Source of the DNA: Candidatus Thorarchaeota archaeon | GTDB taxonomy: Archaea > Asgardarchaeota > Thorarchaeia > Thorarchaeales > Thorarchaeaceae | Direction of reading: 5' to 3' | Length of the DNA: 64,000 nucleotides | NCBI GenBank assembly: GCA_048882045.1 | Contig: JBHLRZ010000004.1 | Location: 46,373 to 110,372, forward strand | Part shown: piece by piece, positions 1 through 64,000 of the stretch | Numbering within the stretch: position 1 is the stretch's first letter | How the letters are laid out: every line of letters begins with the position of its first letter | Position numbers and translations under genes: made by a program | The notes under the pieces: generated by a model | The model's database searches: none | Told to the model about the DNA's origin: nothing | What the model saw: the letters and a program-made list of their open reading frames with translations, nothing else

Positions 1-477
1 CCAGGTATAATCGCCATGATTATGTTTCCACTTACTCTATTGAACATCATCTATGCATTCATGACCATATTTTTCGACTACTTTCTTTACATGTGGTTTG
101 TTATTCCAGCTATTATTCTGAACATACTGTTTGGTGTCTGGTTTGTCAGGTATTATCAGGCAAAGAGCTCTAAGGACAGCGCGCTAATGTGGGGGATATC
201 GAGTGTAATGTTGCCTACACTCATTCATCTCTTTGTTTCTACCTATCTTTTCCGTTTAACCCATGTCCTCGTAATTATTTTCCCCTTTCCACTGCAATTC
301 TTAGCTGGTCTTGCCATTCTTCGAAAAATAGAAGGTCCAGAAGTAATCTCCCCCTGGTCTGGGATGCGACTCGATCTGTCTTGGTGGAAGTGGGGACATC
401 CCACAAAGAAGAGTGACTGGGATCCACTCAGTGCAACGAAGAAATCTCAAGGAAGCGAGGATTGGCTTGAGGAGTAA
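1..477 (+). CDS. Multi-pass membrane protein, probably 5'-partial
   Basis: Frame open from position 1; several hydrophobic helices then a charged tail. Confidence 0.7.
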   Translation, partial: PGIIAMIMFPLTLLNIIYAFMTIFFDYFLYMWFVIPAIILNILFGVWFVRYYQAKSSKDSALMWGISSVMLPTLIHLFVSTYLFRLTHVLVIIFPFPLQFLAGLAILRKIEGPEVISPWSGMRLDLSWWKWGHPTKKSDWDPLSATKKSQGSEDWLEE

Positions 478-578
478 TCTGCATTTCCCTGGATTGGAAC
501 TAGAACGATCCGTATCCAGTAAGCCTCAAATACCATAGATAAACCAGTCTGTCAATCCATCCAATGGTGGTGTAATAC

Positions 579-1847
579 ATGTGGTATGTATGCACTTTTT
601 GCAAGGTCTATGTCTATGACACCAAAGCAGGTGATGAGAAGACCAGCCTCGCTCCCAACACTAATTTGAATGATATTCCAGATGATTGGCGGTGCCCAAT
701 CTGTGGTAAACCAAAGAGCCATCTGCAGGAAATCACTGAGGAAGAATTCAATCAGAAGAGCGGTAAGTCTCAGGAGCTAGTCGCTAAGCGAAAAGGTGAA
801 CCTGAGAAGAAGACACTCGATTACTATCGAAGTATTGCTCGAGAGATGCTGGTTGGACTCTGTTCTGAGAACAAGGTATGTGATGGTCATCCGGATCGAA
901 CCTGTATGGGTCAGAATTATGGTGCTCCTATCGGATTTGGAGGTGCTGGTCAGGGTACGACTTTTCACGCCAATTTTCTGGCCCTAAAAGCATACAAGTT
1001 CAAGATGACTGTCGTGAAGGATCACTTTGAGCCTGACACAAGGTCGACTCTTTTTGGTCATGACATAGTAGCACCTGTGATGAACTCGAGCATCTCTGGT
1101 GTGAAGGCAAGCATGAACGACGTGATCCCCGAAGAGGACTTCTATAGGGGCTTGCTGAGGGGCTCACAGAGGTTTGGAGCGATAGGTCTCGTAGGTAACA
1201 CAGCTGCTGTTCCAGACACTCTTGGAATTGAGATGGTCAGAGAAAACGGTGGACATGGAATAGCTGTGTTCAAACCTCAGTCTCAAGAACGATTGTTCGA
1301 GCTGTTCGAGATTGCAGAGGAGAGTAATGCAATAGCAATTGGTGTTGATCTTGATGGGTGCGGATCCACCATCTGGGCGGCAAAAGGAAAACCAGTCTTC
1401 CGAAAGAACGAAACAGAGCTGAAGGAACTTGTTGATTGCACAGGCAAACCAGTCTTCTTCAAGGGGATCATGAGTGTTGAGGATGCTCTCAAAGTCCGTG
1501 ATGCAGGAGCCGCTGCAGTCTATGTTTCCAACCATGGTGGACGTGTACTCGACTCTGGGCAAGGTGTCGGCGAAGTCCTACCTGATATCGCTAGTGCATG
1601 TGGGGACAAGATGGCAATTATGGCCGACGGAGCTGTTCGTACTGGCTTTGATGTACTCAAGGTAATAGCATTGGGTGCGGATGCAGCCTTCATTGGTAGA
1701 CCTCTCGCAAGGATGTCATTAGCTGGTGGAGCAGAAGCTGTAGAGATGTATCTAAACTATGTGAAGAGTGACCTTCGTAGAGCAATGATCATGACCGGGT
1801 GCAATACAATCAAAGATGCCACAATGGACATCTTGGTGAACGCATAA
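579..1847 (+). CDS. Rubredoxin domain fused to FMN-dependent alpha-hydroxyacid oxidoreductase (lactate/glycolate oxidase family)
   Basis: N-terminal CTFC...IPDDWRCPICG rubredoxin motifs; KGIMS, VSNHGGRVLD, DGAVRTGFDVLK, IGRP FMN-barrel motifs. Confidence 0.88.
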   Translation: MWYVCTFCKVYVYDTKAGDEKTSLAPNTNLNDIPDDWRCPICGKPKSHLQEITEEEFNQKSGKSQELVAKRKGEPEKKTLDYYRSIAREMLVGLCSENKVCDGHPDRTCMGQNYGAPIGFGGAGQGTTFHANFLALKAYKFKMTVVKDHFEPDTRSTLFGHDIVAPVMNSSISGVKASMNDVIPEEDFYRGLLRGSQRFGAIGLVGNTAAVPDTLGIEMVRENGGHGIAVFKPQSQERLFELFEIAEESNAIAIGVDLDGCGSTIWAAKGKPVFRKNETELKELVDCTGKPVFFKGIMSVEDALKVRDAGAAAVYVSNHGGRVLDSGQGVGEVLPDIASACGDKMAIMADGAVRTGFDVLKVIALGADAAFIGRPLARMSLAGGAEAVEMYLNYVKSDLRRAMIMTGCNTIKDATMDILVNA

Positions 1848-1943
1848 AACAACATCAACGCATCTTGCCATGAAGCAAAGATGATAAGTAGAAGCCATCA
1901 GGTTTGAGTATTCAGAATCTAGGACAAATGAGAGGAATTTTAG

Positions 1944-3662
1944 TTGGACATCACATTCAATATTGGTGGAGAGGCTGGCCAAGGTATCGACACGATTGGA
2001 GACCTCCTTACTCAGGTCTTCGTTGAAGCTGGTTTCTACACATTTACAATCAAAGACTTCGAATCTCGAATAAGAGGAGGATACAACTTCACTCAGGTAC
2101 GTGTGAGTGATCGACCTGTTCATGCTCCTGTGGATTACATAGACGTCATCGTTGCACTCTCGCGTGACGCAGTTACTGGACAACGTGACAAGCTTGTAGA
2201 GGAGGGTGTAATCATCTTCGATGACACCATTGAGTTCGATGACCTTGAAGCATGTCACTTCTCAGCACCACTCGAAAAGACTGCTAAGGATGTCGGAGGC
2301 AACATCCGAATGATGAATGCTGCGGCGCTGGGAGCAATTCTGGCTGTCATCAAGTTTCCATTCAAGTTGGCTGAGGAGGTTCTCTCTGCTATTTTTGGAA
2401 GAAAGGGAGAGAAGATAGTGAAAGGGAATGTCGCAGTAGCAAAAGCACTCTATGACCTTACTATGGAAACATTCACTGGAAAATGCCGTTACAATTTGGA
2501 TACTCTTGAAAGAGGACCTAGTAAGGACAGACTACTACTGACAGGTAATCGTGCACTCGCTCTTGGTGCAATGGCTGCTAATCTGAAATGGATCTCTTCG
2601 TATCCAATGAGTCCCTCTACTTCCCTGTTCATGGACGTTGTTTCCTACTCACGTGACCTGAAAATTGGAGCATTACAGACAGAGGATGAGATTGCTTCTC
2701 TCTGCATGGCCATCGGAGCTTCATATGCTGGAGCTCGTTCTATGGTGACCACATCTGGAGGCGGTTTCTCACTGATGGTCGAAGGTGTTGGATTTGCCGC
2801 TATGGCTGAGATACCAATAGTCATCTACAATGCACAGAGACCCGGACCAAGCACTGGTCTACCTACACGCACAGAGCAGGCTGATCTCTTCTTCATGGCA
2901 TTTGCAAGTCAAGGAGAATTCCCGAGAATACTACTAGCACCAAAAGACCCCATCGAAGCATTCGACGTCGCAACACGTGCGTTCAATCTTGCAGAAAAGT
3001 TCCAGATTCCTGTAATGATTCTGGGAGACCAGTACTTTGCAGACTCTAGTATGAATATTCCTCGAATTGATGTGTCGGATGTCAAGGTAGACCGAGGAAA
3101 ACTAGCAAAGAAAGGTCCTGATTCTGAATACAAACGTTATCTCCTAACTCCTGATGGAATTTCTCCCCGAGCATTCCCTGGTGACGAGGGTAAGATTGTT
3201 GTTTCAGCGAGCAATGTCCATCGTGAGGACGGTCATATTACTGAGGATGCTGATGTAAGGAACAAGATGGTCACCAAGTTTATGAACAAGATTCCTGCAA
3301 TCATGGAATCATTGAATCCACCTGAGCTTTATGGCGATGAAGCTGCTGACTATACGATTCTGACTTGGGGTTCAACATGGGGGGCTGCAAATGAAGCCAT
3401 GTACATGTTGAAGGACGCAGGTGTGTCGATTAATCATCTTCATTTCTGTGACATCTACCCACTACGAACTGACAAACTCAGTAAAGTCCTTAGTAGTTCA
3501 AAACAGATCATCTCAGTGGAGCAGAATGTAACTTCTCAGTTTGCCCAGCTTGTCAAGATGGCTACGGGAATTACTGTTGATCACCACGTCAACAAGTATG
3601 ACGGGAGACCTATGACAGCAAGATGGATTGTTAATGAGATACAGGAGGCTGGTATCAAATGA
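1944..3662 (+). CDS. korA: 2-oxoacid:ferredoxin oxidoreductase alpha subunit (gamma-alpha fusion)
   Basis: GGEAGQGI, SRIRGG, YPMSPS, EDEIAS, QRPGPSTGLPT motifs; TTG start after GAGGA. Confidence 0.93.
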   Translation: MDITFNIGGEAGQGIDTIGDLLTQVFVEAGFYTFTIKDFESRIRGGYNFTQVRVSDRPVHAPVDYIDVIVALSRDAVTGQRDKLVEEGVIIFDDTIEFDDLEACHFSAPLEKTAKDVGGNIRMMNAAALGAILAVIKFPFKLAEEVLSAIFGRKGEKIVKGNVAVAKALYDLTMETFTGKCRYNLDTLERGPSKDRLLLTGNRALALGAMAANLKWISSYPMSPSTSLFMDVVSYSRDLKIGALQTEDEIASLCMAIGASYAGARSMVTTSGGGFSLMVEGVGFAAMAEIPIVIYNAQRPGPSTGLPTRTEQADLFFMAFASQGEFPRILLAPKDPIEAFDVATRAFNLAEKFQIPVMILGDQYFADSSMNIPRIDVSDVKVDRGKLAKKGPDSEYKRYLLTPDGISPRAFPGDEGKIVVSASNVHREDGHITEDADVRNKMVTKFMNKIPAIMESLNPPELYGDEAADYTILTWGSTWGAANEAMYMLKDAGVSINHLHFCDIYPLRTDKLSKVLSSSKQIISVEQNVTSQFAQLVKMATGITVDHHVNKYDGRPMTARWIVNEIQEAGIK

Positions 3663-4528
3663 CAACTCCAGAGCAACTCGTAGAACCACAGAAGGTTACC
3701 TGGTGTACAGGTTGTGGAAATTTTGGTATCTTGGCTGCTCTGAAGAAGGCTGTCGTGGATTTGGACTTCCCAGTCCACAATCTTGTGATATCCTCTGGCA
3801 TCGGTTGTTCGGGGAAAATTCCTCACTATATAGGAGGTCTAAACAGCATCCACGCAATACATGGACGACCAATTCCAGTTGCCACAGGTATCCACATGGC
3901 GAACAAGGACCTGAAGGTCGTTGTCCATGCAGGTGATGGTGACACTCTTGGTGAAGGTCTTGGCCACTTTGTTCATGCCGCAAGAAGGAACGTCAATCTA
4001 GCTGTGTTCATCCATAACAATGGGGTCATGGGGTTGACCAAGGGTCAATTCTCACCTGCTGCACCACGAGGCTATGTTTCCAATACATCGCCTCCGCCTC
4101 CAGGATCCCCAATGGAACCCGCGAATCCGGTTGCGCAAGCTATTGAAGGAGGTGCTACATTTGTTGCTCGTGGATTCTCTGGTGATCAAAAAGCTCTGGT
4201 GAAGCTAATGGTACAAGCTGTCAAACATAGAGGCTTTGCAGTTGTTGACATCCTCCAGCCATGCCAGACATGGAATCGTCAATTGACCTGGAAGTTCTAC
4301 AACGAAAACACCTACTCATTGCAGGACAACGGTCATGATGTATCAGACCGAATGGCAGCTCTTGAAAAAGCACTGATGATTAAAGACAAGATTCCAATCG
4401 GTGTCTTCTATCAGATTGAATCTACAGACCTCGCTGCAGGGATAGCTTTGCCAGAAGACGTACCTCTAAAGGACCACACTACGAATCTTAAGGATATCCA
4501 AAAGATAATTGACGACCTATTGATTTAG
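3659..4528 (+). CDS. korB: 2-oxoacid:ferredoxin oxidoreductase beta subunit
   Basis: WCTGCGNFG, SGIGCS, HGR, GDGD TPP motif, GLTKGQ; ATGA overlap with korA. Confidence 0.93.
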   Translation: MTTPEQLVEPQKVTWCTGCGNFGILAALKKAVVDLDFPVHNLVISSGIGCSGKIPHYIGGLNSIHAIHGRPIPVATGIHMANKDLKVVVHAGDGDTLGEGLGHFVHAARRNVNLAVFIHNNGVMGLTKGQFSPAAPRGYVSNTSPPPPGSPMEPANPVAQAIEGGATFVARGFSGDQKALVKLMVQAVKHRGFAVVDILQPCQTWNRQLTWKFYNENTYSLQDNGHDVSDRMAALEKALMIKDKIPIGVFYQIESTDLAAGIALPEDVPLKDHTTNLKDIQKIIDDLLI

Positions 4529-4561
4529 TTAAAGAGTCGAAACTCTTGGAGGAACGTTGCA

Positions 4562-5953
4562 TTGGAAAAAACTAGACGAGAGAAGGATGCCATTGGTGAA
4601 CTAGATGTACCTGCAGATGCTTACTGGGGTATAAATACTCAAAGAGCAATAATGAACTTTCAGATCAGCGGAAGGACATTCTCTCCAGAGTTCATCCATG
4701 CACTTGCTATGGTGAAGAAAGCTTGCTTGATTGCTAACAAGGCTGAGAAGCTCATTTCGCAAGAAATCTTCGATGCCCTAGAAACAGCATTCGATGAGGT
4801 ACTCGAAGACCAGTTTTCGGACCAGTTCCCAATCGATGTCTTTCAGACTGGTTCAGGCACTCAGACAAACATGAACATGAACGAAGTCTTGGCCAACCGA
4901 GCGAACGAGATTCTGGGTCATCACAAGGGAACTAATTTTCCAGTGCATCCAAACAACACTGTCAACATGTCACAATCCAGCAACGACGTGATCCCCTCAG
5001 CAATGCATATCGCGACCCTCCAAATGTTCAAGTCTCATCTTCTTCCAGCAGTACTTGAGCTGCGGAAAACTCTTCATGAAAAGATAGAAGAGTTTGAGGG
5101 AATTGTCAAGGTTGGACGGACTCATCTGCAGGATGCAGTTCCAATTCCACTTTCCACTGAGTTTTCTGTCTATCTGACTCAAATCGAAACCTCAATCTTA
5201 AAGGACCTCACAACAGCTATGGAAATATTAGATATGCTCCCAATTGGAGGAACTGCACTCGGGACAGGTCTGAATGCTCCCAAAGACTTTGCCAAGCGTG
5301 TTGTTAAAGAACTAGGCAAAATGATTGGGTTCAGGTCTCTAAAAGTCAACCCGGTCAAAGCTGAGGGAATATCATCTCACCACGCGCTTGTCCGAGCAAG
5401 TGCAGCTCTTCGAGGTATAGCTCTGACCTGCATGAAGATGGCCAACGACATCCGATGGATGGGGAGTGGACCGCGAGCAGGTCTTGGTGAACTTATACTA
5501 CCTGCGAATGAACCAGGCTCTTCTATTATGCCAGGGAAGGTAAATCCAACTCAGTCCGAGGCTCTGATACAGGTATGCTTGCAAGTGATTGGAAATGATG
5601 CGACCATAACAGGTGCAGAAGGCTATGGTAGTATTCTGGACCTTAATGTGGCAAAACCTGTCATGATTGTCAATCTCCTCGATTCTATCCGTCTTTTGTC
5701 GAATGGTATCGATTCGTTCAGAAAGAATTGCCTGGAAGGTCTCAGGGCCAATGAGGAACAGATCCGAAAGCAGCTTGACCGCAGTCTAATGGTTGTTACA
5801 AGACTTTCTCCAATAATTGGGTATGATAAAGCTTCAGAGATTGCAAAGAATGCTTATGAAACAGGGAAGACAATCCGAGATGTAGTGATCGAATCTGGAA
5901 TTGAATTTGATGGGGACCTTGACGAAATCCTTGATCCATCAAAGATGGTCTGA
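4562..5953 (+). CDS. fumC: Class II fumarate hydratase
   Basis: FQTGSGTQTNMN, GRTHLQDA, GSSIMPGKVNPTQ signature. Confidence 0.93.
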   Translation: MEKTRREKDAIGELDVPADAYWGINTQRAIMNFQISGRTFSPEFIHALAMVKKACLIANKAEKLISQEIFDALETAFDEVLEDQFSDQFPIDVFQTGSGTQTNMNMNEVLANRANEILGHHKGTNFPVHPNNTVNMSQSSNDVIPSAMHIATLQMFKSHLLPAVLELRKTLHEKIEEFEGIVKVGRTHLQDAVPIPLSTEFSVYLTQIETSILKDLTTAMEILDMLPIGGTALGTGLNAPKDFAKRVVKELGKMIGFRSLKVNPVKAEGISSHHALVRASAALRGIALTCMKMANDIRWMGSGPRAGLGELILPANEPGSSIMPGKVNPTQSEALIQVCLQVIGNDATITGAEGYGSILDLNVAKPVMIVNLLDSIRLLSNGIDSFRKNCLEGLRANEEQIRKQLDRSLMVVTRLSPIIGYDKASEIAKNAYETGKTIRDVVIESGIEFDGDLDEILDPSKMV

Positions 5954-6011
5954 TTATGCCACACAGATTTAAACGGAAGTAGGCATCAGGTACACTACGA
6001 GGTGAGTTACG

Positions 6012-7694
6012 ATTACTACTTTCGACCATGATGTTCTTGTTGTCGGAGCAGGATTGTCAGGACTGAGAGTCGCCATCGAATTGGCGGATAAATTCGATGT
6101 TGCAGTTCTGTCAAAGGTCCATCCCCTGAGGTCTCACTCAGTCGCTGCACAAGGTGGAATAAATGCATCCTTAGGCGAAGAGGACTCATGGGAATCTCAT
6201 GCGTTTGACACTGTGAAAGGATCTGATTATCTCGGAGATCAGGATGTAATTGAGATACTCGCAAAAGAGGCTCCACGTGCAGTCATTGAGAACGAGAGAT
6301 GGGGCACAGCGTTCTCAAGAACAGAAGATGGGAAAATTGCTCAGAGACCGTTCGGTGGTGCAGCCTATCCTCGGACATGTTATGCAGCTGATCGGACTGG
6401 GCACAATCTGCTCCATACTACCTTCGAGCAAGTTCTCAAACGCGGAATCAAGTTCTACAACGAATGGTTTGCCACCTCTATTGCAAAGTCGGATGATTGC
6501 ATCTGTGGTCTCACCGCACTGGAGATTGCAACTGGAGAGGTTCATGGTTTCACAGCGAAGGCGGTGGTCATTGCCACTGGTGGTTTTGGCCGAGTCTATG
6601 CTCATTCAACAAACGCTCTAATCAACACCGGGGACGGATGCGCTCTGGCACTCAGGGTCGGTGCTCCTTTGAAAGATATGGAGTTCGTCCAGTTTCATCC
6701 GACCTGCCTGCACGGTTCCAGCATCTTGATGAGCGAAGGCGCAAGAGGTGAAGGTGGTTACCTCATTAATGCAGAGGGGCATCGTTTCATGGACAAGTAT
6801 GCTCCAGAGAAGATGGAACTGGCTCCAAGAGATATCGTGGCTCGAGCAATCAGAACTGAGATCTTGGAAGGTCGTGGATTTGAGGACGAGTATGTCCACC
6901 TTGACCTGACTCACCTCGGGAAAGAGAAAATAATGGAGCGTCTTCCGGGAATTCGAGAGATTTCTATCTACTTCGCTGGTGTTGACCCCATCAATGAACC
7001 TATTCCTGTTAAACCAGCACAACATTACTCAATGGGCGGTATTCATACTGACAAACATGGAAGGACTTCTATCTCTGGACTGTATGCTGTTGGTGAAGCA
7101 GCTTGTATGAGCGTTCACGGAGCCAACAGATTGGGCGGCAACTCACTTCTTGAAACACTGGTGTTTGGAAGGGTCATCGGTGAAAATGTTGGAGAATTCG
7201 TAAAATCAGCAAAGGCTCCTGACAAGTCATGTGTTGAACAAGAAGCATTTGATATGCGAGAAAGACTCCAAGCTTTGTTGCTACACGAAGGTGGAGATTC
7301 GCCGGCAGACATTCGTGAAACTATGGGTCAGACTATGGATGTTCTCGTGGGCGTCTACCGAAAATCCAAAGGTCTTGAAGCAGCTCTCAAGATGATACGA
7401 GAGTTGAAGGGACGCTTCGAGAATGTCAGCGTTGGTCGAAGTGATGATAAGTTCAACTTCGCGCTCATCCGGACCTTGGAACTTGAGAACATGTTAGATC
7501 TGGCTGAGACCATCACTATGGGTGCCCTCATGAGGAGAGAAAGTAGAGGCGCCCACTGGAGACTGGACTATCCAGAACGTGATGATGAGAATTTCTTGAA
7601 ACATTCGTTGTTTACCAAAGTGGAGGACCACATCAAGACCGAGCTGATAGATGTGAACCTCGGAATGTTTGAAGTGAAGGAGAGGACCTACTGA
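6012..7694 (+). CDS. sdhA: Succinate dehydrogenase/fumarate reductase flavoprotein; start placed upstream of the 6054 call, at apparent ATT 6012
   Basis: In-frame HDVLVVGAGLSG FAD motif begins before 6054; SHSVAAQGG, QFHPT, HYSMGG, HGANRLGGNSL, ESRGAH motifs. Confidence 0.93.
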   Translation: MTTFDHDVLVVGAGLSGLRVAIELADKFDVAVLSKVHPLRSHSVAAQGGINASLGEEDSWESHAFDTVKGSDYLGDQDVIEILAKEAPRAVIENERWGTAFSRTEDGKIAQRPFGGAAYPRTCYAADRTGHNLLHTTFEQVLKRGIKFYNEWFATSIAKSDDCICGLTALEIATGEVHGFTAKAVVIATGGFGRVYAHSTNALINTGDGCALALRVGAPLKDMEFVQFHPTCLHGSSILMSEGARGEGGYLINAEGHRFMDKYAPEKMELAPRDIVARAIRTEILEGRGFEDEYVHLDLTHLGKEKIMERLPGIREISIYFAGVDPINEPIPVKPAQHYSMGGIHTDKHGRTSISGLYAVGEAACMSVHGANRLGGNSLLETLVFGRVIGENVGEFVKSAKAPDKSCVEQEAFDMRERLQALLLHEGGDSPADIRETMGQTMDVLVGVYRKSKGLEAALKMIRELKGRFENVSVGRSDDKFNFALIRTLELENMLDLAETITMGALMRRESRGAHWRLDYPERDDENFLKHSLFTKVEDHIKTELIDVNLGMFEVKERTY

Positions 7695-8425
7695 TGATGT
7701 TCAGAATTGCTCGAAGCAGAAATGGTGGTTCCATCACTCATTATGACCTCTACAAGGTTGATGTCAAAAAGGGCATGACAGTCCTCGATGCACTCTTTCA
7801 GATTCAAGATAGAATGGATGCATCCCTTTCATTCCGCTATTCCTGTAGAGGTGCTGTCTGTGGAAGTTGTTCCATGCTCATCAACAAAGAACCAAGGTTG
7901 GCATGTCGGACTCAGGTGTCTGAGGTGAAGAGTAACGACATGAAGCTCAAACCATTCCCAGCTCTCTTGGAATCACCGACAGGGTGGAACTCAAATGATG
8001 AAGCACTGATTGAACCACTGCCCAACATGCCGATATTGAAGGACCTTGTTGTTGACATGACTAAGTTCTATGATGTACTAGAATCTATGAAGTTATGGAG
8101 TGACACTGAGGATGGCGATAATCCTCGTTCACAGAGTCCAGAAGACAGAAAGAAGATTGAGAAGTTGGTCAATTGTATTCTCTGCGCTCTATGCTATGGT
8201 TCTTGCCCAGTCAATGCTGAGAATGAGGAGTATGTTGGTCCTGCAGCATTGGCAAAGGCTTGGAGGTTCCATGAAGACTCGCGGAGTCCTGAACCTGAGA
8301 GGTTCTTGGAGGTGGCGAAACAGTCTGAAGGTGCGCCTCTCTGCAATCTCATAATGAACTGTGTGAAAGCATGTCCTAAGGGTGTCGCTCCTGGAGGGGC
8401 AATCAGGAAGATCAAGAATGGATAA
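7694..8425 (+). CDS. sdhB: Succinate dehydrogenase/fumarate reductase Fe-S subunit
   Basis: SCRGAVCGSC, CILCALCYGSCP, CNLIMNCVKACP clusters; KDLVVD; TGATG coupling. Confidence 0.92.
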   Translation: MMFRIARSRNGGSITHYDLYKVDVKKGMTVLDALFQIQDRMDASLSFRYSCRGAVCGSCSMLINKEPRLACRTQVSEVKSNDMKLKPFPALLESPTGWNSNDEALIEPLPNMPILKDLVVDMTKFYDVLESMKLWSDTEDGDNPRSQSPEDRKKIEKLVNCILCALCYGSCPVNAENEEYVGPAALAKAWRFHEDSRSPEPERFLEVAKQSEGAPLCNLIMNCVKACPKGVAPGGAIRKIKNG

Positions 8426-8654
8426 TCATTCTGGACTAATCATCAAAAACGAATCTACTTGGTCGTGCAATGAAATCGTGGCTAGCATAATGAAGGAGAG
8501 AGGGTCGATTACAAAGGATATTCCATTCTTATATGAGAAAGTTCGAGGTGACCTAGGACACTCACTGACAGCCTTTTTTTTCCCAAGGACTAGTTCTATA
8601 CTTTGAGCAAACAAGTTATATCTCTTCGAGCTTCCAACGAAGACAGGTGGCGGG

Positions 8655-9746
8655 ATGAGCACTTACTCTAGCAGAACGTGGAGATGGTTTGGGACACGTG
8701 TCCCTCTATTATCAAGAGGAGTCCTTTCCTTATTGATACTCTTTGTAGCACTACCCCTCTCAGGTGTTGTCTATTACATGATGGGAGTAGCTCTTTACTC
8801 TTCAAGTTGGTATGTTGCCCTCCTCCTTATTCTCCCAGTGGGTGTTGTAAGTTACCTTTTATTCATCCAGTTTCTATACATGCGATACAAGAATCCTCCA
8901 GCTAACCCAGATTTTCTGCGTATGATTGGAGATGTCCTCCAGAAGATACTGGTTCCAACACGTGTTCAGGTCTGGGTCCGTGAGAGTCCTCATCCCTATA
9001 TTGTAGTGACGTACAATCCAATGTTTGATGCAGTCATTGTTTCAGAACCGATGATCCAGCTCATGTTGGAGCGACCTCAGGCTGGTGAAGTCCTTCTCGC
9101 TTTTCATCTAGCCCGGATTCCAAGGAGTCGGTGGCTCGGTGATTTTGGAGGTTCGCTCATTCTTCTGGCTATCTTTACATATCCTTTAGCATTAATACTA
9201 GGTCCACTTTATATTTCAATAATGAGTATGATTTCCTATATGGGCATTTTAGCCCTCATCTCTCTCCTCCCTCTTCTCATTTATATTATAATCCCGGTTC
9301 TACCTGCTCTAATTATTAAAGGTGCCTTCTGGAGGCATGAACCTGCTTTCGTCAGGATTGAAGAAGTGTATGGAATGCATCCTCAGGTAGCAAAGGTCGA
9401 GGTCGAAAGAGGAACTCCATTGAGTGAGGAAGAAACACGGGCAGTACTGTGGGGTGTCAGAGAATGGGAGATAAAGAAACGAAGTGGTCGCAGATGGGGG
9501 ATAAGTGTCATCATTGCATTCGTTTCACTCATTCTCCTTTTCCAATTGATATGGACTTTGATATGGTCTTGGTATCCATACGGTATTCCATCATATTACG
9601 TGGCCAATATCTTCTACCTCCCGGTCGTTGTAGCAGCAGCCTTAAGCGGCATCGCATATCTATTTCTTAGAAGATGGGACAAGAAAGCAATGGGAGAAGT
9701 GTTCGAAGAAGTCACAGATTCACATGAGCCTATCTGGATGGACTAA
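8655..9746 (+). CDS. Membrane protein with degenerate M48/HtpX-like peptidase segment
   Basis: About 6 TM helices; AVIVSEPMIQLM...EVLLAFHLARI resembles the M48 core but lacks HExxH. Confidence 0.6.
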   Translation: MSTYSSRTWRWFGTRVPLLSRGVLSLLILFVALPLSGVVYYMMGVALYSSSWYVALLLILPVGVVSYLLFIQFLYMRYKNPPANPDFLRMIGDVLQKILVPTRVQVWVRESPHPYIVVTYNPMFDAVIVSEPMIQLMLERPQAGEVLLAFHLARIPRSRWLGDFGGSLILLAIFTYPLALILGPLYISIMSMISYMGILALISLLPLLIYIIIPVLPALIIKGAFWRHEPAFVRIEEVYGMHPQVAKVEVERGTPLSEEETRAVLWGVREWEIKKRSGRRWGISVIIAFVSLILLFQLIWTLIWSWYPYGIPSYYVANIFYLPVVVAAALSGIAYLFLRRWDKKAMGEVFEEVTDSHEPIWMD

Positions 9747-10773
9747 ATTGACTATCGAAAAGGAATGGTGATCTTCCTGTCAGTCTTTCCTTCATTGTAG
9801 CAATTGCAGTGTCTGAAGAATCACAGAGCACCCACCGACGATTTTTTGCAATGGCTGCAACACCTGTTGTTCCTGAACCAGCAAAGAAGTCTGCTACAAG
9901 ATCTCCGGTTTCTGAAGCTGACTCTAGGACCCGTTTCAATAGAGCTTCTGGTTTTTGAGTGAGAAATCCTGTGTTTTCCTTTGAAATGCCTTGGACTGGA
10001 GGGATGTCAATCCAGAGGTCAGACACAAGGACACCTGGGACATCAGAGAGGTATTGCTTCTTTGTGTATCGACCATGCTTGCTTGTATAGATCAGACCCT
10101 GGTCCCACCATCCATCAAGGATTTCTTTACGATATAGGTATGGAGCCATTCGTCCTCTCCACTCAAACTGTTTCCGTCCCTCTGTTCTCTGGATGCCTTG
10201 TGCCTCGATCTCAATGAGTCGGAATTTTCCTCTCTCGTCATTGTAGCTATAGGGCTTTTTGGATTTCTCATCATGCTTCCGATAAATTTGATTTGTTTCG
10301 AACTGCGAAGCGTCAGCTGCATAGAGGAGGATCACATCATGCTGACTACCAAATCCTCTGCTTTGTGCTTTTGGACTGTTTGTTCTCTTCCAGACTATCT
10401 CGTTGACAAAATTCGAATAACCAAAGATCTCATCGAGTATCAGTTTGACATAGTGAGATACATGCCAGTCAAGGTGGACCCATAATGACCCGTCCTCTCT
10501 TAGAAGCGGTTTCATTGCTTCTAGTCTTACCCGCATGAACTCAAGGTATTCCTCAAGACCGCCCTCCCACTTGTCGCTGTACGCATTCTGTTCCTTCAGA
10601 ACGCCTGCTGACTTTCTATCTCCAACAGTCCGATTTTTAATGGTGTAGTCAGTGCCAGAAAAGAAGGGTGGGTCAATATAGATCAAGCGAACCTGTCCTT
10701 CAAGCACATCCTGATACTTTTTGATAGCCTCAAGACAGTCCCCGTGCAGAAGCAGGTTTTGCCAATCCTTCAT
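9730..10773 (-). CDS. Amino (N6A/N4C) DNA methyltransferase, beta class, Mod-like, orphan
   Basis: LIYIDPPF motif IV near N-terminus; TQKPEALL and DFFAGSGTT motif I near C-terminus. Confidence 0.9.
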   Translation of the reverse strand: MKDWQNLLLHGDCLEAIKKYQDVLEGQVRLIYIDPPFFSGTDYTIKNRTVGDRKSAGVLKEQNAYSDKWEGGLEEYLEFMRVRLEAMKPLLREDGSLWVHLDWHVSHYVKLILDEIFGYSNFVNEIVWKRTNSPKAQSRGFGSQHDVILLYAADASQFETNQIYRKHDEKSKKPYSYNDERGKFRLIEIEAQGIQRTEGRKQFEWRGRMAPYLYRKEILDGWWDQGLIYTSKHGRYTKKQYLSDVPGVLVSDLWIDIPPVQGISKENTGFLTQKPEALLKRVLESASETGDLVADFFAGSGTTGVAAIAKNRRWVLCDSSDTAIATMKERLTGRSPFLFDSQFSPSR

Positions 10774-10851
10774 AACAAGTGATAATGTGGTTCCTCCTTA
10801 AGAGGCCTTTGAGGACCTTGGAGTATGAATGAGTGGTTGGAACTGTGAAAC

Positions 10852-11100
10852 CTACATCTCCATATCGTCGATGACCTCTTCCCCAGGTTGCATGGCTTCA
10901 GCCTCTTCCCTGGCTATTCCAATCTTGATGAGTCGGACTAGGTAACCAGCAATACGGTTTCGCACTGTCTTAGTCTTGACATCAGTGAGCTGCTCAACTA
11001 ACCTTTTGTTGGTTTCAAAATCATCTGTGAATGTGTCGGGGTAAAGAGCCAAAAGATTCTTCGCCGCGTTTTTGATGTATCGTGGTCTTACGCTACCCAA
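10852..11100 (-). CDS. rps17e: 30S ribosomal protein eS17
   Basis: MGSVRPRYIK...FTDDFETNK...RNRIAGY; TTG start after GGTGA. Confidence 0.96.
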   Translation of the reverse strand: MGSVRPRYIKNAAKNLLALYPDTFTDDFETNKRLVEQLTDVKTKTVRNRIAGYLVRLIKIGIAREEAEAMQPGEEVIDDMEM

Positions 11101-11191
11101 TTATAACTCACCGAGTTGTCTTTGATTGTCGGTGTCCGCCAGACTGAGTTTATAAAAGATGTGGTGAGTCTCTAGAATTGAGGGTGCAACT

Positions 11192-12949
11192 GTGCTTTAT
11201 GAGACTTTGACCCAAGCCTACAACGACATTGAGAAAACAGCTGGTACTCTGGACAAGATCGAGTTGTTCTCAGAACTTCTCTCGAAGGCGAATCCAGATG
11301 AGGTAGGACTCATCATTGCTCTTACGATGGGGAAGCTTCATCCTGACTGGAAGAGTCAGCCTGAGATTGGAATTGCTGAGAAAACTGCTGTTCAGGTAGT
11401 TGCATCTGCAGCTTCAGTTTCAGAAAGGGATGTCCAGAAGATACTCCTCAAGACCGGAGACATCGGGAGTACAGCAGAGGAGCTATTGCAGGAGAGTGCT
11501 CAATCAACATTGTTCTCAGAGGATGTGACGATTTCTTTCGTCTATGAAACGTTAGACCAGACCTCAAAGATCTCTGGATCTGGGAGCAACAAGATGAAGA
11601 TAGCGACCCTAGTTGGCCTTCTGACCGATGCTAATCCTATTGAGGCTCGATACATCCTTCGAACGGTGACAGGCTCTCTCAGGCTTGGTCTTGGAGATAT
11701 GGGAATTATTGACGCACTTGCTACAGCCTTTACTGGAAGTCGAGACGCTCGAGGTGAAATCGAGAATGCCTTTAATGTATGCAGTGACTTGAGTCACGTT
11801 GCTTCTGTTCTGGCGAAGGATGGAATAGATGCTGTAAAGGCCATCAAGACTGAAGTAGGAGTCCCCATTCGAATGATGGCAGCCAAGAAGCTGTCAACTC
11901 CTGAAGAAATCATTGAGAAAGCTGGTGGCAAAGCTCTCGTCGAGAATAAGTATGATGGGGAACGTGTTCAAGTCCATAAGAACGGTGATGAAGTCATTCT
12001 GTTCTCTCGAAGACAGGAGATAATCACTAGTCAATACCCTGATGTAGTTGAACTTGTAAGGGAGCATATTCAAGCCCAGACGAGTGTTTTGGAGGGAGAA
12101 TGCGTTGCTATAGACCCTGAAACAGGAAGGATGAAACCGTTTCAGGAACTGATGCGACGGCGACGCAAGACGGATATTGAAACGACACAAGAGGAAGTTC
12201 CTGTTTCAATCTTCTTCTTCGACATTCTTTACAATGATGGAGAAGATGTCACCTCATTGCCCATGCTCAAGAGACGTGAGCTTATGGAGAAGATTATCAA
12301 AACAAGTGACAGAGTGAATCTGACAACTGCAGAACTGACGGATGACCCTGAACGACTTCAAGAGATATTCGAGGATGCAATTGGGACAGGTCACGAAGGT
12401 GTGATTGCCAAAGCAGTCCACAAGGATGCCACATATCAGGCAGGTTCTAGGAGCTGGCTTTGGATCAAGCTGAAGGCATCCTACACCGAGGGTCTCGCTG
12501 ACTCTCTTGACCTTGTACTTGTTGGAGCCTTTCATGGTCGTGGGAAACGGGCTGGACTCTATGGTGCATTCCTGGCTTCAGTCTACGATCCTAATAATGG
12601 GACATTCCCGACTGTTTGCAAGATAGGTACAGGATTTTCTGACGACATGCTTGTCGAGTTCAAAGAACGTCTCGATGAGTACAAAATCAAAGTCCGTCAT
12701 TCTAAGGTCATCTCTGAAATGGAGGCTGACGTGTGGTTCGAACCGCTGAAGGTCATCGAGGTTCTCGGTGATGAGATTACGAAGAGTCAAGCACATCCCG
12801 CAGCAAGGAACTACCTCAAGGACAGTGGTCTTGCGATCCGCTTTCCACGCTTTACTGGCAACTGGCGCGATGACAAGAGTCCAGAACAGGCAACGTCAGT
12901 TGATGACCTTATTGAAGCCTTTGAATTGCAGAGGGGAGAGAACCAATAG
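11192..12949 (+). CDS. lig: ATP-dependent DNA ligase, archaeal type
   Basis: KYDGER adenylation motif, EGVIAK, WIKLK, GTGFSD, IRFPRF. Confidence 0.96.
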   Translation: MLYETLTQAYNDIEKTAGTLDKIELFSELLSKANPDEVGLIIALTMGKLHPDWKSQPEIGIAEKTAVQVVASAASVSERDVQKILLKTGDIGSTAEELLQESAQSTLFSEDVTISFVYETLDQTSKISGSGSNKMKIATLVGLLTDANPIEARYILRTVTGSLRLGLGDMGIIDALATAFTGSRDARGEIENAFNVCSDLSHVASVLAKDGIDAVKAIKTEVGVPIRMMAAKKLSTPEEIIEKAGGKALVENKYDGERVQVHKNGDEVILFSRRQEIITSQYPDVVELVREHIQAQTSVLEGECVAIDPETGRMKPFQELMRRRRKTDIETTQEEVPVSIFFFDILYNDGEDVTSLPMLKRRELMEKIIKTSDRVNLTTAELTDDPERLQEIFEDAIGTGHEGVIAKAVHKDATYQAGSRSWLWIKLKASYTEGLADSLDLVLVGAFHGRGKRAGLYGAFLASVYDPNNGTFPTVCKIGTGFSDDMLVEFKERLDEYKIKVRHSKVISEMEADVWFEPLKVIEVLGDEITKSQAHPAARNYLKDSGLAIRFPRFTGNWRDDKSPEQATSVDDLIEAFELQRGENQ

Positions 12950-13011
12950 GATCATTCCGACAGTTTTACATGCATCTTGTTTCGTGGGAATTCAGTACAT
13001 GGAGGAATTCT

Positions 13012-13464
13012 ATGCATAGTGTACGAGTAAAAGACCAAAGGATGCATTTCAGTGCATCACACTTTCTCAAAAGTGAAGATGATATAGAAAACCTTCATGG
13101 CCACAACTACATCCTGACTGTCAAACTCACAGGTCCTCTGAATGAAGATGGAATGGTCTACGACTTCCGAGAGGTCAAGTCGAAATCTCTAGAAATCTGC
13201 GCGACCTTAGACCACAAGGTTCTCCTTCCAGGAAAGTCTGAAACAATCAAGGTAACCAAGTCCGAGGAATTCATAGAGGTATTCGTGGGTGAGAAACGGT
13301 ATGTCTTCCCTGAGGAGGACTGCGTGGTAATTCCAACAATCGCCACATCTACCGAGCTGCTTGCTCAACACATCTCTGAGCTTCTCGATTTTCCAGAGAA
13401 GTTCACAGTGAAGGTCTGTGTTAGTGAGAGTGAAGGCAAGACTGGCTGCTATAGACGTAAATGA
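13012..13464 (+). CDS. 6-pyruvoyl-tetrahydropterin synthase family protein with ExxHGH (PTPS-III-like) signature
   Basis: HFSASH, ENLHGHNY, DF, LDH, ESE motifs; SD GGAGG 13001-13005 supports ATG 13012. Confidence 0.85.
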   Translation: MHSVRVKDQRMHFSASHFLKSEDDIENLHGHNYILTVKLTGPLNEDGMVYDFREVKSKSLEICATLDHKVLLPGKSETIKVTKSEEFIEVFVGEKRYVFPEEDCVVIPTIATSTELLAQHISELLDFPEKFTVKVCVSESEGKTGCYRRK

Positions 13465-13492
13465 CAATCCTGACAAACGAGAGGCGTAAAAC

Positions 13493-14305
13493 GTGGTCAT
13501 TGACACTCAAAATGAAGAACCAAAACACAGAATCCAACTAAGCAAGGTGGGAGTGAAGAACCTCAAGACCTTCATGATTACTGAACGAAGCGGTCTAAGA
13601 CATCACATCCTGCCAAAAGTTGACATCACAATTGACCTCCCAGCGGACCTAAAGGGGGTTCATATGTCCCGACTTGTTGAGTCGATGACCGAGGAACTGA
13701 GTGACCAATTCCGAGTACACTCATCCATTGAGCATATCCAGATGCGGATTCTTGAAGGTCTCCTGAAGAAGCACAGTTTCAAGCGTGGCGAGGTCAAGTT
13801 TGAATTTGAGTTTGGCTATGAAAGTCGCACTCCTGTATCCAGAAAAAGAACTTGGGAAGTGTGTGATGTCGTCGCGATAACAACAATGGAACAAGGAAAA
13901 CCGTTCCTGCATGATATTGAGATCAGAGTCATAGGCAACACTGCCTGTCCTCACTGCATGGCAAACAATGATGGTCTTACACACATCCAACGAGCCTATG
14001 GAAAATTGAGAGTTGTGGGCGAAGTGGATGAAATTCCAAACTATGGGACTATGATAGAGATAATTGAGAAATCCTTCTCAAGCAAAACATATTCTCTTCT
14101 GAAACTTGAAGACGAGGTGCATGTTACAAAAGAGATGCACGACAACCCGCTGCTTGTCGAAGATGTCTGTCGGAACATTCTCCAGCATGCTAGAGAGATG
14201 TATCAAGACCGCGATCTAGAGATGTTTGCAGAAGCACACTCCATGGAGAGTATTCATAAACATGATGTGATAGCCCAAGGCAGGATTGTTTCCAATGGTG
14301 AATAG
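13493..14305 (+). CDS. folE2: GTP cyclohydrolase, FolE2/MptA family
   Basis: KGVHMSR, TPVS, TACPHC, HIQR, NPLLVED, ESIHKHD motifs. Confidence 0.88.
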   Translation: MVIDTQNEEPKHRIQLSKVGVKNLKTFMITERSGLRHHILPKVDITIDLPADLKGVHMSRLVESMTEELSDQFRVHSSIEHIQMRILEGLLKKHSFKRGEVKFEFEFGYESRTPVSRKRTWEVCDVVAITTMEQGKPFLHDIEIRVIGNTACPHCMANNDGLTHIQRAYGKLRVVGEVDEIPNYGTMIEIIEKSFSSKTYSLLKLEDEVHVTKEMHDNPLLVEDVCRNILQHAREMYQDRDLEMFAEAHSMESIHKHDVIAQGRIVSNGE

Positions 14306-14338
14306 CCACTAATAGCAATTATCCGAAGTAACATTATA

Positions 14339-17300
14339 TTGGATATTTTGGTCTACTACAATAGCACGAATGGATGTTATTGGATGTGGATTAGCAAGGT
14401 TCAGTGCTTGAGTGTATTTCTTATGTTCCTCATAGTACTGCCCGCAGTAGCTATACTAGGACCGCTCTCCATAGAAAGAGTCCAATCCACTGAAGATCCT
14501 AAATCATTAGTTTCTCAAGAAAGTGAAATACAGGTTTCTCCAGACCAAGCCTTGCAGGATGTCGGGTCACTTTCAGAAACATTCGAGTCTATACCTTCAT
14601 CTGGAGAGATCGATCCAATTCCTATTGAACAGACAGGATACTCGGTGACTGGCAATGTATCAGCCCGAACAGACACAATGCAAAACACAGCGAATTCCTT
14701 AGAGATTGATTCGCTTCATGACTGGGTTGCCAGCGAGACAAACGCTACGGTGACAAACCTCAAGAGGCTTTATATCGTCAATGGGTCTCTTGACGAGGGT
14801 CTTCCAGGAGTAAATGTAAATCCTAATGGCTCTGTTTCATCATATCCCTATGGATGGACCTCTGACAGCTACTCTTCTGACGCGAACACAATTCAGAGGA
14901 GCGAGTATATTCAAGGACAGAACAGCTTCGTTGGTCTTGAGAATGAAGGCGATCCTACAGGTACAGGTGCAAACACAAGGTTTCAACATGGCATCAATAC
15001 CAGAATTAGCTGGGCTCAGACGATTGATAACCGACCCTATACTGAAGATTTTGTTTTCAGCCTTCGATTTCTCTATCTTAATGGACCATTGGATAGCTCC
15101 CTAGGTGATAGTATTTCTCTAGAGGTTTGGATGAATGGCACTCGATATTGGAACCAGAGTCTGGCACAAGTTGGCTCTAGAGATATTTGGTATTCATCTG
15201 GTGTTGTGAACATCAGTCTAGCTGGAGCACCTAATACTTTCGAATTTGATGTTCGTCTAGCAATAAATACAGCTCTGGATCTTTATCCGACGGAATATGG
15301 TTTTCTTGATTCAAATTATCTTACGGTACTGATTGACGATATTGATCTTATCGGGCAAACACCTCCAACATCTGAACAAGTGAATATGATATTTAATGCA
15401 GGAGGTGCAAGTGCGGCTGTCACTGATTCAATAGGTTATGGAACTTGTATCATCTCAAATAGCTCATATTGGTCTAGTTCAAGTCTTCAGATCTCATTTG
15501 ACTCCAACTCAACCATTAGTTTCGATTATAATGTAAAATTGTTGAATCATCGGTTCATCTATTCGAGCTCAACAACGGACACTTTAGACCTTGGAGTAGC
15601 CTATGAAATCGAATCCGGCAATAGTGGCAATCTTGAGATTTACACCTATCTTGGATACTCTGGTATCTATGAGGACCTAGTACTGAAAATCTTCCATCCA
15701 AGTGATTGGGAAAATTTCACGGTGTATGATCCCTTCTTGAGCGATGTATCATCTAGCTGCACCTTTAGTAGCAATGTTCTGACTATCCCCGAGTTTCTCC
15801 TTGATCGTCTAGGATGGTGGAAAGTCGCGTGCGATACGCCAAACTATGCATATTCCGCTGAAGTAGAAAGATATGATGCAGGAATCCCAGCTTGGACAAA
15901 TGAGAGTATCTTCCATAGTTTTGATTCAGCACGTCTTTCAGTATCCATAGGAACTGCTTTCGAAACTCCTGTCATATCAGATCCTGTCAACTATACATGG
16001 GCATTTCCAAATAGCACTGTTTGGTCAGAATCATCATCATCTGGAGGACTTGGTTTAGCTAGCAGTTCACCCGTAATCTTCGGCCAAACAAACACGACCG
16101 CAGGAATTTGGGTAGTCTGTTATTTATGGTCGAATGGAACTGAGCTGGCATATCATTGCTACAAATTTGCATTACATCATACGGCAGAATTGCAACTTGT
16201 TTTCTCAGATAGTCTATCCACTGTAGTAGGTCAACCAGTAACAGTGGTGTTAAGGTTCTTTGATAATGAAACAGGTAAATATCTCGTGAATGATGGCGCT
16301 TCTATTGTTGGACATTGGGATGGTCCAGATGTATTATTCACAGCAGATATCGTCAACAATTGGTGGCAGGCAGATTTTGAAACCACCTTCGTTGGAGCAG
16401 GTGATTTTACGGTCAGCCTTGTTTCCGCAGCACCTTACTATGAAACTGATCTTTATGAGATTACAATCCATTCTCAATTCCTAACCTCTCTAGTTCCGCC
16501 GGTAGGTCCCTTGACACCTCTTACATATGGAAGGGAGTATTCCTATGACTTCTTCTACTCAATGTCCTACAATGGTACAGGCATTGAAGGTGCAACTGTG
16601 GAGATAACAGAGGAAGGATCTGAGTGGGCTACAGTATCTGATGTCGGTGGTGGTCATTACAACCTTACACTAATTCCATTAGCCTCTCGTGACTATAGTA
16701 TTCGGATCAGATTCTCTAAAGTCGGGTTTGAGAACCAGACTCATGTTCTCTCATTCTTGGTCAATGATGTTCATATTGAGGTTGATTCGATATCTGCACT
16801 TTCTGGACCTGAATATGCACCTCTCACAATTAATGTGCATATAGTTGAGTCGGACACTCGGAATCCAGTCACTGGGGCAAATGTGACATTAGCGGTATTT
16901 CTCCCTGGTGATTACCTTGTTCACGATACTACGATGAATGAGACAACCCCGGGTACATACTCTACCACAATCATAATGTTTGATTCCACATCTGGACCTT
17001 ATACTGTAAAGATATCTGTTGATAAAGAAAATCACGAGTTGATTCAGTCTTTCAGCTCAACATTAGTCCCAACATTTGACTTCGCATCACGCATGTTTCG
17101 GTATGCAGTAACTTACCCTCGAGAAATTCTGATTCTAGCAATTTTCATCATAGGTGCAGTGGTTGGACAGAGGGTTCGACGAAGAAGACATAGAGAAAGT
17201 CGTGCAACTGCATTGGCTTTCAAGAACAGAATCAATGACGCAAACAATATACTCGGATTTTTGGTCCTTCACAAACTCAGTGGTGTGCCCATCTACTCTA

Positions 17301-17875
17301 AGGTATTCAAAGGTGGCTTTGAGGAAGGAATGATTTCAGCCTTCATCACTGCAATCATGCATTTCCGGGAGGGATTTGAAACAGGTGGCAAATCTGATAC
17401 ATTCACCCTCATTCCTCTATCAGAAGTCATTAGAATCGTACCTACACAGAATCTCATCTGTGCCTTCATAACTGTCACGCCTCCCTCTTTTGAACAAGAG
17501 CGCAAAATGATCAGTTACGCCCGTGCTATTGGCATGATGTTCGATGATACTCTCTCTCAACCGAGTGGAGAGGTAATTGATGCAAAGACTAGCAAGACCT
17601 TCGAATGGATGCTTGATGATATCCTAGATACGTTACTCATCAGAGACTATCAAAACGGTGTGAAAAAGTATCCCAGACCGCTTCGTTTCATTGAGAAAGC
17701 TATTCCAATTGAGGAAAGAGAAGGAAGGTTCAATCTCTACCGACTAGTTCGCTTACTGACCTCGACCACAGATTCTGAATATGTTGTTTACAATAGAGTA
17801 TTCGAAGCTCTAGAAGGTGAGTATATTCTACCAATCTATCCATATGACAGAAACGATTTAGCGGAATCCGGCTGA
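14339..17875 (+). CDS. Large type I membrane protein, paralog 1 (signal peptide, beta-rich ectodomain, TM, cytoplasmic longin-like plus winged-helix-like tail); likely start ATG 14384
   Basis: Hydrophobic leader, many NxS/T sequons, TM then RVRRRRHR, HKLSGVPIYSK...ISAFITAIMHF. Confidence 0.85.
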   Translation: MDILVYYNSTNGCYWMWISKVQCLSVFLMFLIVLPAVAILGPLSIERVQSTEDPKSLVSQESEIQVSPDQALQDVGSLSETFESIPSSGEIDPIPIEQTGYSVTGNVSARTDTMQNTANSLEIDSLHDWVASETNATVTNLKRLYIVNGSLDEGLPGVNVNPNGSVSSYPYGWTSDSYSSDANTIQRSEYIQGQNSFVGLENEGDPTGTGANTRFQHGINTRISWAQTIDNRPYTEDFVFSLRFLYLNGPLDSSLGDSISLEVWMNGTRYWNQSLAQVGSRDIWYSSGVVNISLAGAPNTFEFDVRLAINTALDLYPTEYGFLDSNYLTVLIDDIDLIGQTPPTSEQVNMIFNAGGASAAVTDSIGYGTCIISNSSYWSSSSLQISFDSNSTISFDYNVKLLNHRFIYSSSTTDTLDLGVAYEIESGNSGNLEIYTYLGYSGIYEDLVLKIFHPSDWENFTVYDPFLSDVSSSCTFSSNVLTIPEFLLDRLGWWKVACDTPNYAYSAEVERYDAGIPAWTNESIFHSFDSARLSVSIGTAFETPVISDPVNYTWAFPNSTVWSESSSSGGLGLASSSPVIFGQTNTTAGIWVVCYLWSNGTELAYHCYKFALHHTAELQLVFSDSLSTVVGQPVTVVLRFFDNETGKYLVNDGASIVGHWDGPDVLFTADIVNNWWQADFETTFVGAGDFTVSLVSAAPYYETDLYEITIHSQFLTSLVPPVGPLTPLTYGREYSYDFFYSMSYNGTGIEGATVEITEEGSEWATVSDVGGGHYNLTLIPLASRDYSIRIRFSKVGFENQTHVLSFLVNDVHIEVDSISALSGPEYAPLTINVHIVESDTRNPVTGANVTLAVFLPGDYLVHDTTMNETTPGTYSTTIIMFDSTSGPYTVKISVDKENHELIQSFSSTLVPTFDFASRMFRYAVTYPREILILAIFIIGAVVGQRVRRRRHRESRATALAFKNRINDANNILGFLVLHKLSGVPIYSKVFKGGFEEGMISAFITAIMHFREGFETGGKSDTFTLIPLSEVIRIVPTQNLICAFITVTPPSFEQERKMISYARAIGMMFDDTLSQPSGEVIDAKTSKTFEWMLDDILDTLLIRDYQNGVKKYPRPLRFIEKAIPIEEREGRFNLYRLVRLLTSTTDSEYVVYNRVFEALEGEYILPIYPYDRNDLAESG

Positions 17876-17948
17876 CACTTCATTTAATGGCTTAGCCGAC
17901 GATTTTTCATTATATTGATAATACGAATTATAGTTATAACGTGCAAAC

Positions 17949-20900
17949 ATGTGGCTTCTTCTCAGACTTGAGGTTAAAGACTTGAAGAGGAGTGGATGCT
18001 TATTTGTAGCTGTCATCCTTTTTCTAGTCTGTACTATTAATGCTCCATTTGATTCCAGAGGAGGAACGCTCTCGGAACAATCCGAGTATGAAAGTGTTTC
18101 TGCCCTTGAGAAAAATGGGTCCAACATCCTCTCCAACGACCATCAACTCTCAGGAACCCTTAATCCAGTAGTGATTGAACAGAGGGGGAATAGGACCAAC
18201 CCCGTACTTCATGCGGAAACAGATTCAAAAACAAATGTGAAAACGAATTTGTCAATTGATATTGCAAACAACTGGGTGGGAAGTCGCGCCTCTGTTGAAC
18301 TTTGGAATCTTGAGCGATTATACGTTGTTAACGGAAGTTTCTCTGAAGGACTTGAGGGTACTAATTCCAATCCATCAGGATCTGTTCCATTCCATCCATT
18401 TGGTTGGGATGCAATCAGTGGTAGTCCTGATCCAAATATGGAAATGACGGCTGATTACGTATTACAAGAGGTCTATGTTGGTATCATCGGAGAAAGAGAT
18501 GGTACAATCCACAAGTATACCAATGGGAGTTATGCCTACTGGATACAGACCGTCAACAATACGCCTTACTTAGAGGATTTCATTCTCAATTTTGATTACA
18601 GCTATGAACGAGGTCCGGTTGATAATCCTAATGTGACACTCAGAGTATACATTGATGATAATCTGGTGTGGACCACCACCTCTGTAGGTCTTATTGATAA
18701 TGAGTGGTACAACACTGGAGATGTCGCAATCAATTTGAATGGTATTGGTGGTCAGTTCAACTTCAAGATTGGATTGTACATTGATGGCAATACGACTCAC
18801 GACAAAAGGGACATCCAGTTCATTGTTGACAATGTTAAGTTCGTTGGTGAAACACCACCCTCATTTGATGAGGCAGTCATGACCCTAAATATTAGTCTGG
18901 ATTCTGCTGTAATTACTGGCACAAGTTTTGGAGTGGCAAATATCACAAATGACCCTCCATGGCAAACTGAGAATGTGCTTGTTGAGATATCTTCTGAACT
19001 TGGCTATTCATTTGACTACAGAGCTATACTATTGAGCCATCGTTACATCAACTCATCAAGAACTACAACTCTTCTGGAAGATGGAGTCCATTTCACATCT
19101 CTTCGCAATGAGAATCCATTGCTTGAGTTCTACACCTTTGTTGGTGTGTTGCCTGACCTAGATGATTTCACATTGATCATAAGCACTCCAACGGACTGGG
19201 AGAATGCTACAGTCTATAATGCGTATGGTACTCCAGTCACTGCATCATGTATTGTCAAGCAAGGTAGCATCACCATTCCAAACTCATTACTTTCCACACT
19301 AGGATGGTGGGAGGTTCACATGTACTCCCCAAACTACCTTCATACATTGCAGACTCTAAAACTCAATGAACTCTCATCTACCTGGGTTCCAGATTCAGTA
19401 TTCAGAACCGCAAACATCACAAAGCCTATGGTAACGATTGGTGACGAATCACCAACATCAAGCACTCTTGAGAATGTCAACATAACTTGGTTGACACCAG
19501 ATGGAGAACCTTGGTTCTCTGAGTTGATGAGTGGTGGGTCAAGTGGTATAATCAATGGCAGTCAATTGGAGTTTGGGCCATTAAACGCAACCGCTGGAAG
19601 TTGGAGTGTGTATGTAACTTGGACAAATGGAACTGAACTAGCATATGGTAGTATATCTTTCGAGGTTCATCATGGCACAGCATTGCTTCCACATGAGGAG
19701 ACTATTGAAACTGAGAGTGGTTTAATCATTTCCAATTTCGTTTATTTCCGGGACTCGGAGAACAACGAATTCATTACAGACCCTACTGCATCGGTCACTG
19801 CAAATTGGTCCGCATCAATAATTGCCTTCGTACCTGACCCGATTCAGAATAGGTGGGTAGGAACCTTTGACACATCACTTGTTGGACCTGGTACTCATCT
19901 TGTGGTTGTCAATGCCAGTCGACCATTCTTTGACGACATATCTTGCACATTCAATGTGACAATTAACTTTGCAGATAATGAACTCACCATTGATAATCCA
20001 TCTGGAACGATAGGTATTGACGACACATATCTAGCCACGTTCACCTATTCAGATGCTATTGGAGTTGGTATTCCTGGAGCAAATGTAAGTATTGACTTCA
20101 CTGGTCCAGCAGGTGGTATCACATGGAGTAAACCAAATGATCTCGGGAGCGGTGACTACTCCATGGAATTTACTGCAGTGCATTCCGGGCAATATGTCAT
20201 TACGATAACTGCCAATAAGAGCAACTATGAACCGAGCGGAGATGCACTCTTCATCATTGTTCGTGAAAGGACAACATTTCTAAATCTTGAAAACGGAAGT
20301 TCTGCAATCATAAGCTATGGTGGTCAATATAGATTAGTAGTTCAATATACGAATGGTACTGGACATGGACTCGATGGAGCAAATGTTATTGTGCATAGTA
20401 CAAATCCAGAAACTGAAATTGGTTACACGAATTCAACAAATGAAGGAAACGGTTACTACTCATTCACTCTGACACCTCAAGATATCGGGACATGGACCAT
20501 CGTAATCAAGGCGTCATTACAGGATTATCAAGATAATGTGACTTCTTTCACACTGACTGCAACAGCAATTGCAACACAACTTCGAATTGTTGGTACGTCG
20601 TCTCCCTCTTCTGTTGGAGTCGAACATTCGTTTGATCTGCTGGTTTTCTATGAAACTTTTGAGAGTTCTCCTGCAAACATAAGCATGGCTGACATAAGAT
20701 TGAATTTCACAAGTTTTGGAAGATTAGATTACAGTACCTCTCGCATTTCTCTTGGGTCTGATGGTTACCTTATCACTATCAATGCAAGTCGAATAGGTAG
20801 CTACGAATTCACCATCTACATGAATAAGACAGGATATCAGAGCGATTTTGAGTCGTTCACACTCTTTGTTGTAGCCAGAGGAATGAAGGTGATAATGGAC

Positions 20901-22013
20901 GCTCCTGTCTGGACTCGATTGAGTCCTTTGGATATCTCTCTTCAACTACAAGAATCAGATACTAATGATTCAATAACCGGAGCAATCGTAACTTTTTGGC
21001 TCATGAAGTCAGGTGGAATCGTGATGGAGGGTAACTTGACTGAGAGCTCACCTGGAGTCTACACTGTTTCATTTCTGCCACAATGGATCGAAGATGCTGG
21101 ATACTCGATTCGTATCCTCGCGGAAAAGGACAATTTCGGCCTAGATGATGTTTACCAATACCAAGTTCTTCAATATACTCCTCCAGAGATTCTTTGGCAA
21201 ATTATGGTGGCTGTATATGGTCCTCCAATTGTGGTCGTTGCAGTTGTTGGTGTGGTTTCTTTGTCCGGACGTGTAGTCTACAAGCGAAGGAAAAGAAAAG
21301 AGTTTGCCACATTCATAGAAAACCAGCGTCGCTTCAATGATACTGACAATATTATTGGTGTTATTGTCATGCACAAGAAGAGTGGAATCCCAATCTACTC
21401 TCGAATAGTGAAAGGAGGATTTGAGGAGGGAATAGTTGCTGCTTTCATATCCGCGGTCACTACTTTCCGAGATGAGTTCGAGATGCTAGATGAGGAATCC
21501 ATGAGAGTCATCCCCATTTCAGACATCATACGCGCAGTCCAGACTCCCAACCTCATCTGTGCATTCATTACAGTCCGCTCCGCATCCATGGAGCATAACA
21601 GGAAAATTGAAGCCTTTTCCAAAGAAACCAGTAAATATCTAGATGACTTCTACATGGAGTCCAAACCACCTTCAACATTGGATCCAAGAATTGCAGAGAT
21701 AATCAATTATCTGTTTGATGAAACGATGGATGGTGTACTCCTCAAGTATCACAAGCTAGGTGGCAAAAGAATACCAAAACGGTATGAGCCCATTGAGCAA
21801 GTCCTGAATGATGAAGAATACCATCATTGTGCAAGACCAGTCAATCTCGCAAGAGCTCTATCAAAATATGGTGTTCCTGAGGCACGCGGATGTACTCTCG
21901 TGAGTGAGGCTATTGAGAAAGAACTCATAGTCCTCTGTGATGAGGAAGAATTCCCAGAGTCTGATTTTGACCTGCAGTCATTTCTTAATAAAAGCGCGAA
22001 GTCTGAAGAGTAG
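17949..22013 (+). CDS. Large type I membrane protein, paralog 2; likely start TTG 17982
   Basis: Same conserved blocks as neighbours (LYVVNGSF, DWEN, LGWW, WTNGTE, SGIPIYSR); SD GAGGT 17970-17974. Confidence 0.87.
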   Translation: MWLLLRLEVKDLKRSGCLFVAVILFLVCTINAPFDSRGGTLSEQSEYESVSALEKNGSNILSNDHQLSGTLNPVVIEQRGNRTNPVLHAETDSKTNVKTNLSIDIANNWVGSRASVELWNLERLYVVNGSFSEGLEGTNSNPSGSVPFHPFGWDAISGSPDPNMEMTADYVLQEVYVGIIGERDGTIHKYTNGSYAYWIQTVNNTPYLEDFILNFDYSYERGPVDNPNVTLRVYIDDNLVWTTTSVGLIDNEWYNTGDVAINLNGIGGQFNFKIGLYIDGNTTHDKRDIQFIVDNVKFVGETPPSFDEAVMTLNISLDSAVITGTSFGVANITNDPPWQTENVLVEISSELGYSFDYRAILLSHRYINSSRTTTLLEDGVHFTSLRNENPLLEFYTFVGVLPDLDDFTLIISTPTDWENATVYNAYGTPVTASCIVKQGSITIPNSLLSTLGWWEVHMYSPNYLHTLQTLKLNELSSTWVPDSVFRTANITKPMVTIGDESPTSSTLENVNITWLTPDGEPWFSELMSGGSSGIINGSQLEFGPLNATAGSWSVYVTWTNGTELAYGSISFEVHHGTALLPHEETIETESGLIISNFVYFRDSENNEFITDPTASVTANWSASIIAFVPDPIQNRWVGTFDTSLVGPGTHLVVVNASRPFFDDISCTFNVTINFADNELTIDNPSGTIGIDDTYLATFTYSDAIGVGIPGANVSIDFTGPAGGITWSKPNDLGSGDYSMEFTAVHSGQYVITITANKSNYEPSGDALFIIVRERTTFLNLENGSSAIISYGGQYRLVVQYTNGTGHGLDGANVIVHSTNPETEIGYTNSTNEGNGYYSFTLTPQDIGTWTIVIKASLQDYQDNVTSFTLTATAIATQLRIVGTSSPSSVGVEHSFDLLVFYETFESSPANISMADIRLNFTSFGRLDYSTSRISLGSDGYLITINASRIGSYEFTIYMNKTGYQSDFESFTLFVVARGMKVIMDAPVWTRLSPLDISLQLQESDTNDSITGAIVTFWLMKSGGIVMEGNLTESSPGVYTVSFLPQWIEDAGYSIRILAEKDNFGLDDVYQYQVLQYTPPEILWQIMVAVYGPPIVVVAVVGVVSLSGRVVYKRRKRKEFATFIENQRRFNDTDNIIGVIVMHKKSGIPIYSRIVKGGFEEGIVAAFISAVTTFRDEFEMLDEESMRVIPISDIIRAVQTPNLICAFITVRSASMEHNRKIEAFSKETSKYLDDFYMESKPPSTLDPRIAEIINYLFDETMDGVLLKYHKLGGKRIPKRYEPIEQVLNDEEYHHCARPVNLARALSKYGVPEARGCTLVSEAIEKELIVLCDEEEFPESDFDLQSFLNKSAKSEE

Positions 22014-22120
22014 GTTCTTGAAACCTTCATTGAAGACATCTTGAATTCAATACAACGCAAACATAATTAATAGAACATCAAGACTTAACTTAACTCAGTC
22101 TTCCGCTTGATGAGGCATAG

Positions 22121-25100
22121 GTGATGAGGGACATGAGAAAATTCCCATCTTCAATAATTCTACTCTTAATGCTATCCATTCCAATGATTTGGGTGCCTAC
22201 CGTACCTGTGGTTTCCACTATCAATTCAAATCGAGATACTAGTGCTACTTCATCACCTCTAGAATTAAATCAAAATGATCAGGACCCATATGAACTACAA
22301 TCAGCTCCCGTGGATAACCTCCACATTCTCTCTGATGCTGCTCCAGCAGATGGAATTCTCGATCCGCTACAGGTCGAACAATCTGGGTATGTTGCATCAG
22401 ATAACATCTCGGCACGAACGGATAGCTACCAGAATCTAGATTATGCCCTACCACTTGATGTGGGTCATAGTTGGATTGGAGATGTTGCCGAGGTTTCTTT
22501 ATGGAACCTTGAGAAACTCTATGTCGTCAACGGAAGCTTTAACCTTGGCACTCCTGGCACAAATGTCAATCCTACCGGTTCTGTGACCTATCACCCGTTG
22601 GGGTGGGATTCGAACAGCACAGATACTGCGACATACGATGATGATCTTCAACTTTCGGCATACGATAATACCGGTCGACAATATGTCATGGTTGAAAGCC
22701 AAGGGGGAAAGGTGGGTCAGAATGAACATGGACATGTTGCAGGAACCAGAATTGTATGGACTCAGACTGTTCAGAATGCTCCCTATACTGAAGATTTCTT
22801 ACTCAATTTTGATTACTTCTATTTGAGAGGACCTCTAGACAACGGAGGGGCCCCAATAACCGGTAATTGTAGCCTAAAGATTTGGATAAATGGTGCTCCT
22901 GTGTGGAATATGAGTCTTCTAACTGTTGGTCAGAGGGGTGTATGGACTGATGTAGGAGTCATCCCAATCACTGTTACCGGTGCTCCAAGTTCTTTCCTCT
23001 TTGAGATTGGTCTTGAAATAGATCAGACTCTTGTTCTAGACAAGCGGGATGATTATGACAATAATGGCATTGATGATGGCATTGGCAACGCTGCCTACAT
23101 CACAGCGTTCTTAGATGACATCTCGTTCTTGAAGGCAACTCCTCCGACTCCCGACCAAGTGGAACTCCAGTTCACAACTGGAGGATTGACAGCAGATCTA
23201 ACTGGGTCATCGGGTTCATACAGCGCATCAATTACCAATTCGTCTTATTGGGATGCTACTCCTGTTCTTGTATCTCTGACTTCCAATACGAGTGTGTCCT
23301 TTGATTATAAAACTCGCCTCTATGCTCACAGATTTACGGACTCAAATTGGAGGACTGAGGTTTCAAGTCCTGGTGTTGCTTACATTGTTGATCACGGTGT
23401 CAGCTCCGATCTGATAATGTACACATATGTTGGATATCTCGGTGACTATGAAGATTCCGAGATGATGATTGTCTTCCCTGATGACTGGGAGAATCTCACT
23501 ATCTCTGATCCATTCCTGACAGACTTGACCAGTTCATGTACTGTTGGAACTGGTTATCTTATTGTTCCTACTTCAATCATTGATAGTCCCGGATGGTGGC
23601 AAGTCAAACTCAAATCTCCCAACTACGCAAAGACACTCAAGACTCAGGTTCTTGATGGCTCTTGGACTGATGAGATGATATTCCGAATCGACGACTCGAT
23701 CCGAGCTGATATTACTATTGGCACTGACACTCAGACTCTTGGTTTGCTAACCAATGTCAACATAACTTGGTTCAAACCATCTGATACCATCTGGGTTTCT
23801 GAAGTTCTTCCTCCCGGAGGGACCTCGGGACAAATCTATAGCACACCTCGAGTCTTGACATCTGGTTCTTCCCCAGCTGGAGCTTGGTGGGTTGAGGTGT
23901 ACTGGACTAATGGGACAGAGGTGGCATATGATCGGGTCGGTTTCGATGTAGACCACACCTCGAATCTAGTGGGTGATCCTACCGAAATCAGTACTAATGC
24001 TGGCCTGACCATTAAAGGACTAGTTCGTTATACTGATGGGGATACAAATGACCCCATACTGGACGCTTCTGCTACTGTGGAAGGAAACTGGTCTGGAAGT
24101 GTTGTTACCTTTGTGCCAAATCCTGTTCAAAACTGGTGGGAGGCGGATTTCGATACTACCATCGTTGGAGCTGGGGACTTTGTCATAGTAGTGAATGCTT
24201 CGCGGCCTTACTATGATGATGTCAGCTGTCAAATAACTGTTCACTCGATCAATGTGACAAGACTATCATCACCAAATGCACCATGGGCTGCTGCTGAATG
24301 GGGAAGTCTTGTTTCATTAACCTTCAATTATGAGTCATATCATTATGCATCCTCCTCATGGGGGCCAGTGAACAACAATTCCGATGTTTCGGTTAATGTC
24401 AACTGGACAGCTGGATATTGGTCAGTAACAGAAGACATCGTTCCTGGCATCTACAAAATTGACCTTAACACAAACATTGTTGCAGCTGGTACATGGCTGC
24501 TCAATGTTTCATTCAGCAAGCCATATCACGAATCCAAGACTATCTTACTCACTTTGATTCTGTCCCCGATGACTAGTTCACTAACAGTCTTGGGTAATCT
24601 GTCTGAAAGAGTAGATATTGAGGAATCAACTTCTGTAAAAGTTCAGTATAGCTTCAGCAATGGAACTCCAATATCTGGTGCGAACGTTATAGTAGGCGAT
24701 GTATCGCCTGCGAGTGGTTTGAGTCTGACCGTTGTAACTGAGGTTGGAGGCGAACCTGGCAACTATTCTGTGATCCTAACCCCGTATGCCGCTACTGTTT
24801 ACACAATACGATTTGTGGCGACTGGTGATTACTCTGAACCAGCAAGCACGGTCTTTGTCTTGGTTGTAAATGATGTCGAAACTGCTCTATCGATTTATGG
24901 GGATTCGAGCGTGGAGATAGGACTCTCTGAGACTTACAATACGACGTTCCGGTACAACATGATCAACGGTACCGGTGTTGCAAGTGCAGCCATCGACATC
25001 GTTTACTCAGGACCCGTTGGAATGCTCAGATGGAACCTTAGTGATTCTGGATTTGGTAACTATAGTATACAGTTGGAAGCATCGCTCCCCGGAACATATC

Positions 25101-27490
25101 TGATTACGATAGCTGCTTTCAAACAATACCACCAGAGTTCATCGAATTCATTTTTCCTAACGATTAGAAACATTCCGACAAATCTGACTCTACCTGAGGT
25201 AAGCGTTGAAATCGGACTTACTGACTCATATGATATGCTCGTTACTTACGAAATGCTAAATGGAACGGGTATTGAGGGAGCTGTAATAGATGTCATTGCC
25301 CCAGCTTCTGTAAACTCATTAGTCACTCCATTAGGACTGGGTAGCTATAAAATTGAGTTCGGCTCAACAATGTCTGGATCTTTCCTCGTGACAATAGCAG
25401 CATCAAAACAATACCATCAAAGTAGTTCTGAAACCTTTTTCCTCATCGTCCGTGAGATTTCAACTAACATCACCTCCCTCAATGGTACATCTGGTCAAGT
25501 CGGATTTGGAAAAAGCTTTGATTTCTTACTAGAATACACGAACTCCTCCGGGTTTGGTCTGGATGGGGCAAATGTGAGCGTTTTCAGTGTCATCCCTGAA
25601 ATTGGACTGACTTGGGACACGGCCATTCCTCACGGATCTGGTGTCTATTCAATCTTGTTCACGCCAATAGAAGCCAATACATACAATATTGTCATTAATG
25701 CATCATATGACAATCATCGAACCCAATTCCTCTCGTTCGTTCTGATAACCACTCCAATAGCCACGACCCTGAGTCTTCTCAATACTAGTGCTTCAATCTC
25801 CTTTGACCAGGACTTTACAGTTTACATGTTGTACCAGGATGAGGATAACAACCATTTGGAAAACTCGACAATCACAGTACAGGAGATATCAGGTGTTGAG
25901 GTAGCTCCGTTTGAAGAACTAGGTGCTGGGCTATACAGGGTCACAATCAATCCTATAGATCTTGGAATTTTCGATGTGATATTCAAGGCAAGCAAGCCTG
26001 GATACCAGAACGATTCTGTGAGCTTCACTCTTGGCTCTACTAGAATTCCTACAAGTCTAAGAATTGCTAGTGGACTTTCGTCAGATTCAGTGAGATTTTC
26101 AGAAGACTATCAGTTCACTCTATTCTACGAGCGAACTGACACTGATGTGAATGTTTCTTCAGCAACCATTGATGTCCAAGGCGTTCCAAATAGCGGCTTT
26201 TCTTGGTCATATGAAGAATCTGGTGATGGGTATATTGTTACAATCACTCCTGAATATGTGAATACATGGAGATTTACTATTTCAGCACAGCTTGCAGGTT
26301 ATGCAAGTAGAGAACTTGATTTCATCCTCACAGCAGAACCAATTCAGATTCACGCTGAGATGTTGTCAAATCTGTTTGCTGTTGAGGGTGAGAGCTTCAA
26401 TATCAGAGTTAATCTAACTGAAGAGGGAACCAACACTCCCGTCACAGGGGCTCTCGTATACTTTAGACTTACACCTGCTGGAATAACGGGTGCAGGAGAT
26501 CTTCACGAGATGGTGGAAACGGCGACACCTGGAATATATTCAGCATTCTACAGTATTCCACTCTATCTTGACACCACTCAATACACATTGGAAATAAAGG
26601 TCAACAAAGACAACTATGAGCTTCCTGGAGAGTACTTTGTCCAGTCCTTTGCGAAGTACAACGACCTGGTGGTTAGGGTAACCCCATTCATATCAGTTGG
26701 TGCTGTTTCTCTTATTGGACTTGTCAGTCTAGTGACTGCTATGCGTTTTAGGTCAAAGAGACGAAAAGCTCAGATGGATATTGATCTGGCAAACAAACGT
26801 CGTTTTGATGATGCTGACAACATCATCGGCGTGATTGTCATGCACAAGACTAGTGGTATACCAATCTACTCCCGAATAGTCAAGGGAGGATTTGAAGAGG
26901 GGATAGTTGCAGCTTTCATCTCTGCAGTGACATCTTTCCGAGAAGAGTTTGATGCGATTGAGGTCGAGTCAATGACCGTAATCCCGATTTCTGACATTAT
27001 CCGTGCAGTCCAGACACGAAATCTGATCTGCGCATTCATTACGCTTCAATCTGCTTCTATTGAACACAACAGAAAGATGGAATCTTTCGGACAACAGGTC
27101 TCAACCTATCTTGATGACTTCTACACCGAGGCCAGACCTCATTCAATGGTCGATCCTCGAATAGGGGAGGTTTTAGACTATGTCTTTGATGAAACAATGG
27201 ACGGAAAATTGATCAAGTTCTACAAGGCAGCAGACGATGCATCATTCCCACGACGACTTCGGTTACTTGAGCAACTTCTTGTAGATATCGATACACGTCA
27301 TTGCGCCAGACCAGTTCGACTGGCAAAAGGTGTGGCTACATACGGTGTTCCAGAGTCACATGGTTGTACACTCGTACTTGATGCGATAGAAAAGCGTCTC
27401 ATCGAGCCATGTGCCGACGATGATCCCACGGTGGAGGATATAGATTTCAAAGACTTCTTCAGACACAAGAATAGTGAAAGCGCCGAATAG
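22121..27490 (+). CDS. Large type I membrane protein, paralog 3, with about 7 Ig-like stalk repeats; likely start ATG 22133
   Basis: Same head and tail blocks; ~95-aa repeats with NGTG(I/V/L)xGA and GxGxY...GxYxIxIxAxK pattern. Confidence 0.87.
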   Translation: MMRDMRKFPSSIILLLMLSIPMIWVPTVPVVSTINSNRDTSATSSPLELNQNDQDPYELQSAPVDNLHILSDAAPADGILDPLQVEQSGYVASDNISARTDSYQNLDYALPLDVGHSWIGDVAEVSLWNLEKLYVVNGSFNLGTPGTNVNPTGSVTYHPLGWDSNSTDTATYDDDLQLSAYDNTGRQYVMVESQGGKVGQNEHGHVAGTRIVWTQTVQNAPYTEDFLLNFDYFYLRGPLDNGGAPITGNCSLKIWINGAPVWNMSLLTVGQRGVWTDVGVIPITVTGAPSSFLFEIGLEIDQTLVLDKRDDYDNNGIDDGIGNAAYITAFLDDISFLKATPPTPDQVELQFTTGGLTADLTGSSGSYSASITNSSYWDATPVLVSLTSNTSVSFDYKTRLYAHRFTDSNWRTEVSSPGVAYIVDHGVSSDLIMYTYVGYLGDYEDSEMMIVFPDDWENLTISDPFLTDLTSSCTVGTGYLIVPTSIIDSPGWWQVKLKSPNYAKTLKTQVLDGSWTDEMIFRIDDSIRADITIGTDTQTLGLLTNVNITWFKPSDTIWVSEVLPPGGTSGQIYSTPRVLTSGSSPAGAWWVEVYWTNGTEVAYDRVGFDVDHTSNLVGDPTEISTNAGLTIKGLVRYTDGDTNDPILDASATVEGNWSGSVVTFVPNPVQNWWEADFDTTIVGAGDFVIVVNASRPYYDDVSCQITVHSINVTRLSSPNAPWAAAEWGSLVSLTFNYESYHYASSSWGPVNNNSDVSVNVNWTAGYWSVTEDIVPGIYKIDLNTNIVAAGTWLLNVSFSKPYHESKTILLTLILSPMTSSLTVLGNLSERVDIEESTSVKVQYSFSNGTPISGANVIVGDVSPASGLSLTVVTEVGGEPGNYSVILTPYAATVYTIRFVATGDYSEPASTVFVLVVNDVETALSIYGDSSVEIGLSETYNTTFRYNMINGTGVASAAIDIVYSGPVGMLRWNLSDSGFGNYSIQLEASLPGTYLITIAAFKQYHQSSSNSFFLTIRNIPTNLTLPEVSVEIGLTDSYDMLVTYEMLNGTGIEGAVIDVIAPASVNSLVTPLGLGSYKIEFGSTMSGSFLVTIAASKQYHQSSSETFFLIVREISTNITSLNGTSGQVGFGKSFDFLLEYTNSSGFGLDGANVSVFSVIPEIGLTWDTAIPHGSGVYSILFTPIEANTYNIVINASYDNHRTQFLSFVLITTPIATTLSLLNTSASISFDQDFTVYMLYQDEDNNHLENSTITVQEISGVEVAPFEELGAGLYRVTINPIDLGIFDVIFKASKPGYQNDSVSFTLGSTRIPTSLRIASGLSSDSVRFSEDYQFTLFYERTDTDVNVSSATIDVQGVPNSGFSWSYEESGDGYIVTITPEYVNTWRFTISAQLAGYASRELDFILTAEPIQIHAEMLSNLFAVEGESFNIRVNLTEEGTNTPVTGALVYFRLTPAGITGAGDLHEMVETATPGIYSAFYSIPLYLDTTQYTLEIKVNKDNYELPGEYFVQSFAKYNDLVVRVTPFISVGAVSLIGLVSLVTAMRFRSKRRKAQMDIDLANKRRFDDADNIIGVIVMHKTSGIPIYSRIVKGGFEEGIVAAFISAVTSFREEFDAIEVESMTVIPISDIIRAVQTRNLICAFITLQSASIEHNRKMESFGQQVSTYLDDFYTEARPHSMVDPRIGEVLDYVFDETMDGKLIKFYKAADDASFPRRLRLLEQLLVDIDTRHCARPVRLAKGVATYGVPESHGCTLVLDAIEKRLIEPCADDDPTVEDIDFKDFFRHKNSESAE

Positions 27491-27565
27491 CTCTGATTCA
27501 GTGAATTTGTCATAGGTGCATTCTTATCGGAGTCAACATGACGATATTCCAGGAGAGCAATATTC

Positions 27566-28249
27566 ATGAGTCCGGGATTTCTGAGTGACAGACGAGCAGT
27601 TATCGCAATCATCATCGGTGCGATTTTGGCACTTGTGGCTTACTTCGTCATCAAGCCAATCGACACCACGATTTCGTATGTTGTCTTTGGCGTTGCGGCC
27701 CTGCTCTTCGTATATGCATGCATAATGGATGTGGCCGACGAGTTCGAAACACCTGAAAAACCAAAGCCGAAACCAAGGGCTGTTCCTGAACCCGAGTCCG
27801 AAGAAGAGGAACATGCTGAAGAATATGTTCCTGCTGTTGAGGCCCCTGCAGCTAAACTCTCCAAACTTCCCATTGAAACAATCGAGGGGATTGGAGAGAT
27901 CTATGGAAAAGAGTTGAAGGCTGCAGGCATTGCTACGGTCGCTGACCTCATGGTTGCAGATGTAGACAAGGTGGCTGAAGTTACAGACGTTAACAAGGCA
28001 CAGGCTGAGAGATGGATAGCGATGAGTCGCTTCGCATGGCTCGATGAGGTTTCTGAGGAAGACGCAGAAGCAATCGTATTTGCTACTGGGATCTCAGACC
28101 TGAAGTCGCTTGCTGGAGCATCTGCGGATGATATCTACGAAAAGATTCAGACCGCTCTTGACGAGGGTGACGTCCGTGTCCCTGCTGGCTATAAGTTCAG
28201 CAAACATCAAATTCAGACCTGGATCGATGCCGCAAAGAGATTGACCTAG
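27566..28249 (+). CDS. Membrane-anchored helix-hairpin-helix protein (DUF4332-like)
   Basis: Two N-terminal TMs, Pro/Glu linker, IETIEGIGEIYGKELKAAGIATVADL HhH and a second degenerate repeat. Confidence 0.78.
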   Translation: MSPGFLSDRRAVIAIIIGAILALVAYFVIKPIDTTISYVVFGVAALLFVYACIMDVADEFETPEKPKPKPRAVPEPESEEEEHAEEYVPAVEAPAAKLSKLPIETIEGIGEIYGKELKAAGIATVADLMVADVDKVAEVTDVNKAQAERWIAMSRFAWLDEVSEEDAEAIVFATGISDLKSLAGASADDIYEKIQTALDEGDVRVPAGYKFSKHQIQTWIDAAKRLT

Positions 28250-28264
28250 ATTCTGAAGTATTAA

Positions 28265-28287
28265 CCCGGTGATGCCATGTCGCCGGG
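28265..28287. terminator. Hairpin between convergent genes
   Basis: CCCGGTGAT-gccat-GTCGCCGGG with G-U pairs. Confidence 0.5.
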
Positions 28288-28288
28288 C

Positions 28289-29497
28289 CTATGCTCTTTT
28301 TGACAACATTCTTTGTCTGTACAGGAATCCTATAGCTGCAACTAGGACCACGACTGCAATGCTTATGATGGGAATAAAGGGCTCATCATTTGGTTCTGGA
28401 CCTTCGAATATCGAGTTCAGGACATATTCCAGTATCTCTTCGTTGATGTCTTCCTCCATGTTGTCAAAGCTAGCCGTCATTGACATCACAATACTGTAAT
28501 CAGGGACAACATGGATGTATTGTCCTTCAGAACCCATGGCACTGAATACGCCTTGCTCAGAGTCAACCCACCATTGGTATCCATACTCGGGTGCCAATAG
28601 ATCTGCATTGACATAGGGAGTTGAAGACTGCGTCACATACTCCTCCGTCATGATCTCCCTCCCATTCCATGTGCCATTATTCAGATAGAGGAGTCCCAGC
28701 TTTGTCATTGCTCGAGGAGTTACATAGAGCAGAGTTCCTCCATTGTTGATCCCTTGATTGTCCGTCGCCCATCCCCCAATGGTCATGTTCAACGGGTCGA
28801 ATAGGTAGTCCTGTGCGAATGCACGAGTTGTCATCCCAGTCGCTTCCTGGATGATTGCAGAGAGCATGTGTGATGCTCCAGTTGTATACACCCAGTGTGT
28901 TCCAGGATCGTATGCTGTGGGTAGGTCCAGAAAGAACTGGACTGGATCACCTGATTGTAGAAACATCCGGTTGTACATGTTCTCTGGGTCTGAGTATGAG
29001 TTGTTCCACTCATTCCAGTCCAGACCATGCGTCATTGTCAGGAGGTGCTCGAGCGTAATGGCTTCCTTGCGGGCATCCATATTGTCAATGGTCCTGTTCG
29101 GGAAGAAGTCGATCATCCTCTGACTCACATTGTCGATGAATCCCTCCTTGATTGCTATCCCAATCAATGCTCCTGTGAAACTCTTGGTGCAGGAGAAGAT
29201 ATGTCGAGTAGTGTTCTCTGTGTTATAGTTCCAGTACGCCTCCTTCACTATGTATCCGTTCCTTGTGATGACGAGGCCTCGTACGTTTGACCCTGAATCC
29301 TCTATGAACTGCATCATCTGAGTCAGTGTATAGTTGCTCATGTTCTGTTCTTCAGGATCAGTGGCTATCCATGCCTCATCAGGAAAATAGGTGATGCCAT
29401 CTGACAAGACAAATGAGGAGTATCCATTGTTGACTGTCACTTGGGAGAGGATGAGTGCGACCACAAGCGCGATGACCTTCGACCTCAATCTAACCAC
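28289..29497 (-). CDS. Membrane-anchored serine hydrolase, beta-lactamase class C/NylB-like (start GTG 29497 or TTG 29488)
   Basis: SCTK (SxxK), LLTMTHGL, PGTHWVYTT, YGYQWW, AMGSEGQ; signal peptide and C-terminal TM with basic tail. Confidence 0.88.
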   Translation of the reverse strand: MVRLRSKVIALVVALILSQVTVNNGYSSFVLSDGITYFPDEAWIATDPEEQNMSNYTLTQMMQFIEDSGSNVRGLVITRNGYIVKEAYWNYNTENTTRHIFSCTKSFTGALIGIAIKEGFIDNVSQRMIDFFPNRTIDNMDARKEAITLEHLLTMTHGLDWNEWNNSYSDPENMYNRMFLQSGDPVQFFLDLPTAYDPGTHWVYTTGASHMLSAIIQEATGMTTRAFAQDYLFDPLNMTIGGWATDNQGINNGGTLLYVTPRAMTKLGLLYLNNGTWNGREIMTEEYVTQSSTPYVNADLLAPEYGYQWWVDSEQGVFSAMGSEGQYIHVVPDYSIVMSMTASFDNMEEDINEEILEYVLNSIFEGPEPNDEPFIPIISIAVVVLVAAIGFLYRQRMLSKRA

Positions 29498-29795
29498 ATT
29501 ACACTCCTTGGTCTGAGTTGCATATAAGAAAAATGAACAACGCCGTTTCCACACCCAGACACCCTCAGGCCTTCATTTCTTGTGGAACAGGAATTGTATG
29601 GTGTGTAACGGTGGGAGTTCCCAGCGTCTGGATTGAATACTTTGGGAGTATAGTCCACATCATCTCTATGTGATATCCCAGTAATACCAGAGAGCAGCTC
29701 CACATAACGCCAAGTATTATTAGGAAATCGTGATTATCCAAAGGAAGAAGAGGTGTGTTGTACCACACTATTCGAAACGAGCGGTGAAGCGAAAA

Positions 29796-29936
29796 ATGAC
29801 CGAGGAAAAACGACCAACATCCACCCTCCAAAAGAACGCGGAAGTCCTCCATACCCTGTATGGTCTGCTGGACAGTGACCGTGAGCCAACAGACCAGGAC
29901 GCGCAGAGTCTTCGTTACCTGTACGCAAGCTCCTGA
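29796..29936 (+). CDS. Small protein, 46 aa (MTEEKRPTSTLQKNAEVLHTLYGLLDSDREPTDQDAQSLRYLYASS)
   Basis: GGTGA SD at 29783-29787; protein-like composition. Confidence 0.6.
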   Translation: MTEEKRPTSTLQKNAEVLHTLYGLLDSDREPTDQDAQSLRYLYASS

Positions 29937-30104
29937 CTTCCTTTACGATCCTCATTTTCCAATGAGGTCAATTCGCTGTCTCCGTGTGCACCTCCCGGCA
30001 TCATTGAGACACGGTGGGGTCGCAAGCTCCCCTAGGCTTGCACCCCACAACACCTTATGTTGGTGGTGAACACTCCTCTTCCCTTCCCATCCGTGGCGAA
30101 CAAA

Positions 30105-30221
30105 ATGGCTACTACTGAAAAGACAAAGTTGGCTCATTCAAAAGGCACAACCTCTATTCTCCGTAAACATCGACTCAAAGCAGACCGCACGTTACGACGA
30201 CGTCTCAAGACGAGGAAGTAG
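30105..30221 (+). CDS. Small basic protein, 38 aa (MATTEKTKLAHSKGTTSILRKHRLKADRTLRRRLKTRK), not in ORF track
   Basis: ATG context (GCGAACAAAATG) resembles that of 29796; 14 K/R versus 2 acidic residues. Confidence 0.5.
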   Translation: MATTEKTKLAHSKGTTSILRKHRLKADRTLRRRLKTRK

Positions 30222-30265
30222 TTTTGGTTAGTTCTCTTTATCGACACGCTTCAGCATTAGTGAAT

Positions 30266-30283
30266 TTAGAACACGTGTTCTAA
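30266..30283. promoter_or_regulatory. Perfect 18-bp palindrome TTAGAACACGTGTTCTAA, putative operator copy 1
   Basis: Exact inverted repeat ending 56 bp before ATG 30340; recurs at 32595-32618. Confidence 0.72.
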
Positions 30284-30339
30284 TAATCAATAATTTTTGC
30301 TAAGATGTGAAGTTAAATGTACAATAGCAGTGTGATGAG

Positions 30340-32100
30340 ATGAGTGAGATGGCAGTAGCGTTCATGTCAGCACTAGAAAAAGATCCTGGAACCTATGAAG
30401 AGGAGTTCAACAAGATCCTGGATGGAAGAAAAACCCTCATTCATGAGAAGATTCTGAATCTTGTTAGACCTGGAATGCGTGTTCTAGATCTGGGGTGTGG
30501 ACCTGGATCCTTCACACATCAAGCATCATTAAGAGGTGCGGAAGTTGTTGGCGTAGATTCTAATCAACAAATGATCAAAACGGCCCAACTATCAGCAGCT
30601 CTTTTGAAAGAGAGTCCGACGTATTTCGTTGCTGATGTTCTTGAGTTTCTTGAAATTCTTGTTAGGAATCTGTCGCATCCCACGAGTGACTCAAACTACT
30701 CTGATGTCCCAGAGTTGAAACAGAGATACGACCTAGTTGTTAGTACCTTTCTACTATCTGAACTTAAACCCCATCAACGAGAACTATTACTGCAAAGAAT
30801 AAGGTCAGTCCTGACCCAAGATGGTGTAATGGCAATAGCTTCTGAAACATTGCCAGTCGAGAGAAATGAGCAAAGCACGTTTTGGAAACAGAGATCACAA
30901 GCTGAAAAGTTGGCAAAAAAGCGATTATATCCGCCGCTCGAGAGTCTCGAAATGATCACAGAGTTGTCAGGACTAAAGGTCATGGAATTCGAAAAGTATG
31001 GATCCGAGATATCATTAGTCATTGGAACGAGAGGAGATACAACACCAAAATCAACCTACGATAATAAGCATCTCAGGTTCCAAGGAATTGAAGCAAGAAT
31101 TAGAATTTGGTATAATCACTTGACCGGTGGATGGCGTGGAATTCCAATCTCGCCAGGGCTATACTGCTCGGGAAACCCATCAGCTAATAGTCCAGTGGTC
31201 GTGACAGCAAATTACGAATTAACGTACTACACCGTAATGAGAGCACTAACCAAGGACAATATCGATGCTTGGGTTCTTGTATGTGATACAAATGGAATCA
31301 ATGTGTGGTGTGCAGCGAGAGGAATCCACTTTCATACATCCGACGTTGTTGAAATGGTCCAGTTAACAAAATTGACGGATGTGGTTGACCACCGAGAAAT
31401 AATCCTCCCTCAGTTATCAGCGGCAGGTATGAATCCAGAAGAGATTCGTAAGAGAACTGGTTTCAGAGCTCGTTATGGTCCTGTTCGAATTCAAGATCTC
31501 AAGAAGTGGCTTGATCTTAAGAAACCTCGTCCCAAACCTAGAGAAATGGCTACAGTCACGTTCAACTTCAGAGAGAGAATGGAACAAACAGTTGCACATA
31601 TCCCATTTCTATTCGCTGTGCTACTTGGTCGTCCCATCGTAATTCTATTAGGAGTCATTTTTCTCGTCAATGTTGTTGCAATGCTCTTCCTTCAGTTCAT
31701 CTCAGTCCACATCTTTTCTCTTAGCCTTAGTATCTTGTTACTGCTTGTTCAATTTTTGACTGCGTTGTTTGGAAATGCGTTTATGCTTGGACTGATGTTT
31801 CCGATACTTCCATCCAAGGGGAACTCATTTTGGCGTCGCGGGATTGGGCTAGCTGTCATTACACTTCCCATCGCTGTGGTCATAATGTTCTTACTAGGAG
31901 TTCATTGGACTGAATACGTTGTTTGGTTGGTAGCTCAGTTCGTGATGGCAGTTTCTTTAACAATGGATTGGTCAGGAATGACATCAGTGAGTGATCCAAA
32001 GGTGATCGAGCGGGAATATCCATACATGATTAATTTGCTCAAGGTTGGGATTGTTATAATCGTAGGATTAAATATCATTGTTGCACTTATGGGATGGTGA
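30340..32100 (+). CDS. Class I SAM methyltransferase fused to HgcA-like corrinoid-binding domain and HgcA-like TM domain
   Basis: VLDLGCGPG (aa 48-56); PGLY..GNP...SPVVVTANY, DTNGINVWCAARG (Cys324), IILPQL, YGPVR; C-terminal TMs with MDWSGMTSVSD. Confidence 0.88.
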   Translation: MSEMAVAFMSALEKDPGTYEEEFNKILDGRKTLIHEKILNLVRPGMRVLDLGCGPGSFTHQASLRGAEVVGVDSNQQMIKTAQLSAALLKESPTYFVADVLEFLEILVRNLSHPTSDSNYSDVPELKQRYDLVVSTFLLSELKPHQRELLLQRIRSVLTQDGVMAIASETLPVERNEQSTFWKQRSQAEKLAKKRLYPPLESLEMITELSGLKVMEFEKYGSEISLVIGTRGDTTPKSTYDNKHLRFQGIEARIRIWYNHLTGGWRGIPISPGLYCSGNPSANSPVVVTANYELTYYTVMRALTKDNIDAWVLVCDTNGINVWCAARGIHFHTSDVVEMVQLTKLTDVVDHREIILPQLSAAGMNPEEIRKRTGFRARYGPVRIQDLKKWLDLKKPRPKPREMATVTFNFRERMEQTVAHIPFLFAVLLGRPIVILLGVIFLVNVVAMLFLQFISVHIFSLSLSILLLLVQFLTALFGNAFMLGLMFPILPSKGNSFWRRGIGLAVITLPIAVVIMFLLGVHWTEYVVWLVAQFVMAVSLTMDWSGMTSVSDPKVIEREYPYMINLLKVGIVIIVGLNIIVALMGW

Positions 32101-32435
32101 AGAAAATGACAACTGTTACAGCAATATCGAAATTTGGTAGAACAGATTTCATCTATGATCCTAAGAAGTGTAACAGATGTGGATATTGCCTTGAAGTGTG
32201 TGCATTCAATGTCTGGGATTTGCCTGAAAAGGGTCCTGCTATAGTTGCTAGACCAGAAGATTGTACAAATTGTACTGCGTGTGCGAAAAATTGCTTAGGT
32301 CAAGCAATCACTGTTGTTAACTTGGGTTGTGGTTGTATTTGGAATCAAGCAAGTAAACGGAAGGGTAATTGTCAAGAATCAATTGTCGGACCCCTTCTAG
32401 ATGACAATTCATCAAGCTCGTCCTGCTGCGAGTAA
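32094..32435 (+). CDS. 2x[4Fe-4S] ferredoxin, HgcB-like with Cys-rich tail (possible start ATG 32106)
   Basis: CNRCGYCLEVC and CTNCTACAKNC; then LGCGC and terminal CCE; overlaps or abuts the upstream gene. Confidence 0.86.
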   Translation: MVKKMTTVTAISKFGRTDFIYDPKKCNRCGYCLEVCAFNVWDLPEKGPAIVARPEDCTNCTACAKNCLGQAITVVNLGCGCIWNQASKRKGNCQESIVGPLLDDNSSSSSCCE

Positions 32436-32594
32436 TTCAAGTTTCTGAGTTTTATCACTTAGTTTTCCTTACACATCAATAATAATCCACATTTCAATGG
32501 AAGCACAATGACTGAAAAGAGGAAACATTACTTCAGAGTCAGAACCATCTGAGTTGATTTTAGGACTATTCTTTCTTAGTGATTTTTATCGAAC

Positions 32595-32618
32595 ATTTTA
32601 GAACACGTGTTCCAAAAT
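32595..32618. promoter_or_regulatory. 24-bp palindrome ATTTTAGAACACGTGTTCCAAAAT (1 mismatch), putative operator copy 2
   Basis: Shares TTTAGAACACGTGTTC with 30265-30280; ends 61 bp before ATG 32680. Confidence 0.72.
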
Positions 32619-32679
32619 CGCATCATTTTAAGGTGATGCAAGCATCTTTTCATTCCACATTCACTGCAAGGTGTAAGGA

Positions 32680-33354
32680 ATGACTGATACCCTTGGTTCA
32701 AAACTGAAGACAGTTGCTGTCTTCGTCCTCCTCGGATTCCTCATGACGCTGGGGCTGACCGCTACGACCCTCCTCAATCCTGGGGGAGGAAACCTCTACG
32801 AAATACGACCGATTGCAAGTGTGATTGCTGATCTTGTTGCAGCCACTCCACAAGATATCAGCATCAAGCTCGCAAGTCTGGTCGTTGACAATTTCTTCAT
32901 GATTGGCTATTTAGCAATCTTCTACGGGCTCTATCTCCTCACAAAGGAGCAAGAGGAACTCATGGCAAGGGTTGCATTTCTGCTTGGAAGTCTGACTTTC
33001 ATCTCTGACCTGGTCGAGAATGCATTTCAGGTGGCTCTTCTCACAGGAGTTCCTAAAGGTTGGGTACCAGCAGACAATGTCTTCTCATCATTCTGGACTG
33101 TGATGTTTGTGAAGGACATCTCGAGTTACATGGCTGGGTTTACATTCATAGTACTGCTGTTGCTCTCTCTGAGCAATCCTCCTGAGGCAAGAACTGCAAA
33201 GATTGTCTTCGTAATTCTTCTTGGTCTATACGTCGGACTAGGAGTGATAGCGATAATTAATCCCTCCCTCTTGATACTGAGAAATCTCAGCTTCATGCTT
33301 GACCTATTGGTAGCATCAGTGCTCTTCAGACAACTGTCTGGAAAAGTGGGATGA
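32680..33354 (+). CDS. About 6-TM membrane protein of unknown function
   Basis: Hydrophobic helices with intramembrane polar motifs (VDN, DLVEN, KD). Confidence 0.8.
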   Translation: MTDTLGSKLKTVAVFVLLGFLMTLGLTATTLLNPGGGNLYEIRPIASVIADLVAATPQDISIKLASLVVDNFFMIGYLAIFYGLYLLTKEQEELMARVAFLLGSLTFISDLVENAFQVALLTGVPKGWVPADNVFSSFWTVMFVKDISSYMAGFTFIVLLLLSLSNPPEARTAKIVFVILLGLYVGLGVIAIINPSLLILRNLSFMLDLLVASVLFRQLSGKVG

Positions 33355-33369
33355 CGAAAGTCTTATTGT

Positions 33370-33789
33370 TCATTTCGTCTTCCTGACTTCTCGAAGTGAA
33401 ACTACTGCGACTAGATTGACAATCGCAAGTGCAATGAAATAGACGCCATTCAGAAGGTCGACTATTGCTGTGAACCAAAAGATTCCAGCAACTAATGACA
33501 ACAACAAAGTAATGATCGAGACTGATAATGCAGCTGAAACGCCCCAGCTTTCTTTTTGCAAAACTCCTCTGATGACAAGCATCTGTAGGAAGGCAACAAT
33601 CCATAAACCACCCCAGACTATGAACCACATGTACCCGGTTTCCAGTATCAATACTGGCAAGACGATGGTTCCCATAATCAAAATTGCAGAGAGAGCTTGT
33701 GCTAGGAGTGCTCTACCAAGGGGAGTCCTGATTTCGAATGTAGGAGTTTCGTTGGACATAGAATCTTGACCTCCTGACTCGATGCTCAT
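33370..33789 (-). CDS. 4-TM membrane protein
   Basis: Four hydrophobic segments; likely start MSNE after GGAGG. Confidence 0.72.
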   Translation of the reverse strand: MSIESGGQDSMSNETPTFEIRTPLGRALLAQALSAILIMGTIVLPVLILETGYMWFIVWGGLWIVAFLQMLVIRGVLQKESWGVSAALSVSIITLLLSLVAGIFWFTAIVDLLNGVYFIALAIVNLVAVVSLREVRKTK

Positions 33790-34019
33790 CTGGACTCTTT
33801 AACTTAACCCACTGTGTGGTTCATCGTTAGAGTTATATCCATAGATTGAGGTGGTGCGGTAACCTACTTGATTGAAGGCGGGAAAAGAACTCAACGAAAG
33901 AAACGGCAGAAAACTAGTTTCAAAGGTCGCCAATGCGAGACACTCGAGAGTAGAGTATCTTACATCTTTTGCAGACTTTCCGCGTCACTTTAGAGTAGGT
34001 AATCAATATCCAAAGGAGT

Positions 34020-36083
34020 GTGACTAAACTGAATAATTACCCAACCAAAGATCCAGTGCTTGTGACATGCGGACTTCCATATGCAAGTGGTCGGATGCAT
34101 ATCGGTCACCTCAGGACCTACGTGCCTGCCGACGTGTTTGTCAGACTCCTGAAGAAAATGCAAGTAGATGTCACGTTCGTCTGCGGGTCTGACACCCACG
34201 GTACACCTGTCATTGTGCAAGCTGAGAAAGAGGGTCTCACACCAAAAGAGACCTATCAGAAGTACCACAAGATTCTGAAGGACACCTTCCCTCGACTCAA
34301 CATCTTCTTTGATAACTATGGGCACACAGACAATGAGGAGAACCACAACCGGACCACCCAGATTGTCCAGACTCTCGTTGACAACGGACACATCTACGCG
34401 AAAGAGATTGAGACTCCATACTGCGATACATGTGGTCGGTCTCAACCTGACCGTTTTGTACGTGGCGAGTGTCCCTACTGTGGCACAGATGCCCGTGGAG
34501 ATGAGTGTGATCAAGGCTGTGGACGATACATTGAACCAGGTCTGATACTGAACCCACGATGTGCAGTGTGCGGCAATCCAACCCGACCAATCACTAGGAA
34601 ACACCAGTTCCTTCGACTGAGTGCGTTCGAGGACTTCATTGGTGAGTATCTGCTGACTGTAGACGGTACTAAGAATGCGAGGAACTTCGCTTTAGGCTGG
34701 GTCAAAGAGGGCCTGAGAGACTGGTGTATCACTAGAGATCTCGACTGGGGGATCAAGTTCCCAGGTGATGATTCACTCGTCCTCTACGTATGGGTTGACG
34801 CCCCAATTGGATATATGTCGAGCACAGAGCAGTGGGCGAAGAAGATTGGTAAGCCCAATGAGTGGGAGAAGTACTGGAAACCAGGTAATGGACGACTAGT
34901 ACACTACATTGGTCTGGACATCGTTCAGCATCACTGTATATTCTGGCCTGCTATGCTGAAAGGCAGTGAGTATAACCTTCCCTTTGCAATAGTTGCATCT
35001 GGAATGGTCAAGATTGAGGGACACAACTTCAGCAGAAGTCGCGGCTATGTTGTTTGGGTGGAAGAAGACTATCTTGACAGAGGACTGGATCCAGACTATC
35101 TGAGATACTACGTTGCATCATACACCTCTCAGACTAAGGACCTAGACTTCAGTTGGGATGCCTTCTCTGATAAGGTGAACAACGAACTGGTTGCTACCCT
35201 AGGTAACTTCCTCTATCGGGCGATTCACTTCTCACACAAGCACTTCAAAGAAGTGCCAAAGGGAAAGTTGGATTCAAACCTAGAGAAGGAACTTGAAAGT
35301 GCGATCAGTACAATCACTGATGCTATAAACGAGTACGAGCTGAAGAAGGTCGCTGATGAGGTTCTGAGAATCGCATCCGTTGGCAATGAGTACTTTCAAG
35401 CGCAGCAGCCATGGAAGCTCGTGAAGGAGGACAAGGAGAAGACTGGAGAGGTGTTGTTCAATGCCCTTGCATTGTCCAAGGCTTTGGCAATATTCATAGA
35501 ACCATTCCTCCCATCTGCTGCTGAATCAATCTGGGGACAGCTAGGCTTTGAACCGACCCAAGTTCATGAAACCCTCCTCAAGGATACTCTTGTGGTTCCT
35601 GAGGTAGGGACTAAGCTTGGTAAACCAGTCCCAGTGATTTCCAAGATAGAGGAGGACCAGCTAGCTGAACTCAAACAGATCATTAGCGACCGAGTAGCCA
35701 AAGCTAAGGCTGAGCAAACCGGAGAGGTGGAACTGAAATTGGCACCAATTAAAGACACGATATCATTTGATGACTTTCAGAAGATTGACCTTCGTGCAGG
35801 GAAGATTCTGAAGTGTGAGAAGGTGAAAGGCAAGGACCGACTCCTCAAGATCGAGGTAGACATCGGGACCGAGAAACGCACTATGGCGACCGGACTCGGG
35901 CATCTCTATAAACCTGAGGAACTAGAGGGTCTAACAGCCCTCTTCCTGGTCAATCTTGAACCAAAGAAAATTGGCGGCATCGAGAGTCATGGTATGATTC
36001 TCGCTGTGGAGAGAGCTGACAAGGAAGGGACCTGGATTCCTGTCAAGCTCGAAGATCTTCCACCGGGAAGTAAGGCTGCATAG
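34020..36083 (+). CDS. metG: Methionine--tRNA ligase with C-terminal tRNA-binding domain
   Basis: GLPYASGRMHIGH, CGSDTHG, Zn knuckles, YVWVDAPIGY, NFSRSRG (KMSKS site), C-terminal OB domain. Confidence 0.97.
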   Translation: MTKLNNYPTKDPVLVTCGLPYASGRMHIGHLRTYVPADVFVRLLKKMQVDVTFVCGSDTHGTPVIVQAEKEGLTPKETYQKYHKILKDTFPRLNIFFDNYGHTDNEENHNRTTQIVQTLVDNGHIYAKEIETPYCDTCGRSQPDRFVRGECPYCGTDARGDECDQGCGRYIEPGLILNPRCAVCGNPTRPITRKHQFLRLSAFEDFIGEYLLTVDGTKNARNFALGWVKEGLRDWCITRDLDWGIKFPGDDSLVLYVWVDAPIGYMSSTEQWAKKIGKPNEWEKYWKPGNGRLVHYIGLDIVQHHCIFWPAMLKGSEYNLPFAIVASGMVKIEGHNFSRSRGYVVWVEEDYLDRGLDPDYLRYYVASYTSQTKDLDFSWDAFSDKVNNELVATLGNFLYRAIHFSHKHFKEVPKGKLDSNLEKELESAISTITDAINEYELKKVADEVLRIASVGNEYFQAQQPWKLVKEDKEKTGEVLFNALALSKALAIFIEPFLPSAAESIWGQLGFEPTQVHETLLKDTLVVPEVGTKLGKPVPVISKIEEDQLAELKQIISDRVAKAKAEQTGEVELKLAPIKDTISFDDFQKIDLRAGKILKCEKVKGKDRLLKIEVDIGTEKRTMATGLGHLYKPEELEGLTALFLVNLEPKKIGGIESHGMILAVERADKEGTWIPVKLEDLPPGSKAA

Positions 36084-36102
36084 TTATCACTACCATTGAA
36101 GA

Positions 36103-36128
36103 TTTCTGCAGAACCAGTTCTGCAGAAA
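36103..36128. terminator. Inverted repeat after metG, between convergent genes
   Basis: TTTCTGCAGAAC-ca-GTTCTGCAGAAA followed by CTCCTTTTCTTT. Confidence 0.6.
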
Positions 36129-36157
36129 CTCCTTTTCTTTCTAGACCATGTACGGGA

Positions 36158-36538
36158 TCACTTAGTCATGTACGAGTACAGGAATAGGATGAAGAACAGC
36201 GCATAAAGTCCTGTGAATGCCCAGCCAACGACTGGAAGTGTCATTGTGAGCATATTCCATAGACTCGCAACCAAACCAAGTAGAGTCAACAGAATCTCAA
36301 GTATGACTAGTATCTCTACACGGTCGAAGGATTCCTCTCTGAAGGCAAGCAGTGAAATAATTGCTAGGGCAATGAACATTGACCCAAAAGATCTGTCCAT
36401 AGCAATCTCCACCGGCCATCCCATAGAACCGAAGAAAACATCTGGAACTACGAATAATGCGACTCCAAAGAATATAGTCACCAAAAAGTGTAGTATCCAT
36501 GTGTATTTCAAAACGATCGATACCATAATTTTACTCAC
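36158..36538 (-). CDS. 4-TM membrane protein
   Basis: Four hydrophobic helices; GGAGG SD. Confidence 0.75.
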   Translation of the reverse strand: MSKIMVSIVLKYTWILHFLVTIFFGVALFVVPDVFFGSMGWPVEIAMDRSFGSMFIALAIISLLAFREESFDRVEILVILEILLTLLGLVASLWNMLTMTLPVVGWAFTGLYALFFILFLYSYMTK

Positions 36539-36680
36539 TCCTCCACATCTGACAACCAGTCAAATGTACATATGAAAGATTAGTATCTTGTATAAATGAT
36601 TGACGATTCTATATTACGGAACTCAGATTGAATTAATACAAACCGAAAGAATAATATTAACAATAGTTAATTATTCATTT

Positions 36681-37703
36681 ATGAGAAAGACTATACTCGC
36701 ATTTGTGATTTTAATTACAATCTCCCTCATGATGCCAGCAATTGCAGCCCATGTCCCCATATCTGCACAGGATGGAGAATCATTAGAAACTGCGTACTTC
36801 ATTGAGGAACCAACAAAGAGTTGGGTTATCTATTCAGAACTTCGTGAAGCTGGACATCCACAATATTTCGCGTTTGAAATGGATGCTGGAACAAGAATCA
36901 GGATGATGCTTTCGATTCCTGTCACCACTGATCCGACGAGTCTTGACCCTTCTATCGCTCTCATGGGTCCTGGAATTACTAACTCAACCTCGATTCCTAG
37001 TTTTCTTGAGATACCAGAATCCGCAGGTGCGATGATTTTAGAGAGTGAGTTGGCAATCCGTGAGTATGAAGGCTTTACACCAACGAGCTTCTACGCATTG
37101 ATCGATGTGGATATACAGGCTCCAACCACTGGAGAGTACTACTTCGCGGTCTACGACGAAAGTGACGAAGGTTCATTCTCTGTTGCGCTGGGATATGTGG
37201 AATCATTCACGCTTGAAGAATGGCTTCTCGTTCCATTCAGTGTAATGACGATTCATCAGTGGAATGGTCAGAGTTTTCTTTCAATCCTTGCTCCAATGAT
37301 TAGCACACTTGTTCTCGGATTTGGATTACTTTGGACTCGAAGAACTGAACTCAAGGAACTAGACAACGGTGTCAGCTGGGTTGGCGCATTAGGTGCACTC
37401 CTTTTCTTTGGGAGTGGTGTCACCATATTCTATCAAATTGTGCTCTCAGCTCTTTTTGCAGTTAACTTCCAGATAATCATCTCTGCTGTGTTCGGAATGC
37501 TTCCCATCTTGCTAGGTGTGTTTACAATACGGTTGGTACTGACTGAGAATTGGCAAAGCATGAGATCAAAACAGATTCGACTGCTTATACTAGGAATAGT
37601 TTCTCCATTTCTTTGGGCAGGTCTACTTATCGGTCCTTCTTTGGTCATTCTTAGTGCAATCTTTGCTATCATCAAAACACGTAGTGATCTCAGCACAAAT
37701 TAA
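36681..37703 (+). CDS. Exported beta-domain protein with C-terminal multi-TM region
   Basis: MRKTILAF signal peptide at ATG 36681; GEYYFAVY beta-sandwich; 4-5 TMs. Confidence 0.78.
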   Translation: MRKTILAFVILITISLMMPAIAAHVPISAQDGESLETAYFIEEPTKSWVIYSELREAGHPQYFAFEMDAGTRIRMMLSIPVTTDPTSLDPSIALMGPGITNSTSIPSFLEIPESAGAMILESELAIREYEGFTPTSFYALIDVDIQAPTTGEYYFAVYDESDEGSFSVALGYVESFTLEEWLLVPFSVMTIHQWNGQSFLSILAPMISTLVLGFGLLWTRRTELKELDNGVSWVGALGALLFFGSGVTIFYQIVLSALFAVNFQIIISAVFGMLPILLGVFTIRLVLTENWQSMRSKQIRLLILGIVSPFLWAGLLIGPSLVILSAIFAIIKTRSDLSTN

Positions 37704-37715
37704 ACAATTTCGGCA

Positions 37716-37739
37716 GGAGCCTGACAATCAACAGGCTCC
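37716..37739. terminator. Hairpin between convergent genes
   Basis: GGAGCCTG-acaatcaa-CAGGCTCC. Confidence 0.55.
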
Positions 37740-37766
37740 AAAACGAAATTTCTACAATAAGAACGC

Positions 37767-38726
37767 CTACTTTAGTCGAAACAATGTCCTTCTCGTCACA
37801 CTCTTTTCATAAATAGATCCATCAATTTCTAGAAGTGTCTGCTGTATTGACTCCTTAATCGTGAGAAGTTTTCGAGGAATAATCTCCCGAATTCTATGTT
37901 CTCGGCATGTTGTTTCTTGACTCAAGCCTTCAATCAGGGGTCGTGCTATCGTTGCTCGAACTGGTGTGACCAGTTCTACCCAGTAACTACTCAAACTTGG
38001 CGTGAGTAATGGAATTGGAAATTCGAACCTTTTCACAAGTCCCGCCTCAAAAGCATAGGTAGTCATCAGATCTTGGTAGGTCGTGACCTCTGGTCCTCCT
38101 ATGTCAAAAGTTTCTCCAAGTGTTTCGGATTTCGTAAGACATCCAACAAGATATTGTATGGTGTCTTCAATCGATATTGGTTGTGTCTTTGTCCTGACCC
38201 ATTCTGGAGTTATCATTACAGGCAACCTGTTGACAAGATAACGCATTATTTCGAATGACGCAGAGCCTGGACCGATGATCATAGCCGCTTGAAAGGTAGT
38301 CACAGGTGTCTTACCGCTACGGAGTATTCTCTCGACTTCCTTTCGTGACCTTAGATGTCTACTTAACCGGTCACTCTCTTCACCTAGTCCCCCAAGGTAA
38401 ATTATTCTCTTGATGTCTTCCTCATCTGCTGCTTTAATTGTGTTCTCAGCAGCTTGTCTATCAAGTTCCTCAAAGCTATTTCCTGAGTACATAGAGTGAA
38501 TCAGATAGTATACAATATCGCATCCGGCCAGTGCCTGCTTTAATTGCTCAATGTCTAGCACATCGACCTTCACAGGATTGACCTTTGGATAATCTTTCCA
38601 AGGTTGTTCATCCAGTTTGCTTTTTGTCCGCCAACCAGCACGTACATTATATCCCTGTTCAATCAATCGCTCAACAAGTCTAGAGCCAACATAGCCTGTT
38701 GAACCCAGGACAAGAACCTTGGACAT
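37767..38726 (-). CDS. NAD(P)-binding atypical SDR (YbjT-like)
   Basis: VLVLGSTGYVG, YYLIHSM, IIYLGGLG, HLRSR, GSASFE, TQPISI. Confidence 0.87.
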   Translation of the reverse strand: MSKVLVLGSTGYVGSRLVERLIEQGYNVRAGWRTKSKLDEQPWKDYPKVNPVKVDVLDIEQLKQALAGCDIVYYLIHSMYSGNSFEELDRQAAENTIKAADEEDIKRIIYLGGLGEESDRLSRHLRSRKEVERILRSGKTPVTTFQAAMIIGPGSASFEIMRYLVNRLPVMITPEWVRTKTQPISIEDTIQYLVGCLTKSETLGETFDIGGPEVTTYQDLMTTYAFEAGLVKRFEFPIPLLTPSLSSYWVELVTPVRATIARPLIEGLSQETTCREHRIREIIPRKLLTIKESIQQTLLEIDGSIYEKSVTRRTLFRLK

Positions 38727-38748
38727 TCTATTCCCCCCCAAAATGTAT

Positions 38749-39216
38749 CTATTCATTAACTAGCTTCTGTAGTGCATTTTCAAGTGATGTAGATTTCGTA
38801 TCAGAGATTCCTCCTGACTCTCTCCAATAGATTGTGCCCTCTCTATCAACAAGATAGAGATAGAGAGTGTCCTCTGTGAGTATCTCTAATGCCTTCTTAA
38901 AGGGGGTCTTGTCAATGTACAAAGTCACAGTTCGCGCACGGGTGTCTCGAGAGGGAATACCTCCTCTCATCCCTCCATCAATCATTCTCCTGATGAAGAA
39001 GTTCATCTTTCTTATTGTTGGAAGTTCATAGAAATCAAATTGAGGATTGTTTTCCATGAGATGGACTAAGAATGGCACCCAACTATCAACGAGGCTCTGT
39101 TGCCACATCTGAAAGGGGACGAGTAGGATGTTGTATTCTCCCTTTAATTCAGAAGGGATTCTAATCGTCTTCTTGTTCAGATTGTCACCAACCACATCTG
39201 GAAATTTCGCGATCAT
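38749..39216 (-). CDS. Thioredoxin-like fold protein (ATP10-like)
   Basis: FYELPTI, IDGGMRGGIP, YLVDREGTIYWRESG. Confidence 0.6.
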   Translation of the reverse strand: MIAKFPDVVGDNLNKKTIRIPSELKGEYNILLVPFQMWQQSLVDSWVPFLVHLMENNPQFDFYELPTIRKMNFFIRRMIDGGMRGGIPSRDTRARTVTLYIDKTPFKKALEILTEDTLYLYLVDREGTIYWRESGGISDTKSTSLENALQKLVNE

Positions 39217-39301
39217 TACAGCAACTCATAAATTCACAATTGTTATCAATCTTATCAAAGCACTCAAGTCTGAATTGACGGTGTTTACTTGAGGGAAAAA
39301 T

Positions 39302-39748
39302 ATGAACCTGAATCCAGAAGTAAAGAAACGAATTGACAAAGTATTAGATTCCCAAAAGATAGCTGTCCTTGGAACATCAAAAGACGGTGAACCATATTCA
39401 TGTCTTGTAGGGTTTGCTATGACTGAGGATCTGTCTGAACTGGTCTTTGCAACAATGCGTCAGAGACTCAAATACAAGCAAATGCAAGCAAATCCTAGAG
39501 TCACTCTAATGATCGATGACAGAGATGTTCAAAACAGTGACTTCAATGATACGACCTCTCTCACAATTGTTGGTTCCGCTGAAGATGTGATGGGAAAAGA
39601 TCGTAGTAAATATGCAACAAAACTGCTGGAGCAGCATCCTGTTCTTACGGAATTTGTGCAGTCTCCTGGCTGTGCAGTGATTAGGGTCGCTGTCGATAAG
39701 ATCTATGTTGTGAGTGAGTTTGAGTCTATTGTGAAAGTTAGTGTCTAA
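39302..39748 (+). CDS. Pyridoxamine 5'-phosphate oxidase-like (FMN/F420 split barrel) protein
   Basis: AVLGTSKDGEPYSCLV, FAT...K...NPRVTLMID. Confidence 0.85.
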   Translation: MNLNPEVKKRIDKVLDSQKIAVLGTSKDGEPYSCLVGFAMTEDLSELVFATMRQRLKYKQMQANPRVTLMIDDRDVQNSDFNDTTSLTIVGSAEDVMGKDRSKYATKLLEQHPVLTEFVQSPGCAVIRVAVDKIYVVSEFESIVKVSV

Positions 39749-39759
39749 TTGGAAAGAAG

Positions 39760-40191
39760 CTAAACAGAATCAATTTCTCTTATCCTATTTCTGACGATAT
39801 CAGGAAGTGTTGTTCTCTCAGAGGTCTTGTAATCATATACAACCATCTTGGATTCACCAATGGCAGCAATCCCCTTAGTTTTACTCTCAATGATATATTC
39901 CATAATGAATTGGGTTGGTTCAACAGAAGTCACACGAGCGCCTACCGTTATTGTATCAGGATAAAACAGGGGTTTGATGAATTTGGCTGAGATACTGCCT
40001 AAAATTGGACCTATGGAATTCTTCTCCATTGATTCAAGGAACCCGGCGCTCTCAAAATATCTTATACGGGCAGTTTCAAAGTATCTGAAGAATTTTGTAT
40101 TGTTTACATGATTAAAGGAGTCCATATCTCCCCACGCAATAGGGATCTCGACTTTGAGGTTGAAATCATCCAATGATGCCACGTACAACAC
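39760..40191 (-). CDS. Acyl-CoA thioesterase (4HBT/YbgC family)
   Basis: WGDMDSFNHVNN..FFRYFETAR, PLFYPD. Confidence 0.9.
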   Translation of the reverse strand: MLYVASLDDFNLKVEIPIAWGDMDSFNHVNNTKFFRYFETARIRYFESAGFLESMEKNSIGPILGSISAKFIKPLFYPDTITVGARVTSVEPTQFIMEYIIESKTKGIAAIGESKMVVYDYKTSERTTLPDIVRNRIREIDSV

Positions 40192-40438
40192 TTCCAGAGC
40201 AATCGAAAATGAATATCTTTGATCTGATAAAAAGGTGAAGATATGCCTTTTATTGGAAGAATGCGAATCCTTTAGTACAAGGAAGTGATAGAAAATCGGT
40301 GTGGGCGTCCGTGAGGAAGCATGGTAAACTGACCTTCCATTAGTTTACCACACCCAATGTCTTCTTACTATCGCCCACCCCTTTTGAAGTCCTATTCTTT
40401 TAGGTGTGACTACTCGGAAATTCGCGAAGGGAAAAGAG

Positions 40439-40999
40439 ATGTCTAACTCTATCTATCTCCTCAGACATGCGGAAACAAATATTGATCTGTCCAGACCAGC
40501 GAGAAACTGGTCAATCTCTCTTGATGGTAAGGAGAAAGCAAGAGATCTCGCATCGACTGAAGTTTTTGGCACCATAGATGGAATAGTTCATTCGAGCGAG
40601 AAGAAAGCCCGACAGACTGCAGACATATTCGCAGAAAATCTTGATATACAGATGTATGAGTTGTCTGGTCTGGATGAGCTTAAACGTGAACATGTGGGTA
40701 TACTCACTGAGACGGAGTATCGATCACGCGTTCGTAGTACACTCACAAACATGGATGAACCAGTTATTGGATGGGAATCAGGAGCGGCTGCACTCGAGCG
40801 GTTTGAGAATGCAGTTAATCAGATCAATATCATGTTCCATCAGAAGAACATTCTTGTTGTATCTCATGGTATCGTCCTGACTGCATACTTCTGTAAGCTC
40901 AAGAACTTCCAAGCGATTGCATATGAACGCTGGAATCAACTGAAGTTCCTAAACTGGGGTATGGTGCGTGATGATCGTGTCCTGATTGACATCGTATAG
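40439..40999 (+). CDS. Histidine phosphatase family protein
   Basis: LLRHAET, SS...ARQTA, LVVSHG. Confidence 0.87.
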   Translation: MSNSIYLLRHAETNIDLSRPARNWSISLDGKEKARDLASTEVFGTIDGIVHSSEKKARQTADIFAENLDIQMYELSGLDELKREHVGILTETEYRSRVRSTLTNMDEPVIGWESGAAALERFENAVNQINIMFHQKNILVVSHGIVLTAYFCKLKNFQAIAYERWNQLKFLNWGMVRDDRVLIDIV

Positions 41000-41049
41000 T
41001 CACCCAACCTTTTTCTATAGTATTGCATTGCATGGTCCAGTGATGTGAC

Positions 41050-41562
41050 ATGGTAACGATTACCAAGCCAATGATAACCTCCTTTTCCAAATTCAAGTCT
41101 GCTTGGGAGAAGGATGCTGGAAAACCTGAAAATACAATCATGTTTTATCTCATAGCCGCACTAAATGTCGAGAAGGATCCTGACCTCGGTGAAGCTATGA
41201 TGACGGTAGTGGTTTCGAAGAGAGATTGCATGGAATCTGGAGATTCGCCTTCTGGATTCAAGCTTCGGCCAAGTGCAAAGTACTTTGTTGGCCAGTTCAA
41301 GAGGAATCCAAACATTGCTCGTTCCTATGTCGGTGGAACCTACAAGAATGGCTACAAGTATGACAAGAATAACTTGACCATGACTATTGTTTCGAAAAAG
41401 GAGCATGGCAAGGGTCTAAAGATCTTCATTGATAGTGGTGGCAAGGACTTGGACACTCCGGTTCAAGTAGCGCAAAACTCAAGCGGACAGTGGAAGATGA
41501 TTGAGTTTTCATCCATCGCTACTGGTGTTCGTAAGACTGTCGAAGAAGAAGGCGATTTCTAG
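41050..41562 (+). CDS. Hypothetical soluble protein (possibly DUF6935-like)
   Basis: PNIARSYVGGT..NGY, SGGKD..TPV, GQWK...FSSI blocks; family recalled, not verified. Confidence 0.6.
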   Translation: MVTITKPMITSFSKFKSAWEKDAGKPENTIMFYLIAALNVEKDPDLGEAMMTVVVSKRDCMESGDSPSGFKLRPSAKYFVGQFKRNPNIARSYVGGTYKNGYKYDKNNLTMTIVSKKEHGKGLKIFIDSGGKDLDTPVQVAQNSSGQWKMIEFSSIATGVRKTVEEEGDF

Positions 41563-41563
41563 A

Positions 41564-41581
41564 AAGGGGCATATGCCCCTT
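41564..41581 (+). terminator. Perfect palindrome just after stop codon
   Basis: AAGGGGCATATGCCCCTT followed by pyrimidine/T tract. Confidence 0.55.
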
Positions 41582-41685
41582 CTCTCCTATTATTTTGATA
41601 TTTCATGGGAAGATTATTTCATAATCAACGAAATGGTTTCTACTGACCAGCTGCCTAATTTGAAGTCCGTTTCTTCTTCTATGAT

Positions 41686-42180
41686 TTACTCGTCGTGAAG
41701 TGTGGTTAAGTTCTGAATTACATCAGGACAGACCTTGACATCATCTGATAGAACATTGATGTAGCGGATGATTCCTTTCTTATCAATAATGAAGAGACCT
41801 CTTTTGCCATAACCTTCACCTGGTGAGAAACAATCATAGCCAAGTGTTACATCTCCAACAGGTTCATGGTCCGACAGCAATGGAAAACCTATCCCTCCGA
41901 GGCTCTGAGACCATGCCTTGTTGGTTCTCACAGTGTCCATGCTGATACCCAAGACCTGTGTATCCAGCTCTTTGTATTTCAGTAGGTTCTCTTTGTAGAG
42001 TAGAAGGTAGTTCTTGCACGAATCATTAAGGTCTCCGGGATTCAATGCTAGAAGGATATTGTATTTCCCTCTGTAATCTGAGAGCTTTACCATATTCCCA
42101 TCTTGATCGGGTAACTCAAAGTCAGGAGCTTCTTCCCCAATATTTAGACAAACCTTTTGTTGACGCAATATCATTTCCAT
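41686..42180 (-). CDS. Peroxiredoxin-like AhpC/TSA redoxin
   Basis: GEEAPDFEL, KLSDYRGK, PGDLNDSC, VLGISMD, FPLLSD, RGLFIIDKKGIIRY. Confidence 0.85.
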   Translation of the reverse strand: MEMILRQQKVCLNIGEEAPDFELPDQDGNMVKLSDYRGKYNILLALNPGDLNDSCKNYLLLYKENLLKYKELDTQVLGISMDTVRTNKAWSQSLGGIGFPLLSDHEPVGDVTLGYDCFSPGEGYGKRGLFIIDKKGIIRYINVLSDDVKVCPDVIQNLTTLHDE

Positions 42181-42342
42181 TCACACACATCAAATAGTTA
42201 ACAATAGTTAAATCATTTTGTATTAGTGATTCCTCTTCAGATTTCCATCACTAATCAATACTTACAGCTGGCGACCATGAGCATACTAGGATTGGAAGCA
42301 CATTTCCCAATTCTTATACAGAAACTCTACAGAGATAATTCG

Positions 42343-43032
42343 ATGTGCGGTCGTTTCTCCCTTCTGACATATGCAGAGAAACTAGCGGAGCGTTTCAATG
42401 TTCAGGAGGTCATTGACAGACCTGATCCCATTTACAATATAGCTCCATTGCAGATGGTGGCGACTGTTGTACAGAGGGAGACCCGCCAGTTGGTCCTGAT
42501 GAAGTGGGGTCTCGTTCCATCTTGGGCTGATGACATATCGATAGGAAACCGTCTTATCAATGCCCGTGCTGAGTCCATAGCTACCAAGCCATCATTTCGG
42601 GCGGCCTTCAAAAAGCGGCGCTGTCTGATCATATCAGATGGATTTTATGAATGGCAAAAGGTGGGCAAGGTCAAAAAACCTATCCATGTCCGATTGAAGA
42701 ATCGTGAGCCATTTGCATTCGCGGGACTCTACGAGTATTGGAACAAGACCAAATCAGGAAAATCCCTCCAGACATGCACAATCATTACAACTTCTCCAAA
42801 CAGGCTCATGAAGTCAATACACCACAGGATGCCTGTCATTCTGCGTCCAGAGTTTGAGGACAAGTGGCTCAATCCGGAAGCAAAAGCCGAAGAGCTAGAG
42901 GCAATGCTTCAACCTTACCCTGCTGAGGAGATGGAAGCCTTCGAGATCTCCAAGTATGTGAATAATCCTCGAAATCAAGGGCCTGAGTGTATCCAACCTG
43001 TAGATGAAACAATTCAGACAACCCTCCTCTGA
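42343..43032 (+). CDS. SRAP abasic-site crosslinking protein (YedK/HMCES family); start at MCGRF
   Basis: MCGRF catalytic Cys2, YNIAP, WGLVPSW, INARAES, DGFYEW, HHRMPVIL. Confidence 0.95.
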   Translation: MCGRFSLLTYAEKLAERFNVQEVIDRPDPIYNIAPLQMVATVVQRETRQLVLMKWGLVPSWADDISIGNRLINARAESIATKPSFRAAFKKRRCLIISDGFYEWQKVGKVKKPIHVRLKNREPFAFAGLYEYWNKTKSGKSLQTCTIITTSPNRLMKSIHHRMPVILRPEFEDKWLNPEAKAEELEAMLQPYPAEEMEAFEISKYVNNPRNQGPECIQPVDETIQTTLL

Positions 43033-43315
43033 ATTTCGTATTGCGGCCCAATGGGAATGGCGTGTCCTCAGGGGAATGTAGGGAATTTGACCTCGTGATA
43101 TTCTCCTCTGTTCTTTTTCCAATATTTGATTTTAATCAATGATGTAGAAGTTTCTGGGCTCATTTCACCCTACCAGATGTAAGCATAATACTTATATAAT
43201 GTAATACTATTACAAATTACATGATAACCGTAAGAGTTCGCATGGAACAATGACGGTTCGAGGAGATAGATGGCTGTTGAACCAGCAAACTGATGAAAAA
43301 TGGAGGTGAAGTGTA

Positions 43316-43417
43316 ATGGCACTCGCAAAAGGAAACTGGAAGAAGTTGAACAACGCCAAGAAGGCTTGGTCTACTGAAGCACTGGCTCATGCATGGCTCC
43401 ACAATCACCGTGCGTAA
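43316..43417 (+). CDS. Small basic peptide, 33 aa (MALAKGNWKKLNNAKKAWSTEALAHAWLHNHRA), not in ORF track
   Basis: Perfect SD GGAGGTGA 43302-43309, 6 nt before ATG; upstream TATA-like box and downstream hairpin. Confidence 0.68.
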   Translation: MALAKGNWKKLNNAKKAWSTEALAHAWLHNHRA

Positions 43418-43451
43418 AGATCTAGGCATCAGCCAAGTGATCAATCATAAT

Positions 43452-43490
43452 GGGAGTGTCCGTATCATGCGGACTCCCTCCTCTCATTTT
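43452..43490 (+). terminator. Hairpin plus pyrimidine tract after the micro-ORF
   Basis: GGGAG-tg-TCCGTA-tca-TGCGGA-CTCCC then TCCTCTCATTTT. Confidence 0.55.
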
Positions 43491-43537
43491 CGTACCTGTT
43501 ATATATCACCGCACATATCCTTGACTGAGGGTATATT

Positions 43538-43813
43538 ATGGCTGAAATTGATGCGCCACCAAGCAGTCGACCGCCGCCTCGGAGTTCTAGTACAAGTGAT
43601 ATGAGTGGTGGGGGACTCGCAAAAGCTGCAGGAGGATGTTGTGTGACCTTCTGTTTGTGTGTCTTTGCTATCTCATTCCTATTAGTAGGAATGACAGCAT
43701 TCTACTATCCATCAATCGGATTCATGTTCACTGGAATTGGTCTACTTCTCCTGTGTGCAGGATTGGCAGCAGCACGATGGGAGTGGGGTGTTCTCAAGGG
43801 CTCAAGCGGATAG
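43538..43813 (+). CDS. Small Pro-rich, Cys-rich 2-TM protein, paralog A
   Basis: MAEIDAP..., KAAGGCCVTFCLC, two TMs, EW near C-terminus. Confidence 0.75.
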   Translation: MAEIDAPPSSRPPPRSSSTSDMSGGGLAKAAGGCCVTFCLCVFAISFLLVGMTAFYYPSIGFMFTGIGLLLLCAGLAAARWEWGVLKGSSG

Positions 43814-43877
43814 TTATCTTGGGTATTTCAGCTGTCATTATATTCTTCCACTGCTCTCTGCTTCTGAGGGGATATTC

Positions 43878-44135
43878 ATGGCTGAGATTGAAGCTCCTTC
43901 CGGACATCAACCTCCAGAAAACCGCTCTGGTGGGAGTAGTGACCTGAGTACAAAAGGACTCGTGAAAGCAGCCTGTTTTTGTTGCTTCGTGTATTATGGA
44001 ATAGGTCTTATCATCGTTAGTCAATGGATGGAATTTTCCATTTGGTCTGGACCCCTATTATTGATTGGAATTTTGTGTTGTGTTGCAGGCCCTTTACTAG
44101 CCATAAACGAATGGAAAGTATTCAAGAGATCTTAG
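43878..44135 (+). CDS. Small Pro-rich, Cys-rich 2-TM protein, paralog B (start ATG 43878)
   Basis: MAEIEAP..., KAACFCCF, two TMs, EW; upstream CTGAGGG-ATATT as in paralog A. Confidence 0.75.
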   Translation: MAEIEAPSGHQPPENRSGGSSDLSTKGLVKAACFCCFVYYGIGLIIVSQWMEFSIWSGPLLLIGILCCVAGPLLAINEWKVFKRS

Positions 44136-44180
44136 GATTTTTCTCGGGGATTTTATACTCTTTACCCTGTACAGAAGGGC

Positions 44181-44513
44181 ATGGAGGCTCAAGTCACCGA
44201 ACATACTTCGGGCTACATTATCTATGACGCCCGAAGACTTCCTGAGGCTGATACAGTCTATGAGGCAGCGACCAAGATAGCAGATGAGATCATGGAGGGC
44301 ATCGAGCGGCTGACTTTTTCGAACACCATTGAAACTGCCACACTCTTCATAACAGGATCTGGTGCTCAACTCATACTCTTTGCACGGTCATTTGATGAGA
44401 ACCTCATAGCTCCAGCATTTCGGACTACTCTAAGGAGTGTTTCATATGATTCAGACACTGGTTACATCCAACGATATGTGATTCCAATCCTCGATGTTGA
44501 ATCCACATCGTAA
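44181..44513 (+). CDS. Hypothetical protein
   Basis: 110-aa ORF with globular composition, no recognised motif. Confidence 0.65.
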   Translation: MEAQVTEHTSGYIIYDARRLPEADTVYEAATKIADEIMEGIERLTFSNTIETATLFITGSGAQLILFARSFDENLIAPAFRTTLRSVSYDSDTGYIQRYVIPILDVESTS

Positions 44514-44583
44514 TCTACGTACATCAGTAAATATATCTAACAACTGATGGTCGCTTGAATATTCGACGGTGTTGGTGTTTGAA

Positions 44584-45633
44584 ATGGAGATTGAGCTAAG
44601 ACCATTTGATCCTTTCAAAGCAACCAAAGAAGAATGGAAGGCATTCCATGAGTACCGGTACAAGAGATACCCAGAAGCACATCCGGATGATCCAATCACA
44701 GCAGATGATGTTGTTGAAAAGAACCTTCGGTTCTTGAGAGAAGAGGAATATATTGAGACACACAGTGTTCATCAAAAGGGTGTTTCAGACGAGTGGATTG
44801 GTCTTGTACGCGTGAGTGTTATGAAAGAGTCCTCGCCATCATATGAGGAAAACAAGCATTTTTGCTATGTATACAATCTAGCTCTTCTGACTCCGTATCG
44901 AGGGAAAGGAATTAGCAAACAGCTTCTGGTTGTAGTTCTTGAGTTTGCTGAGAGATACAAGAAAAGAATGATCATTGGCGAAACTTCTGAGGATGACGGT
45001 AAGAAATTCATCAAGAAACTGAAAGCCGAGGAGGCTCTTTCTGGTTTAGAGAGTCGTTTAGACCTGACAAAACTGGATTGGGACATGGTGAATGAATGGG
45101 CAAGAGAGGGGCCAGTTAGGTCTCCTGAATCCAAACTGGAGTTCTTCCAGGATTGTCCAGATGATATCTTAGAAAAGTATTGCGAGATATATACCGAGGT
45201 TGATAACCAAGCTCCAAGACAGAATCTGGATGTTGGTGACTACATAATCACACCTGAGCTTCGTCGAAAATATGAGAAGTATCACAAGGATGTTGATGCC
45301 ACGTGGTTGACCGCCATTACTCGAGAGTCCAATGGTGATATCTCTGGCATGACAGAGGTCCTATATCGTCCTTCCAAGGACCCACTCATCTCTCAACACC
45401 TCACTGGCGTTTCAGACAAGTATCGTAGTACAGGGAAAGGTAAATGGCTCAAGGCTGTCATGCTTCAAGAAGTCTGTAGGCGCTTTCCATCTGTCACGAC
45501 AGTCGTCACCGGAAATGCTACTACCAATGCTGCTATGCTCTCAATCAACAAAAGGTTGGGCTTTAAGGCTCACAGAGAGTCGATTATGGCTCAGATGAAG
45601 ACAGAAGATCTTGAGAAGTATCTTGCTAGGTAA
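44584..45633 (+). CDS. Tandem GNAT-family N-acetyltransferase
   Basis: YRGKGIS and TGVSDKYRSTGKGKWLK acetyl-CoA motifs; NATTNAAMLSINKRLGF. Confidence 0.87.
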   Translation: MEIELRPFDPFKATKEEWKAFHEYRYKRYPEAHPDDPITADDVVEKNLRFLREEEYIETHSVHQKGVSDEWIGLVRVSVMKESSPSYEENKHFCYVYNLALLTPYRGKGISKQLLVVVLEFAERYKKRMIIGETSEDDGKKFIKKLKAEEALSGLESRLDLTKLDWDMVNEWAREGPVRSPESKLEFFQDCPDDILEKYCEIYTEVDNQAPRQNLDVGDYIITPELRRKYEKYHKDVDATWLTAITRESNGDISGMTEVLYRPSKDPLISQHLTGVSDKYRSTGKGKWLKAVMLQEVCRRFPSVTTVVTGNATTNAAMLSINKRLGFKAHRESIMAQMKTEDLEKYLAR

Positions 45634-45731
45634 TTTCGCCAAGTCACTTGACAAGACCCTCATCGCAAATTTGACAATCTTTAAACAGCTTCAATCGAAA
45701 TCACAAGAGGAATCATTATCGTATTCAATAG

Positions 45732-47429
45732 GTGGTGGGCTTCTTGAGGAGAGCATTGGCAATAATACTCTCACTGGTCATTTGTAACCTGTTTGTCCCA
45801 CTTGTTGCTCTATCGACTCAACCAACAACAGAACTATCACCATCGACTTCAGTTCTTTCTGAAGAGTTGACATTTTCTACATACTTTGGTGGCAGTGAAG
45901 ATGATACTATCCATTGTGTTGTTGCTGATGACTACGGGAACATCTACATTGCAGGTGCCACTTCGTCGAATGACATCCCTTCAGGTGGTGCCCTAAAGAG
46001 ACCGTACGCGGGGAATGGTGACTACTATGTGACAAAGGTGAATGCAACTGGCCACATAGTCTACACAACGTATATTGGCGGGGCGATGTGGGAAGGATAC
46101 GCAAGTCTACATCCCAGCGGAGGTTGTTGGATAGATGTTGATGATATTGGTCGAGTCTACATGACTGGTTATACAGTGAGTGAAGATTTTCCAGTTGTGA
46201 ATGCTTGGGATGACACTTATAGCGGTACTACTGATGCCTTTGCACTAAGACTCAGCGCTACTGGTATAATTCAGTACTCAACATACCTTGGTGGCAATGG
46301 TCAGGATGTTGGAACATCCATTTCTGTTGATGACTTTGGAAATGCGTATGTGACTGGAACCACAGAGTCTACTGACTTTCCAGTTCTGAATGCTTTTGAT
46401 GACCATCAAAGTGGGGATCGAGATGTGTTCATTTCGAAACTAGATTCAACAGGTCAGCTGAGCTATTCTACATACATTGGTGGCGGACTTTCTGAGAGCT
46501 CACGAACTGGCGGTTCAACTGTCGATGGGAGTGGTAATGCATACATTGTTGGGAACACTAACTCGTTAGATTTTCCCACAGTGAATGCATATGACGATTC
46601 TTGTGAAGGTATTTCTGGCGACCTCTTCTTTTGTAAGATCAATACAACTGGTCACCTATTAGCGAGTTCATTTTTCGGTGGATCGGCAACTGATGACCAT
46701 GGAAACATTGCTGTTGATAGTGCTGGAAACATCTACATCTCGGGTCATGGGTCAGGGAATTTTCCAAAGACTCATACCCTCACAACAAATCACAACATGT
46801 TTGTGGCTAAGTTTGATAGTAGTGGCGAGAATCTGATTTACTCTGCAGCCTTTGGCGGTTACAACGCTGACAATCCATATGGTCTGGAAGCCGATGATGA
46901 TGGTTGTGTGTTTCTTACTGGATCTACATACTCGTCGGACTTTCCTATGGAAAATGCCTATGATGATTTGAAAGGAGGATATATGGACAGTTTTCTGGTG
47001 AAACTGTCGAGTGGCGGTGACCACATTCTCTTTTCTTCGTACTTTGGTGGGAATTCTGTGGAGTATGGGCTATCACTCACGAAAACCAATTCCAGCTATG
47101 TCTATCTCGCTGGGATTACGAACTCAACAGATTTTCCATTGGCATCACCAATTGATTCGACATCACAGAATGTTGAAGGTTTTCTACTCAGAATTGAGGA
47201 TGTATGGTCAGATATTCCACCTACATCTACAACCTCTACGACTACAACTTCGACCACTACCACCATTACAACAACCTCGCCTTCTACTACGACGACTCCA
47301 ATTTCAATCTCCACCTCAGGTGTAGGATTATCTACAGTGGTAATTGACGGTCTTTTGATCGCAGGAATTGGGGTTGAGGTAGCAATCATAGTCGTATTTC
47401 TTTCACGTCGTCAACGCGACAGACATTGA
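45732..47429 (+). CDS. Cell-surface SBBP-repeat beta-propeller protein with Thr-rich stalk and C-terminal TM anchor
   Basis: Repeated YSTYLGG..D....I.VD..GN.Y.TG.T.S.DFP units; TTSTTTTSTTT linker; TM plus RRQRDRH. Confidence 0.9.
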   Translation: MVGFLRRALAIILSLVICNLFVPLVALSTQPTTELSPSTSVLSEELTFSTYFGGSEDDTIHCVVADDYGNIYIAGATSSNDIPSGGALKRPYAGNGDYYVTKVNATGHIVYTTYIGGAMWEGYASLHPSGGCWIDVDDIGRVYMTGYTVSEDFPVVNAWDDTYSGTTDAFALRLSATGIIQYSTYLGGNGQDVGTSISVDDFGNAYVTGTTESTDFPVLNAFDDHQSGDRDVFISKLDSTGQLSYSTYIGGGLSESSRTGGSTVDGSGNAYIVGNTNSLDFPTVNAYDDSCEGISGDLFFCKINTTGHLLASSFFGGSATDDHGNIAVDSAGNIYISGHGSGNFPKTHTLTTNHNMFVAKFDSSGENLIYSAAFGGYNADNPYGLEADDDGCVFLTGSTYSSDFPMENAYDDLKGGYMDSFLVKLSSGGDHILFSSYFGGNSVEYGLSLTKTNSSYVYLAGITNSTDFPLASPIDSTSQNVEGFLLRIEDVWSDIPPTSTTSTTTTSTTTTITTTSPSTTTTPISISTSGVGLSTVVIDGLLIAGIGVEVAIIVVFLSRRQRDRH

Positions 47430-47557
47430 ATTCAAATAATTGCTTCATGAACTGAACTTTTCATTCTCTTCTCATTTGTTGGCTTCATAAGACACTACCA
47501 TAGCCGATGAATGAAGAGGAGGTTTCATATGTGTGCTATAGTCTCAATTAGCTCAGG

Positions 47558-48697
47558 ATGTCCATCATCATGAATCTCGAAATCTTTGAGCTTGAACGGA
47601 TGCAGTCCGAGTTTGAACATGTTGTGAAGTACAACCTCTCTGAGAGTGGCGTTGAACCTCTTCGGATAAAGGACCTCCTCCACTCCGATGAACTGATGGT
47701 GAAGTTTCTGAATCTCCAACTTGTGTATTCACAGACGAATGGAACAATCCCTCTTCGGGAGGCAATCGCTGGAGATTACGACGGGATTGGTGCCAACCAC
47801 ATCCTCGCTACTAATGGTGGGGCTGAAGCCAACTTTGTGGTGTCTTGGTGGTTGACACATGAGAATCCTGAATCAAGCGAGTTCGTATTCATGGTCCCCA
47901 ACTACATGCAGATCGGTGGAATCTGGAAGAACCTCGGAAGGAGGGTTAGACAATTCCCCCTGCGGATGAGGGATGGAGAGTGGGTCCCTGACATTGAGGA
48001 ACTGAAGTCTGTTGTTTCAAAGAAGACTGCTGCCATAGCGATCTGTAATCCAAACAATCCAACTGGAGCGATTGTGAACGAAAAGAATCTGAAAGCAATC
48101 GTTGACGTAGCTTCTGACAACGGTTCATGGGTTGTTTCAGACGAGATTTATCGGGGTGCAGAGATACATGATGAACGTACTCCTTCCATACAGGGTCGCT
48201 ATGAGAGGGTCCTAGTCACCTCCAGTCTCTCGAAGGCATACGGACTCCCCGGCTTACGCCTAGGGTGGGTGGTCTGTCCAACGGAGGACATTGCACACCA
48301 GCTATGGACCTACTCTGACTACACATCCATCTGTCCATCCACTCCCAGTAATTGGCTGGCAACCTTAGCTCTTGATCCAAAGTTCAGGAGTGGTATCGAG
48401 GACAGAGCTCGGAAGATAATCAGAGAGAACTGGGAGATTGTTAGAGAATGGCTGGACACACATGGGTCCCTCTTTGAGTATGTGCCGCCCAAGGCTGCAG
48501 CAATCTGCTTCATCAAACAGAACACGGGCTTAAGTTCGTTGGAGCTCGTCCACCGTCTCATGAAGGAGAAGAGCGTCCTCATTTCTCCTGGAGAACACTT
48601 CGATATGCCTGGGCATCTCCGAATAGGTTTTGGTAGTGAGCCAGAGTACCTAAGACATAGTCTCAGCTTGATCAGTGAACTATTGAATGAACTGTAG
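47558..48697 (+). CDS. PLP-dependent aminotransferase class I/II
   Basis: YNLSESG, CNPNNPTG, SDEIYRG, SLSKAYGLPGLRLGW. Confidence 0.92.
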   Translation: MSIIMNLEIFELERMQSEFEHVVKYNLSESGVEPLRIKDLLHSDELMVKFLNLQLVYSQTNGTIPLREAIAGDYDGIGANHILATNGGAEANFVVSWWLTHENPESSEFVFMVPNYMQIGGIWKNLGRRVRQFPLRMRDGEWVPDIEELKSVVSKKTAAIAICNPNNPTGAIVNEKNLKAIVDVASDNGSWVVSDEIYRGAEIHDERTPSIQGRYERVLVTSSLSKAYGLPGLRLGWVVCPTEDIAHQLWTYSDYTSICPSTPSNWLATLALDPKFRSGIEDRARKIIRENWEIVREWLDTHGSLFEYVPPKAAAICFIKQNTGLSSLELVHRLMKEKSVLISPGEHFDMPGHLRIGFGSEPEYLRHSLSLISELLNEL

Positions 48698-48701
48698 TGT
48701 T

Positions 48702-49382
48702 CTATTGATTGGGTCGAGGAATCTCAAAGGGAACATTACATCCCTGACAGACAACTACTTTCTCTGCACTCTCAGCCCGTATCTTGACAAGCATGTCGAC
48801 TCCACACTGAGGACATGTGCCAACTATGCCCTCTTCAGTAGCAACCGACTTCGTTGCTTCAGCGAAATTCGAAAAGCCGTATGCTAACCATCTCCCAACG
48901 TATCCATCGATGATAGAATAGATTACGATCCTTGGAACCGCCACAATCAGAAAGGTCACGAGGTCTAGATTCGGGAATAGCCAATCAATGGCCATGTTTG
49001 GAAGACCAAATATCACCAGAAGAATGATGAGTACTGTCCCATGTCCTGTATAACTCTTGAATCCTCCAGGGGGTGTTGCATTCCAAAAAGACCTAGATAA
49101 AACAGCATTGATTAGACCAGCTACAAAGAAGACCAATACGAGGAGCACAACAAAGAACAATACCAACACGACATACCCGACCAGCTCCCCTGCAGCTACT
49201 GCTATGGCACCTACAATAATCGTTTCAATTAATACGATAACTGCAAACATCAGAGTTGCAAGGGTTCCAATGATCGCATAGAAGAGTCCATGCATGAAAT
49301 ACTTCGGTAAATCTTGGATGAACGTTCGTTCCTTCTGTGCCAAGTCCTTCTGACCTCCTCGGTCCCTTGACTTGGCAGGCAT
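48702..49382 (-). CDS. Membrane protein with C-terminal zinc ribbon
   Basis: 4-5 TMs; CPQC...CQGC. Confidence 0.78.
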   Translation of the reverse strand: MPAKSRDRGGQKDLAQKERTFIQDLPKYFMHGLFYAIIGTLATLMFAVIVLIETIIVGAIAVAAGELVGYVVLVLFFVVLLVLVFFVAGLINAVLSRSFWNATPPGGFKSYTGHGTVLIILLVIFGLPNMAIDWLFPNLDLVTFLIVAVPRIVIYSIIDGYVGRWLAYGFSNFAEATKSVATEEGIVGTCPQCGVDMLVKIRAESAEKVVVCQGCNVPFEIPRPNQ

Positions 49383-49688
49383 CTCCTCAAGATAAATCTT
49401 GGTGAAGAATCACTACAAATGCTTCATGAAATATAGCTTCTGCAAAAGGTTTGAATTTTGCTTTTTCATTGCAAAAACAGCACCTATTATTGATTAAAAA
49501 TGATTAATATTGGTTATTTTTCGATTTTAAGCATAATTTCGATTTTTTTGGAAAGACAAAGCACGTATATCCCTCCAATACACTTTCGGAAATATGATAC
49601 GCTTAATCCATACTCAGGCTAACTGCTTTGAACCTTTTAGACAATCATACTCTTGCAGTCAGATTTGATTGTGGGATGTAAGAAGAAA

Positions 49689-49814
49689 ATGTCGACAGAG
49701 GTGAAGAAGTCCAGAACCAAGAAGACTCCCATGAGGGAGGATCAGCTCGATGAAGAGGATCGAGAGATCATACGCCTCTTGGAACTGGCGAGAATCTACT
49801 ATGATGGTCCGTGA
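49689..49814 (+). CDS. Small protein, 41 aa (MSTEVKKSRTKKTPMREDQLDEEDREIIRLLELARIYYDGP), not in ORF track
   Basis: Purine-rich coding-like sequence after an AT-rich region; basic, acidic then amphipathic segments. Confidence 0.6.
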   Translation: MSTEVKKSRTKKTPMREDQLDEEDREIIRLLELARIYYDGP

Positions 49815-49854
49815 ACCAAATCATAGAGTGTGAGAATATGGACGTGGAAATAAC

Positions 49855-50382
49855 TTGTCGGAGACGGATACGAAAGATGAGAATCTACTAGGTCACTTCC
49901 AAGAAGCAATGTTGCGAGCATCAGGACCAGCCATCCACAGAGCGTTAGATGAGAAACTCGATGACGCCCAGGCGATAGATGCAGAGTACGCATGTCTGAT
50001 GTCAATGATGCTCGAGCCCAAGAATCCCACGATGTGGAATGCACTCGCTTTAGTTCAGATGATATCGAGTAAACCTGACGATGCGGAGGATTCTATCAGA
50101 CGGTCTCTCGAGATTGATACCTCTAACTCATGGACCTGGACTATCTGGGGGGACCTTCTCAAGAATGAGAATAGAATCATTGAATCGGAAAGAGCATACA
50201 GGATGGCCGTGGAACTGGATCCAGTGAACGAGCACGCACTGAGGCAATTGGTCTTCATCACTGACTCACGAGAGGCGCATCCTGAAACTCTCACACTACT
50301 CGAAACTCTGCTTCCTCAACTTCCTGAAGACCAGGAACTCTGGGACATCTACTCAAGGTGCCTTAGAAGGATGAAGAAGTGA
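49855..50382 (+). CDS. TPR-repeat protein
   Basis: EPKNPTMWNALA, EIDTSNSWTWTIWG, AYRMAVELDP repeats. Confidence 0.82.
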   Translation: MSETDTKDENLLGHFQEAMLRASGPAIHRALDEKLDDAQAIDAEYACLMSMMLEPKNPTMWNALALVQMISSKPDDAEDSIRRSLEIDTSNSWTWTIWGDLLKNENRIIESERAYRMAVELDPVNEHALRQLVFITDSREAHPETLTLLETLLPQLPEDQELWDIYSRCLRRMKK

Positions 50383-53196
50383 TCACTCTGAATGCCTGAA
50401 ATCATCCGCTAGGTTCGAGTTCAGACCTCGATTAGTAACATAATAGGTGGTAGTAAATGCGGATGTTAGACTCAGGATTAGTATACCTGCGAGTAGAGGT
50501 AGAGGAAGGACCAGGTAGACAGGTAGACGAGACCAGACAATCTCAGTCGTCACTCCCAGGAAAGCCAATGGGATCTGGAGCAGCAGTGATGACAGTAGGA
50601 ATCCAATCAATGATCCAATCAACATTCCTAGGACCATACTCACTCCTGTATCGACAAATACAGCTGATATTATTGACGAGTTGGACGTGCCAAGTGCCCT
50701 CAAGATTGAGAATTGCTTCTGTAATCGACGGGTCTTCACTACTGAGATTATCATAAGACCCGCAGTGAGATACATGAGCGAGAACAGAGTGTTGAGAGTA
50801 TAAACACCGTAGATGGACTGGCCAGTCCTCGAGTCCAGTATTGAATCAATCTCCGACTGGGATGACACCAACTCATCAGTAGTGAAGTTGGCCACACTCC
50901 TGATGTCTTCCATCACCTTGGTAGAGTTTGCAGTTTCATGCAGGTCAACATAGATCTTGTTCACTGTCGATGTGTTGCGGATGTTTTGGATGTAGTCAAT
51001 ATTCATGATTACGAAGTCTTGAACATCAGGTTCTCCAGGGAAATAGTTTGTACCTCTCTGTTCATAATCTGCAGACATCACATCCACGATAGTACAGTCA
51101 ATAATGAAGCTCAATCCAGAAGTTACAGTGACTATCTTCACAGAATCATAGTATAATGGATTTCCTCCCGCATATTGCTCTATAGGCTTGAATGAGCTGA
51201 TGATATTCGTATGGTTCTCTGCCAGTAGTGAAATCCTGTCAACTGGGTTCCTACTCATAGTGAAGTACGGCAGCAAGAATACAGTTTCAGCCCAGGTGTC
51301 TGGATCGATTCCATAAATGGGAAGTGAAATGTTCACTAGTACAGGATCTTGATTCTCAAGCGCCTGGAGGAACTGTACGAACGAGTAAGTTTTCAAAAGA
51401 GCACTGGTGTTGTTTACACCTTCGATAGCATTGATTTGATCGACAATGTCATTTGTAACATTCCTCAGATTTTCATCAACATTGATTACAATGTCTGCTC
51501 CTACCATGAAACTAAACAACTCCTCCATATGATTTGAACCTGTTGAAGATGATACAACAGAGAAGAGACCTGCAGTGAAGACAAGTCCAATGAACATGAC
51601 GCCCATTGCTTCACTTTTCTTAGCCAATAGGGCATTCCTCGACATCACACGGGCTCCTATAATACGTGATGTGTTTCGGGTAAGACCTAACAACTTGGAT
51701 TTGATGAAGGAGGTTGGCAAGGAAAGAATCCTTGACAGAACAACAATGAAAATCCCAAACATTGTGATAACCAAAACTGCAAACAGAGCGAATCCAGTTG
51801 GAGAAACTCCACCAGTTCCAAGTGACGTCAGTAATGGAGTGATGAGAAGTCCGGATACAATGAATGCTACCACTTCCATGATTGGTGGACGGAGTATTTC
51901 CTTACCAGCAAGGGCTTGTTTCTCTACAACTGAGTGAGCTTCATCTGGTGTCATGAGTAGTGCGTTGACTGCAGAAGGTAGTGAAATGGCAAAACCGACT
52001 ATGAATGAGAATACAAAGACGATTATGATGGAACTAGGCTCGAGGAGAAGGTTGAAGCTGGCAAGATTATCTGGAGTAAAGACTAAGAGCTGTCTTACTC
52101 CACCAGAGAGTATTGCAGCAAGAGTTCCAGTTGCAACCGCTCCTATACTCCCTATTATTCCAGTCAAGAAAGCACTCGATATAATCCAAGTGAAAGACTG
52201 CCAACCTGATGCTCCTCTAGTTATCAGAGTGCCCGTGTCACGTCTTCGCTGATCCTCCGTCAACCTCGAATTATAAACAAGAAGCATCACTCCCATTACG
52301 ATACTTGGAATCGAGAACGACAGTGAAATTATCGTCATTGTGGATGCCCAGGAGTTGTATCCATAAACTATTCCCAGAATCTCGAATTCAGCCACTCTCG
52401 CATAAGGTAGAGTGCGTTGCTCGATTCTTGCCTTGACTTCGGAAAGAGATGACTCAACATGACTTGGACTGCTATGGGTGATGAAACTCGAATCAAATAT
52501 AGTCCATATACTATAGAACACCTCATTAGATGTTTGAAGTCCTACATTGTTGAATTCGGACACCAGACCTGCCCGTGTTGTGATCATCCGAAGTGACGTT
52601 ATTGGATTCCCACTGACGTCCCGACGACTGCTGAAGGTGTTAGTTCTGAACAGCCCAATGACCTTGTAGCTTGCATTGTATCTCTGTAGTGTGAAGTTTT
52701 CATCGAGTGCTATGATGTCAGCAACATAGTCATCGCCAATTTGAAGGTGGAGATATTCTGCCCAATCATATTCAATATAGCATGTGCTTTCATTGAGCTC
52801 GGATTCTACTGAAATGAGTTGAATTGCATGTGGAAATACTTGGAAGATAGAATTATCCACACCGATATAGCTATACTTTCGAAATCTACTCTCAGGGTAA
52901 CTATGGTCCCACCCCTCAATGAAGGCAACTATCTCTGTGTCGGAGACAAGCTCCTGTTCTCTGACGATACTATCAATATCCTCGATGGAAGCAGTAGATG
53001 AATCATAGAATTCAGGCGTACACTGAACCTCCATATCTATTGGAATGTCTTCAGTCATTTCTTCAAGCACATTTGTGCTAGTACTGTCCATGTAGAACAA
53101 AACTCCCCCAAGAACTCCAGCTGACAATGAGAACATGAGTAGAGTCGCTAAAACCTGAGGACTATGTGAAGCAAGACGTGATAGTAGAAACATCAT
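50383..53196 (-). CDS. FtsX/MacB-like ABC permease (duplicated domain)
   Basis: RRRDTGTLITRGAS and FSILRALGTS motifs, GADI, two large extracytoplasmic loops. Confidence 0.88.
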   Translation of the reverse strand: MMFLLSRLASHSPQVLATLLMFSLSAGVLGGVLFYMDSTSTNVLEEMTEDIPIDMEVQCTPEFYDSSTASIEDIDSIVREQELVSDTEIVAFIEGWDHSYPESRFRKYSYIGVDNSIFQVFPHAIQLISVESELNESTCYIEYDWAEYLHLQIGDDYVADIIALDENFTLQRYNASYKVIGLFRTNTFSSRRDVSGNPITSLRMITTRAGLVSEFNNVGLQTSNEVFYSIWTIFDSSFITHSSPSHVESSLSEVKARIEQRTLPYARVAEFEILGIVYGYNSWASTMTIISLSFSIPSIVMGVMLLVYNSRLTEDQRRRDTGTLITRGASGWQSFTWIISSAFLTGIIGSIGAVATGTLAAILSGGVRQLLVFTPDNLASFNLLLEPSSIIIVFVFSFIVGFAISLPSAVNALLMTPDEAHSVVEKQALAGKEILRPPIMEVVAFIVSGLLITPLLTSLGTGGVSPTGFALFAVLVITMFGIFIVVLSRILSLPTSFIKSKLLGLTRNTSRIIGARVMSRNALLAKKSEAMGVMFIGLVFTAGLFSVVSSSTGSNHMEELFSFMVGADIVINVDENLRNVTNDIVDQINAIEGVNNTSALLKTYSFVQFLQALENQDPVLVNISLPIYGIDPDTWAETVFLLPYFTMSRNPVDRISLLAENHTNIISSFKPIEQYAGGNPLYYDSVKIVTVTSGLSFIIDCTIVDVMSADYEQRGTNYFPGEPDVQDFVIMNIDYIQNIRNTSTVNKIYVDLHETANSTKVMEDIRSVANFTTDELVSSQSEIDSILDSRTGQSIYGVYTLNTLFSLMYLTAGLMIISVVKTRRLQKQFSILRALGTSNSSIISAVFVDTGVSMVLGMLIGSLIGFLLSSLLLQIPLAFLGVTTEIVWSRLPVYLVLPLPLLAGILILSLTSAFTTTYYVTNRGLNSNLADDFRHSE

Positions 53197-55964
53197 CCTA
53201 CCTCCACATATGGACTGGATTCAGTCCACGCACTGTTTAGTGCTTCGCTGAGATCGACTCTTGAACTGAGAATAGCAATCACCGTGATGAATATTGCAAC
53301 GCAGAAGATGAAGAACAATAGAATGACGCTCATCAATAACACTGGAGTGATGATTGTTACAGGCGAAGGATACACGTAGGTCACTCCACCATAGGTTCGT
53401 ATAGCCGCAAGGAGTGAGTTCACTGTCAGCACGGGAGTGAAGAGGCCAAGCAACATGACACTCATAATGAATAAGACAAGCATTTCTGCAGCCTGTGTCT
53501 TCACTACGAGATTTCTCTCGGCTCCCATAGATCTGAGAAGAGCAATCTCACGTTTCCTTGCCTTGACGCCCTCTATGGCATAGATGACAAAAGCCCCAAA
53601 GATAGCTCCTACACTGAGCATTGTGAACAGTGTATCAGTCGAACGGTCCACAACGTAGATATCTTGTGAGATGTATGTTAGAAGTTCATTTAAGGCTGAC
53701 ACCCATCCATCCTCCTCCAGGACATCAGACCATCCATTTGTGAGAAGTTCTTTAGCAATGAGAGTTGCATTCACTATTTCTTCCACTCTCATGCAATAGA
53801 TATTCTCAACTTCTTCTTCAAAGGACAGGATGATATCAATATCCTCTCGATTTACCCACACCTGTCCTGATCCAACCTCATATGTCCATTCGATTCCTGG
53901 GTATGGATTGGATCCTCCCGAAAAAGTCAGTGTATCTGGTAGAGCATCAACGACTCCAATAATAGTGAACTCTAGAGCTTCCAGTTCAGTTTCATTCCTC
54001 CAAAATGCCCTAAGAACACCGCCAGTTGAGAGACCGTACTTCTCTGCGACATCCTGTGTAACTATTGCTCCTGTTTGTGATAGCTCGAGCTGCTCCAACA
54101 AAAGGCCTAGACCTGATTCGTTTAAATGGTTTCCAACTGAATCATAACCGACTCTGGAATATTCCGTTGGGTTCAGACCTACAAACTCGAAAGTACCTTC
54201 GGTTCCAGTTGAAAGAGGCAATGACACCTTACTCAGAATACTACCCGAGGCTGAGGGCAAACCTTGTGTCATGTTGCCAATAAAAGACTCCCACTGATCT
54301 GACTCATCTGAATCCAAGTGAAATGCCAAATCCCCTCCTATCGCAAACCTCGACTGGTTTAGTCTCGTATACGGCAAGGTTGCATCATTGATTGCATAGT
54401 TCCATCCAAGACTCATTGCCAGTACTAAAACAATGATGAGTGAGCCAGATGACGCGGTGGTTTTGCCTATTCTCCTGATTCCGACAGTTGCTGGAATATT
54501 GCCGACCAAACCGCTGAATACTCTAGAAAATAGGTGAGCACCTCTCCTCATGGCCTTGATTGCCAAACTGGTCATTCCGAAGAACAATGTGAAGGGTAGA
54601 ACACTTAGGACAACATATAGAAATGGATCACGTGTCACTATCGTTCCTGCCAGATTGAGTGCCACAAGAAGCAAAATACTCAAAGCTAGGAGTGAAGCGT
54701 CACCACGTACGAAGCTAAGTGCCTTGGTTATCCTCGCCAGTCTTCCTGTACTCTCTCGACTAGTAATCTTCAATGCACTTCGGAGTTGATGAATCAGCAG
54801 TATGATTGCAGGAAGTGCAACTCCCGCAATGACAGAATACACAATACTGTCAATGGAAATCAACAACGCGTTAGTGAATAGTCTCTGGTAATCGATAATA
54901 AAAAATCCATTTGATGCAATTGCAAATCTACTGGCTACTACCCCCACTGCAAATCCGAGTGGGACAGATAGAACAGCCAAGCTGATGATCTCCAAATTGA
55001 CTAGTAGTCCAACTCGAAAACGTGAGGCTCCTCTTGCTACTAGCATATTGATTTCATAGGTTCTTTCATTCCAGATGTGGTTGACTGCCAAGTAGAGGAC
55101 AGATAGCTCGAGAAGAAGAACTCCACCACTTCGAAGAGTCTGTGATGAACGAAGGTCCGTCAAATATTCCAAATAGTCCTCGATCCCGTCACCAAGTAAA
55201 TTGACGACAGTATAGGTTGGCCTGCCTCCTCGATTGTAATAGGTGTCGAGCATCCTGATCTGTTCATTGATTTCATAGAGATGGTTCAGTGAACCAGCGG
55301 GGTCATATGGCACTACGTCACCTCTGTCAACATCTGCATAGATGAAGCTGAACGACATTAAGGACCTCAATGATTCATGGAACAACACATGGCCGCGGGT
55401 GTAGTAGTATGAGTTTTGAAAGCCAGTTTCTCCATGTTCGAAAATACCTGTAACAATAGCAGGTTCATATGATGGGTCGAACGGGTTCAAAGATTCATAT
55501 GAGTAATTGACCTGATCTCCCACACTCACATAGAGCAAATCTGCTACAAGAACTGAAATTGCAATTTCTGAAGCATTTTCAGGAAACTTGCCTTCCGCGA
55601 GTGTGAAAATAGTTGGATAGGTGTCTGTGAATCCTTCACTATATTCCATTCCATACGTATTTACCTGCCAACGGAGTCCCAGCGACCTCGATGCAAGGTA
55701 GGCGAATGTCCCTTTGATCGGTTCTGCGTTACTTATTCCCGGTATCCCTCGAAAGTCATCAATCTCGCTATCAATCCCATCTCCAATCGCAACCAATGCT
55801 ACTGGCCCAACATCACACTCAGAATTCCATACCTCCATAGAGTATGAGTCAACATACACCATTACACCTGCGATTATCGCTGATGACAACATGAAGCATA
55901 GAAGGGCCACTAACTTCCTTCTCTTTCCTTGAAATGCTTCATAGTCAACAGGAATTGATACCAC
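53193..55964 (-). CDS. FtsX/MacB-like ABC permease (duplicated domain)
   Basis: ERTYEINMLVARGAS and RKREIALLRSMGA motifs, GGDL; 4-nt overlap with the next gene. Confidence 0.88.
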   Translation of the reverse strand: MVSIPVDYEAFQGKRRKLVALLCFMLSSAIIAGVMVYVDSYSMEVWNSECDVGPVALVAIGDGIDSEIDDFRGIPGISNAEPIKGTFAYLASRSLGLRWQVNTYGMEYSEGFTDTYPTIFTLAEGKFPENASEIAISVLVADLLYVSVGDQVNYSYESLNPFDPSYEPAIVTGIFEHGETGFQNSYYYTRGHVLFHESLRSLMSFSFIYADVDRGDVVPYDPAGSLNHLYEINEQIRMLDTYYNRGGRPTYTVVNLLGDGIEDYLEYLTDLRSSQTLRSGGVLLLELSVLYLAVNHIWNERTYEINMLVARGASRFRVGLLVNLEIISLAVLSVPLGFAVGVVASRFAIASNGFFIIDYQRLFTNALLISIDSIVYSVIAGVALPAIILLIHQLRSALKITSRESTGRLARITKALSFVRGDASLLALSILLLVALNLAGTIVTRDPFLYVVLSVLPFTLFFGMTSLAIKAMRRGAHLFSRVFSGLVGNIPATVGIRRIGKTTASSGSLIIVLVLAMSLGWNYAINDATLPYTRLNQSRFAIGGDLAFHLDSDESDQWESFIGNMTQGLPSASGSILSKVSLPLSTGTEGTFEFVGLNPTEYSRVGYDSVGNHLNESGLGLLLEQLELSQTGAIVTQDVAEKYGLSTGGVLRAFWRNETELEALEFTIIGVVDALPDTLTFSGGSNPYPGIEWTYEVGSGQVWVNREDIDIILSFEEEVENIYCMRVEEIVNATLIAKELLTNGWSDVLEEDGWVSALNELLTYISQDIYVVDRSTDTLFTMLSVGAIFGAFVIYAIEGVKARKREIALLRSMGAERNLVVKTQAAEMLVLFIMSVMLLGLFTPVLTVNSLLAAIRTYGGVTYVYPSPVTIITPVLLMSVILLFFIFCVAIFITVIAILSSRVDLSEALNSAWTESSPYVEVG

Positions 55965-56277
55965 TAAGAATCGCCTTTTGGATGTGCTCTCACAATCTAC
56001 GAAACACTGACGATTTGTTTCCGTCTAATAAAACACACTCTCTCAGCCTTCCCAGGAAGACATGCTGATCGAATTCGTAAGTTCTTTGATTTCCTGTAAA
56101 TGTTGCTCGGAATTGAGAACAATGTCTAATGTGGTGCCTAATAAGGTCCTATCAGAATCTAACTGTCCCAATCTCCTGAATGGTCAGTTATACTAATCTC
56201 AATCTTGAAGATGTCTATTCAATCAATCGAACCTCCTTAGACGCATTTTGGGCTTCTATGGACACAAGTGAACTGAT

Positions 56278-57030
56278 GTGTTAATTCCAGGTTTTCAGAC
56301 TGCAGACAAACTTCAAAGAACGATATGCAAGACAGGAACGCCAATCCTTGACGGTCTCCTTGGGGGTGGATATGAAACCGGTCTCACATATCTGTTCTAT
56401 GGACACGAGTTGCTGCATAGTGTCATCCTTCGTTCTGCAGTCCAAGCTCAATTACCTGTGATGAAAGGTGGGTTCTCAAGTCCTTGTATCATGATTGACA
56501 GCTCGAACATGATTGATACAGTAAAACTGAGAGACATCTCATTCCAGCTCGGTCTTGAGCCTGAGAGTGTCATGGATGCAATCCACATATCTCGCGCTTT
56601 CAATGCTTCACAGACTTTCGACCTCGTCATCAACCATCTGGACGAGTTCATGGAAAGCGTTCCAGCAAAGATGCTGATTCTACCGGGACTTGTCGACCTC
56701 TTCAACAGTGAGGGTCTTGACAGTGAAGCGACACGTCAGATGGCTCATATGGCTGCGCGTGTAAATGCGTTCACTCTGAAACACAATATTGTGACGCTGA
56801 TATCCACTCGAGAACCATTGGGTTATGGAAAACAACCATCAGTCGGAAAAGCGCTCACAAGCTCTACTCAGGTTCATGTACTGGTGGATCAGACTCCGAT
56901 GCGCAATCTGTATTCACTGACAAAGCATCCAAGTCTCTCGTCCCGAATAGAATCTGTTGCCCGTACCGGTTCCGTATTTGGCGTGACCCTCCCACTTGAA
57001 TACTTCTTTGAAGATGAATCTACTACTTGA
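56278..57030 (+). CDS. RadA/Rad51-like paralog lacking Walker A and Walker B residues
   Basis: TGTPILDGLLGGG, VQAQLP..KGG, IMIDSSN, ISRAFN; P-loop position reads YGHELLHS. Confidence 0.8.
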   Translation: MLIPGFQTADKLQRTICKTGTPILDGLLGGGYETGLTYLFYGHELLHSVILRSAVQAQLPVMKGGFSSPCIMIDSSNMIDTVKLRDISFQLGLEPESVMDAIHISRAFNASQTFDLVINHLDEFMESVPAKMLILPGLVDLFNSEGLDSEATRQMAHMAARVNAFTLKHNIVTLISTREPLGYGKQPSVGKALTSSTQVHVLVDQTPMRNLYSLTKHPSLSSRIESVARTGSVFGVTLPLEYFFEDESTT

Positions 57031-57080
57031 GTGATTTGCAGCATTCTGGACCGTACCCCTCTCCAGTAGTCCTCTACCTC

Positions 57081-57785
57081 TTACCTGCTCATCGAAACGG
57101 ACCTGTTCATACTGCTGATGAATAGTTCTAGCCCTGTATCGACCTTGGCAACACCCAGTCCGCCCAGGTACGGTTCTCTGTCCTCGAATTTCAGTGCTCT
57201 CTCAAGAAGCATCCTCTTGGCACTCAGAAGTGCGAGATCATGTGTGATGTGAATGAAAATGATTGGCTCCTTAGCAGATATCAACCTCTCAATGGTGTCT
57301 GCCATGAACCTGACTCGATAGTCCTCAAATGGTTCGATTCGATTCTCAAATTCTCCATCAACCCACCTATTGACATAATCTGTCACATTCTCTCCATTAG
57401 GATGTAGGTCATTCCAAACATCGTGATCCAAAATCTGTGGCGCAACTAGGGTAGGAAGAGGACTGATGTCAATTACCTCTCCTCCATTCTCAGAATATCC
57501 ATCTGCAATACCTTCTGCAGTTTCGTGGCAACGAGGTATAAAACTGGTGTAGATGTCCATAGGCCTTCCTGGTCTAATTCGTTTTCCAACTTCAACTGCA
57601 ACCTGCCGACCAAGCTCCGTGATTCCTGCGCTAGCCATATCCTGATGGTTTCGAAGTGTTTCCCTGTGTGAATGTCTAAGAATAAGCATCAAAGAACTGT
57701 TTGAGCTGATATTCGATGCCCAGTCGAGAATGTTTCTGACATTAGTAATCCAATCTTCAGTGTCCCAGCTTTTCTTGATGTCCAT
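57081..57785 (-). CDS. Histidine phosphatase family protein
   Basis: ILRHSHR, ITELG, TS..PRCHETA, ITHD. Confidence 0.8.
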   Translation of the reverse strand: MDIKKSWDTEDWITNVRNILDWASNISSNSSLMLILRHSHRETLRNHQDMASAGITELGRQVAVEVGKRIRPGRPMDIYTSFIPRCHETAEGIADGYSENGGEVIDISPLPTLVAPQILDHDVWNDLHPNGENVTDYVNRWVDGEFENRIEPFEDYRVRFMADTIERLISAKEPIIFIHITHDLALLSAKRMLLERALKFEDREPYLGGLGVAKVDTGLELFISSMNRSVSMSR

Positions 57786-57802
57786 TGTAATTCCTCAAAC
57801 GT

Positions 57803-58222
57803 TCAGAGGTGTTCACGTATTCCTGCCTCGATGACTCTGAAGCAGTTGGGACAGGTCAGCTCACTTGAACCTACCCATTCGACTTGATTCATTTCCAGTT
57901 TGTATTTGCAATGGGGACAGTATACAGGTACAGTATAAACAGAACCCTCTGCATAGTCACCAGTTTGATACATAGGCTGAGTATAGGTTTGTCTCATCAT
58001 TACACTGTCACTGGTTGTTCTCTGAGTTGTGTTGCACACTACCATAGATACTATGATTATGAGGGTCATGATTCCAAAGGTTCCAATCAAAGTTGGCCAG
58101 AGGATTGGCCACACATACTCCAGGATCCCAAGTGTTTCAAACATGATATACATGATGAAGAGTATTCCAGCCATTACAATGGCTATGCCACAGATGATTC
58201 TGGCTGCTATATTACTAGACAA
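57803..58222 (-). CDS. 2-TM protein with C-terminal zinc ribbon
   Basis: Two TMs; PVYCPHC...LTCPNC. Confidence 0.78.
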   Translation of the reverse strand: MSSNIAARIICGIAIVMAGILFIMYIMFETLGILEYVWPILWPTLIGTFGIMTLIIIVSMVVCNTTQRTTSDSVMMRQTYTQPMYQTGDYAEGSVYTVPVYCPHCKYKLEMNQVEWVGSSELTCPNCFRVIEAGIREHL

Positions 58223-58538
58223 ATGATCACAGTGCAGTTGACTGTGTTTTATCCTATAAAGGTTCAGAGGATGTGGATACCTGCGACTATTAGTTTTGAA
58301 CTTTCTCGGAAGAACCGAGCTTCAGAGATTAATAGGAGCACTCACGCTCCAGACAGGTCGATGTCACAGATCTGTTTAGTTTCGACCATCTCTCTCGGGC
58401 GTGTGAGTTCACTAGGAAGAACTTTCACTCCTCACAAAATCCTAGTATCACACCCTTCATTTGAGAACAGTCGAGGCGTGGCAGGTACCGTAAAGGTTAC
58501 TTACAGTCAGGTATGTGCGTCCAGGAAGGCTGGAGCAG

Positions 58539-60521
58539 ATGAGTGATTTCAAACTAGAGGCACCATTCAAACCCACAGGTGATCAACCACAGGCGATAGA
58601 GAAACTAGTGGAAGGTCTTGAGAGTGAACTCCAGCATCAAACACTTCTTGGTGTTACAGGCTCTGGTAAGACTTTTACAATGGCAAACGTCATTGAGGCT
58701 TACAATAAACCTACACTTGTCATCTCACATAACAAGACATTGGCTGCGCAGCTCGCATCTGAATACAAGCAATTCTTCCCTGATGCAGGAGTCGAATACT
58801 TTGTTTCATACTACGACTACTATCAGCCAGAAGCCTATGTTCCCAGTAAGGACATGTACATCGAGAAGGAAACAGACATCAACCAGGAGATTGAGAGACT
58901 TCGACATTCTGCAACTCATTCTTTGAGATCCCGGAGTGATGTCATTGTAGTAGCATCTGTTTCCTGTATATACGGTGTAGGTGATCCGAGTGAGTATGAC
59001 TACTTCAGGATGTACATTGAACGGGGAGGGCAAATTGACCGACGTGAAATCTTGGAACGACTCGTCGCCATGCAATACGAGCGAAATGACATGGAGATCA
59101 AGCCTGGTGTCTTCCGGGTGAGGGGAGATGTCATAGATGTCTATCCCGCTGCTTCAGAGAACAGCTATCGAATTGAGCTCGACGGTGACAAAGTGTACCG
59201 GCTCACTATGCTGGAAGGTCTTACCTCAAAGAAGCTGTATCAACCAGACTGGATTGAATTGTATCCAGCAAAACATCACATAGCCCGTCATGAAACCGTT
59301 ATCGACGCACTGGAACCGATAGAGCAAGAGATGCTTGAGAGGGTTGAGTGGTTCAAGAAGCAAGGGAAGATGGTGGAAGCAGATCGACTGAAGCGAAGAA
59401 CTCTGTATGATATTGAGATGCTTCGGGAGATTGGAATGTGTTCTGGCATAGAGAATTACTCTCGGTTCATTGATGGTCGAAGTGTAGGTGAGAAGCCATA
59501 CACTCTACTCGACTACTTCCCGAAAGATTTCCTCATGATTATCGATGAGTCTCACATGACCATTCCCCAGGTTCGAGGGATGTACAACGGGGACCTTGCG
59601 CGAAAACAGAATTTGGTAGACTATGGATTTCGACTCCCCTCAGCGATTGACAATCGTCCATTGAAGTTTCCAGAGTTCGAGAAATACATGAAACATGTCA
59701 TCTTCACAAGTGCAACTCCGGGACCATACGAGAAGAAGGTAAGCAAACAGATTGTCGAACAGCTACTGAGACCCACTGGTCTCTTGGATCCTGACATAAC
59801 TATCAAACCTGTGATCGGTCAGGTGGACCATCTCCTAGGTGAGATACAGACCACCGTGGGAAAGGGTGATAGAGTCCTCGTGACTACCCTCACAAAGAAG
59901 ACTGCTGAAATGTTGAGTGAGTATCTTATTGAGGCAGGAGTGAAGTCTAGATATCTGCATTCAGACATCGGTACAGTGGAGCGTATCGAAATCATCCGTC
60001 AGCTACGTCAGGCGAAGTTTGATGTCCTTGTTGGTATCAACCTTCTTAGAGAGGGGCTGGACCTCCCAGAGGTCGGACTAGTTGCTATCCTCGATGCAGA
60101 CAAGGAGGGCTTCCTGAGGACAGATTGGGCACTCATCCAGACCATGGGTCGGGCAGCACGAAACGCGAATGGCCGAGTCATTCTATATGGTGACCACACG
60201 TCGAAGGCTATGCAGACTGCAATAGATGAGGTCAACCGACGCAGGTCATATCAAGAGAAGTACAATAAGGAGCATGGAATCACACCTGCGACCATTGTTA
60301 AGGATATTCAGGACATTGCCCAAGGCATCACAGTGCGCCAAGAAAGTGCTCAGACAAAGCTCGAGGATTTCGATCCTATCGAGATGGATGACCTAGCTGA
60401 TTACATCATTGACCTTGAGGAAGAGATGAAGGAAGCAGCAAGGAACCTTGAGTTTGAGAAGGCTGCAAGACTACGTGACAAGATTGCATCATTACGAAAG
60501 AGGGTAGAGGGTATCAGATAG
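58539..60521 (+). CDS. uvrB: Excinuclease ABC subunit B
   Basis: PTGDQPQAI, GVTGSGKT, YYDYYQPEAY, DESH, LREGLDLPEV, C-terminal UVR domain. Confidence 0.97.
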   Translation: MSDFKLEAPFKPTGDQPQAIEKLVEGLESELQHQTLLGVTGSGKTFTMANVIEAYNKPTLVISHNKTLAAQLASEYKQFFPDAGVEYFVSYYDYYQPEAYVPSKDMYIEKETDINQEIERLRHSATHSLRSRSDVIVVASVSCIYGVGDPSEYDYFRMYIERGGQIDRREILERLVAMQYERNDMEIKPGVFRVRGDVIDVYPAASENSYRIELDGDKVYRLTMLEGLTSKKLYQPDWIELYPAKHHIARHETVIDALEPIEQEMLERVEWFKKQGKMVEADRLKRRTLYDIEMLREIGMCSGIENYSRFIDGRSVGEKPYTLLDYFPKDFLMIIDESHMTIPQVRGMYNGDLARKQNLVDYGFRLPSAIDNRPLKFPEFEKYMKHVIFTSATPGPYEKKVSKQIVEQLLRPTGLLDPDITIKPVIGQVDHLLGEIQTTVGKGDRVLVTTLTKKTAEMLSEYLIEAGVKSRYLHSDIGTVERIEIIRQLRQAKFDVLVGINLLREGLDLPEVGLVAILDADKEGFLRTDWALIQTMGRAARNANGRVILYGDHTSKAMQTAIDEVNRRRSYQEKYNKEHGITPATIVKDIQDIAQGITVRQESAQTKLEDFDPIEMDDLADYIIDLEEEMKEAARNLEFEKAARLRDKIASLRKRVEGIR

Positions 60522-63409
60522 TGAAGTCATTGACCAACGACAGAGGCAGCGGTTCTCCAGATGTTCCATTGGAGGGTCCTCAGTCCATACTAGTCGTTGG
60601 TGCTGCGGAAAACAATCTTCGCCACATTTCATGTGAGATTCCGAAGAACAAGTTCACAGTAGTTACCGGGGTTTCAGGTAGTGGAAAGAGCAGCCTGGTG
60701 TTCGACACGATCTTCGCTGAGGGTCAGAGACGCTTCGTTGAGTCTCTCTCTGCCTATGCACGTCAGTTTCTTGGCATGCTAGAGAAACCTAAGGTCGACT
60801 TCATGTCAGGACTCTCACCATCGATCTCGATTGACCAGAAGAGTGTTGGACGCAACCCTCGCTCTACCGTTGGTACAATCACAGAAATCTACGACTATCT
60901 ACGTCTGCTCTACGCAAGAGTAGGTACTCCTCACTGCCCGAAGTGTGGTAAGAAGATCGAACCACAGACCTCGCAACAGATGGTCGATCGCATCCTCCGG
61001 TTTCCTGAAGGGACGAAGATAGTGATACTCGCTCCAATCGTCCGTGGTCGGAAGGGAGAGTATCGAAGGGAATTCAGAGACCTGATCAAGAAGGGATTCA
61101 TTCGAGCTAGAGTTGATGGGGAGCTCGTGGAACTCGAGGACGGAATGTCTCTTGACAGATACTTTGAGCACACCATAGAGGTAGTGGTAGACAGACTTCG
61201 AGTGAAGAAGGATGACCGCAGCAGGATATCGGAAGCTGTCGAGACCTCTCTCAACATGGCAGATGGTGTTGTCTCTGTCGAGAGGGATGGCGGCACTCTT
61301 ACGTTATCGGAGCAGTTCGCCTGTGTGGACTGTGGAATCAGTCTTCCGGAGATGGAACCTCGTATCTTCTCTTGGAACACACCACAGGGAGCATGCACTA
61401 ACTGTACAGGTTTGGGAGTGGTCCGGGAGTTTGATCCCGACCTGTTCATCAAGAATCCTAATCTTTCATTGAATGAGGGTGCGATGATTCCTGACAACTG
61501 GGTACTTCGTAGGAAATTGTTTCACAAGGTGGCTGAGAAGTACGGTTTCACCCTCGATATGCCCTGGAAAGACTTCACCGAGGAGCAGAAGAATATTGTA
61601 TTCTACGGGACTACTGAGAAGTATGATGTCACATGGGAAGGTGGCAACGAAGAGTATGAGGTAAAGTACTCAGGTCATTACAAGAGAGCATTCGAGGGAT
61701 TCGTCATCCGTGCTCAGAGGACCTACAAGAATACAAAGTCCGAGTATCGTCGTCGACAGATAGAACAGCTCATGTCCACACAGAAATGTCCAGTCTGTAA
61801 GGGTCATCGTCTGCGGCCAGAGTCTCAGGCTATAACGATAGGAAATCGCTCGATCTCTGAGATCGGATCTATGTCAATCAAAGATCTTGGTCAGTTCATA
61901 GAAACCGCAAAGATTCCAAAGCGGTTCAGACCGGTCTCCGAGCCGATAATCAAAGAGATTCTCGGTCGCATAGGTTTTCTCCAGGATGTCGGGCTCGAGT
62001 ACCTGACACTGGACAGGCCCGCTCCGTCTCTTGCAGGCGGCGAAGCCCAGAGGATTCGTCTCGCCAGTCAGATCGGTTCGAACCTTGTCGGTGTGACCTA
62101 CGTCTGTGATGAGCCTAGTATCGGACTTCATGCCCGTGACAACCAGCGACTCCTGAACTCGTTGATGAATCTAAGAGACCTCGGCAACACAGTATTGGTC
62201 GTGGAGCATGACGAAGAGACGATCAGGAGTGCAGACTATGTCATCGACCTTGGCGTCGGTGCTGGTGCTGAGGGCGGGGATGTTGTCGTTGCTGGTGAAC
62301 TTGATGATGTGTTGAATTCAGAAACGTCAATCACTGCAAAGTACCTCCGAGGTGATGAGAAGATACCTGTACCTACGGAGCGCCGAAAGTCGAATGGCAG
62401 GTTCATAGAGGTACGTGGTTGTCGCCACAACAATCTGAAGGATCTCAACGTGAGGATACCTCTGGGGCTGTTTGTGGCAGTAACAGGAGTGTCCGGTAGT
62501 GGGAAGAGCTCTCTGGTCGTCGAGACACTGCAACGGGAACTAGCCCGCAGATTCCATCATGCTGAAGCAAAGCCCGGCGAGCATGATGAAATTGTTGGAA
62601 TCGAACAACTGGACAAAGTCATTGTGATTGACCAGAGTCCCATCGGGAGAACCCCGAGAAGTAATCCAGCTACATATGTCGGACTCTGGACTCCACTCAG
62701 AGAACTCTATGCGAGTCTTCCTGAATCGAAGATTCGTGGATACAAGCCCGGTCGTTTCTCGTTCAATGTCAAGAGTGGTAGTTGCCCAAAGTGTAAGGGG
62801 GCTGGTGTAGAGATCATCGAGATGCAGTTCCTCCCTCCTGTTCAGGTAACATGTAGCGAGTGTAAGGGTCGCCGTTACAACAGGGAAACCCTCCAGGTCC
62901 GATTCAAGGGGAAGAATATCTCCGATGTTCTGGATATGAGGATAGACGAGGCCCGTGAGTTTTTCGAGGGAGTGCCTTCGATCCATCGGCGTCTGTCAAC
63001 TCTCTGCGACGTGGGCATGGGATATGTGAAGATGGGACAGCCCGCTACAACGTTGAGTGGCGGAGAAGCTCAGAGGATCAAACTGAGTAAGTTCCTGTCA
63101 AGACCTGCTACCGGACAGACACTGATTTTATTAGATGAGCCCACGACAGGTCTCCACTTTGCCGACATCAAGAAGCTCCTTGAGGTTCTCCACCGCCTGG
63201 TTGACCTCGGAAACAGTGTGCTTGTTATAGAACATCAACTGGATGTTGTGAAGACTGCTGACCATGTCATCGACTTGGGACCTGAGGGTGGGGATGAGGG
63301 TGGTTACATTGTTGCTCAGGGCACTCCGGAAGAGATAGTCGCAGACAAAGCCTCATACACAGGCAAGTACATGTCAGAACTTCTGCAAGAGGGAGGGGCT
63401 GAGATGTGA
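60521..63409 (+). CDS. uvrA: Excinuclease ABC subunit A, copy 1
   Basis: Two GVSGSGKSS Walker A motifs, EGQRRFVESLS, Zn fingers, DQSPIGRTPRSNPATY, LSGGEAQR. Confidence 0.97.
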   Translation: MKSLTNDRGSGSPDVPLEGPQSILVVGAAENNLRHISCEIPKNKFTVVTGVSGSGKSSLVFDTIFAEGQRRFVESLSAYARQFLGMLEKPKVDFMSGLSPSISIDQKSVGRNPRSTVGTITEIYDYLRLLYARVGTPHCPKCGKKIEPQTSQQMVDRILRFPEGTKIVILAPIVRGRKGEYRREFRDLIKKGFIRARVDGELVELEDGMSLDRYFEHTIEVVVDRLRVKKDDRSRISEAVETSLNMADGVVSVERDGGTLTLSEQFACVDCGISLPEMEPRIFSWNTPQGACTNCTGLGVVREFDPDLFIKNPNLSLNEGAMIPDNWVLRRKLFHKVAEKYGFTLDMPWKDFTEEQKNIVFYGTTEKYDVTWEGGNEEYEVKYSGHYKRAFEGFVIRAQRTYKNTKSEYRRRQIEQLMSTQKCPVCKGHRLRPESQAITIGNRSISEIGSMSIKDLGQFIETAKIPKRFRPVSEPIIKEILGRIGFLQDVGLEYLTLDRPAPSLAGGEAQRIRLASQIGSNLVGVTYVCDEPSIGLHARDNQRLLNSLMNLRDLGNTVLVVEHDEETIRSADYVIDLGVGAGAEGGDVVVAGELDDVLNSETSITAKYLRGDEKIPVPTERRKSNGRFIEVRGCRHNNLKDLNVRIPLGLFVAVTGVSGSGKSSLVVETLQRELARRFHHAEAKPGEHDEIVGIEQLDKVIVIDQSPIGRTPRSNPATYVGLWTPLRELYASLPESKIRGYKPGRFSFNVKSGSCPKCKGAGVEIIEMQFLPPVQVTCSECKGRRYNRETLQVRFKGKNISDVLDMRIDEAREFFEGVPSIHRRLSTLCDVGMGYVKMGQPATTLSGGEAQRIKLSKFLSRPATGQTLILLDEPTTGLHFADIKKLLEVLHRLVDLGNSVLVIEHQLDVVKTADHVIDLGPEGGDEGGYIVAQGTPEEIVADKASYTGKYMSELLQEGGAEM

Positions 63410-64000
63410 CCGGCTACATCAAGGTGCGAAAGGCTGAGGAACATAACCTCAAGTCAATCGATGTAGACATTCCTCGAGATCGGCTTGTGGTTGTTACAGG
63501 ACCCAGTGGTTCTGGAAAATCTACGCTTGTGTTTGATACCGTGTTCGCAGAGGGGCAGCGACGCTATGTGGAGAGCTTGTCTTCCTATGCACGAAGGTTT
63601 CTTGGACGCCTCGACAAACCAAAGGTGGACAAGATCACTGGTCTTCCTCCAGCCATATCGATCGAACAGAAAGGACGCACAAAGAACCCACGTAGCACAG
63701 TAGCAACGAGCACTGAGATCCAGGACTACCTTCGACTGCTATACGCCAATATTGGCATCGCACATTGTGTCCAGTGTAAGAAACCTATGGAACAGCTCAC
63801 TGCTGAGTCAGCAGCCAGACTTCTTCTTGATGAGAATGGAGGACAAAGGATTCACATACTCGCCCCTGTCGTGAGGGGTGATACCGGGAATCACGAGGAG
63901 GAATTGGACGGTCTCTTCAAGAATGGATTCGCCAGAGTCCGAGTAGACAGTGAGATCCATGACATCGACGGTCTCCACCTGGATGCTCGGAAGAAACACG
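63406..64000 (+). CDS. uvrA: Excinuclease ABC subunit A, copy 2, 3'-partial and absent from ORF track
   Basis: GTG 63406 overlaps the uvrA1 stop; translates as MTGYIKVRKAEEHNLKSIDVDIPRDRLVVVTGPSGSGKSTLVFDTVFAEGQRRYVESLSSYARRFLG...NPRSTVAT...HCVQC. Confidence 0.93.
   Translation, partial: MTGYIKVRKAEEHNLKSIDVDIPRDRLVVVTGPSGSGKSTLVFDTVFAEGQRRYVESLSSYARRFLGRLDKPKVDKITGLPPAISIEQKGRTKNPRSTVATSTEIQDYLRLLYANIGIAHCVQCKKPMEQLTAESAARLLLDENGGQRIHILAPVVRGDTGNHEEELDGLFKNGFARVRVDSEIHDIDGLHLDARKKH

Follow-up and report, generated by a model that had tools for sequence, protein, structure and literature searches.

A predicted longin-fold tail beneath tandem surface glycoproteins of a Thorarchaeota archaeon

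Three adjacent genes of a Candidatus Thorarchaeota archaeon encode proteins that fit type-I surface glycoproteins, and their conserved tails are predicted with good confidence to contain a longin fold. We give about even credence to the explanation that this tail is a membrane-anchored docking platform, most plausibly for a small GTPase. The DNA analysed (assembly GCA_048882045.1, contig JBHLRZ010000004.1, positions 46,373 to 110,372, forward strand) is 64,000 nt long and is called the window here; the region under study occupies positions 14,339 to 27,490 of it. The three tandem ORFs reported by the first-pass annotation are all present on the + strand, and share a common plan of an N-terminal signal/anchor, an ectodomain, one transmembrane segment (TM), a polybasic stretch and a tail of ~235 aa:

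14339..17875, + strand: paralog 1, 1178 aa; signal/anchor, ~600-aa head, 3 Ig-like repeats, TM, predicted longin-WH (winged-helix-like) tail
17949..22013, + strand: paralog 2, 1354 aa; plan as in paralog 1, but with 5 Ig-like repeats
22121..27490, + strand: paralog 3, 1789 aa; plan as in paralog 1, but with 9 Ig-like repeats

The true start of paralog 1 may be a Met located 15 codons downstream of the ORF start. Five DNA sequencing runs contain most of the stretch (four of them may be its source), a sixth contains a small share, and the number of RNA runs listed is zero.

A Kyte-Doolittle scan detected one N-terminal and one later hydrophobic segment in each ORF, the later one at approximately aa 923-944, 1085-1107 and 1516-1541 in paralogs 1, 2 and 3, respectively. 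It is directly followed by a basic run (RVRRRRHR, RVVYKRRKRK and RFRSKRRK, in the same order), which opens a juxtamembrane helix:

17105..17170, + strand: paralog 1 transmembrane segment (Kyte-Doolittle scan)
21201..21269, + strand: paralog 2 transmembrane segment (Kyte-Doolittle scan)
26666..26743, + strand: paralog 3 transmembrane segment (Kyte-Doolittle scan)
17168..17245, + strand: paralog 1 polybasic juxtamembrane helix, net charge +7 over the first 34 tail residues
21270..21347, + strand: paralog 2 polybasic juxtamembrane helix, net charge +5, terminating in an invariant RRF-D--N motif
26741..26818, + strand: paralog 3 polybasic juxtamembrane helix, net charge +5

Sequons of the NxS/T type number 22, 32 and 35 on the N-terminal side of the TM in paralogs 1, 2 and 3, and 0, 2 and 0 on its C-terminal side. 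By hydrophobicity and sequon count, each of the elements claimed earlier (signal peptide, seen here as a signal/anchor segment, one TM, polybasic stretch and sequon-rich ectodomain) was found in all three ORFs. Since both the positive-inside rule and the clustering of sequons before the TM agree with a tail inside the cell, the predicted topology fits type-I surface glycoproteins with a cytoplasmic tail, as had been proposed.

The ectodomain is composed of a head of ~600 aa, homologous among the three paralogs, and a stalk of 3, 5 or 9 Ig-like repeats:

16331..17068, + strand: paralog 1 stalk, 3 Ig-like repeats of ~100 aa, the first weak (iterated HMM; weak CarboxypepD_reg/Invasin_D3 matches)
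19743..21146, + strand: paralog 2 stalk, 5 Ig-like repeats (iterated HMM; Big_1/Invasin_D3/Filamin matches under the Pfam cut-offs)
24020..26641, + strand: paralog 3 stalk, 9 Ig-like repeats (iterated HMM)

An iterated HMM resolves the internal repeats of ~100 aa clearly (i-Evalues as low as 1e-31). No Ig-type Pfam match exceeded its curated cut-off, the best being Big_1 in paralog 2 (33.6 bits against 34.9) and the rest lower. For the head (aa ~60-600), a PDB sequence search returned no match, and an Atlas search gave sub-threshold leads only, to Big_1 clusters.

Conservation in these proteins is highest in the tail, as the first-pass annotation had stated: paralogs 2 and 3 are 80% identical over the first 100 aligned tail columns, versus 25-47% in well-populated ectodomain windows, while the more distant paralog 1 has 50-52% identity over those first tail columns. 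The tail spans given earlier (approx. 17170-17875, 21280-22013 and 26740-27490) agree within a few codons with those found here, and paralogs 2 and 3 contain every quoted motif (NIIGVIVMHKxSGIPIYSR, EEGIVAAFISAVTxF, VIPISDIIRAVQTxNLICAFIT and AIEKxLI). In the first 104 codons of the tail, these two give a pN of 0.12 and a pS of 0.72, and thus their tails do differ mainly at synonymous sites; dN is 0.13 and dS is saturated. The tail is under strong purifying selection. Across 62 homologues, the 25 columns without any variation cluster in the b1-b2 hairpin, in helix a1 and in strands b3-b5; R75 never varies and R96 hardly does.

An AlphaFold2 model of the paralog 2 tail, built on the 62-sequence alignment, reached pLDDT 80 and pTM 0.76. 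Tail residues 35-163 have the element order bb-a-bbb-a-a (DSSP: E36-43, E49-54, H61-78, E88-90, E95-99, E103-109, H115-132, H147-160). A helix at residues 2-34 runs on from the TM and lies outside the range 35-163 aligned by the best matches, so the domain itself contains no N-terminal helix. Its position in the three proteins is as follows:

17246..17632, + strand: paralog 1 predicted longin-fold domain, aa 970-1098 (alignment to paralog 2)
21348..21734, + strand: paralog 2 predicted longin-fold domain, aa 1134-1262 (AlphaFold2 model and structure matches)
26819..27205, + strand: paralog 3 predicted longin-fold domain, aa 1567-1695 (alignment)

The best structural matches were Bet5/TRAPPC1 (7kmt_K, Z 12.8 over 122 aa at 3.0 Å), sedlin (2j3w_A, Z 12.5) and Sec22b (1ifq_B, Z 11.8). 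All of the top 50 matches were longin-type, and Z was at least 8 in 140 chains. Foldseek gave probability 1.00 to AP sigma, Sec22b and TRAPP, and a structure search independent of Foldseek had the same longin outcome. Thus, the longin/roadblock assignment made from the letters alone held when models were compared, with longins ahead: roadblock chains (MglB, LAMTOR, MglC, 3kye and Asgard roadblock proteins) scored below the longins (Z 7.5-8.5) and aligned with residues 31-138 only. The roadblock order a-b-b-a-b-b-b(-a) has at most one C-terminal helix, and the tail domain has two; it also has an N-terminal helix packed on the sheet, a place that the juxtamembrane helix of the tail might take. 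The structural matches favour neither GTPase-regulating longins nor SNARE/coat longins. At the sequence level, the tails matched no Pfam family at E <= 10 and no NCBIfam model, a PDB sequence-profile search with the tail found no longin, and Pfam over the 62 homologues yielded a single stray match (Fuz_longin_1, E 0.17). An Atlas feature search with the tail (scores 0.79-0.88, leads only) pointed to short archaeal hypothetical proteins, some of them with HTH_47 or TrmB.

The last ~70 residues form a unit with the elements E10-12, H19-29, H39-49, H53-65 and E69-71, followed in paralogs 2 and 3 by an acidic extension:

17639..17848, + strand: paralog 1 C-terminal winged-helix-like unit, divergent, without the HC...GC cysteines
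21741..21950, + strand: paralog 2 C-terminal winged-helix-like unit; strand, three helices, strand, terminating in AIEKELI
27212..27424, + strand: paralog 3 C-terminal winged-helix-like unit
21951..22010, + strand: paralog 2 acidic C-terminal extension, conserved D-h-D-L-x-x-F-L motif, low pLDDT
27425..27484, + strand: paralog 3 acidic C-terminal extension, conserved FxDxF-like motif, here DIDFKDFF

A further motif, of the P1 type, is ILP-x-Y-P-F-N. As to the winged-helix character ascribed to the unit earlier, winged-helix domains dominate its match list, yet at Z 4.2-6.3 (most 4.2-5.8), under the tool's own chance level, and Foldseek found no match at E <= 0.001. A winged helix in this position is therefore weakly supported by the model. 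Helix 3, at the recognition position, is acidic across the family (mean net charge -2.6, never positive), which makes DNA binding unlikely; the core of the unit is about neutral (mean -0.7).

The genome under study contains five copies of the family, and among 76 genomes sampled from the archaeal family to which it belongs, 65 had homologues (E <= 1e-10); in full-length members the module sits at the C-terminus of a large protein. By hhalign, large membrane proteins from other Asgard families matched it, in places along its entire length, with a probability of 91-97% for six of the seven comparisons. On these profile comparisons, large membrane proteins elsewhere among the Asgard lineages have tails homologous to this module, and in them very different ectodomains carry the same tail. 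The genome under study also encodes soluble longin relatives, namely a 306-aa protein on contig 15 and a TPR-longin protein on contig 3, as well as roadblock proteins. In the literature searched, only 'NPRL2-like longin' families are mentioned for Thor genomes, and the receptor form is absent. The family is a major class of Asgard envelope proteins that lacks an annotation or a Pfam/NCBIfam model, even if its tail should turn out to serve for nothing more than anchoring or assembly. The locus is syntenic, with a family copy number of 1-3, and is flanked by conserved housekeeping genes, with lig, queD and folE2 upstream and an HHH_5/DUF4332 gene downstream. No signalling gene was found near the paralogs.

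Asgard archaea have dozens of small GTPases together with longin/roadblock proteins, and the GTPases mostly lack lipid anchors. Under the docking-platform explanation, the ~600-aa heads would stand outside the cell at three heights on their 3, 5 or 9 Ig-like repeats. The basic helix directly after the TM probably lies on the inner leaflet and would be followed by the longin-fold domain and the small winged-helix-like domain, the tail forming a membrane-anchored platform that probably acts as a dimer, because longin/roadblock domains usually dimerise. A soluble protein of the cytoplasm may be recruited or regulated by this platform; the most plausible partner would be among the genome's roughly 20-30 Ras-superfamily GTPases, and the non-DNA-binding winged-helix-like unit and the paralog-specific C-terminal motifs might provide additional protein-binding sites. 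Ligand binding or clustering outside could then change the assembly on the inner face of the membrane. Several points speak against this explanation: the fold is predicted without a sequence-level longin match, the structural matches show no leaning towards longins that regulate GTPases, many longin domains (among them those of SNAREs and the AP/COPI small subunits) have no GTPase action, the neighbours are housekeeping genes, and none of the genome's 33 Ras-family matches, which are the candidate partners, is located on a contig of any of the five paralogs, nor does any adjoin them. The interpretation put forward in the first-pass annotation was supported in part: its link of the receptors to GTPase regulation found no backing in gene location, and the coupling of the tail to a GTPase is something that we infer.

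Another explanation, less probable and still the strongest competitor, could be simply that the proteins have a structural or adhesive role at the cell surface, as parts of the non-crystalline, glycoprotein-rich Asgard envelope that carry their heads at three heights and use the tail only for anchoring, sorting or assembly (e.g. to the cytoskeleton or to membrane-shaping proteins), without any signal or GTPase. Large ectodomains rich in Ig repeats on graded stalks, the multiple paralogs of a genome, sited at a housekeeping locus with conserved synteny, and the lack of signalling genes nearby would all suit such a role, and in cultured Lokiarchaeia the cells bear numerous surface proteins in place of an S-layer (PMC9834061). 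The nearest folds also include longins of SNAREs and coat subunits, which are not GTPase regulators. However, the strongest constraint is on the tail and not on the ectodomain, the TM and the polybasic stretch would already be enough for anchoring, and the occurrence of one tail under very different ectodomains across Asgard lineages suits a shared intracellular interaction better than passive anchoring.

It is improbable that the tail is a catalytic GAP longin of the folliculin/NPRL2/SMCR8 type, i.e. a membrane form of the Thor 'NPRL2-like longin' family that switches off a Rag- or Arf-like GTPase. Its spread over genomes resembles that of this family, which, as reported by Liu et al., occurs in most Thor MAGs as an 'NPRL2-like longin plus C-terminal domain' (10.1101/2020.10.19.343400). 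Foldseek aligned ~255 tail columns co-linearly with GATOR1/SEA chains (probability 0.93-0.98), but with an rmsd of 14-15 Å (14 Å and TM 0.3 for 8adl_S and 9o5d_D). The Pfam models NPR2 (PF06218) and NPR3 (PF03666) matched neither the tails nor anything in the whole genome at E <= 10, and Z was 8.4 for GATOR1 chains and 8.4-9.5 for GATOR1/FLCN/C9orf72 as a range, versus 11-12.8 for TRAPP/SNARE/coat longins; a specific kinship with NPRL2/3 over longins generally was thus not borne out. For a catalytic arginine finger, R75 or R96 might be candidates. In GAP longins the b1-b2 loop ends with a GP motif (PMC12290439). Near this position the tail has S-G-[IV]-P, which is invariant as S-G-x-P in the alignment, but one residue separates G and P, unlike in the GP motif, and Pro is lost in one paralog of the genome (C23, with GLS) as well as in several of the Loki-type relatives (GLS, GLN, GVC, GID). 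Furthermore, a single winged-helix-like unit is predicted, and not two or more, and the Gtr1_RagA model found no clear Rag GTPase in the genome, only weak cross-matches to Ras-like genes.

Membrane-tethered transcription regulators, with a winged helix that would contact DNA either from the membrane, like ToxR/CadC, or once freed by proteolysis, are highly improbable: DNA-binding winged helices (SAMD1, MecI, KAT6A, Fur and MarR) are among the top matches of the unit (Z 4.4-5.8), but these matches do not rise above chance, and the idea ranks low because of the acidic helix at the recognition position, with the near-neutral core and the acidic extension after the unit also against it.

Returning to the docking platform, a more far-reaching version of it, which we regard as unlikely, is that the proteins are outside-in prokaryotic receptors in which a longin-WH platform, and not a kinase, recruits or switches GTPases at the plasma membrane, while the P3-type FxDxF-like and P1-type ILP-x-Y-P-F-N motifs recruit different adaptor-like partners. 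If true, such receptors would be forerunners of the eukaryotic cargo-receptor, adaptor and GTPase logic at the membrane. A conserved family of surface glycoproteins with an inner longin module would offer a concrete, testable site for bringing GTPases or other partners to the membrane on outside cues, and if that is so, longin platforms at membranes are older than eukaryotic organelles.

Asgard archaea possess many longins (PMC10933270), and longin/roadblock dimers are known as GTPase platforms (PMC3747258). With eukaryotic longins (TRAPP Bet5/TRAPPC1, sedlin/TRAPPC2, Sec22b, VAMP7, Ykt6, AP sigma and mu-N, and zeta/delta-COP) the predicted domain shares the same bb-a-bbb-a-a order, and 110-128 residues superpose at 2.3-3.3 Å (Z 10-12.8), although the sequences are identical at only 5-16% of positions and searches against sequence families were negative. 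In those eukaryotic proteins the domain is soluble or precedes a tail anchor, whereas the Thorarchaeota domain follows the TM of a type-I glycoprotein and precedes a WH-like unit. NPRL2/NPRL3 (GATOR1; Npr2/Npr3 of SEACIT) have at least two C-terminal winged HTH repeats after the longin domain (PMC3747258), and the first-pass annotation was correct on this combination; the order of a longin and a winged-helix-type C-terminus may be shared, but here one WH-like unit is predicted, together with a TM anchor and a large ectodomain. The 'NPRL2-like longin' family of Liu et al., compared by its published description, has a similar spread over Thor genomes. The Lokiarchaeota Roadblock-Longin (8yqg, 8yqk), LokiRag (9m28, 8yl2) and MK-D1 Roadblock3 (9jue) proteins belong to the same phylum and fold class (Z 7.9-9.7); these solved Asgard longin/roadblock proteins are soluble or GTPase-fused, and none forms a surface protein's tail. 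A longin/roadblock-fold module is likewise held at the membrane in SR-alpha SRX/SR-beta and in Ragulator (LAMTOR1-5)/Rag, and both were among the matches (SRX 5ck3 and 1nrj, Z 8.4-9.4; LAMTOR/MP1-p14, Z 7.5-7.9). SRX is anchored via its SR-beta partner and Ragulator via lipidated LAMTOR1, both without an ectodomain, whereas the Thorarchaeota tail, with its putative GTPase binding, is anchored via its own TM.

The three tandem genes encode receptor-like proteins (paralogs 1 to 3):

14339-17875, co-directional with paralogs 2 and 3: paralog 1 ORF, 1178 aa
17949-22013, co-directional with paralogs 1 and 3: paralog 2 ORF, 1354 aa
22121-27490, co-directional with paralogs 1 and 2: paralog 3 ORF, 1789 aa

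The host is an Asgard archaeon of the Thorarchaeota type, and its close homologues are recorded under Thorarchaeota, Sifarchaeia and Promethearchaeota. The layout described in the first-pass annotation was present in each ORF: an N-terminal hydrophobic signal/anchor, a long sequon-rich ectodomain, a single later hydrophobic (transmembrane) segment, a polybasic run immediately after it and a tail of ~235 aa. NxS/T sequons number 22, 32 and 35 in the long region of paralogs 1, 2 and 3 versus 0, 2 and 0 in the tail, and because of this asymmetry and the positive-inside rule the tail is predicted to be cytoplasmic. All motifs quoted in that annotation were found in the ORFs, and the tail is indeed the best-conserved part, with 80% identity between paralogs 2 and 3 in the first 100 columns of the tail alignment and 25-47% in well-populated ectodomain windows. 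The differences between these two tails are mostly synonymous, since pN is 0.12 and pS is 0.72 over the first 104 tail codons (dN 0.13, dS saturated). The paralog 1 tail is more distant, with 50-52% identity in this region.

Sequence searches placed the tail in no known sequence family. The structure of paralog 2 residues 1100-1354, predicted on an alignment of 62 tails (A2) with pLDDT 80.1 and pTM 0.76, begins with a long helix (2-34) that runs on from the transmembrane segment, followed by E36-43, E49-54, H61-78, E88-90, E95-99, E103-109, H115-132 and H147-160, i.e. bb-a-bbb-a-a, the longin order. A Foldseek-independent search of 48,161 chains matched sedlin (Z 12.5), AP-3 sigma (Z 11.3), the solved Lokiarchaeota longin 8yqg (Z 9.6), as well as TRAPP, Sec22, VAMP7, Lst4 and SRX, all of these longin matches spanning tail residues ~35-163. 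Foldseek assigned probability 1.00 to AP sigma, Sec22b, TRAPP and Gtr1; when its list was re-examined, Bet5 in TRAPPIII (7kmt_K) reached Z 12.8, 140 chains had Z >= 8 and the top 50 rows were all longin-type. Roadblock proteins matched less well than longins (Z 7.5-8.5, residues 31-138), and GAP-type longins were not preferred (GATOR1 8fw5_C, Z 8.4; FLCN complex 6nzd_H, Z 8.7; C9orf72, Z 9.5). The longin fold proposed earlier, on which three structure searches agree, is a well-supported prediction.

The C-terminal helix-turn-helix proposed with it fared less well. Folded alone (A3, pLDDT 75.6), this unit forms a strand, three helices and a strand, and winged-helix domains lead its match list (SAMD1, MecI, KAT6A, MCM C-terminus, RPA32, Fur, MarR and RiPP-recognition elements), but their Z of just 4.2-6.3 falls short of the level that the tool gives for chance matches, and no Foldseek match reached E <= 0.001. 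The winged-helix assignment is plausible but weak. At the recognition position the helix averages -2.6 in net charge, with no sequence positive, and the unit core is about neutral; if it is a winged helix, the unit would be one that binds protein. Two cysteines (H-C ... G-C) occur in the unit in paralogs 2 and 3 (21741-21950 and 27212-27424) and most of their orthologues, with a third right behind it, and are absent from the paralog 1 type; these cysteines may serve in metal binding or redox chemistry.

Conserved short motifs that differ by paralog type lie C-terminal to this unit. The ~1180-aa (paralog 1) type ends in I-L-P-x-Y-P/S-F/Y-N and acidic residues, and the paralog 2/3 type in C-E-E-H-E, a short gap and D-h-D/E-F/L-x-x-F-F/L, which reads as FxDxF in most paralog 3-type sequences:

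21951-22010: paralog 2 C-terminal motif, D-h-D-L-x-x-F-L
27425-27484: paralog 3 C-terminal motif, acidic cluster and FxDxF-like motif, e.g. DIDFKDFF

In eukaryotes FxDxF binds adaptin appendages; a Pfam search of the genome for adaptin ears gave no match, but was uninformative.

The ectodomain comprises a head of ~600 aa, homologous across the three proteins (30-47% identity) and matching no family and no PDB sequence, and a C-terminal stalk of ~100-aa Ig-like repeats, as delimited by an iterated HMM:

16331-17068: Ig-like stalk of paralog 1, 3 repeats
19743-21146: Ig-like stalk of paralog 2, 5 repeats
24020-26641: Ig-like stalk of paralog 3, 9 repeats

Pfam Big_1, Invasin_D3 and Filamin matched the stalk slightly below their cut-offs. 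Such graded stalks would set homologous heads at three heights over the membrane.

When 1.84 billion representative proteins were searched exhaustively with a profile, just 199 matched at E <= 0.001, and in the full-length ones the module is C-terminal. In this genome it occurs in five full copies (the three tandem ones, one on contig 35 and one on contig 23), and there are two weaker relatives:

L006:1450-2370 (+), contig 15: soluble 306-aa protein, its first ~130 aa homologous to the tail longin (hhalign probability 95%)
L007:34-1902 (+), contig 3: TPR protein of 622 aa whose C-terminal domain is longin-like (S-G-L-P-I-Y ... F-I-S-A-I-T-A-F) and akin to the tail

The 306-aa protein shares the T-G-I-P-L-F and F-I-S-A-I-x-x-F motifs with the tail; its contig also carries a Ras-like GTPase gene, at a distance of ~7 kb.

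Among 300 further genomes drawn from the phylum, matches at E <= 1e-10 occurred in 65 of the 76 sampled from the same family, and other families gave one strong match (1.6e-42, f12), the remainder being near 1e-11. The latter sit in large ORFs (about 760-2300 aa) with a sequon-rich ectodomain, a transmembrane segment, P-R/K-K-R-R-K, a helix and h-h-h-H-K-x-S/T-G-h-x-h-Y/F, terminating in A-I-E-x-L-I-x-x-K-h-I-x-P. In hhalign comparisons of seven such tails with A2, the match probability was 91-97% for six and 78% for the seventh, and three aligned over positions ~10-234. Judging by these matches, the transmembrane-longin-winged-helix-like module is common to Asgard lineages beneath differing ectodomains (Big_1, MG2, Laminin_G_3). 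In other Asgard families, the large membrane proteins (about 760-2300 aa) of loci L012-L018 (genomes G008, G065, G207 and G089) combine differing ectodomains with this C-terminal module of transmembrane segment, polybasic run, helix, longin domain and winged-helix-like unit, L015 and L017 having additional helical or winged-helix-like extensions behind it. In a quick tree the ~1180-aa type forms its own clade (SH-aLRT 97), and the ~1350-aa and ~1700-1800-aa types together form a second (support 99), so the three tandem genes are ancient paralogs rather than products of a recent duplication.

Other Thorarchaeota show synteny at this locus, with sdhAB, a DNA methylase, rpS17e, lig, queD and folE2 ahead of one, two or three receptor genes:

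11192-14305 and loci L008-L010: N6/N4 DNA methylase, rpS17e, ATP-dependent DNA ligase, queD-like PTPS and folE2, upstream of the receptor genes
27566-28249 (+): HHH_5/DUF4332 protein, 227 aa, directly behind the array

The last gene recurs at one of three other loci (present in L010, absent in L009), and none of the neighbours of the array hints at function. The tails may couple to a GTPase and, putatively, heterodimerise. The genome has 33 Ras-family matches (~20 strong), none of them on the contigs bearing the five paralogs; this lack of linkage is weak evidence, because the genes for Asgard GTPases and those for longin or roadblock proteins generally do not share operons (PMC10933270).

Full-text searches turned up no account of surface proteins that have a longin as their cytoplasmic tail. 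It is established that dimers of longin and roadblock domains serve as platforms for GTPases, and in NPRL2/3 the longin domain is joined to winged HTH repeats at the C-terminus (PMC3747258). A GP motif was proposed as the mark of GAP-type longins (PMC12290439), whereas the tails have S-G-[IV]-P, so that GP is not strictly present, and this proline is not retained in their relatives. Liu et al. described 'NPRL2-like longin' families in Asgard archaea, and their distribution is similar to that of the present family, which may be the same one; a transmembrane receptor form is not mentioned in the accessible part of that work. We rate the three proteins as Asgard longin proteins of a known kind, with the receptor-anchored form as the new element; they offer a membrane address that can be tested for small GTPases of Asgard archaea or for other partners.

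Follow-up and report, generated by a model that had tools for sequence, protein, structure and literature searches.

A CpaM-type methyltransferase fused to an HgcA-like corrinoid membrane protein and paired with an HgcB-like ferredoxin in Thorarchaeota: a candidate methyl-transfer enzyme of the HgcAB type

The mercury-methylating pair HgcA/HgcB of Pseudodesulfovibrio mercurii ND132 (NF040863/NF040864) comprises a membrane protein with a corrinoid domain derived from that of CFeSP, an NVWC cap helix bearing a Cys and a five-helix transmembrane domain, and an adjoining 2x[4Fe-4S] ferredoxin that carries a post-cluster Cys as well as a terminal CC. In purified HgcAB, Co(I) is methylated by SAM and not by methyl-THF, and a Co-S(Cys) bond is present (PMC11588087). 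Canonical hgcAB genes show linkage with ars genes and with an ArsR responsive to As/SAH (PMC7438021; 10.1101/2022.10.17.512643), and the proximity to arsenic genes is, together with the evolutionary purpose of HgcAB and the route of cobalt methylation, among the open questions of mercury methylation. In a second group, the HgcAB-like fusions (NF043039), the ferredoxin is fused C-terminally and CpaM, a corrinoid-protein-associated methyltransferase, is usually a separate gene. Three other systems share parts with these proteins: CdhE/CdhD (AcsC/AcsD) of the Wood-Ljungdahl pathway, which have a homologous corrinoid-binding Rossmann-like domain (C-terminal part of PF03599) but neither a transmembrane domain, nor a cap-helix Cys ligand, nor a SAM domain; ArsM, a class I SAM methyltransferase of ars operons that methylates As(III) directly and without a corrinoid; and the reactivation system of MetH (SAM domain, flavodoxin and cobalamin), in which SAM methylates reduced cobalamin and a small redox protein gives the electron.

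The locus that we describe lies in a window of 64,000 nt, the whole stretch of Thorarchaeota DNA that was analysed (Table 1). As a reading made from the sequence alone had claimed, one chain unites a class I SAM methyltransferase, an HgcA-like corrinoid domain and a transmembrane domain, and is followed by an HgcB-like ferredoxin; Pfam, NCBIfam, AlphaFold2 and fold comparison agree on this make-up, and every motif listed in that reading is found in the two translated ORFs. The NCBIfam profiles matched are HgcAB_like (5.7e-62), HgcA_corrinoid (7.1e-59), CpaM (2.4e-31) and HgcB (2.2e-12), and the Pfam matches are Methyltransf_25 (6e-13), the C-terminal part of CdhD (1e-19) and Fer4 families, so that on profile evidence the domain assignments of the gene pair are far beyond chance. 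The AlphaFold2 model of the fusion is confident (mean pLDDT 89, pTM 0.82) and contains a Rossmann-type methyltransferase, a corrinoid domain with its cap helix at residues 322-328 and five long transmembrane helices. The start of the gene may in fact lie at nt 30349 (second Met-Ala, MAVAF..., 583 aa), since database records and orthologues begin there.

Table 1. Features of the locus, with positions numbered along the window
Feature	Positions	Strand	Remarks
Palindromic candidate operator AGAACACGTGTTCT	30268..30281	.	59 nt upstream of the fusion start codon
Fusion gene	30340..32100	+	586-aa ORF; CpaM-type SAM methyltransferase, HgcA-like corrinoid domain, 5-TM domain
CpaM-like class I SAM methyltransferase domain	30340..31035	+	residues 1-232; NF043040, 108.8 bits
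HgcA-like corrinoid-binding domain	31144..31539	+	residues 269-400; homologous to C-terminal part of CFeSP large subunit
Cap helix GINVWCAARG with putative Co-ligand Cys324	31294..31323	+	residues 319-328; Cys324 at nt 31309-31311
Transmembrane domain	31567..32088	+	five long helices, 410-450, 452-489, 497-518, 523-547, 553-583 (DSSP, AF2 model)
HgcB-like 2x[4Fe-4S] ferredoxin	32094..32435	+	113 aa; 7-nt overlap with fusion, translationally coupled
Ferredoxin cluster motif 1, CNRCGYCLEVC	32169-32201	+	residues 26-36
Ferredoxin cluster motif 2, CTNCTACAKNC	32262-32294	+	residues 57-67
Ferredoxin GCGC	32325-32336	+	residues 78-81
Ferredoxin terminal CC	32424-32429	+	residues 111-112
Second copy of candidate operator (AGAACACGTGTTCC)	32600..32613	.	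67 nt upstream of the 224-aa membrane-protein gene
Polytopic membrane protein, 224 aa	32680..33354	+	genus-specific companion; no known family

The sequence-only reading had raised the possibility that the fusion is an assembly artefact absent from related genomes. The ORF is unbroken and recurs, conserved, in over 100 genomes, which rules out an error of assembly or gene calling; a database homology search returned at least 161 full-length homologues, the nearest of them in named Thorarchaeota. HgcA-family genes occur in 138-139 of the 301 Asgard genomes sampled, and among 80 species representatives every 5'-complete fusion locus encodes the methyltransferase. In 48 fusions diverging down to 28% identity, G52, G54, G56 and D73 of the methyltransferase, the cap helix with Cys324 and the ILPQL/YGPV motifs are nearly or fully invariant. 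Our literature search found no paper describing this family of methyltransferase-HgcA-like fusions.

The stand-alone CpaM family named in the sequence-only reading proved to be real (NF043040), and it is by far the best family for the methyltransferase domain (108.8 bits vs 40 for the runner-up). The domain lies below the curated CpaM cut-off (180 bits), as does the sister type P0104 at 137.1, and its low score is partly accounted for by an inserted loop at about residues 107-127. In an alignment it shares all the invariant residues of CpaM, namely the lid motif M9..E13..P16..Y19, the GxGxG of residues 52-56 (within VLDLGCGPG, residues 48-56), D73, D131 and E169, with the stand-alone CpaM of one HgcAB-like locus (L020) and with triple fusions. 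In L020 the CpaM gene (220 bits, cut-off 180) lies 6 nt upstream of an HgcAB-like gene (396 bits), and the genome of the window itself encodes a triple-fused paralogue of 643 aa on contig C39 (CpaM, 241.6 bits), a true member of the HgcAB-like family (358.5 bits). CpaM is thus found free, fused or triple-fused with HgcA-family proteins, with the same lid and SAM residues in all three forms. The fold of the domain resembles those of the small-molecule class I methyltransferases ChlM, CysG and CmoA. Canonical HgcA carries no such domain, as had been stated: none of 91 canonical-clade representatives has one, and the long N-terminal extensions checked in that clade are not methyltransferases. Judged from this linkage and the shared residues, CpaM would fit SAM as the methyl donor to cobalt.

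The HgcA-like part of the chain shows the features expected of HgcA: homology to the CFeSP large subunit, a Cys in the cap helix (equivalent to Cys93 of the ND132 protein) and a C-terminal transmembrane domain of about five helices. Its motifs are SPVVVTANY (residues 284-292), ILPQL (residues 355-359) and YGPVR (residues 379-383), and the cap helix keeps G319 and N321-G328 invariant, and I320 nearly so, in the 48 fusions. The closest fold is the HgcAB model 9a0b_A, and a comparison with the PDB recovers the CFeSP gamma/large subunit (E 4e-9). Grouping with CdhD/AcsC, which the sequence-only reading had named as an outcome that would speak against it, is not what we observe: the PF03599 match (1e-19, residues 271-385) is restricted to the C-terminal corrinoid part (profile positions 269-381 of 387), the gene is not in a cdh/acs operon, and the true CdhD/CdhE are encoded on contig C9, which rules out a misannotated CdhD/CdhE.

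A phylogeny of the HgcA family, calculated without an outgroup and rooted between its two halves after Lin et al. 2023, places the fusion in the non-canonical half, within a distinct NVWCAARG clade of its own, and splits off the canonical clade with an SH-aLRT of 100. The NVWCAARG sequence is specific to methyltransferase fusions with a separate ferredoxin; it ends in RG where canonical cap helices end in GK, and it falls outside the motifs accepted for HgcA, N(V/I)WC(A/S)(A/G/S)GK, as the second cluster of the ferredoxin (CTNCTAC) falls outside the C(M/I)ECGA motif of HgcB (Hg-MATE, PMC10087281). The fusion scores below the curated cut-off for HgcA (199.6 vs 275 bits; canonical representatives, 380-429), and the ferredoxin below that for HgcB (NF040864; 46.7 vs 99 bits). 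Because the NCBIfam cut-offs and the motif criteria of the field are missed and the tree position is non-canonical, the fusion and its ferredoxin are, by sequence, not canonical HgcA/HgcB. They also differ from the HgcAB-like fusions, with which they share the tree half and a CpaM-family partner with identical invariant residues: here CpaM is fused N-terminally, a gene of its own encodes the ferredoxin, which has a long Cys-bearing tail, and the score of the fusion is 210.3 bits for a cut-off of 285.

The ferredoxin corresponds to HgcB, as predicted, in its two CX2CX2CX3C motifs, its position beside an hgcA-type gene, its post-cluster Cys and its C-terminal Cys pair. It is kept 3' of the fusion in 66 of the 80 loci; C79, C81 and C111 never vary, and most loci retain the terminal CC. 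The GCGC motif aligns with GVGC of canonical HgcB (equivalent of Cys73), from which it differs by an extra Cys, and another additional Cys is found at position 93. Modelling of the complex, as the sequence-only reading had proposed, predicts an interface between the fusion and the ferredoxin with an ipSAE of 0.71, vs 0.00 for the best control; of solved complexes 58 of 80 attain this value, and of mismatched pairs 2 of 110, counts that apply roughly, since the modelling used alignments of our own and included ligands. The runs have at least 86% of contacts in common, with a partner pLDDT of at least 68. The predicted interface is built from invariant motifs of both proteins and involves residues 542-563 of the fusion, so that the conserved loop DWSG..IERE (MDWSGMTSVSD..IERE, residues 542-559) is predicted to contact the ferredoxin.

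We propose, with somewhat better than even confidence, that the gene pair encodes an HgcAB-type enzyme of methyl transfer, anchored in the membrane and built from three modules, which acts as a CpaM-loaded relay to a metalloid. The HgcB-like ferredoxin would reduce the corrinoid of the HgcA-like domain to Co(I), and the CpaM-type domain would bind SAM and pass its methyl group to Co(I), yielding CH3-Co(III). Cys324 of the cap helix would be the protein-derived axial ligand of cobalt, and the methyl group would move from cobalt to a thiophilic metal(loid) that the ferredoxin cysteines (GCGC and terminal CC) would hold at the membrane face. The relay from SAM through cobalt to an acceptor is the part in which we have good confidence. 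Against it counts that the CpaM domain might have another role, because canonical HgcAB takes its methyl group from SAM without any methyltransferase domain. We regard a thiophilic metal(loid) as an evenly balanced proposition, and arsenic specifically as a possible but tentative choice.

The suggestion of a non-mercury metal(loid) as acceptor, first made from motif deviations, gains independent support from gene linkage in orthologues and in the sister clade. In species-representative loci (21 Thor-type and 55 Loki-type), numbers that overstate independent events since related genomes are not independent, an ArsR/SmtB gene lies directly upstream and co-oriented in 11/21 Thor-type loci; in Loki-type loci Acr3 is directly upstream in 27/55 and a divergent ArsR is present in 33/55, one or the other accompanying 40/55. 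The alpha-3 C[VI]C pair is found in every full-length linked ArsR, to which most of the Loki-type proteins add an N-terminal CxCxxC; orthologues at 55-62% identity retain an ArsR with a CVC site. The cultured Ca. Lokiarchaeum ossiferum carries a sister-type copy inside a cluster consisting of arsR and, across a divide, acr3-fusion-hgcB-like-CDF, in which Acr3 scores 286.4 bits (cut-off 282.8). ArsM adjoins the fusion in at least one genome (G210), with 35 nt between its end and the fusion gene. Loki-type operons encode further small proteins downstream; by eye these resemble ArsD, but no Pfam family matches them, and they are not counted as evidence here. Since relatives of the two genes are found within arsenic-resistance operons, the acceptor is probably a metalloid, for instance arsenic, rather than mercury, the most likely one being As(III) or some related metalloid and not Hg(II). 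Methylcobalamin is known to methylate As(III) non-enzymatically under reducing conditions (review PMC6950371).

Several observations weigh the other way. ArsR/SmtB regulators respond to many metals, and some respond to SAH. At the window locus (25000-38000) neither arsR nor acr3 was found, tblastn detected no arsR pseudogene upstream of the fusion, and the 785-nt gap there, which holds two conserved small ORFs, contains no Rfam family and no tRNA. The candidate operator occurs at 9 sites in the genome, vs 0 for a reversed control, and the genes sharing it encode an IorA-like protein, a saccharopine dehydrogenase, a GT4 and an MFS protein, with no metal genes; the regulon was dropped as a functional clue since these targets are uninformative. 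The missing arsR/acr3 and the operator targets without metal genes are counted against a metalloid acceptor. The ars genes of the genome lie elsewhere (acr3-arsR on contig C40, arsM on C6; NF008823, 317 bits), and the genome already having a bona fide ArsM, methylation of As(III) by the fusion would be redundant here. The methyltransferase domain is not itself an ArsM, being absent from the NF008823 matches of the genome at 1e-10 or better. A trend toward replacement of ArsM is weak: the family with most fusions (f9) has the least ArsM (23/68), and many genomes have both.

These features leave room, though we think it unlikely, for an acceptor other than a metal(loid), be it a thiol, a lipid, a quinone or some small metabolite at the membrane, perhaps particularly in the genus of the window. 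Besides the ars-free locus and the shared operator, a membrane companion speaks for such an acceptor: the 224-aa protein of no known family is co-operonic with the fusion in close relatives, its homologues (75-80% identical) lying directly upstream of the fusion in four loci (L023, L024, L049 and L055), one of which (L023) has the operator only once, before a 227-aa gene located 5' of the fusion. This protein has no Pfam match and the Atlas clusters that it matched are all unnamed. The triple-fused paralogues, ars-linked in 0/4, point in the same direction. The ferredoxin, however, retains the Cys-rich features typical of metal-binding HgcB, and the orthologues mentioned above retain ArsR with its CVC site.

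Were the pair a genuine mercury methylase, an HgcAB orthologue for which conversion of Hg(II) to methylmercury is the natural or main side reaction and CpaM merely accelerates cobalt methylation, the common fold family, the cap-helix Cys, the five-helix transmembrane domain and the cysteines of the ferredoxin would be explained, and SAM is indeed the donor for HgcAB (PMC11588087). The position outside the canonical clade, the two scores below the curated cut-offs and the deviating cap-helix and cluster motifs make this improbable, as does the finding that tested isolates with only fused HgcAB-like genes, from the same tree half but another clade, do not methylate Hg (PMC10083202; PMC10087281). 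We give equally little credence to the SAM domain and ferredoxin being a mere reductive-reactivation module as in methionine synthase, serving a cycle whose methyl donor and acceptor would be others. MetH reactivation follows exactly this logic, combining SAM and a corrinoid with a source of electrons, and corrinoid proteins are readily oxidised. MetH itself has a different SAM-binding fold, is soluble and uses SAM for repair rather than in its main cycle. The 80 loci contain no recurrent MT1/MT2-type methyltransferase or other methyl-donor enzyme, their conserved core being limited to the fusion and the ferredoxin plus a regulator or transporter, and SAM is the stoichiometric donor for HgcAB (PMC11588087). 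Reductive dehalogenation with Co(I), or the processing of halomethanes, is conceivable from a 2026 preprint on dechlorination of CCl4 by heterologously expressed HgcAB (10.64898/2026.04.26.720869), but is highly unlikely here, the strictly conserved SAM methyltransferase domain having no role in reductive dehalogenation and dehalogenation-related neighbours not being seen.

The proposed methyl relay to a metalloid bears on the wider HgcA family in several ways. The repeated linkage and fusion of CpaM support SAM as donor for the family, on genomic grounds independent of the 2024 biochemistry, and linkage to arsR/acr3, recurrent beside canonical hgcAB, now extends to another branch of the family, which is archaeal and deeply separated from the first. 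Only one of the 138 genomes with HgcA-model matches, among the 301 Asgard genomes sampled, passes the canonical cut-off, and for this reason "Asgard hgcA" counts from relaxed-threshold environmental surveys probably reflect these paralogues, not mercury methylators. The ars-cluster copy of the cultured Ca. Lokiarchaeum ossiferum makes the metalloid hypothesis directly testable. A bolder proposal, which we hold to be doubtful, is that the clade provides the enzyme for the methylcobalamin route long postulated in the biomethylation of As (or Sb) by anaerobes, encoded in ars operons, independent of ArsM and transferring methyl groups from a CpaM-loaded, Cys-ligated corrinoid to a thiolate-bound metalloid at the membrane, and that SAM-fed metalloid methylation is ancestral to the whole HgcA family. 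If this were true, metalloid methylation fed by SAM, and not mercury methylation, would be the original job of the HgcA family.

The fusion gene overlaps the ferredoxin gene by 7 nt, and the motifs from which the sequence-only reading had proposed a SAM methyltransferase joined to an HgcA-like corrinoid protein, with an HgcB-like partner, were all found in their places in both products. Translation of the fusion probably begins at 30349 (583 aa; MAVAF..., second Met), because this residue is the first in orthologues and in the database record. In Pfam, residues 36-215 match class I methyltransferase families, and residues 271-385 match PF03599 by the C-terminal part only (profile positions 269-381). 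The fusion scored 210.3 bits with the NCBIfam model HgcAB_like (cut-off 285), 199.6 bits with HgcA_corrinoid (275) and 108.8 bits with CpaM (180), and the ferredoxin scored 46.7 bits with HgcB (99); the relationships are strong, yet all four scores lie under the curated threshold. A confident AlphaFold2 model built from 48 homologues (mean pLDDT 89, pTM 0.82) predicts a Rossmann-type methyltransferase, a corrinoid domain with a cap helix at 322-328, and five long membrane helices. Its top structural match in the PDB copy was 9a0b_A, itself a computed HgcAB model, and the N-terminal domain matched small-molecule SAM methyltransferases; a sequence search for HgcA relatives with an experimental structure found none.

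Coordinates of the features discussed (window positions unless a contig or locus is named)
Feature	Location	Strand	Remarks
Fusion ORF	30340-32100	+	586 aa
HgcB-like ferredoxin ORF	32094-32435	+	113 aa
Small ORF 1	29796-29936	+	46 aa
Spacer between small ORFs	29940-30020
Small ORF 2	30105-30221	+	38 aa, very basic
Palindrome, window	30268-30281; 32600-32613
Palindrome, same genome	C2:33115-33725; C22:10180; C34:12156; C48:10960		4 sites on C2
Convergent membrane protein	33370-33789	-	139 aa, three helices
Second paralogue, same genome	C39:7687-9618 (= L004:238-2169)	-	643-aa triple fusion
arsM beside fusion, Asgard genome G210	C6:630237-632730
Small Loki-type proteins	L070:4258-4587; L070:4731-4967		likewise L071-L088
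Canonical hgcB with in-frame TGA	L028:3200-3500

When methyltransferase domains of the window type, the Loki type, triple fusions and stand-alone CpaM were aligned, the N-terminal lid motif (M9, E13, P16, Y19), the GxGxG SAM loop, D73, D131 and E169 proved invariant, and by these shared residues the window domain is, at the level of sequence, a diverged CpaM. The second paralogue of the same genome, with the cap helix NVWCASCG, passes both the CpaM (241.6 bits) and the HgcAB_like (358.5 bits) cut-offs and carries a 2x[4Fe-4S] ferredoxin besides, and in locus L020, 6 nt lie between the end of a stand-alone CpaM (220 bits) and an HgcAB-like gene (396 bits) downstream. The repeated adjacency, the fusion at the N-terminus and the triple fusion together provide a Rosetta-stone argument that CpaM would act on the corrinoid protein, in line with work of 2024 in which the Co(I) of purified HgcAB, a protein with a Co-S bond, was shown to be methylated by SAM and not by methyl-tetrahydrofolate (PMC11588087).

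In 66 of 80 loci from species representatives the fusion is followed by an HgcB-like gene, and the HgcB-like proteins of these loci nearly always carry GCxC and, in most cases, CC at the C-terminus. In an alignment, the GCGC of the window ferredoxin falls on the canonical post-cluster cysteine (GVGC); across nine sequences, C79, C81 and C111 are invariant, and C93 and C112 are common without being invariant. The modelled fusion-ferredoxin complex reached an ipSAE of 0.71 against 0.00 for the best control, a score that may reflect memorisation by the predictor, given the computed HgcAB model in the PDB copy. Of 80 solved complexes 58 attained this ipSAE mark, as did 2 of 110 mismatched pairs; the calibration is approximate, since own alignments were used and ligands included. 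Runs had at least 86% of contacts in common, with a partner pLDDT of at least 68. The predicted interface comprises, on the fusion, the invariant ILPQL and YGPV motifs and the membrane loop DWSG..IERE and, on the ferredoxin, both cluster motifs plus GCGC-WN, which would explain their conservation. In a separate locus (L028), a canonical hgcB adjoining a canonical hgcA is interrupted by an in-frame TGA at precisely the Cys73 equivalent (GVG*AA) and runs on in frame to a terminal CC; it probably encodes a selenocysteine form of HgcB.

The fusion architecture is not an artefact: full-length proteins of this make-up number at least 161, and nearly all come from Asgard MAGs. Among 301 Asgard genomes sampled, 139 gave a match at <=1e-20, and the window's own type (55-100% identity) was seen only within its own taxonomic family; occurrence in the genus is patchy (any match at <=1e-20 in 9 of 24 genomes). 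An exhaustive search of representatives yielded 1092 relatives, in the best 150 of which the cap-helix motif goes with architecture: NVWCAAGK in stand-alone proteins, NVWCAARG in methyltransferase fusions with a separate ferredoxin, and a variable NVWC(A/S/G)xxG in ferredoxin-fused forms. A maximum-likelihood tree of 135 sequences splits in two (SH-aLRT 100) between a canonical clade of 91, in none of which a methyltransferase occurs (long N-terminal extensions were confirmed to be without one), and a clade of 44 that includes all ferredoxin-fused and all methyltransferase-fused forms of the tree. The window protein falls in a 19-member NVWCAARG clade (support 91) made up of two subclades (support 99 each), the Thor type (570-586 aa) and the Loki type (~550 aa). 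Scores with the curated models are consistent with these groups: canonical representatives reach 380-429 bits with HgcA_corrinoid and fail HgcAB_like, ferredoxin-fused representatives fail the former and reach 336-396 bits with the latter, and the NVWCAARG clade fails both. Lin et al. (2023) put Asgard sequences in a "fused HgcAB" subtree, having excluded alignment columns 1-327 for poor alignment (PMC10083202).

A true mercury methylase is one rival explanation; the fusion-ferredoxin pair fails both high-stringency motifs of the consensus criteria of the field (PMC10087281), and the canonical HgcA cut-off was passed in only 1 of the 301 Asgard genomes, where the contig concerned is 3.5 kb long and the contamination of the genome 9%. 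When one genome was scanned per species, 186 loci showed the non-canonical cap helix, and the best 80 of these belong almost entirely to Asgard archaea (Thor-, Hermod-, Hod- and Promethearchaeota) and include the complete genome of the cultured Ca. Lokiarchaeum ossiferum Loki-B35. Loci of the family also occur in MAGs labelled Nanopelagicaceae, Terriglobia and Bathyarchaeota/Bathyarchaeia (L073, L085, L089, L099); the layout of L073 is nearly identical to that of Promethearchaeota loci, and its placement may therefore reflect misbinning or gene transfer.

Linkage to ars genes was counted over 80 loci. ArsR was found in 11 of 21 Thor-type loci (directly upstream, co-oriented, 130 aa), none of which has Acr3 directly upstream (either gene, 11); in the 55 Loki-type loci, a divergent ArsR occurs in 33, Acr3 directly upstream in 27 and either in 40, and the four triple fusions have neither. 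The order in L. ossiferum is arsR (divergent), acr3 (286.4 bits; cut-off 282.8), fusion, hgcB-like gene and CDF transporter. An alpha-3 C[VI]C pair, as in As(III)-sensing ArsR, is present in all full-length linked ArsRs, and most Loki-type ones also have an N-terminal CxCxxC. ArsM is common (151 of 301 Asgard genomes); in one genome, G210, 35 nt separate the end of a bona fide arsM (348.9 bits) from the fusion gene downstream, so that one ars cluster holds both ArsM and the corrinoid system. Ars genes, including an As/SAH-responsive ArsR, adjoin canonical bacterial hgcAB (PMC7438021; 10.1101/2022.10.17.512643), and under reducing conditions arsenite is methylated by methylcobalamin without an enzyme (PMC6950371). 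Downstream of the HgcB-like gene, two small proteins without a Pfam family are encoded, the first in 21 Loki-type loci and the second in 19, and these may be further operon parts; the first has an ACACEW motif and, in some versions, Cys-rich extensions.

Within 25000-38000 of the window there is no arsR or acr3; the genome has an acr3-arsR pair on contig C40 and arsM on C6. The fusion and the gene of a 224-aa membrane protein are each preceded, at ~60 nt, by a near-perfect palindrome, AGAACACGTGTTCT, which has 9 sites in the genome versus 0 for the reversed control. Sites outside the window precede IorA-like, AlaDH/saccharopine dehydrogenase, GT4 glycosyltransferase and MFS/LysW-like genes, which give no pointer to a substrate; the sites look like an unknown regulon. 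In close relatives a single operator precedes the 224-aa gene, with the fusion downstream of it, so that the two are co-operonic there. Two conserved small ORFs also precede the fusion; the 46-aa product is identical at 45 of 46 residues in a congeneric genome (L023), with DNA differences mostly at one codon phase (31 versus 12 and 11 mismatches). The spacer between them is nearly invariant and hairpin-rich, and the region 29796-30221 matched no Rfam family. In the close relatives L023 and L024, homologues of the convergent 139-aa protein (31-32% identity) are encoded on the other strand just past the ferredoxin gene.

CpaM and the HgcAB-like fusion have already been modelled by NCBI curators, none of whose models the NVWCAARG clade passes. 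Our literature search found no paper naming CpaM or describing the N-terminal methyltransferase, nor one on the NVWCAARG clade, with its N-terminal CpaM, separate Cys-rich ferredoxin and ars-operon embedding; the window copy is an ordinary member of this clade, without the ars context. In the best-supported mechanism, the ferredoxin would bring the corrinoid to Co(I), the CpaM domain would move the methyl group of SAM onto cobalt, and the Cys-ligated methyl-corrinoid would give it to a thiophilic metal(loid) held by the ferredoxin cysteines. Besides mercury methylation, its rivals are a module for reactivation only, a non-metal acceptor and a dehalogenase. The metal(loid) acceptor is a candidate suggested by gene context in relatives, at its weakest for the window's genus; the methyl relay as such is well supported by architecture, conservation and analogy.
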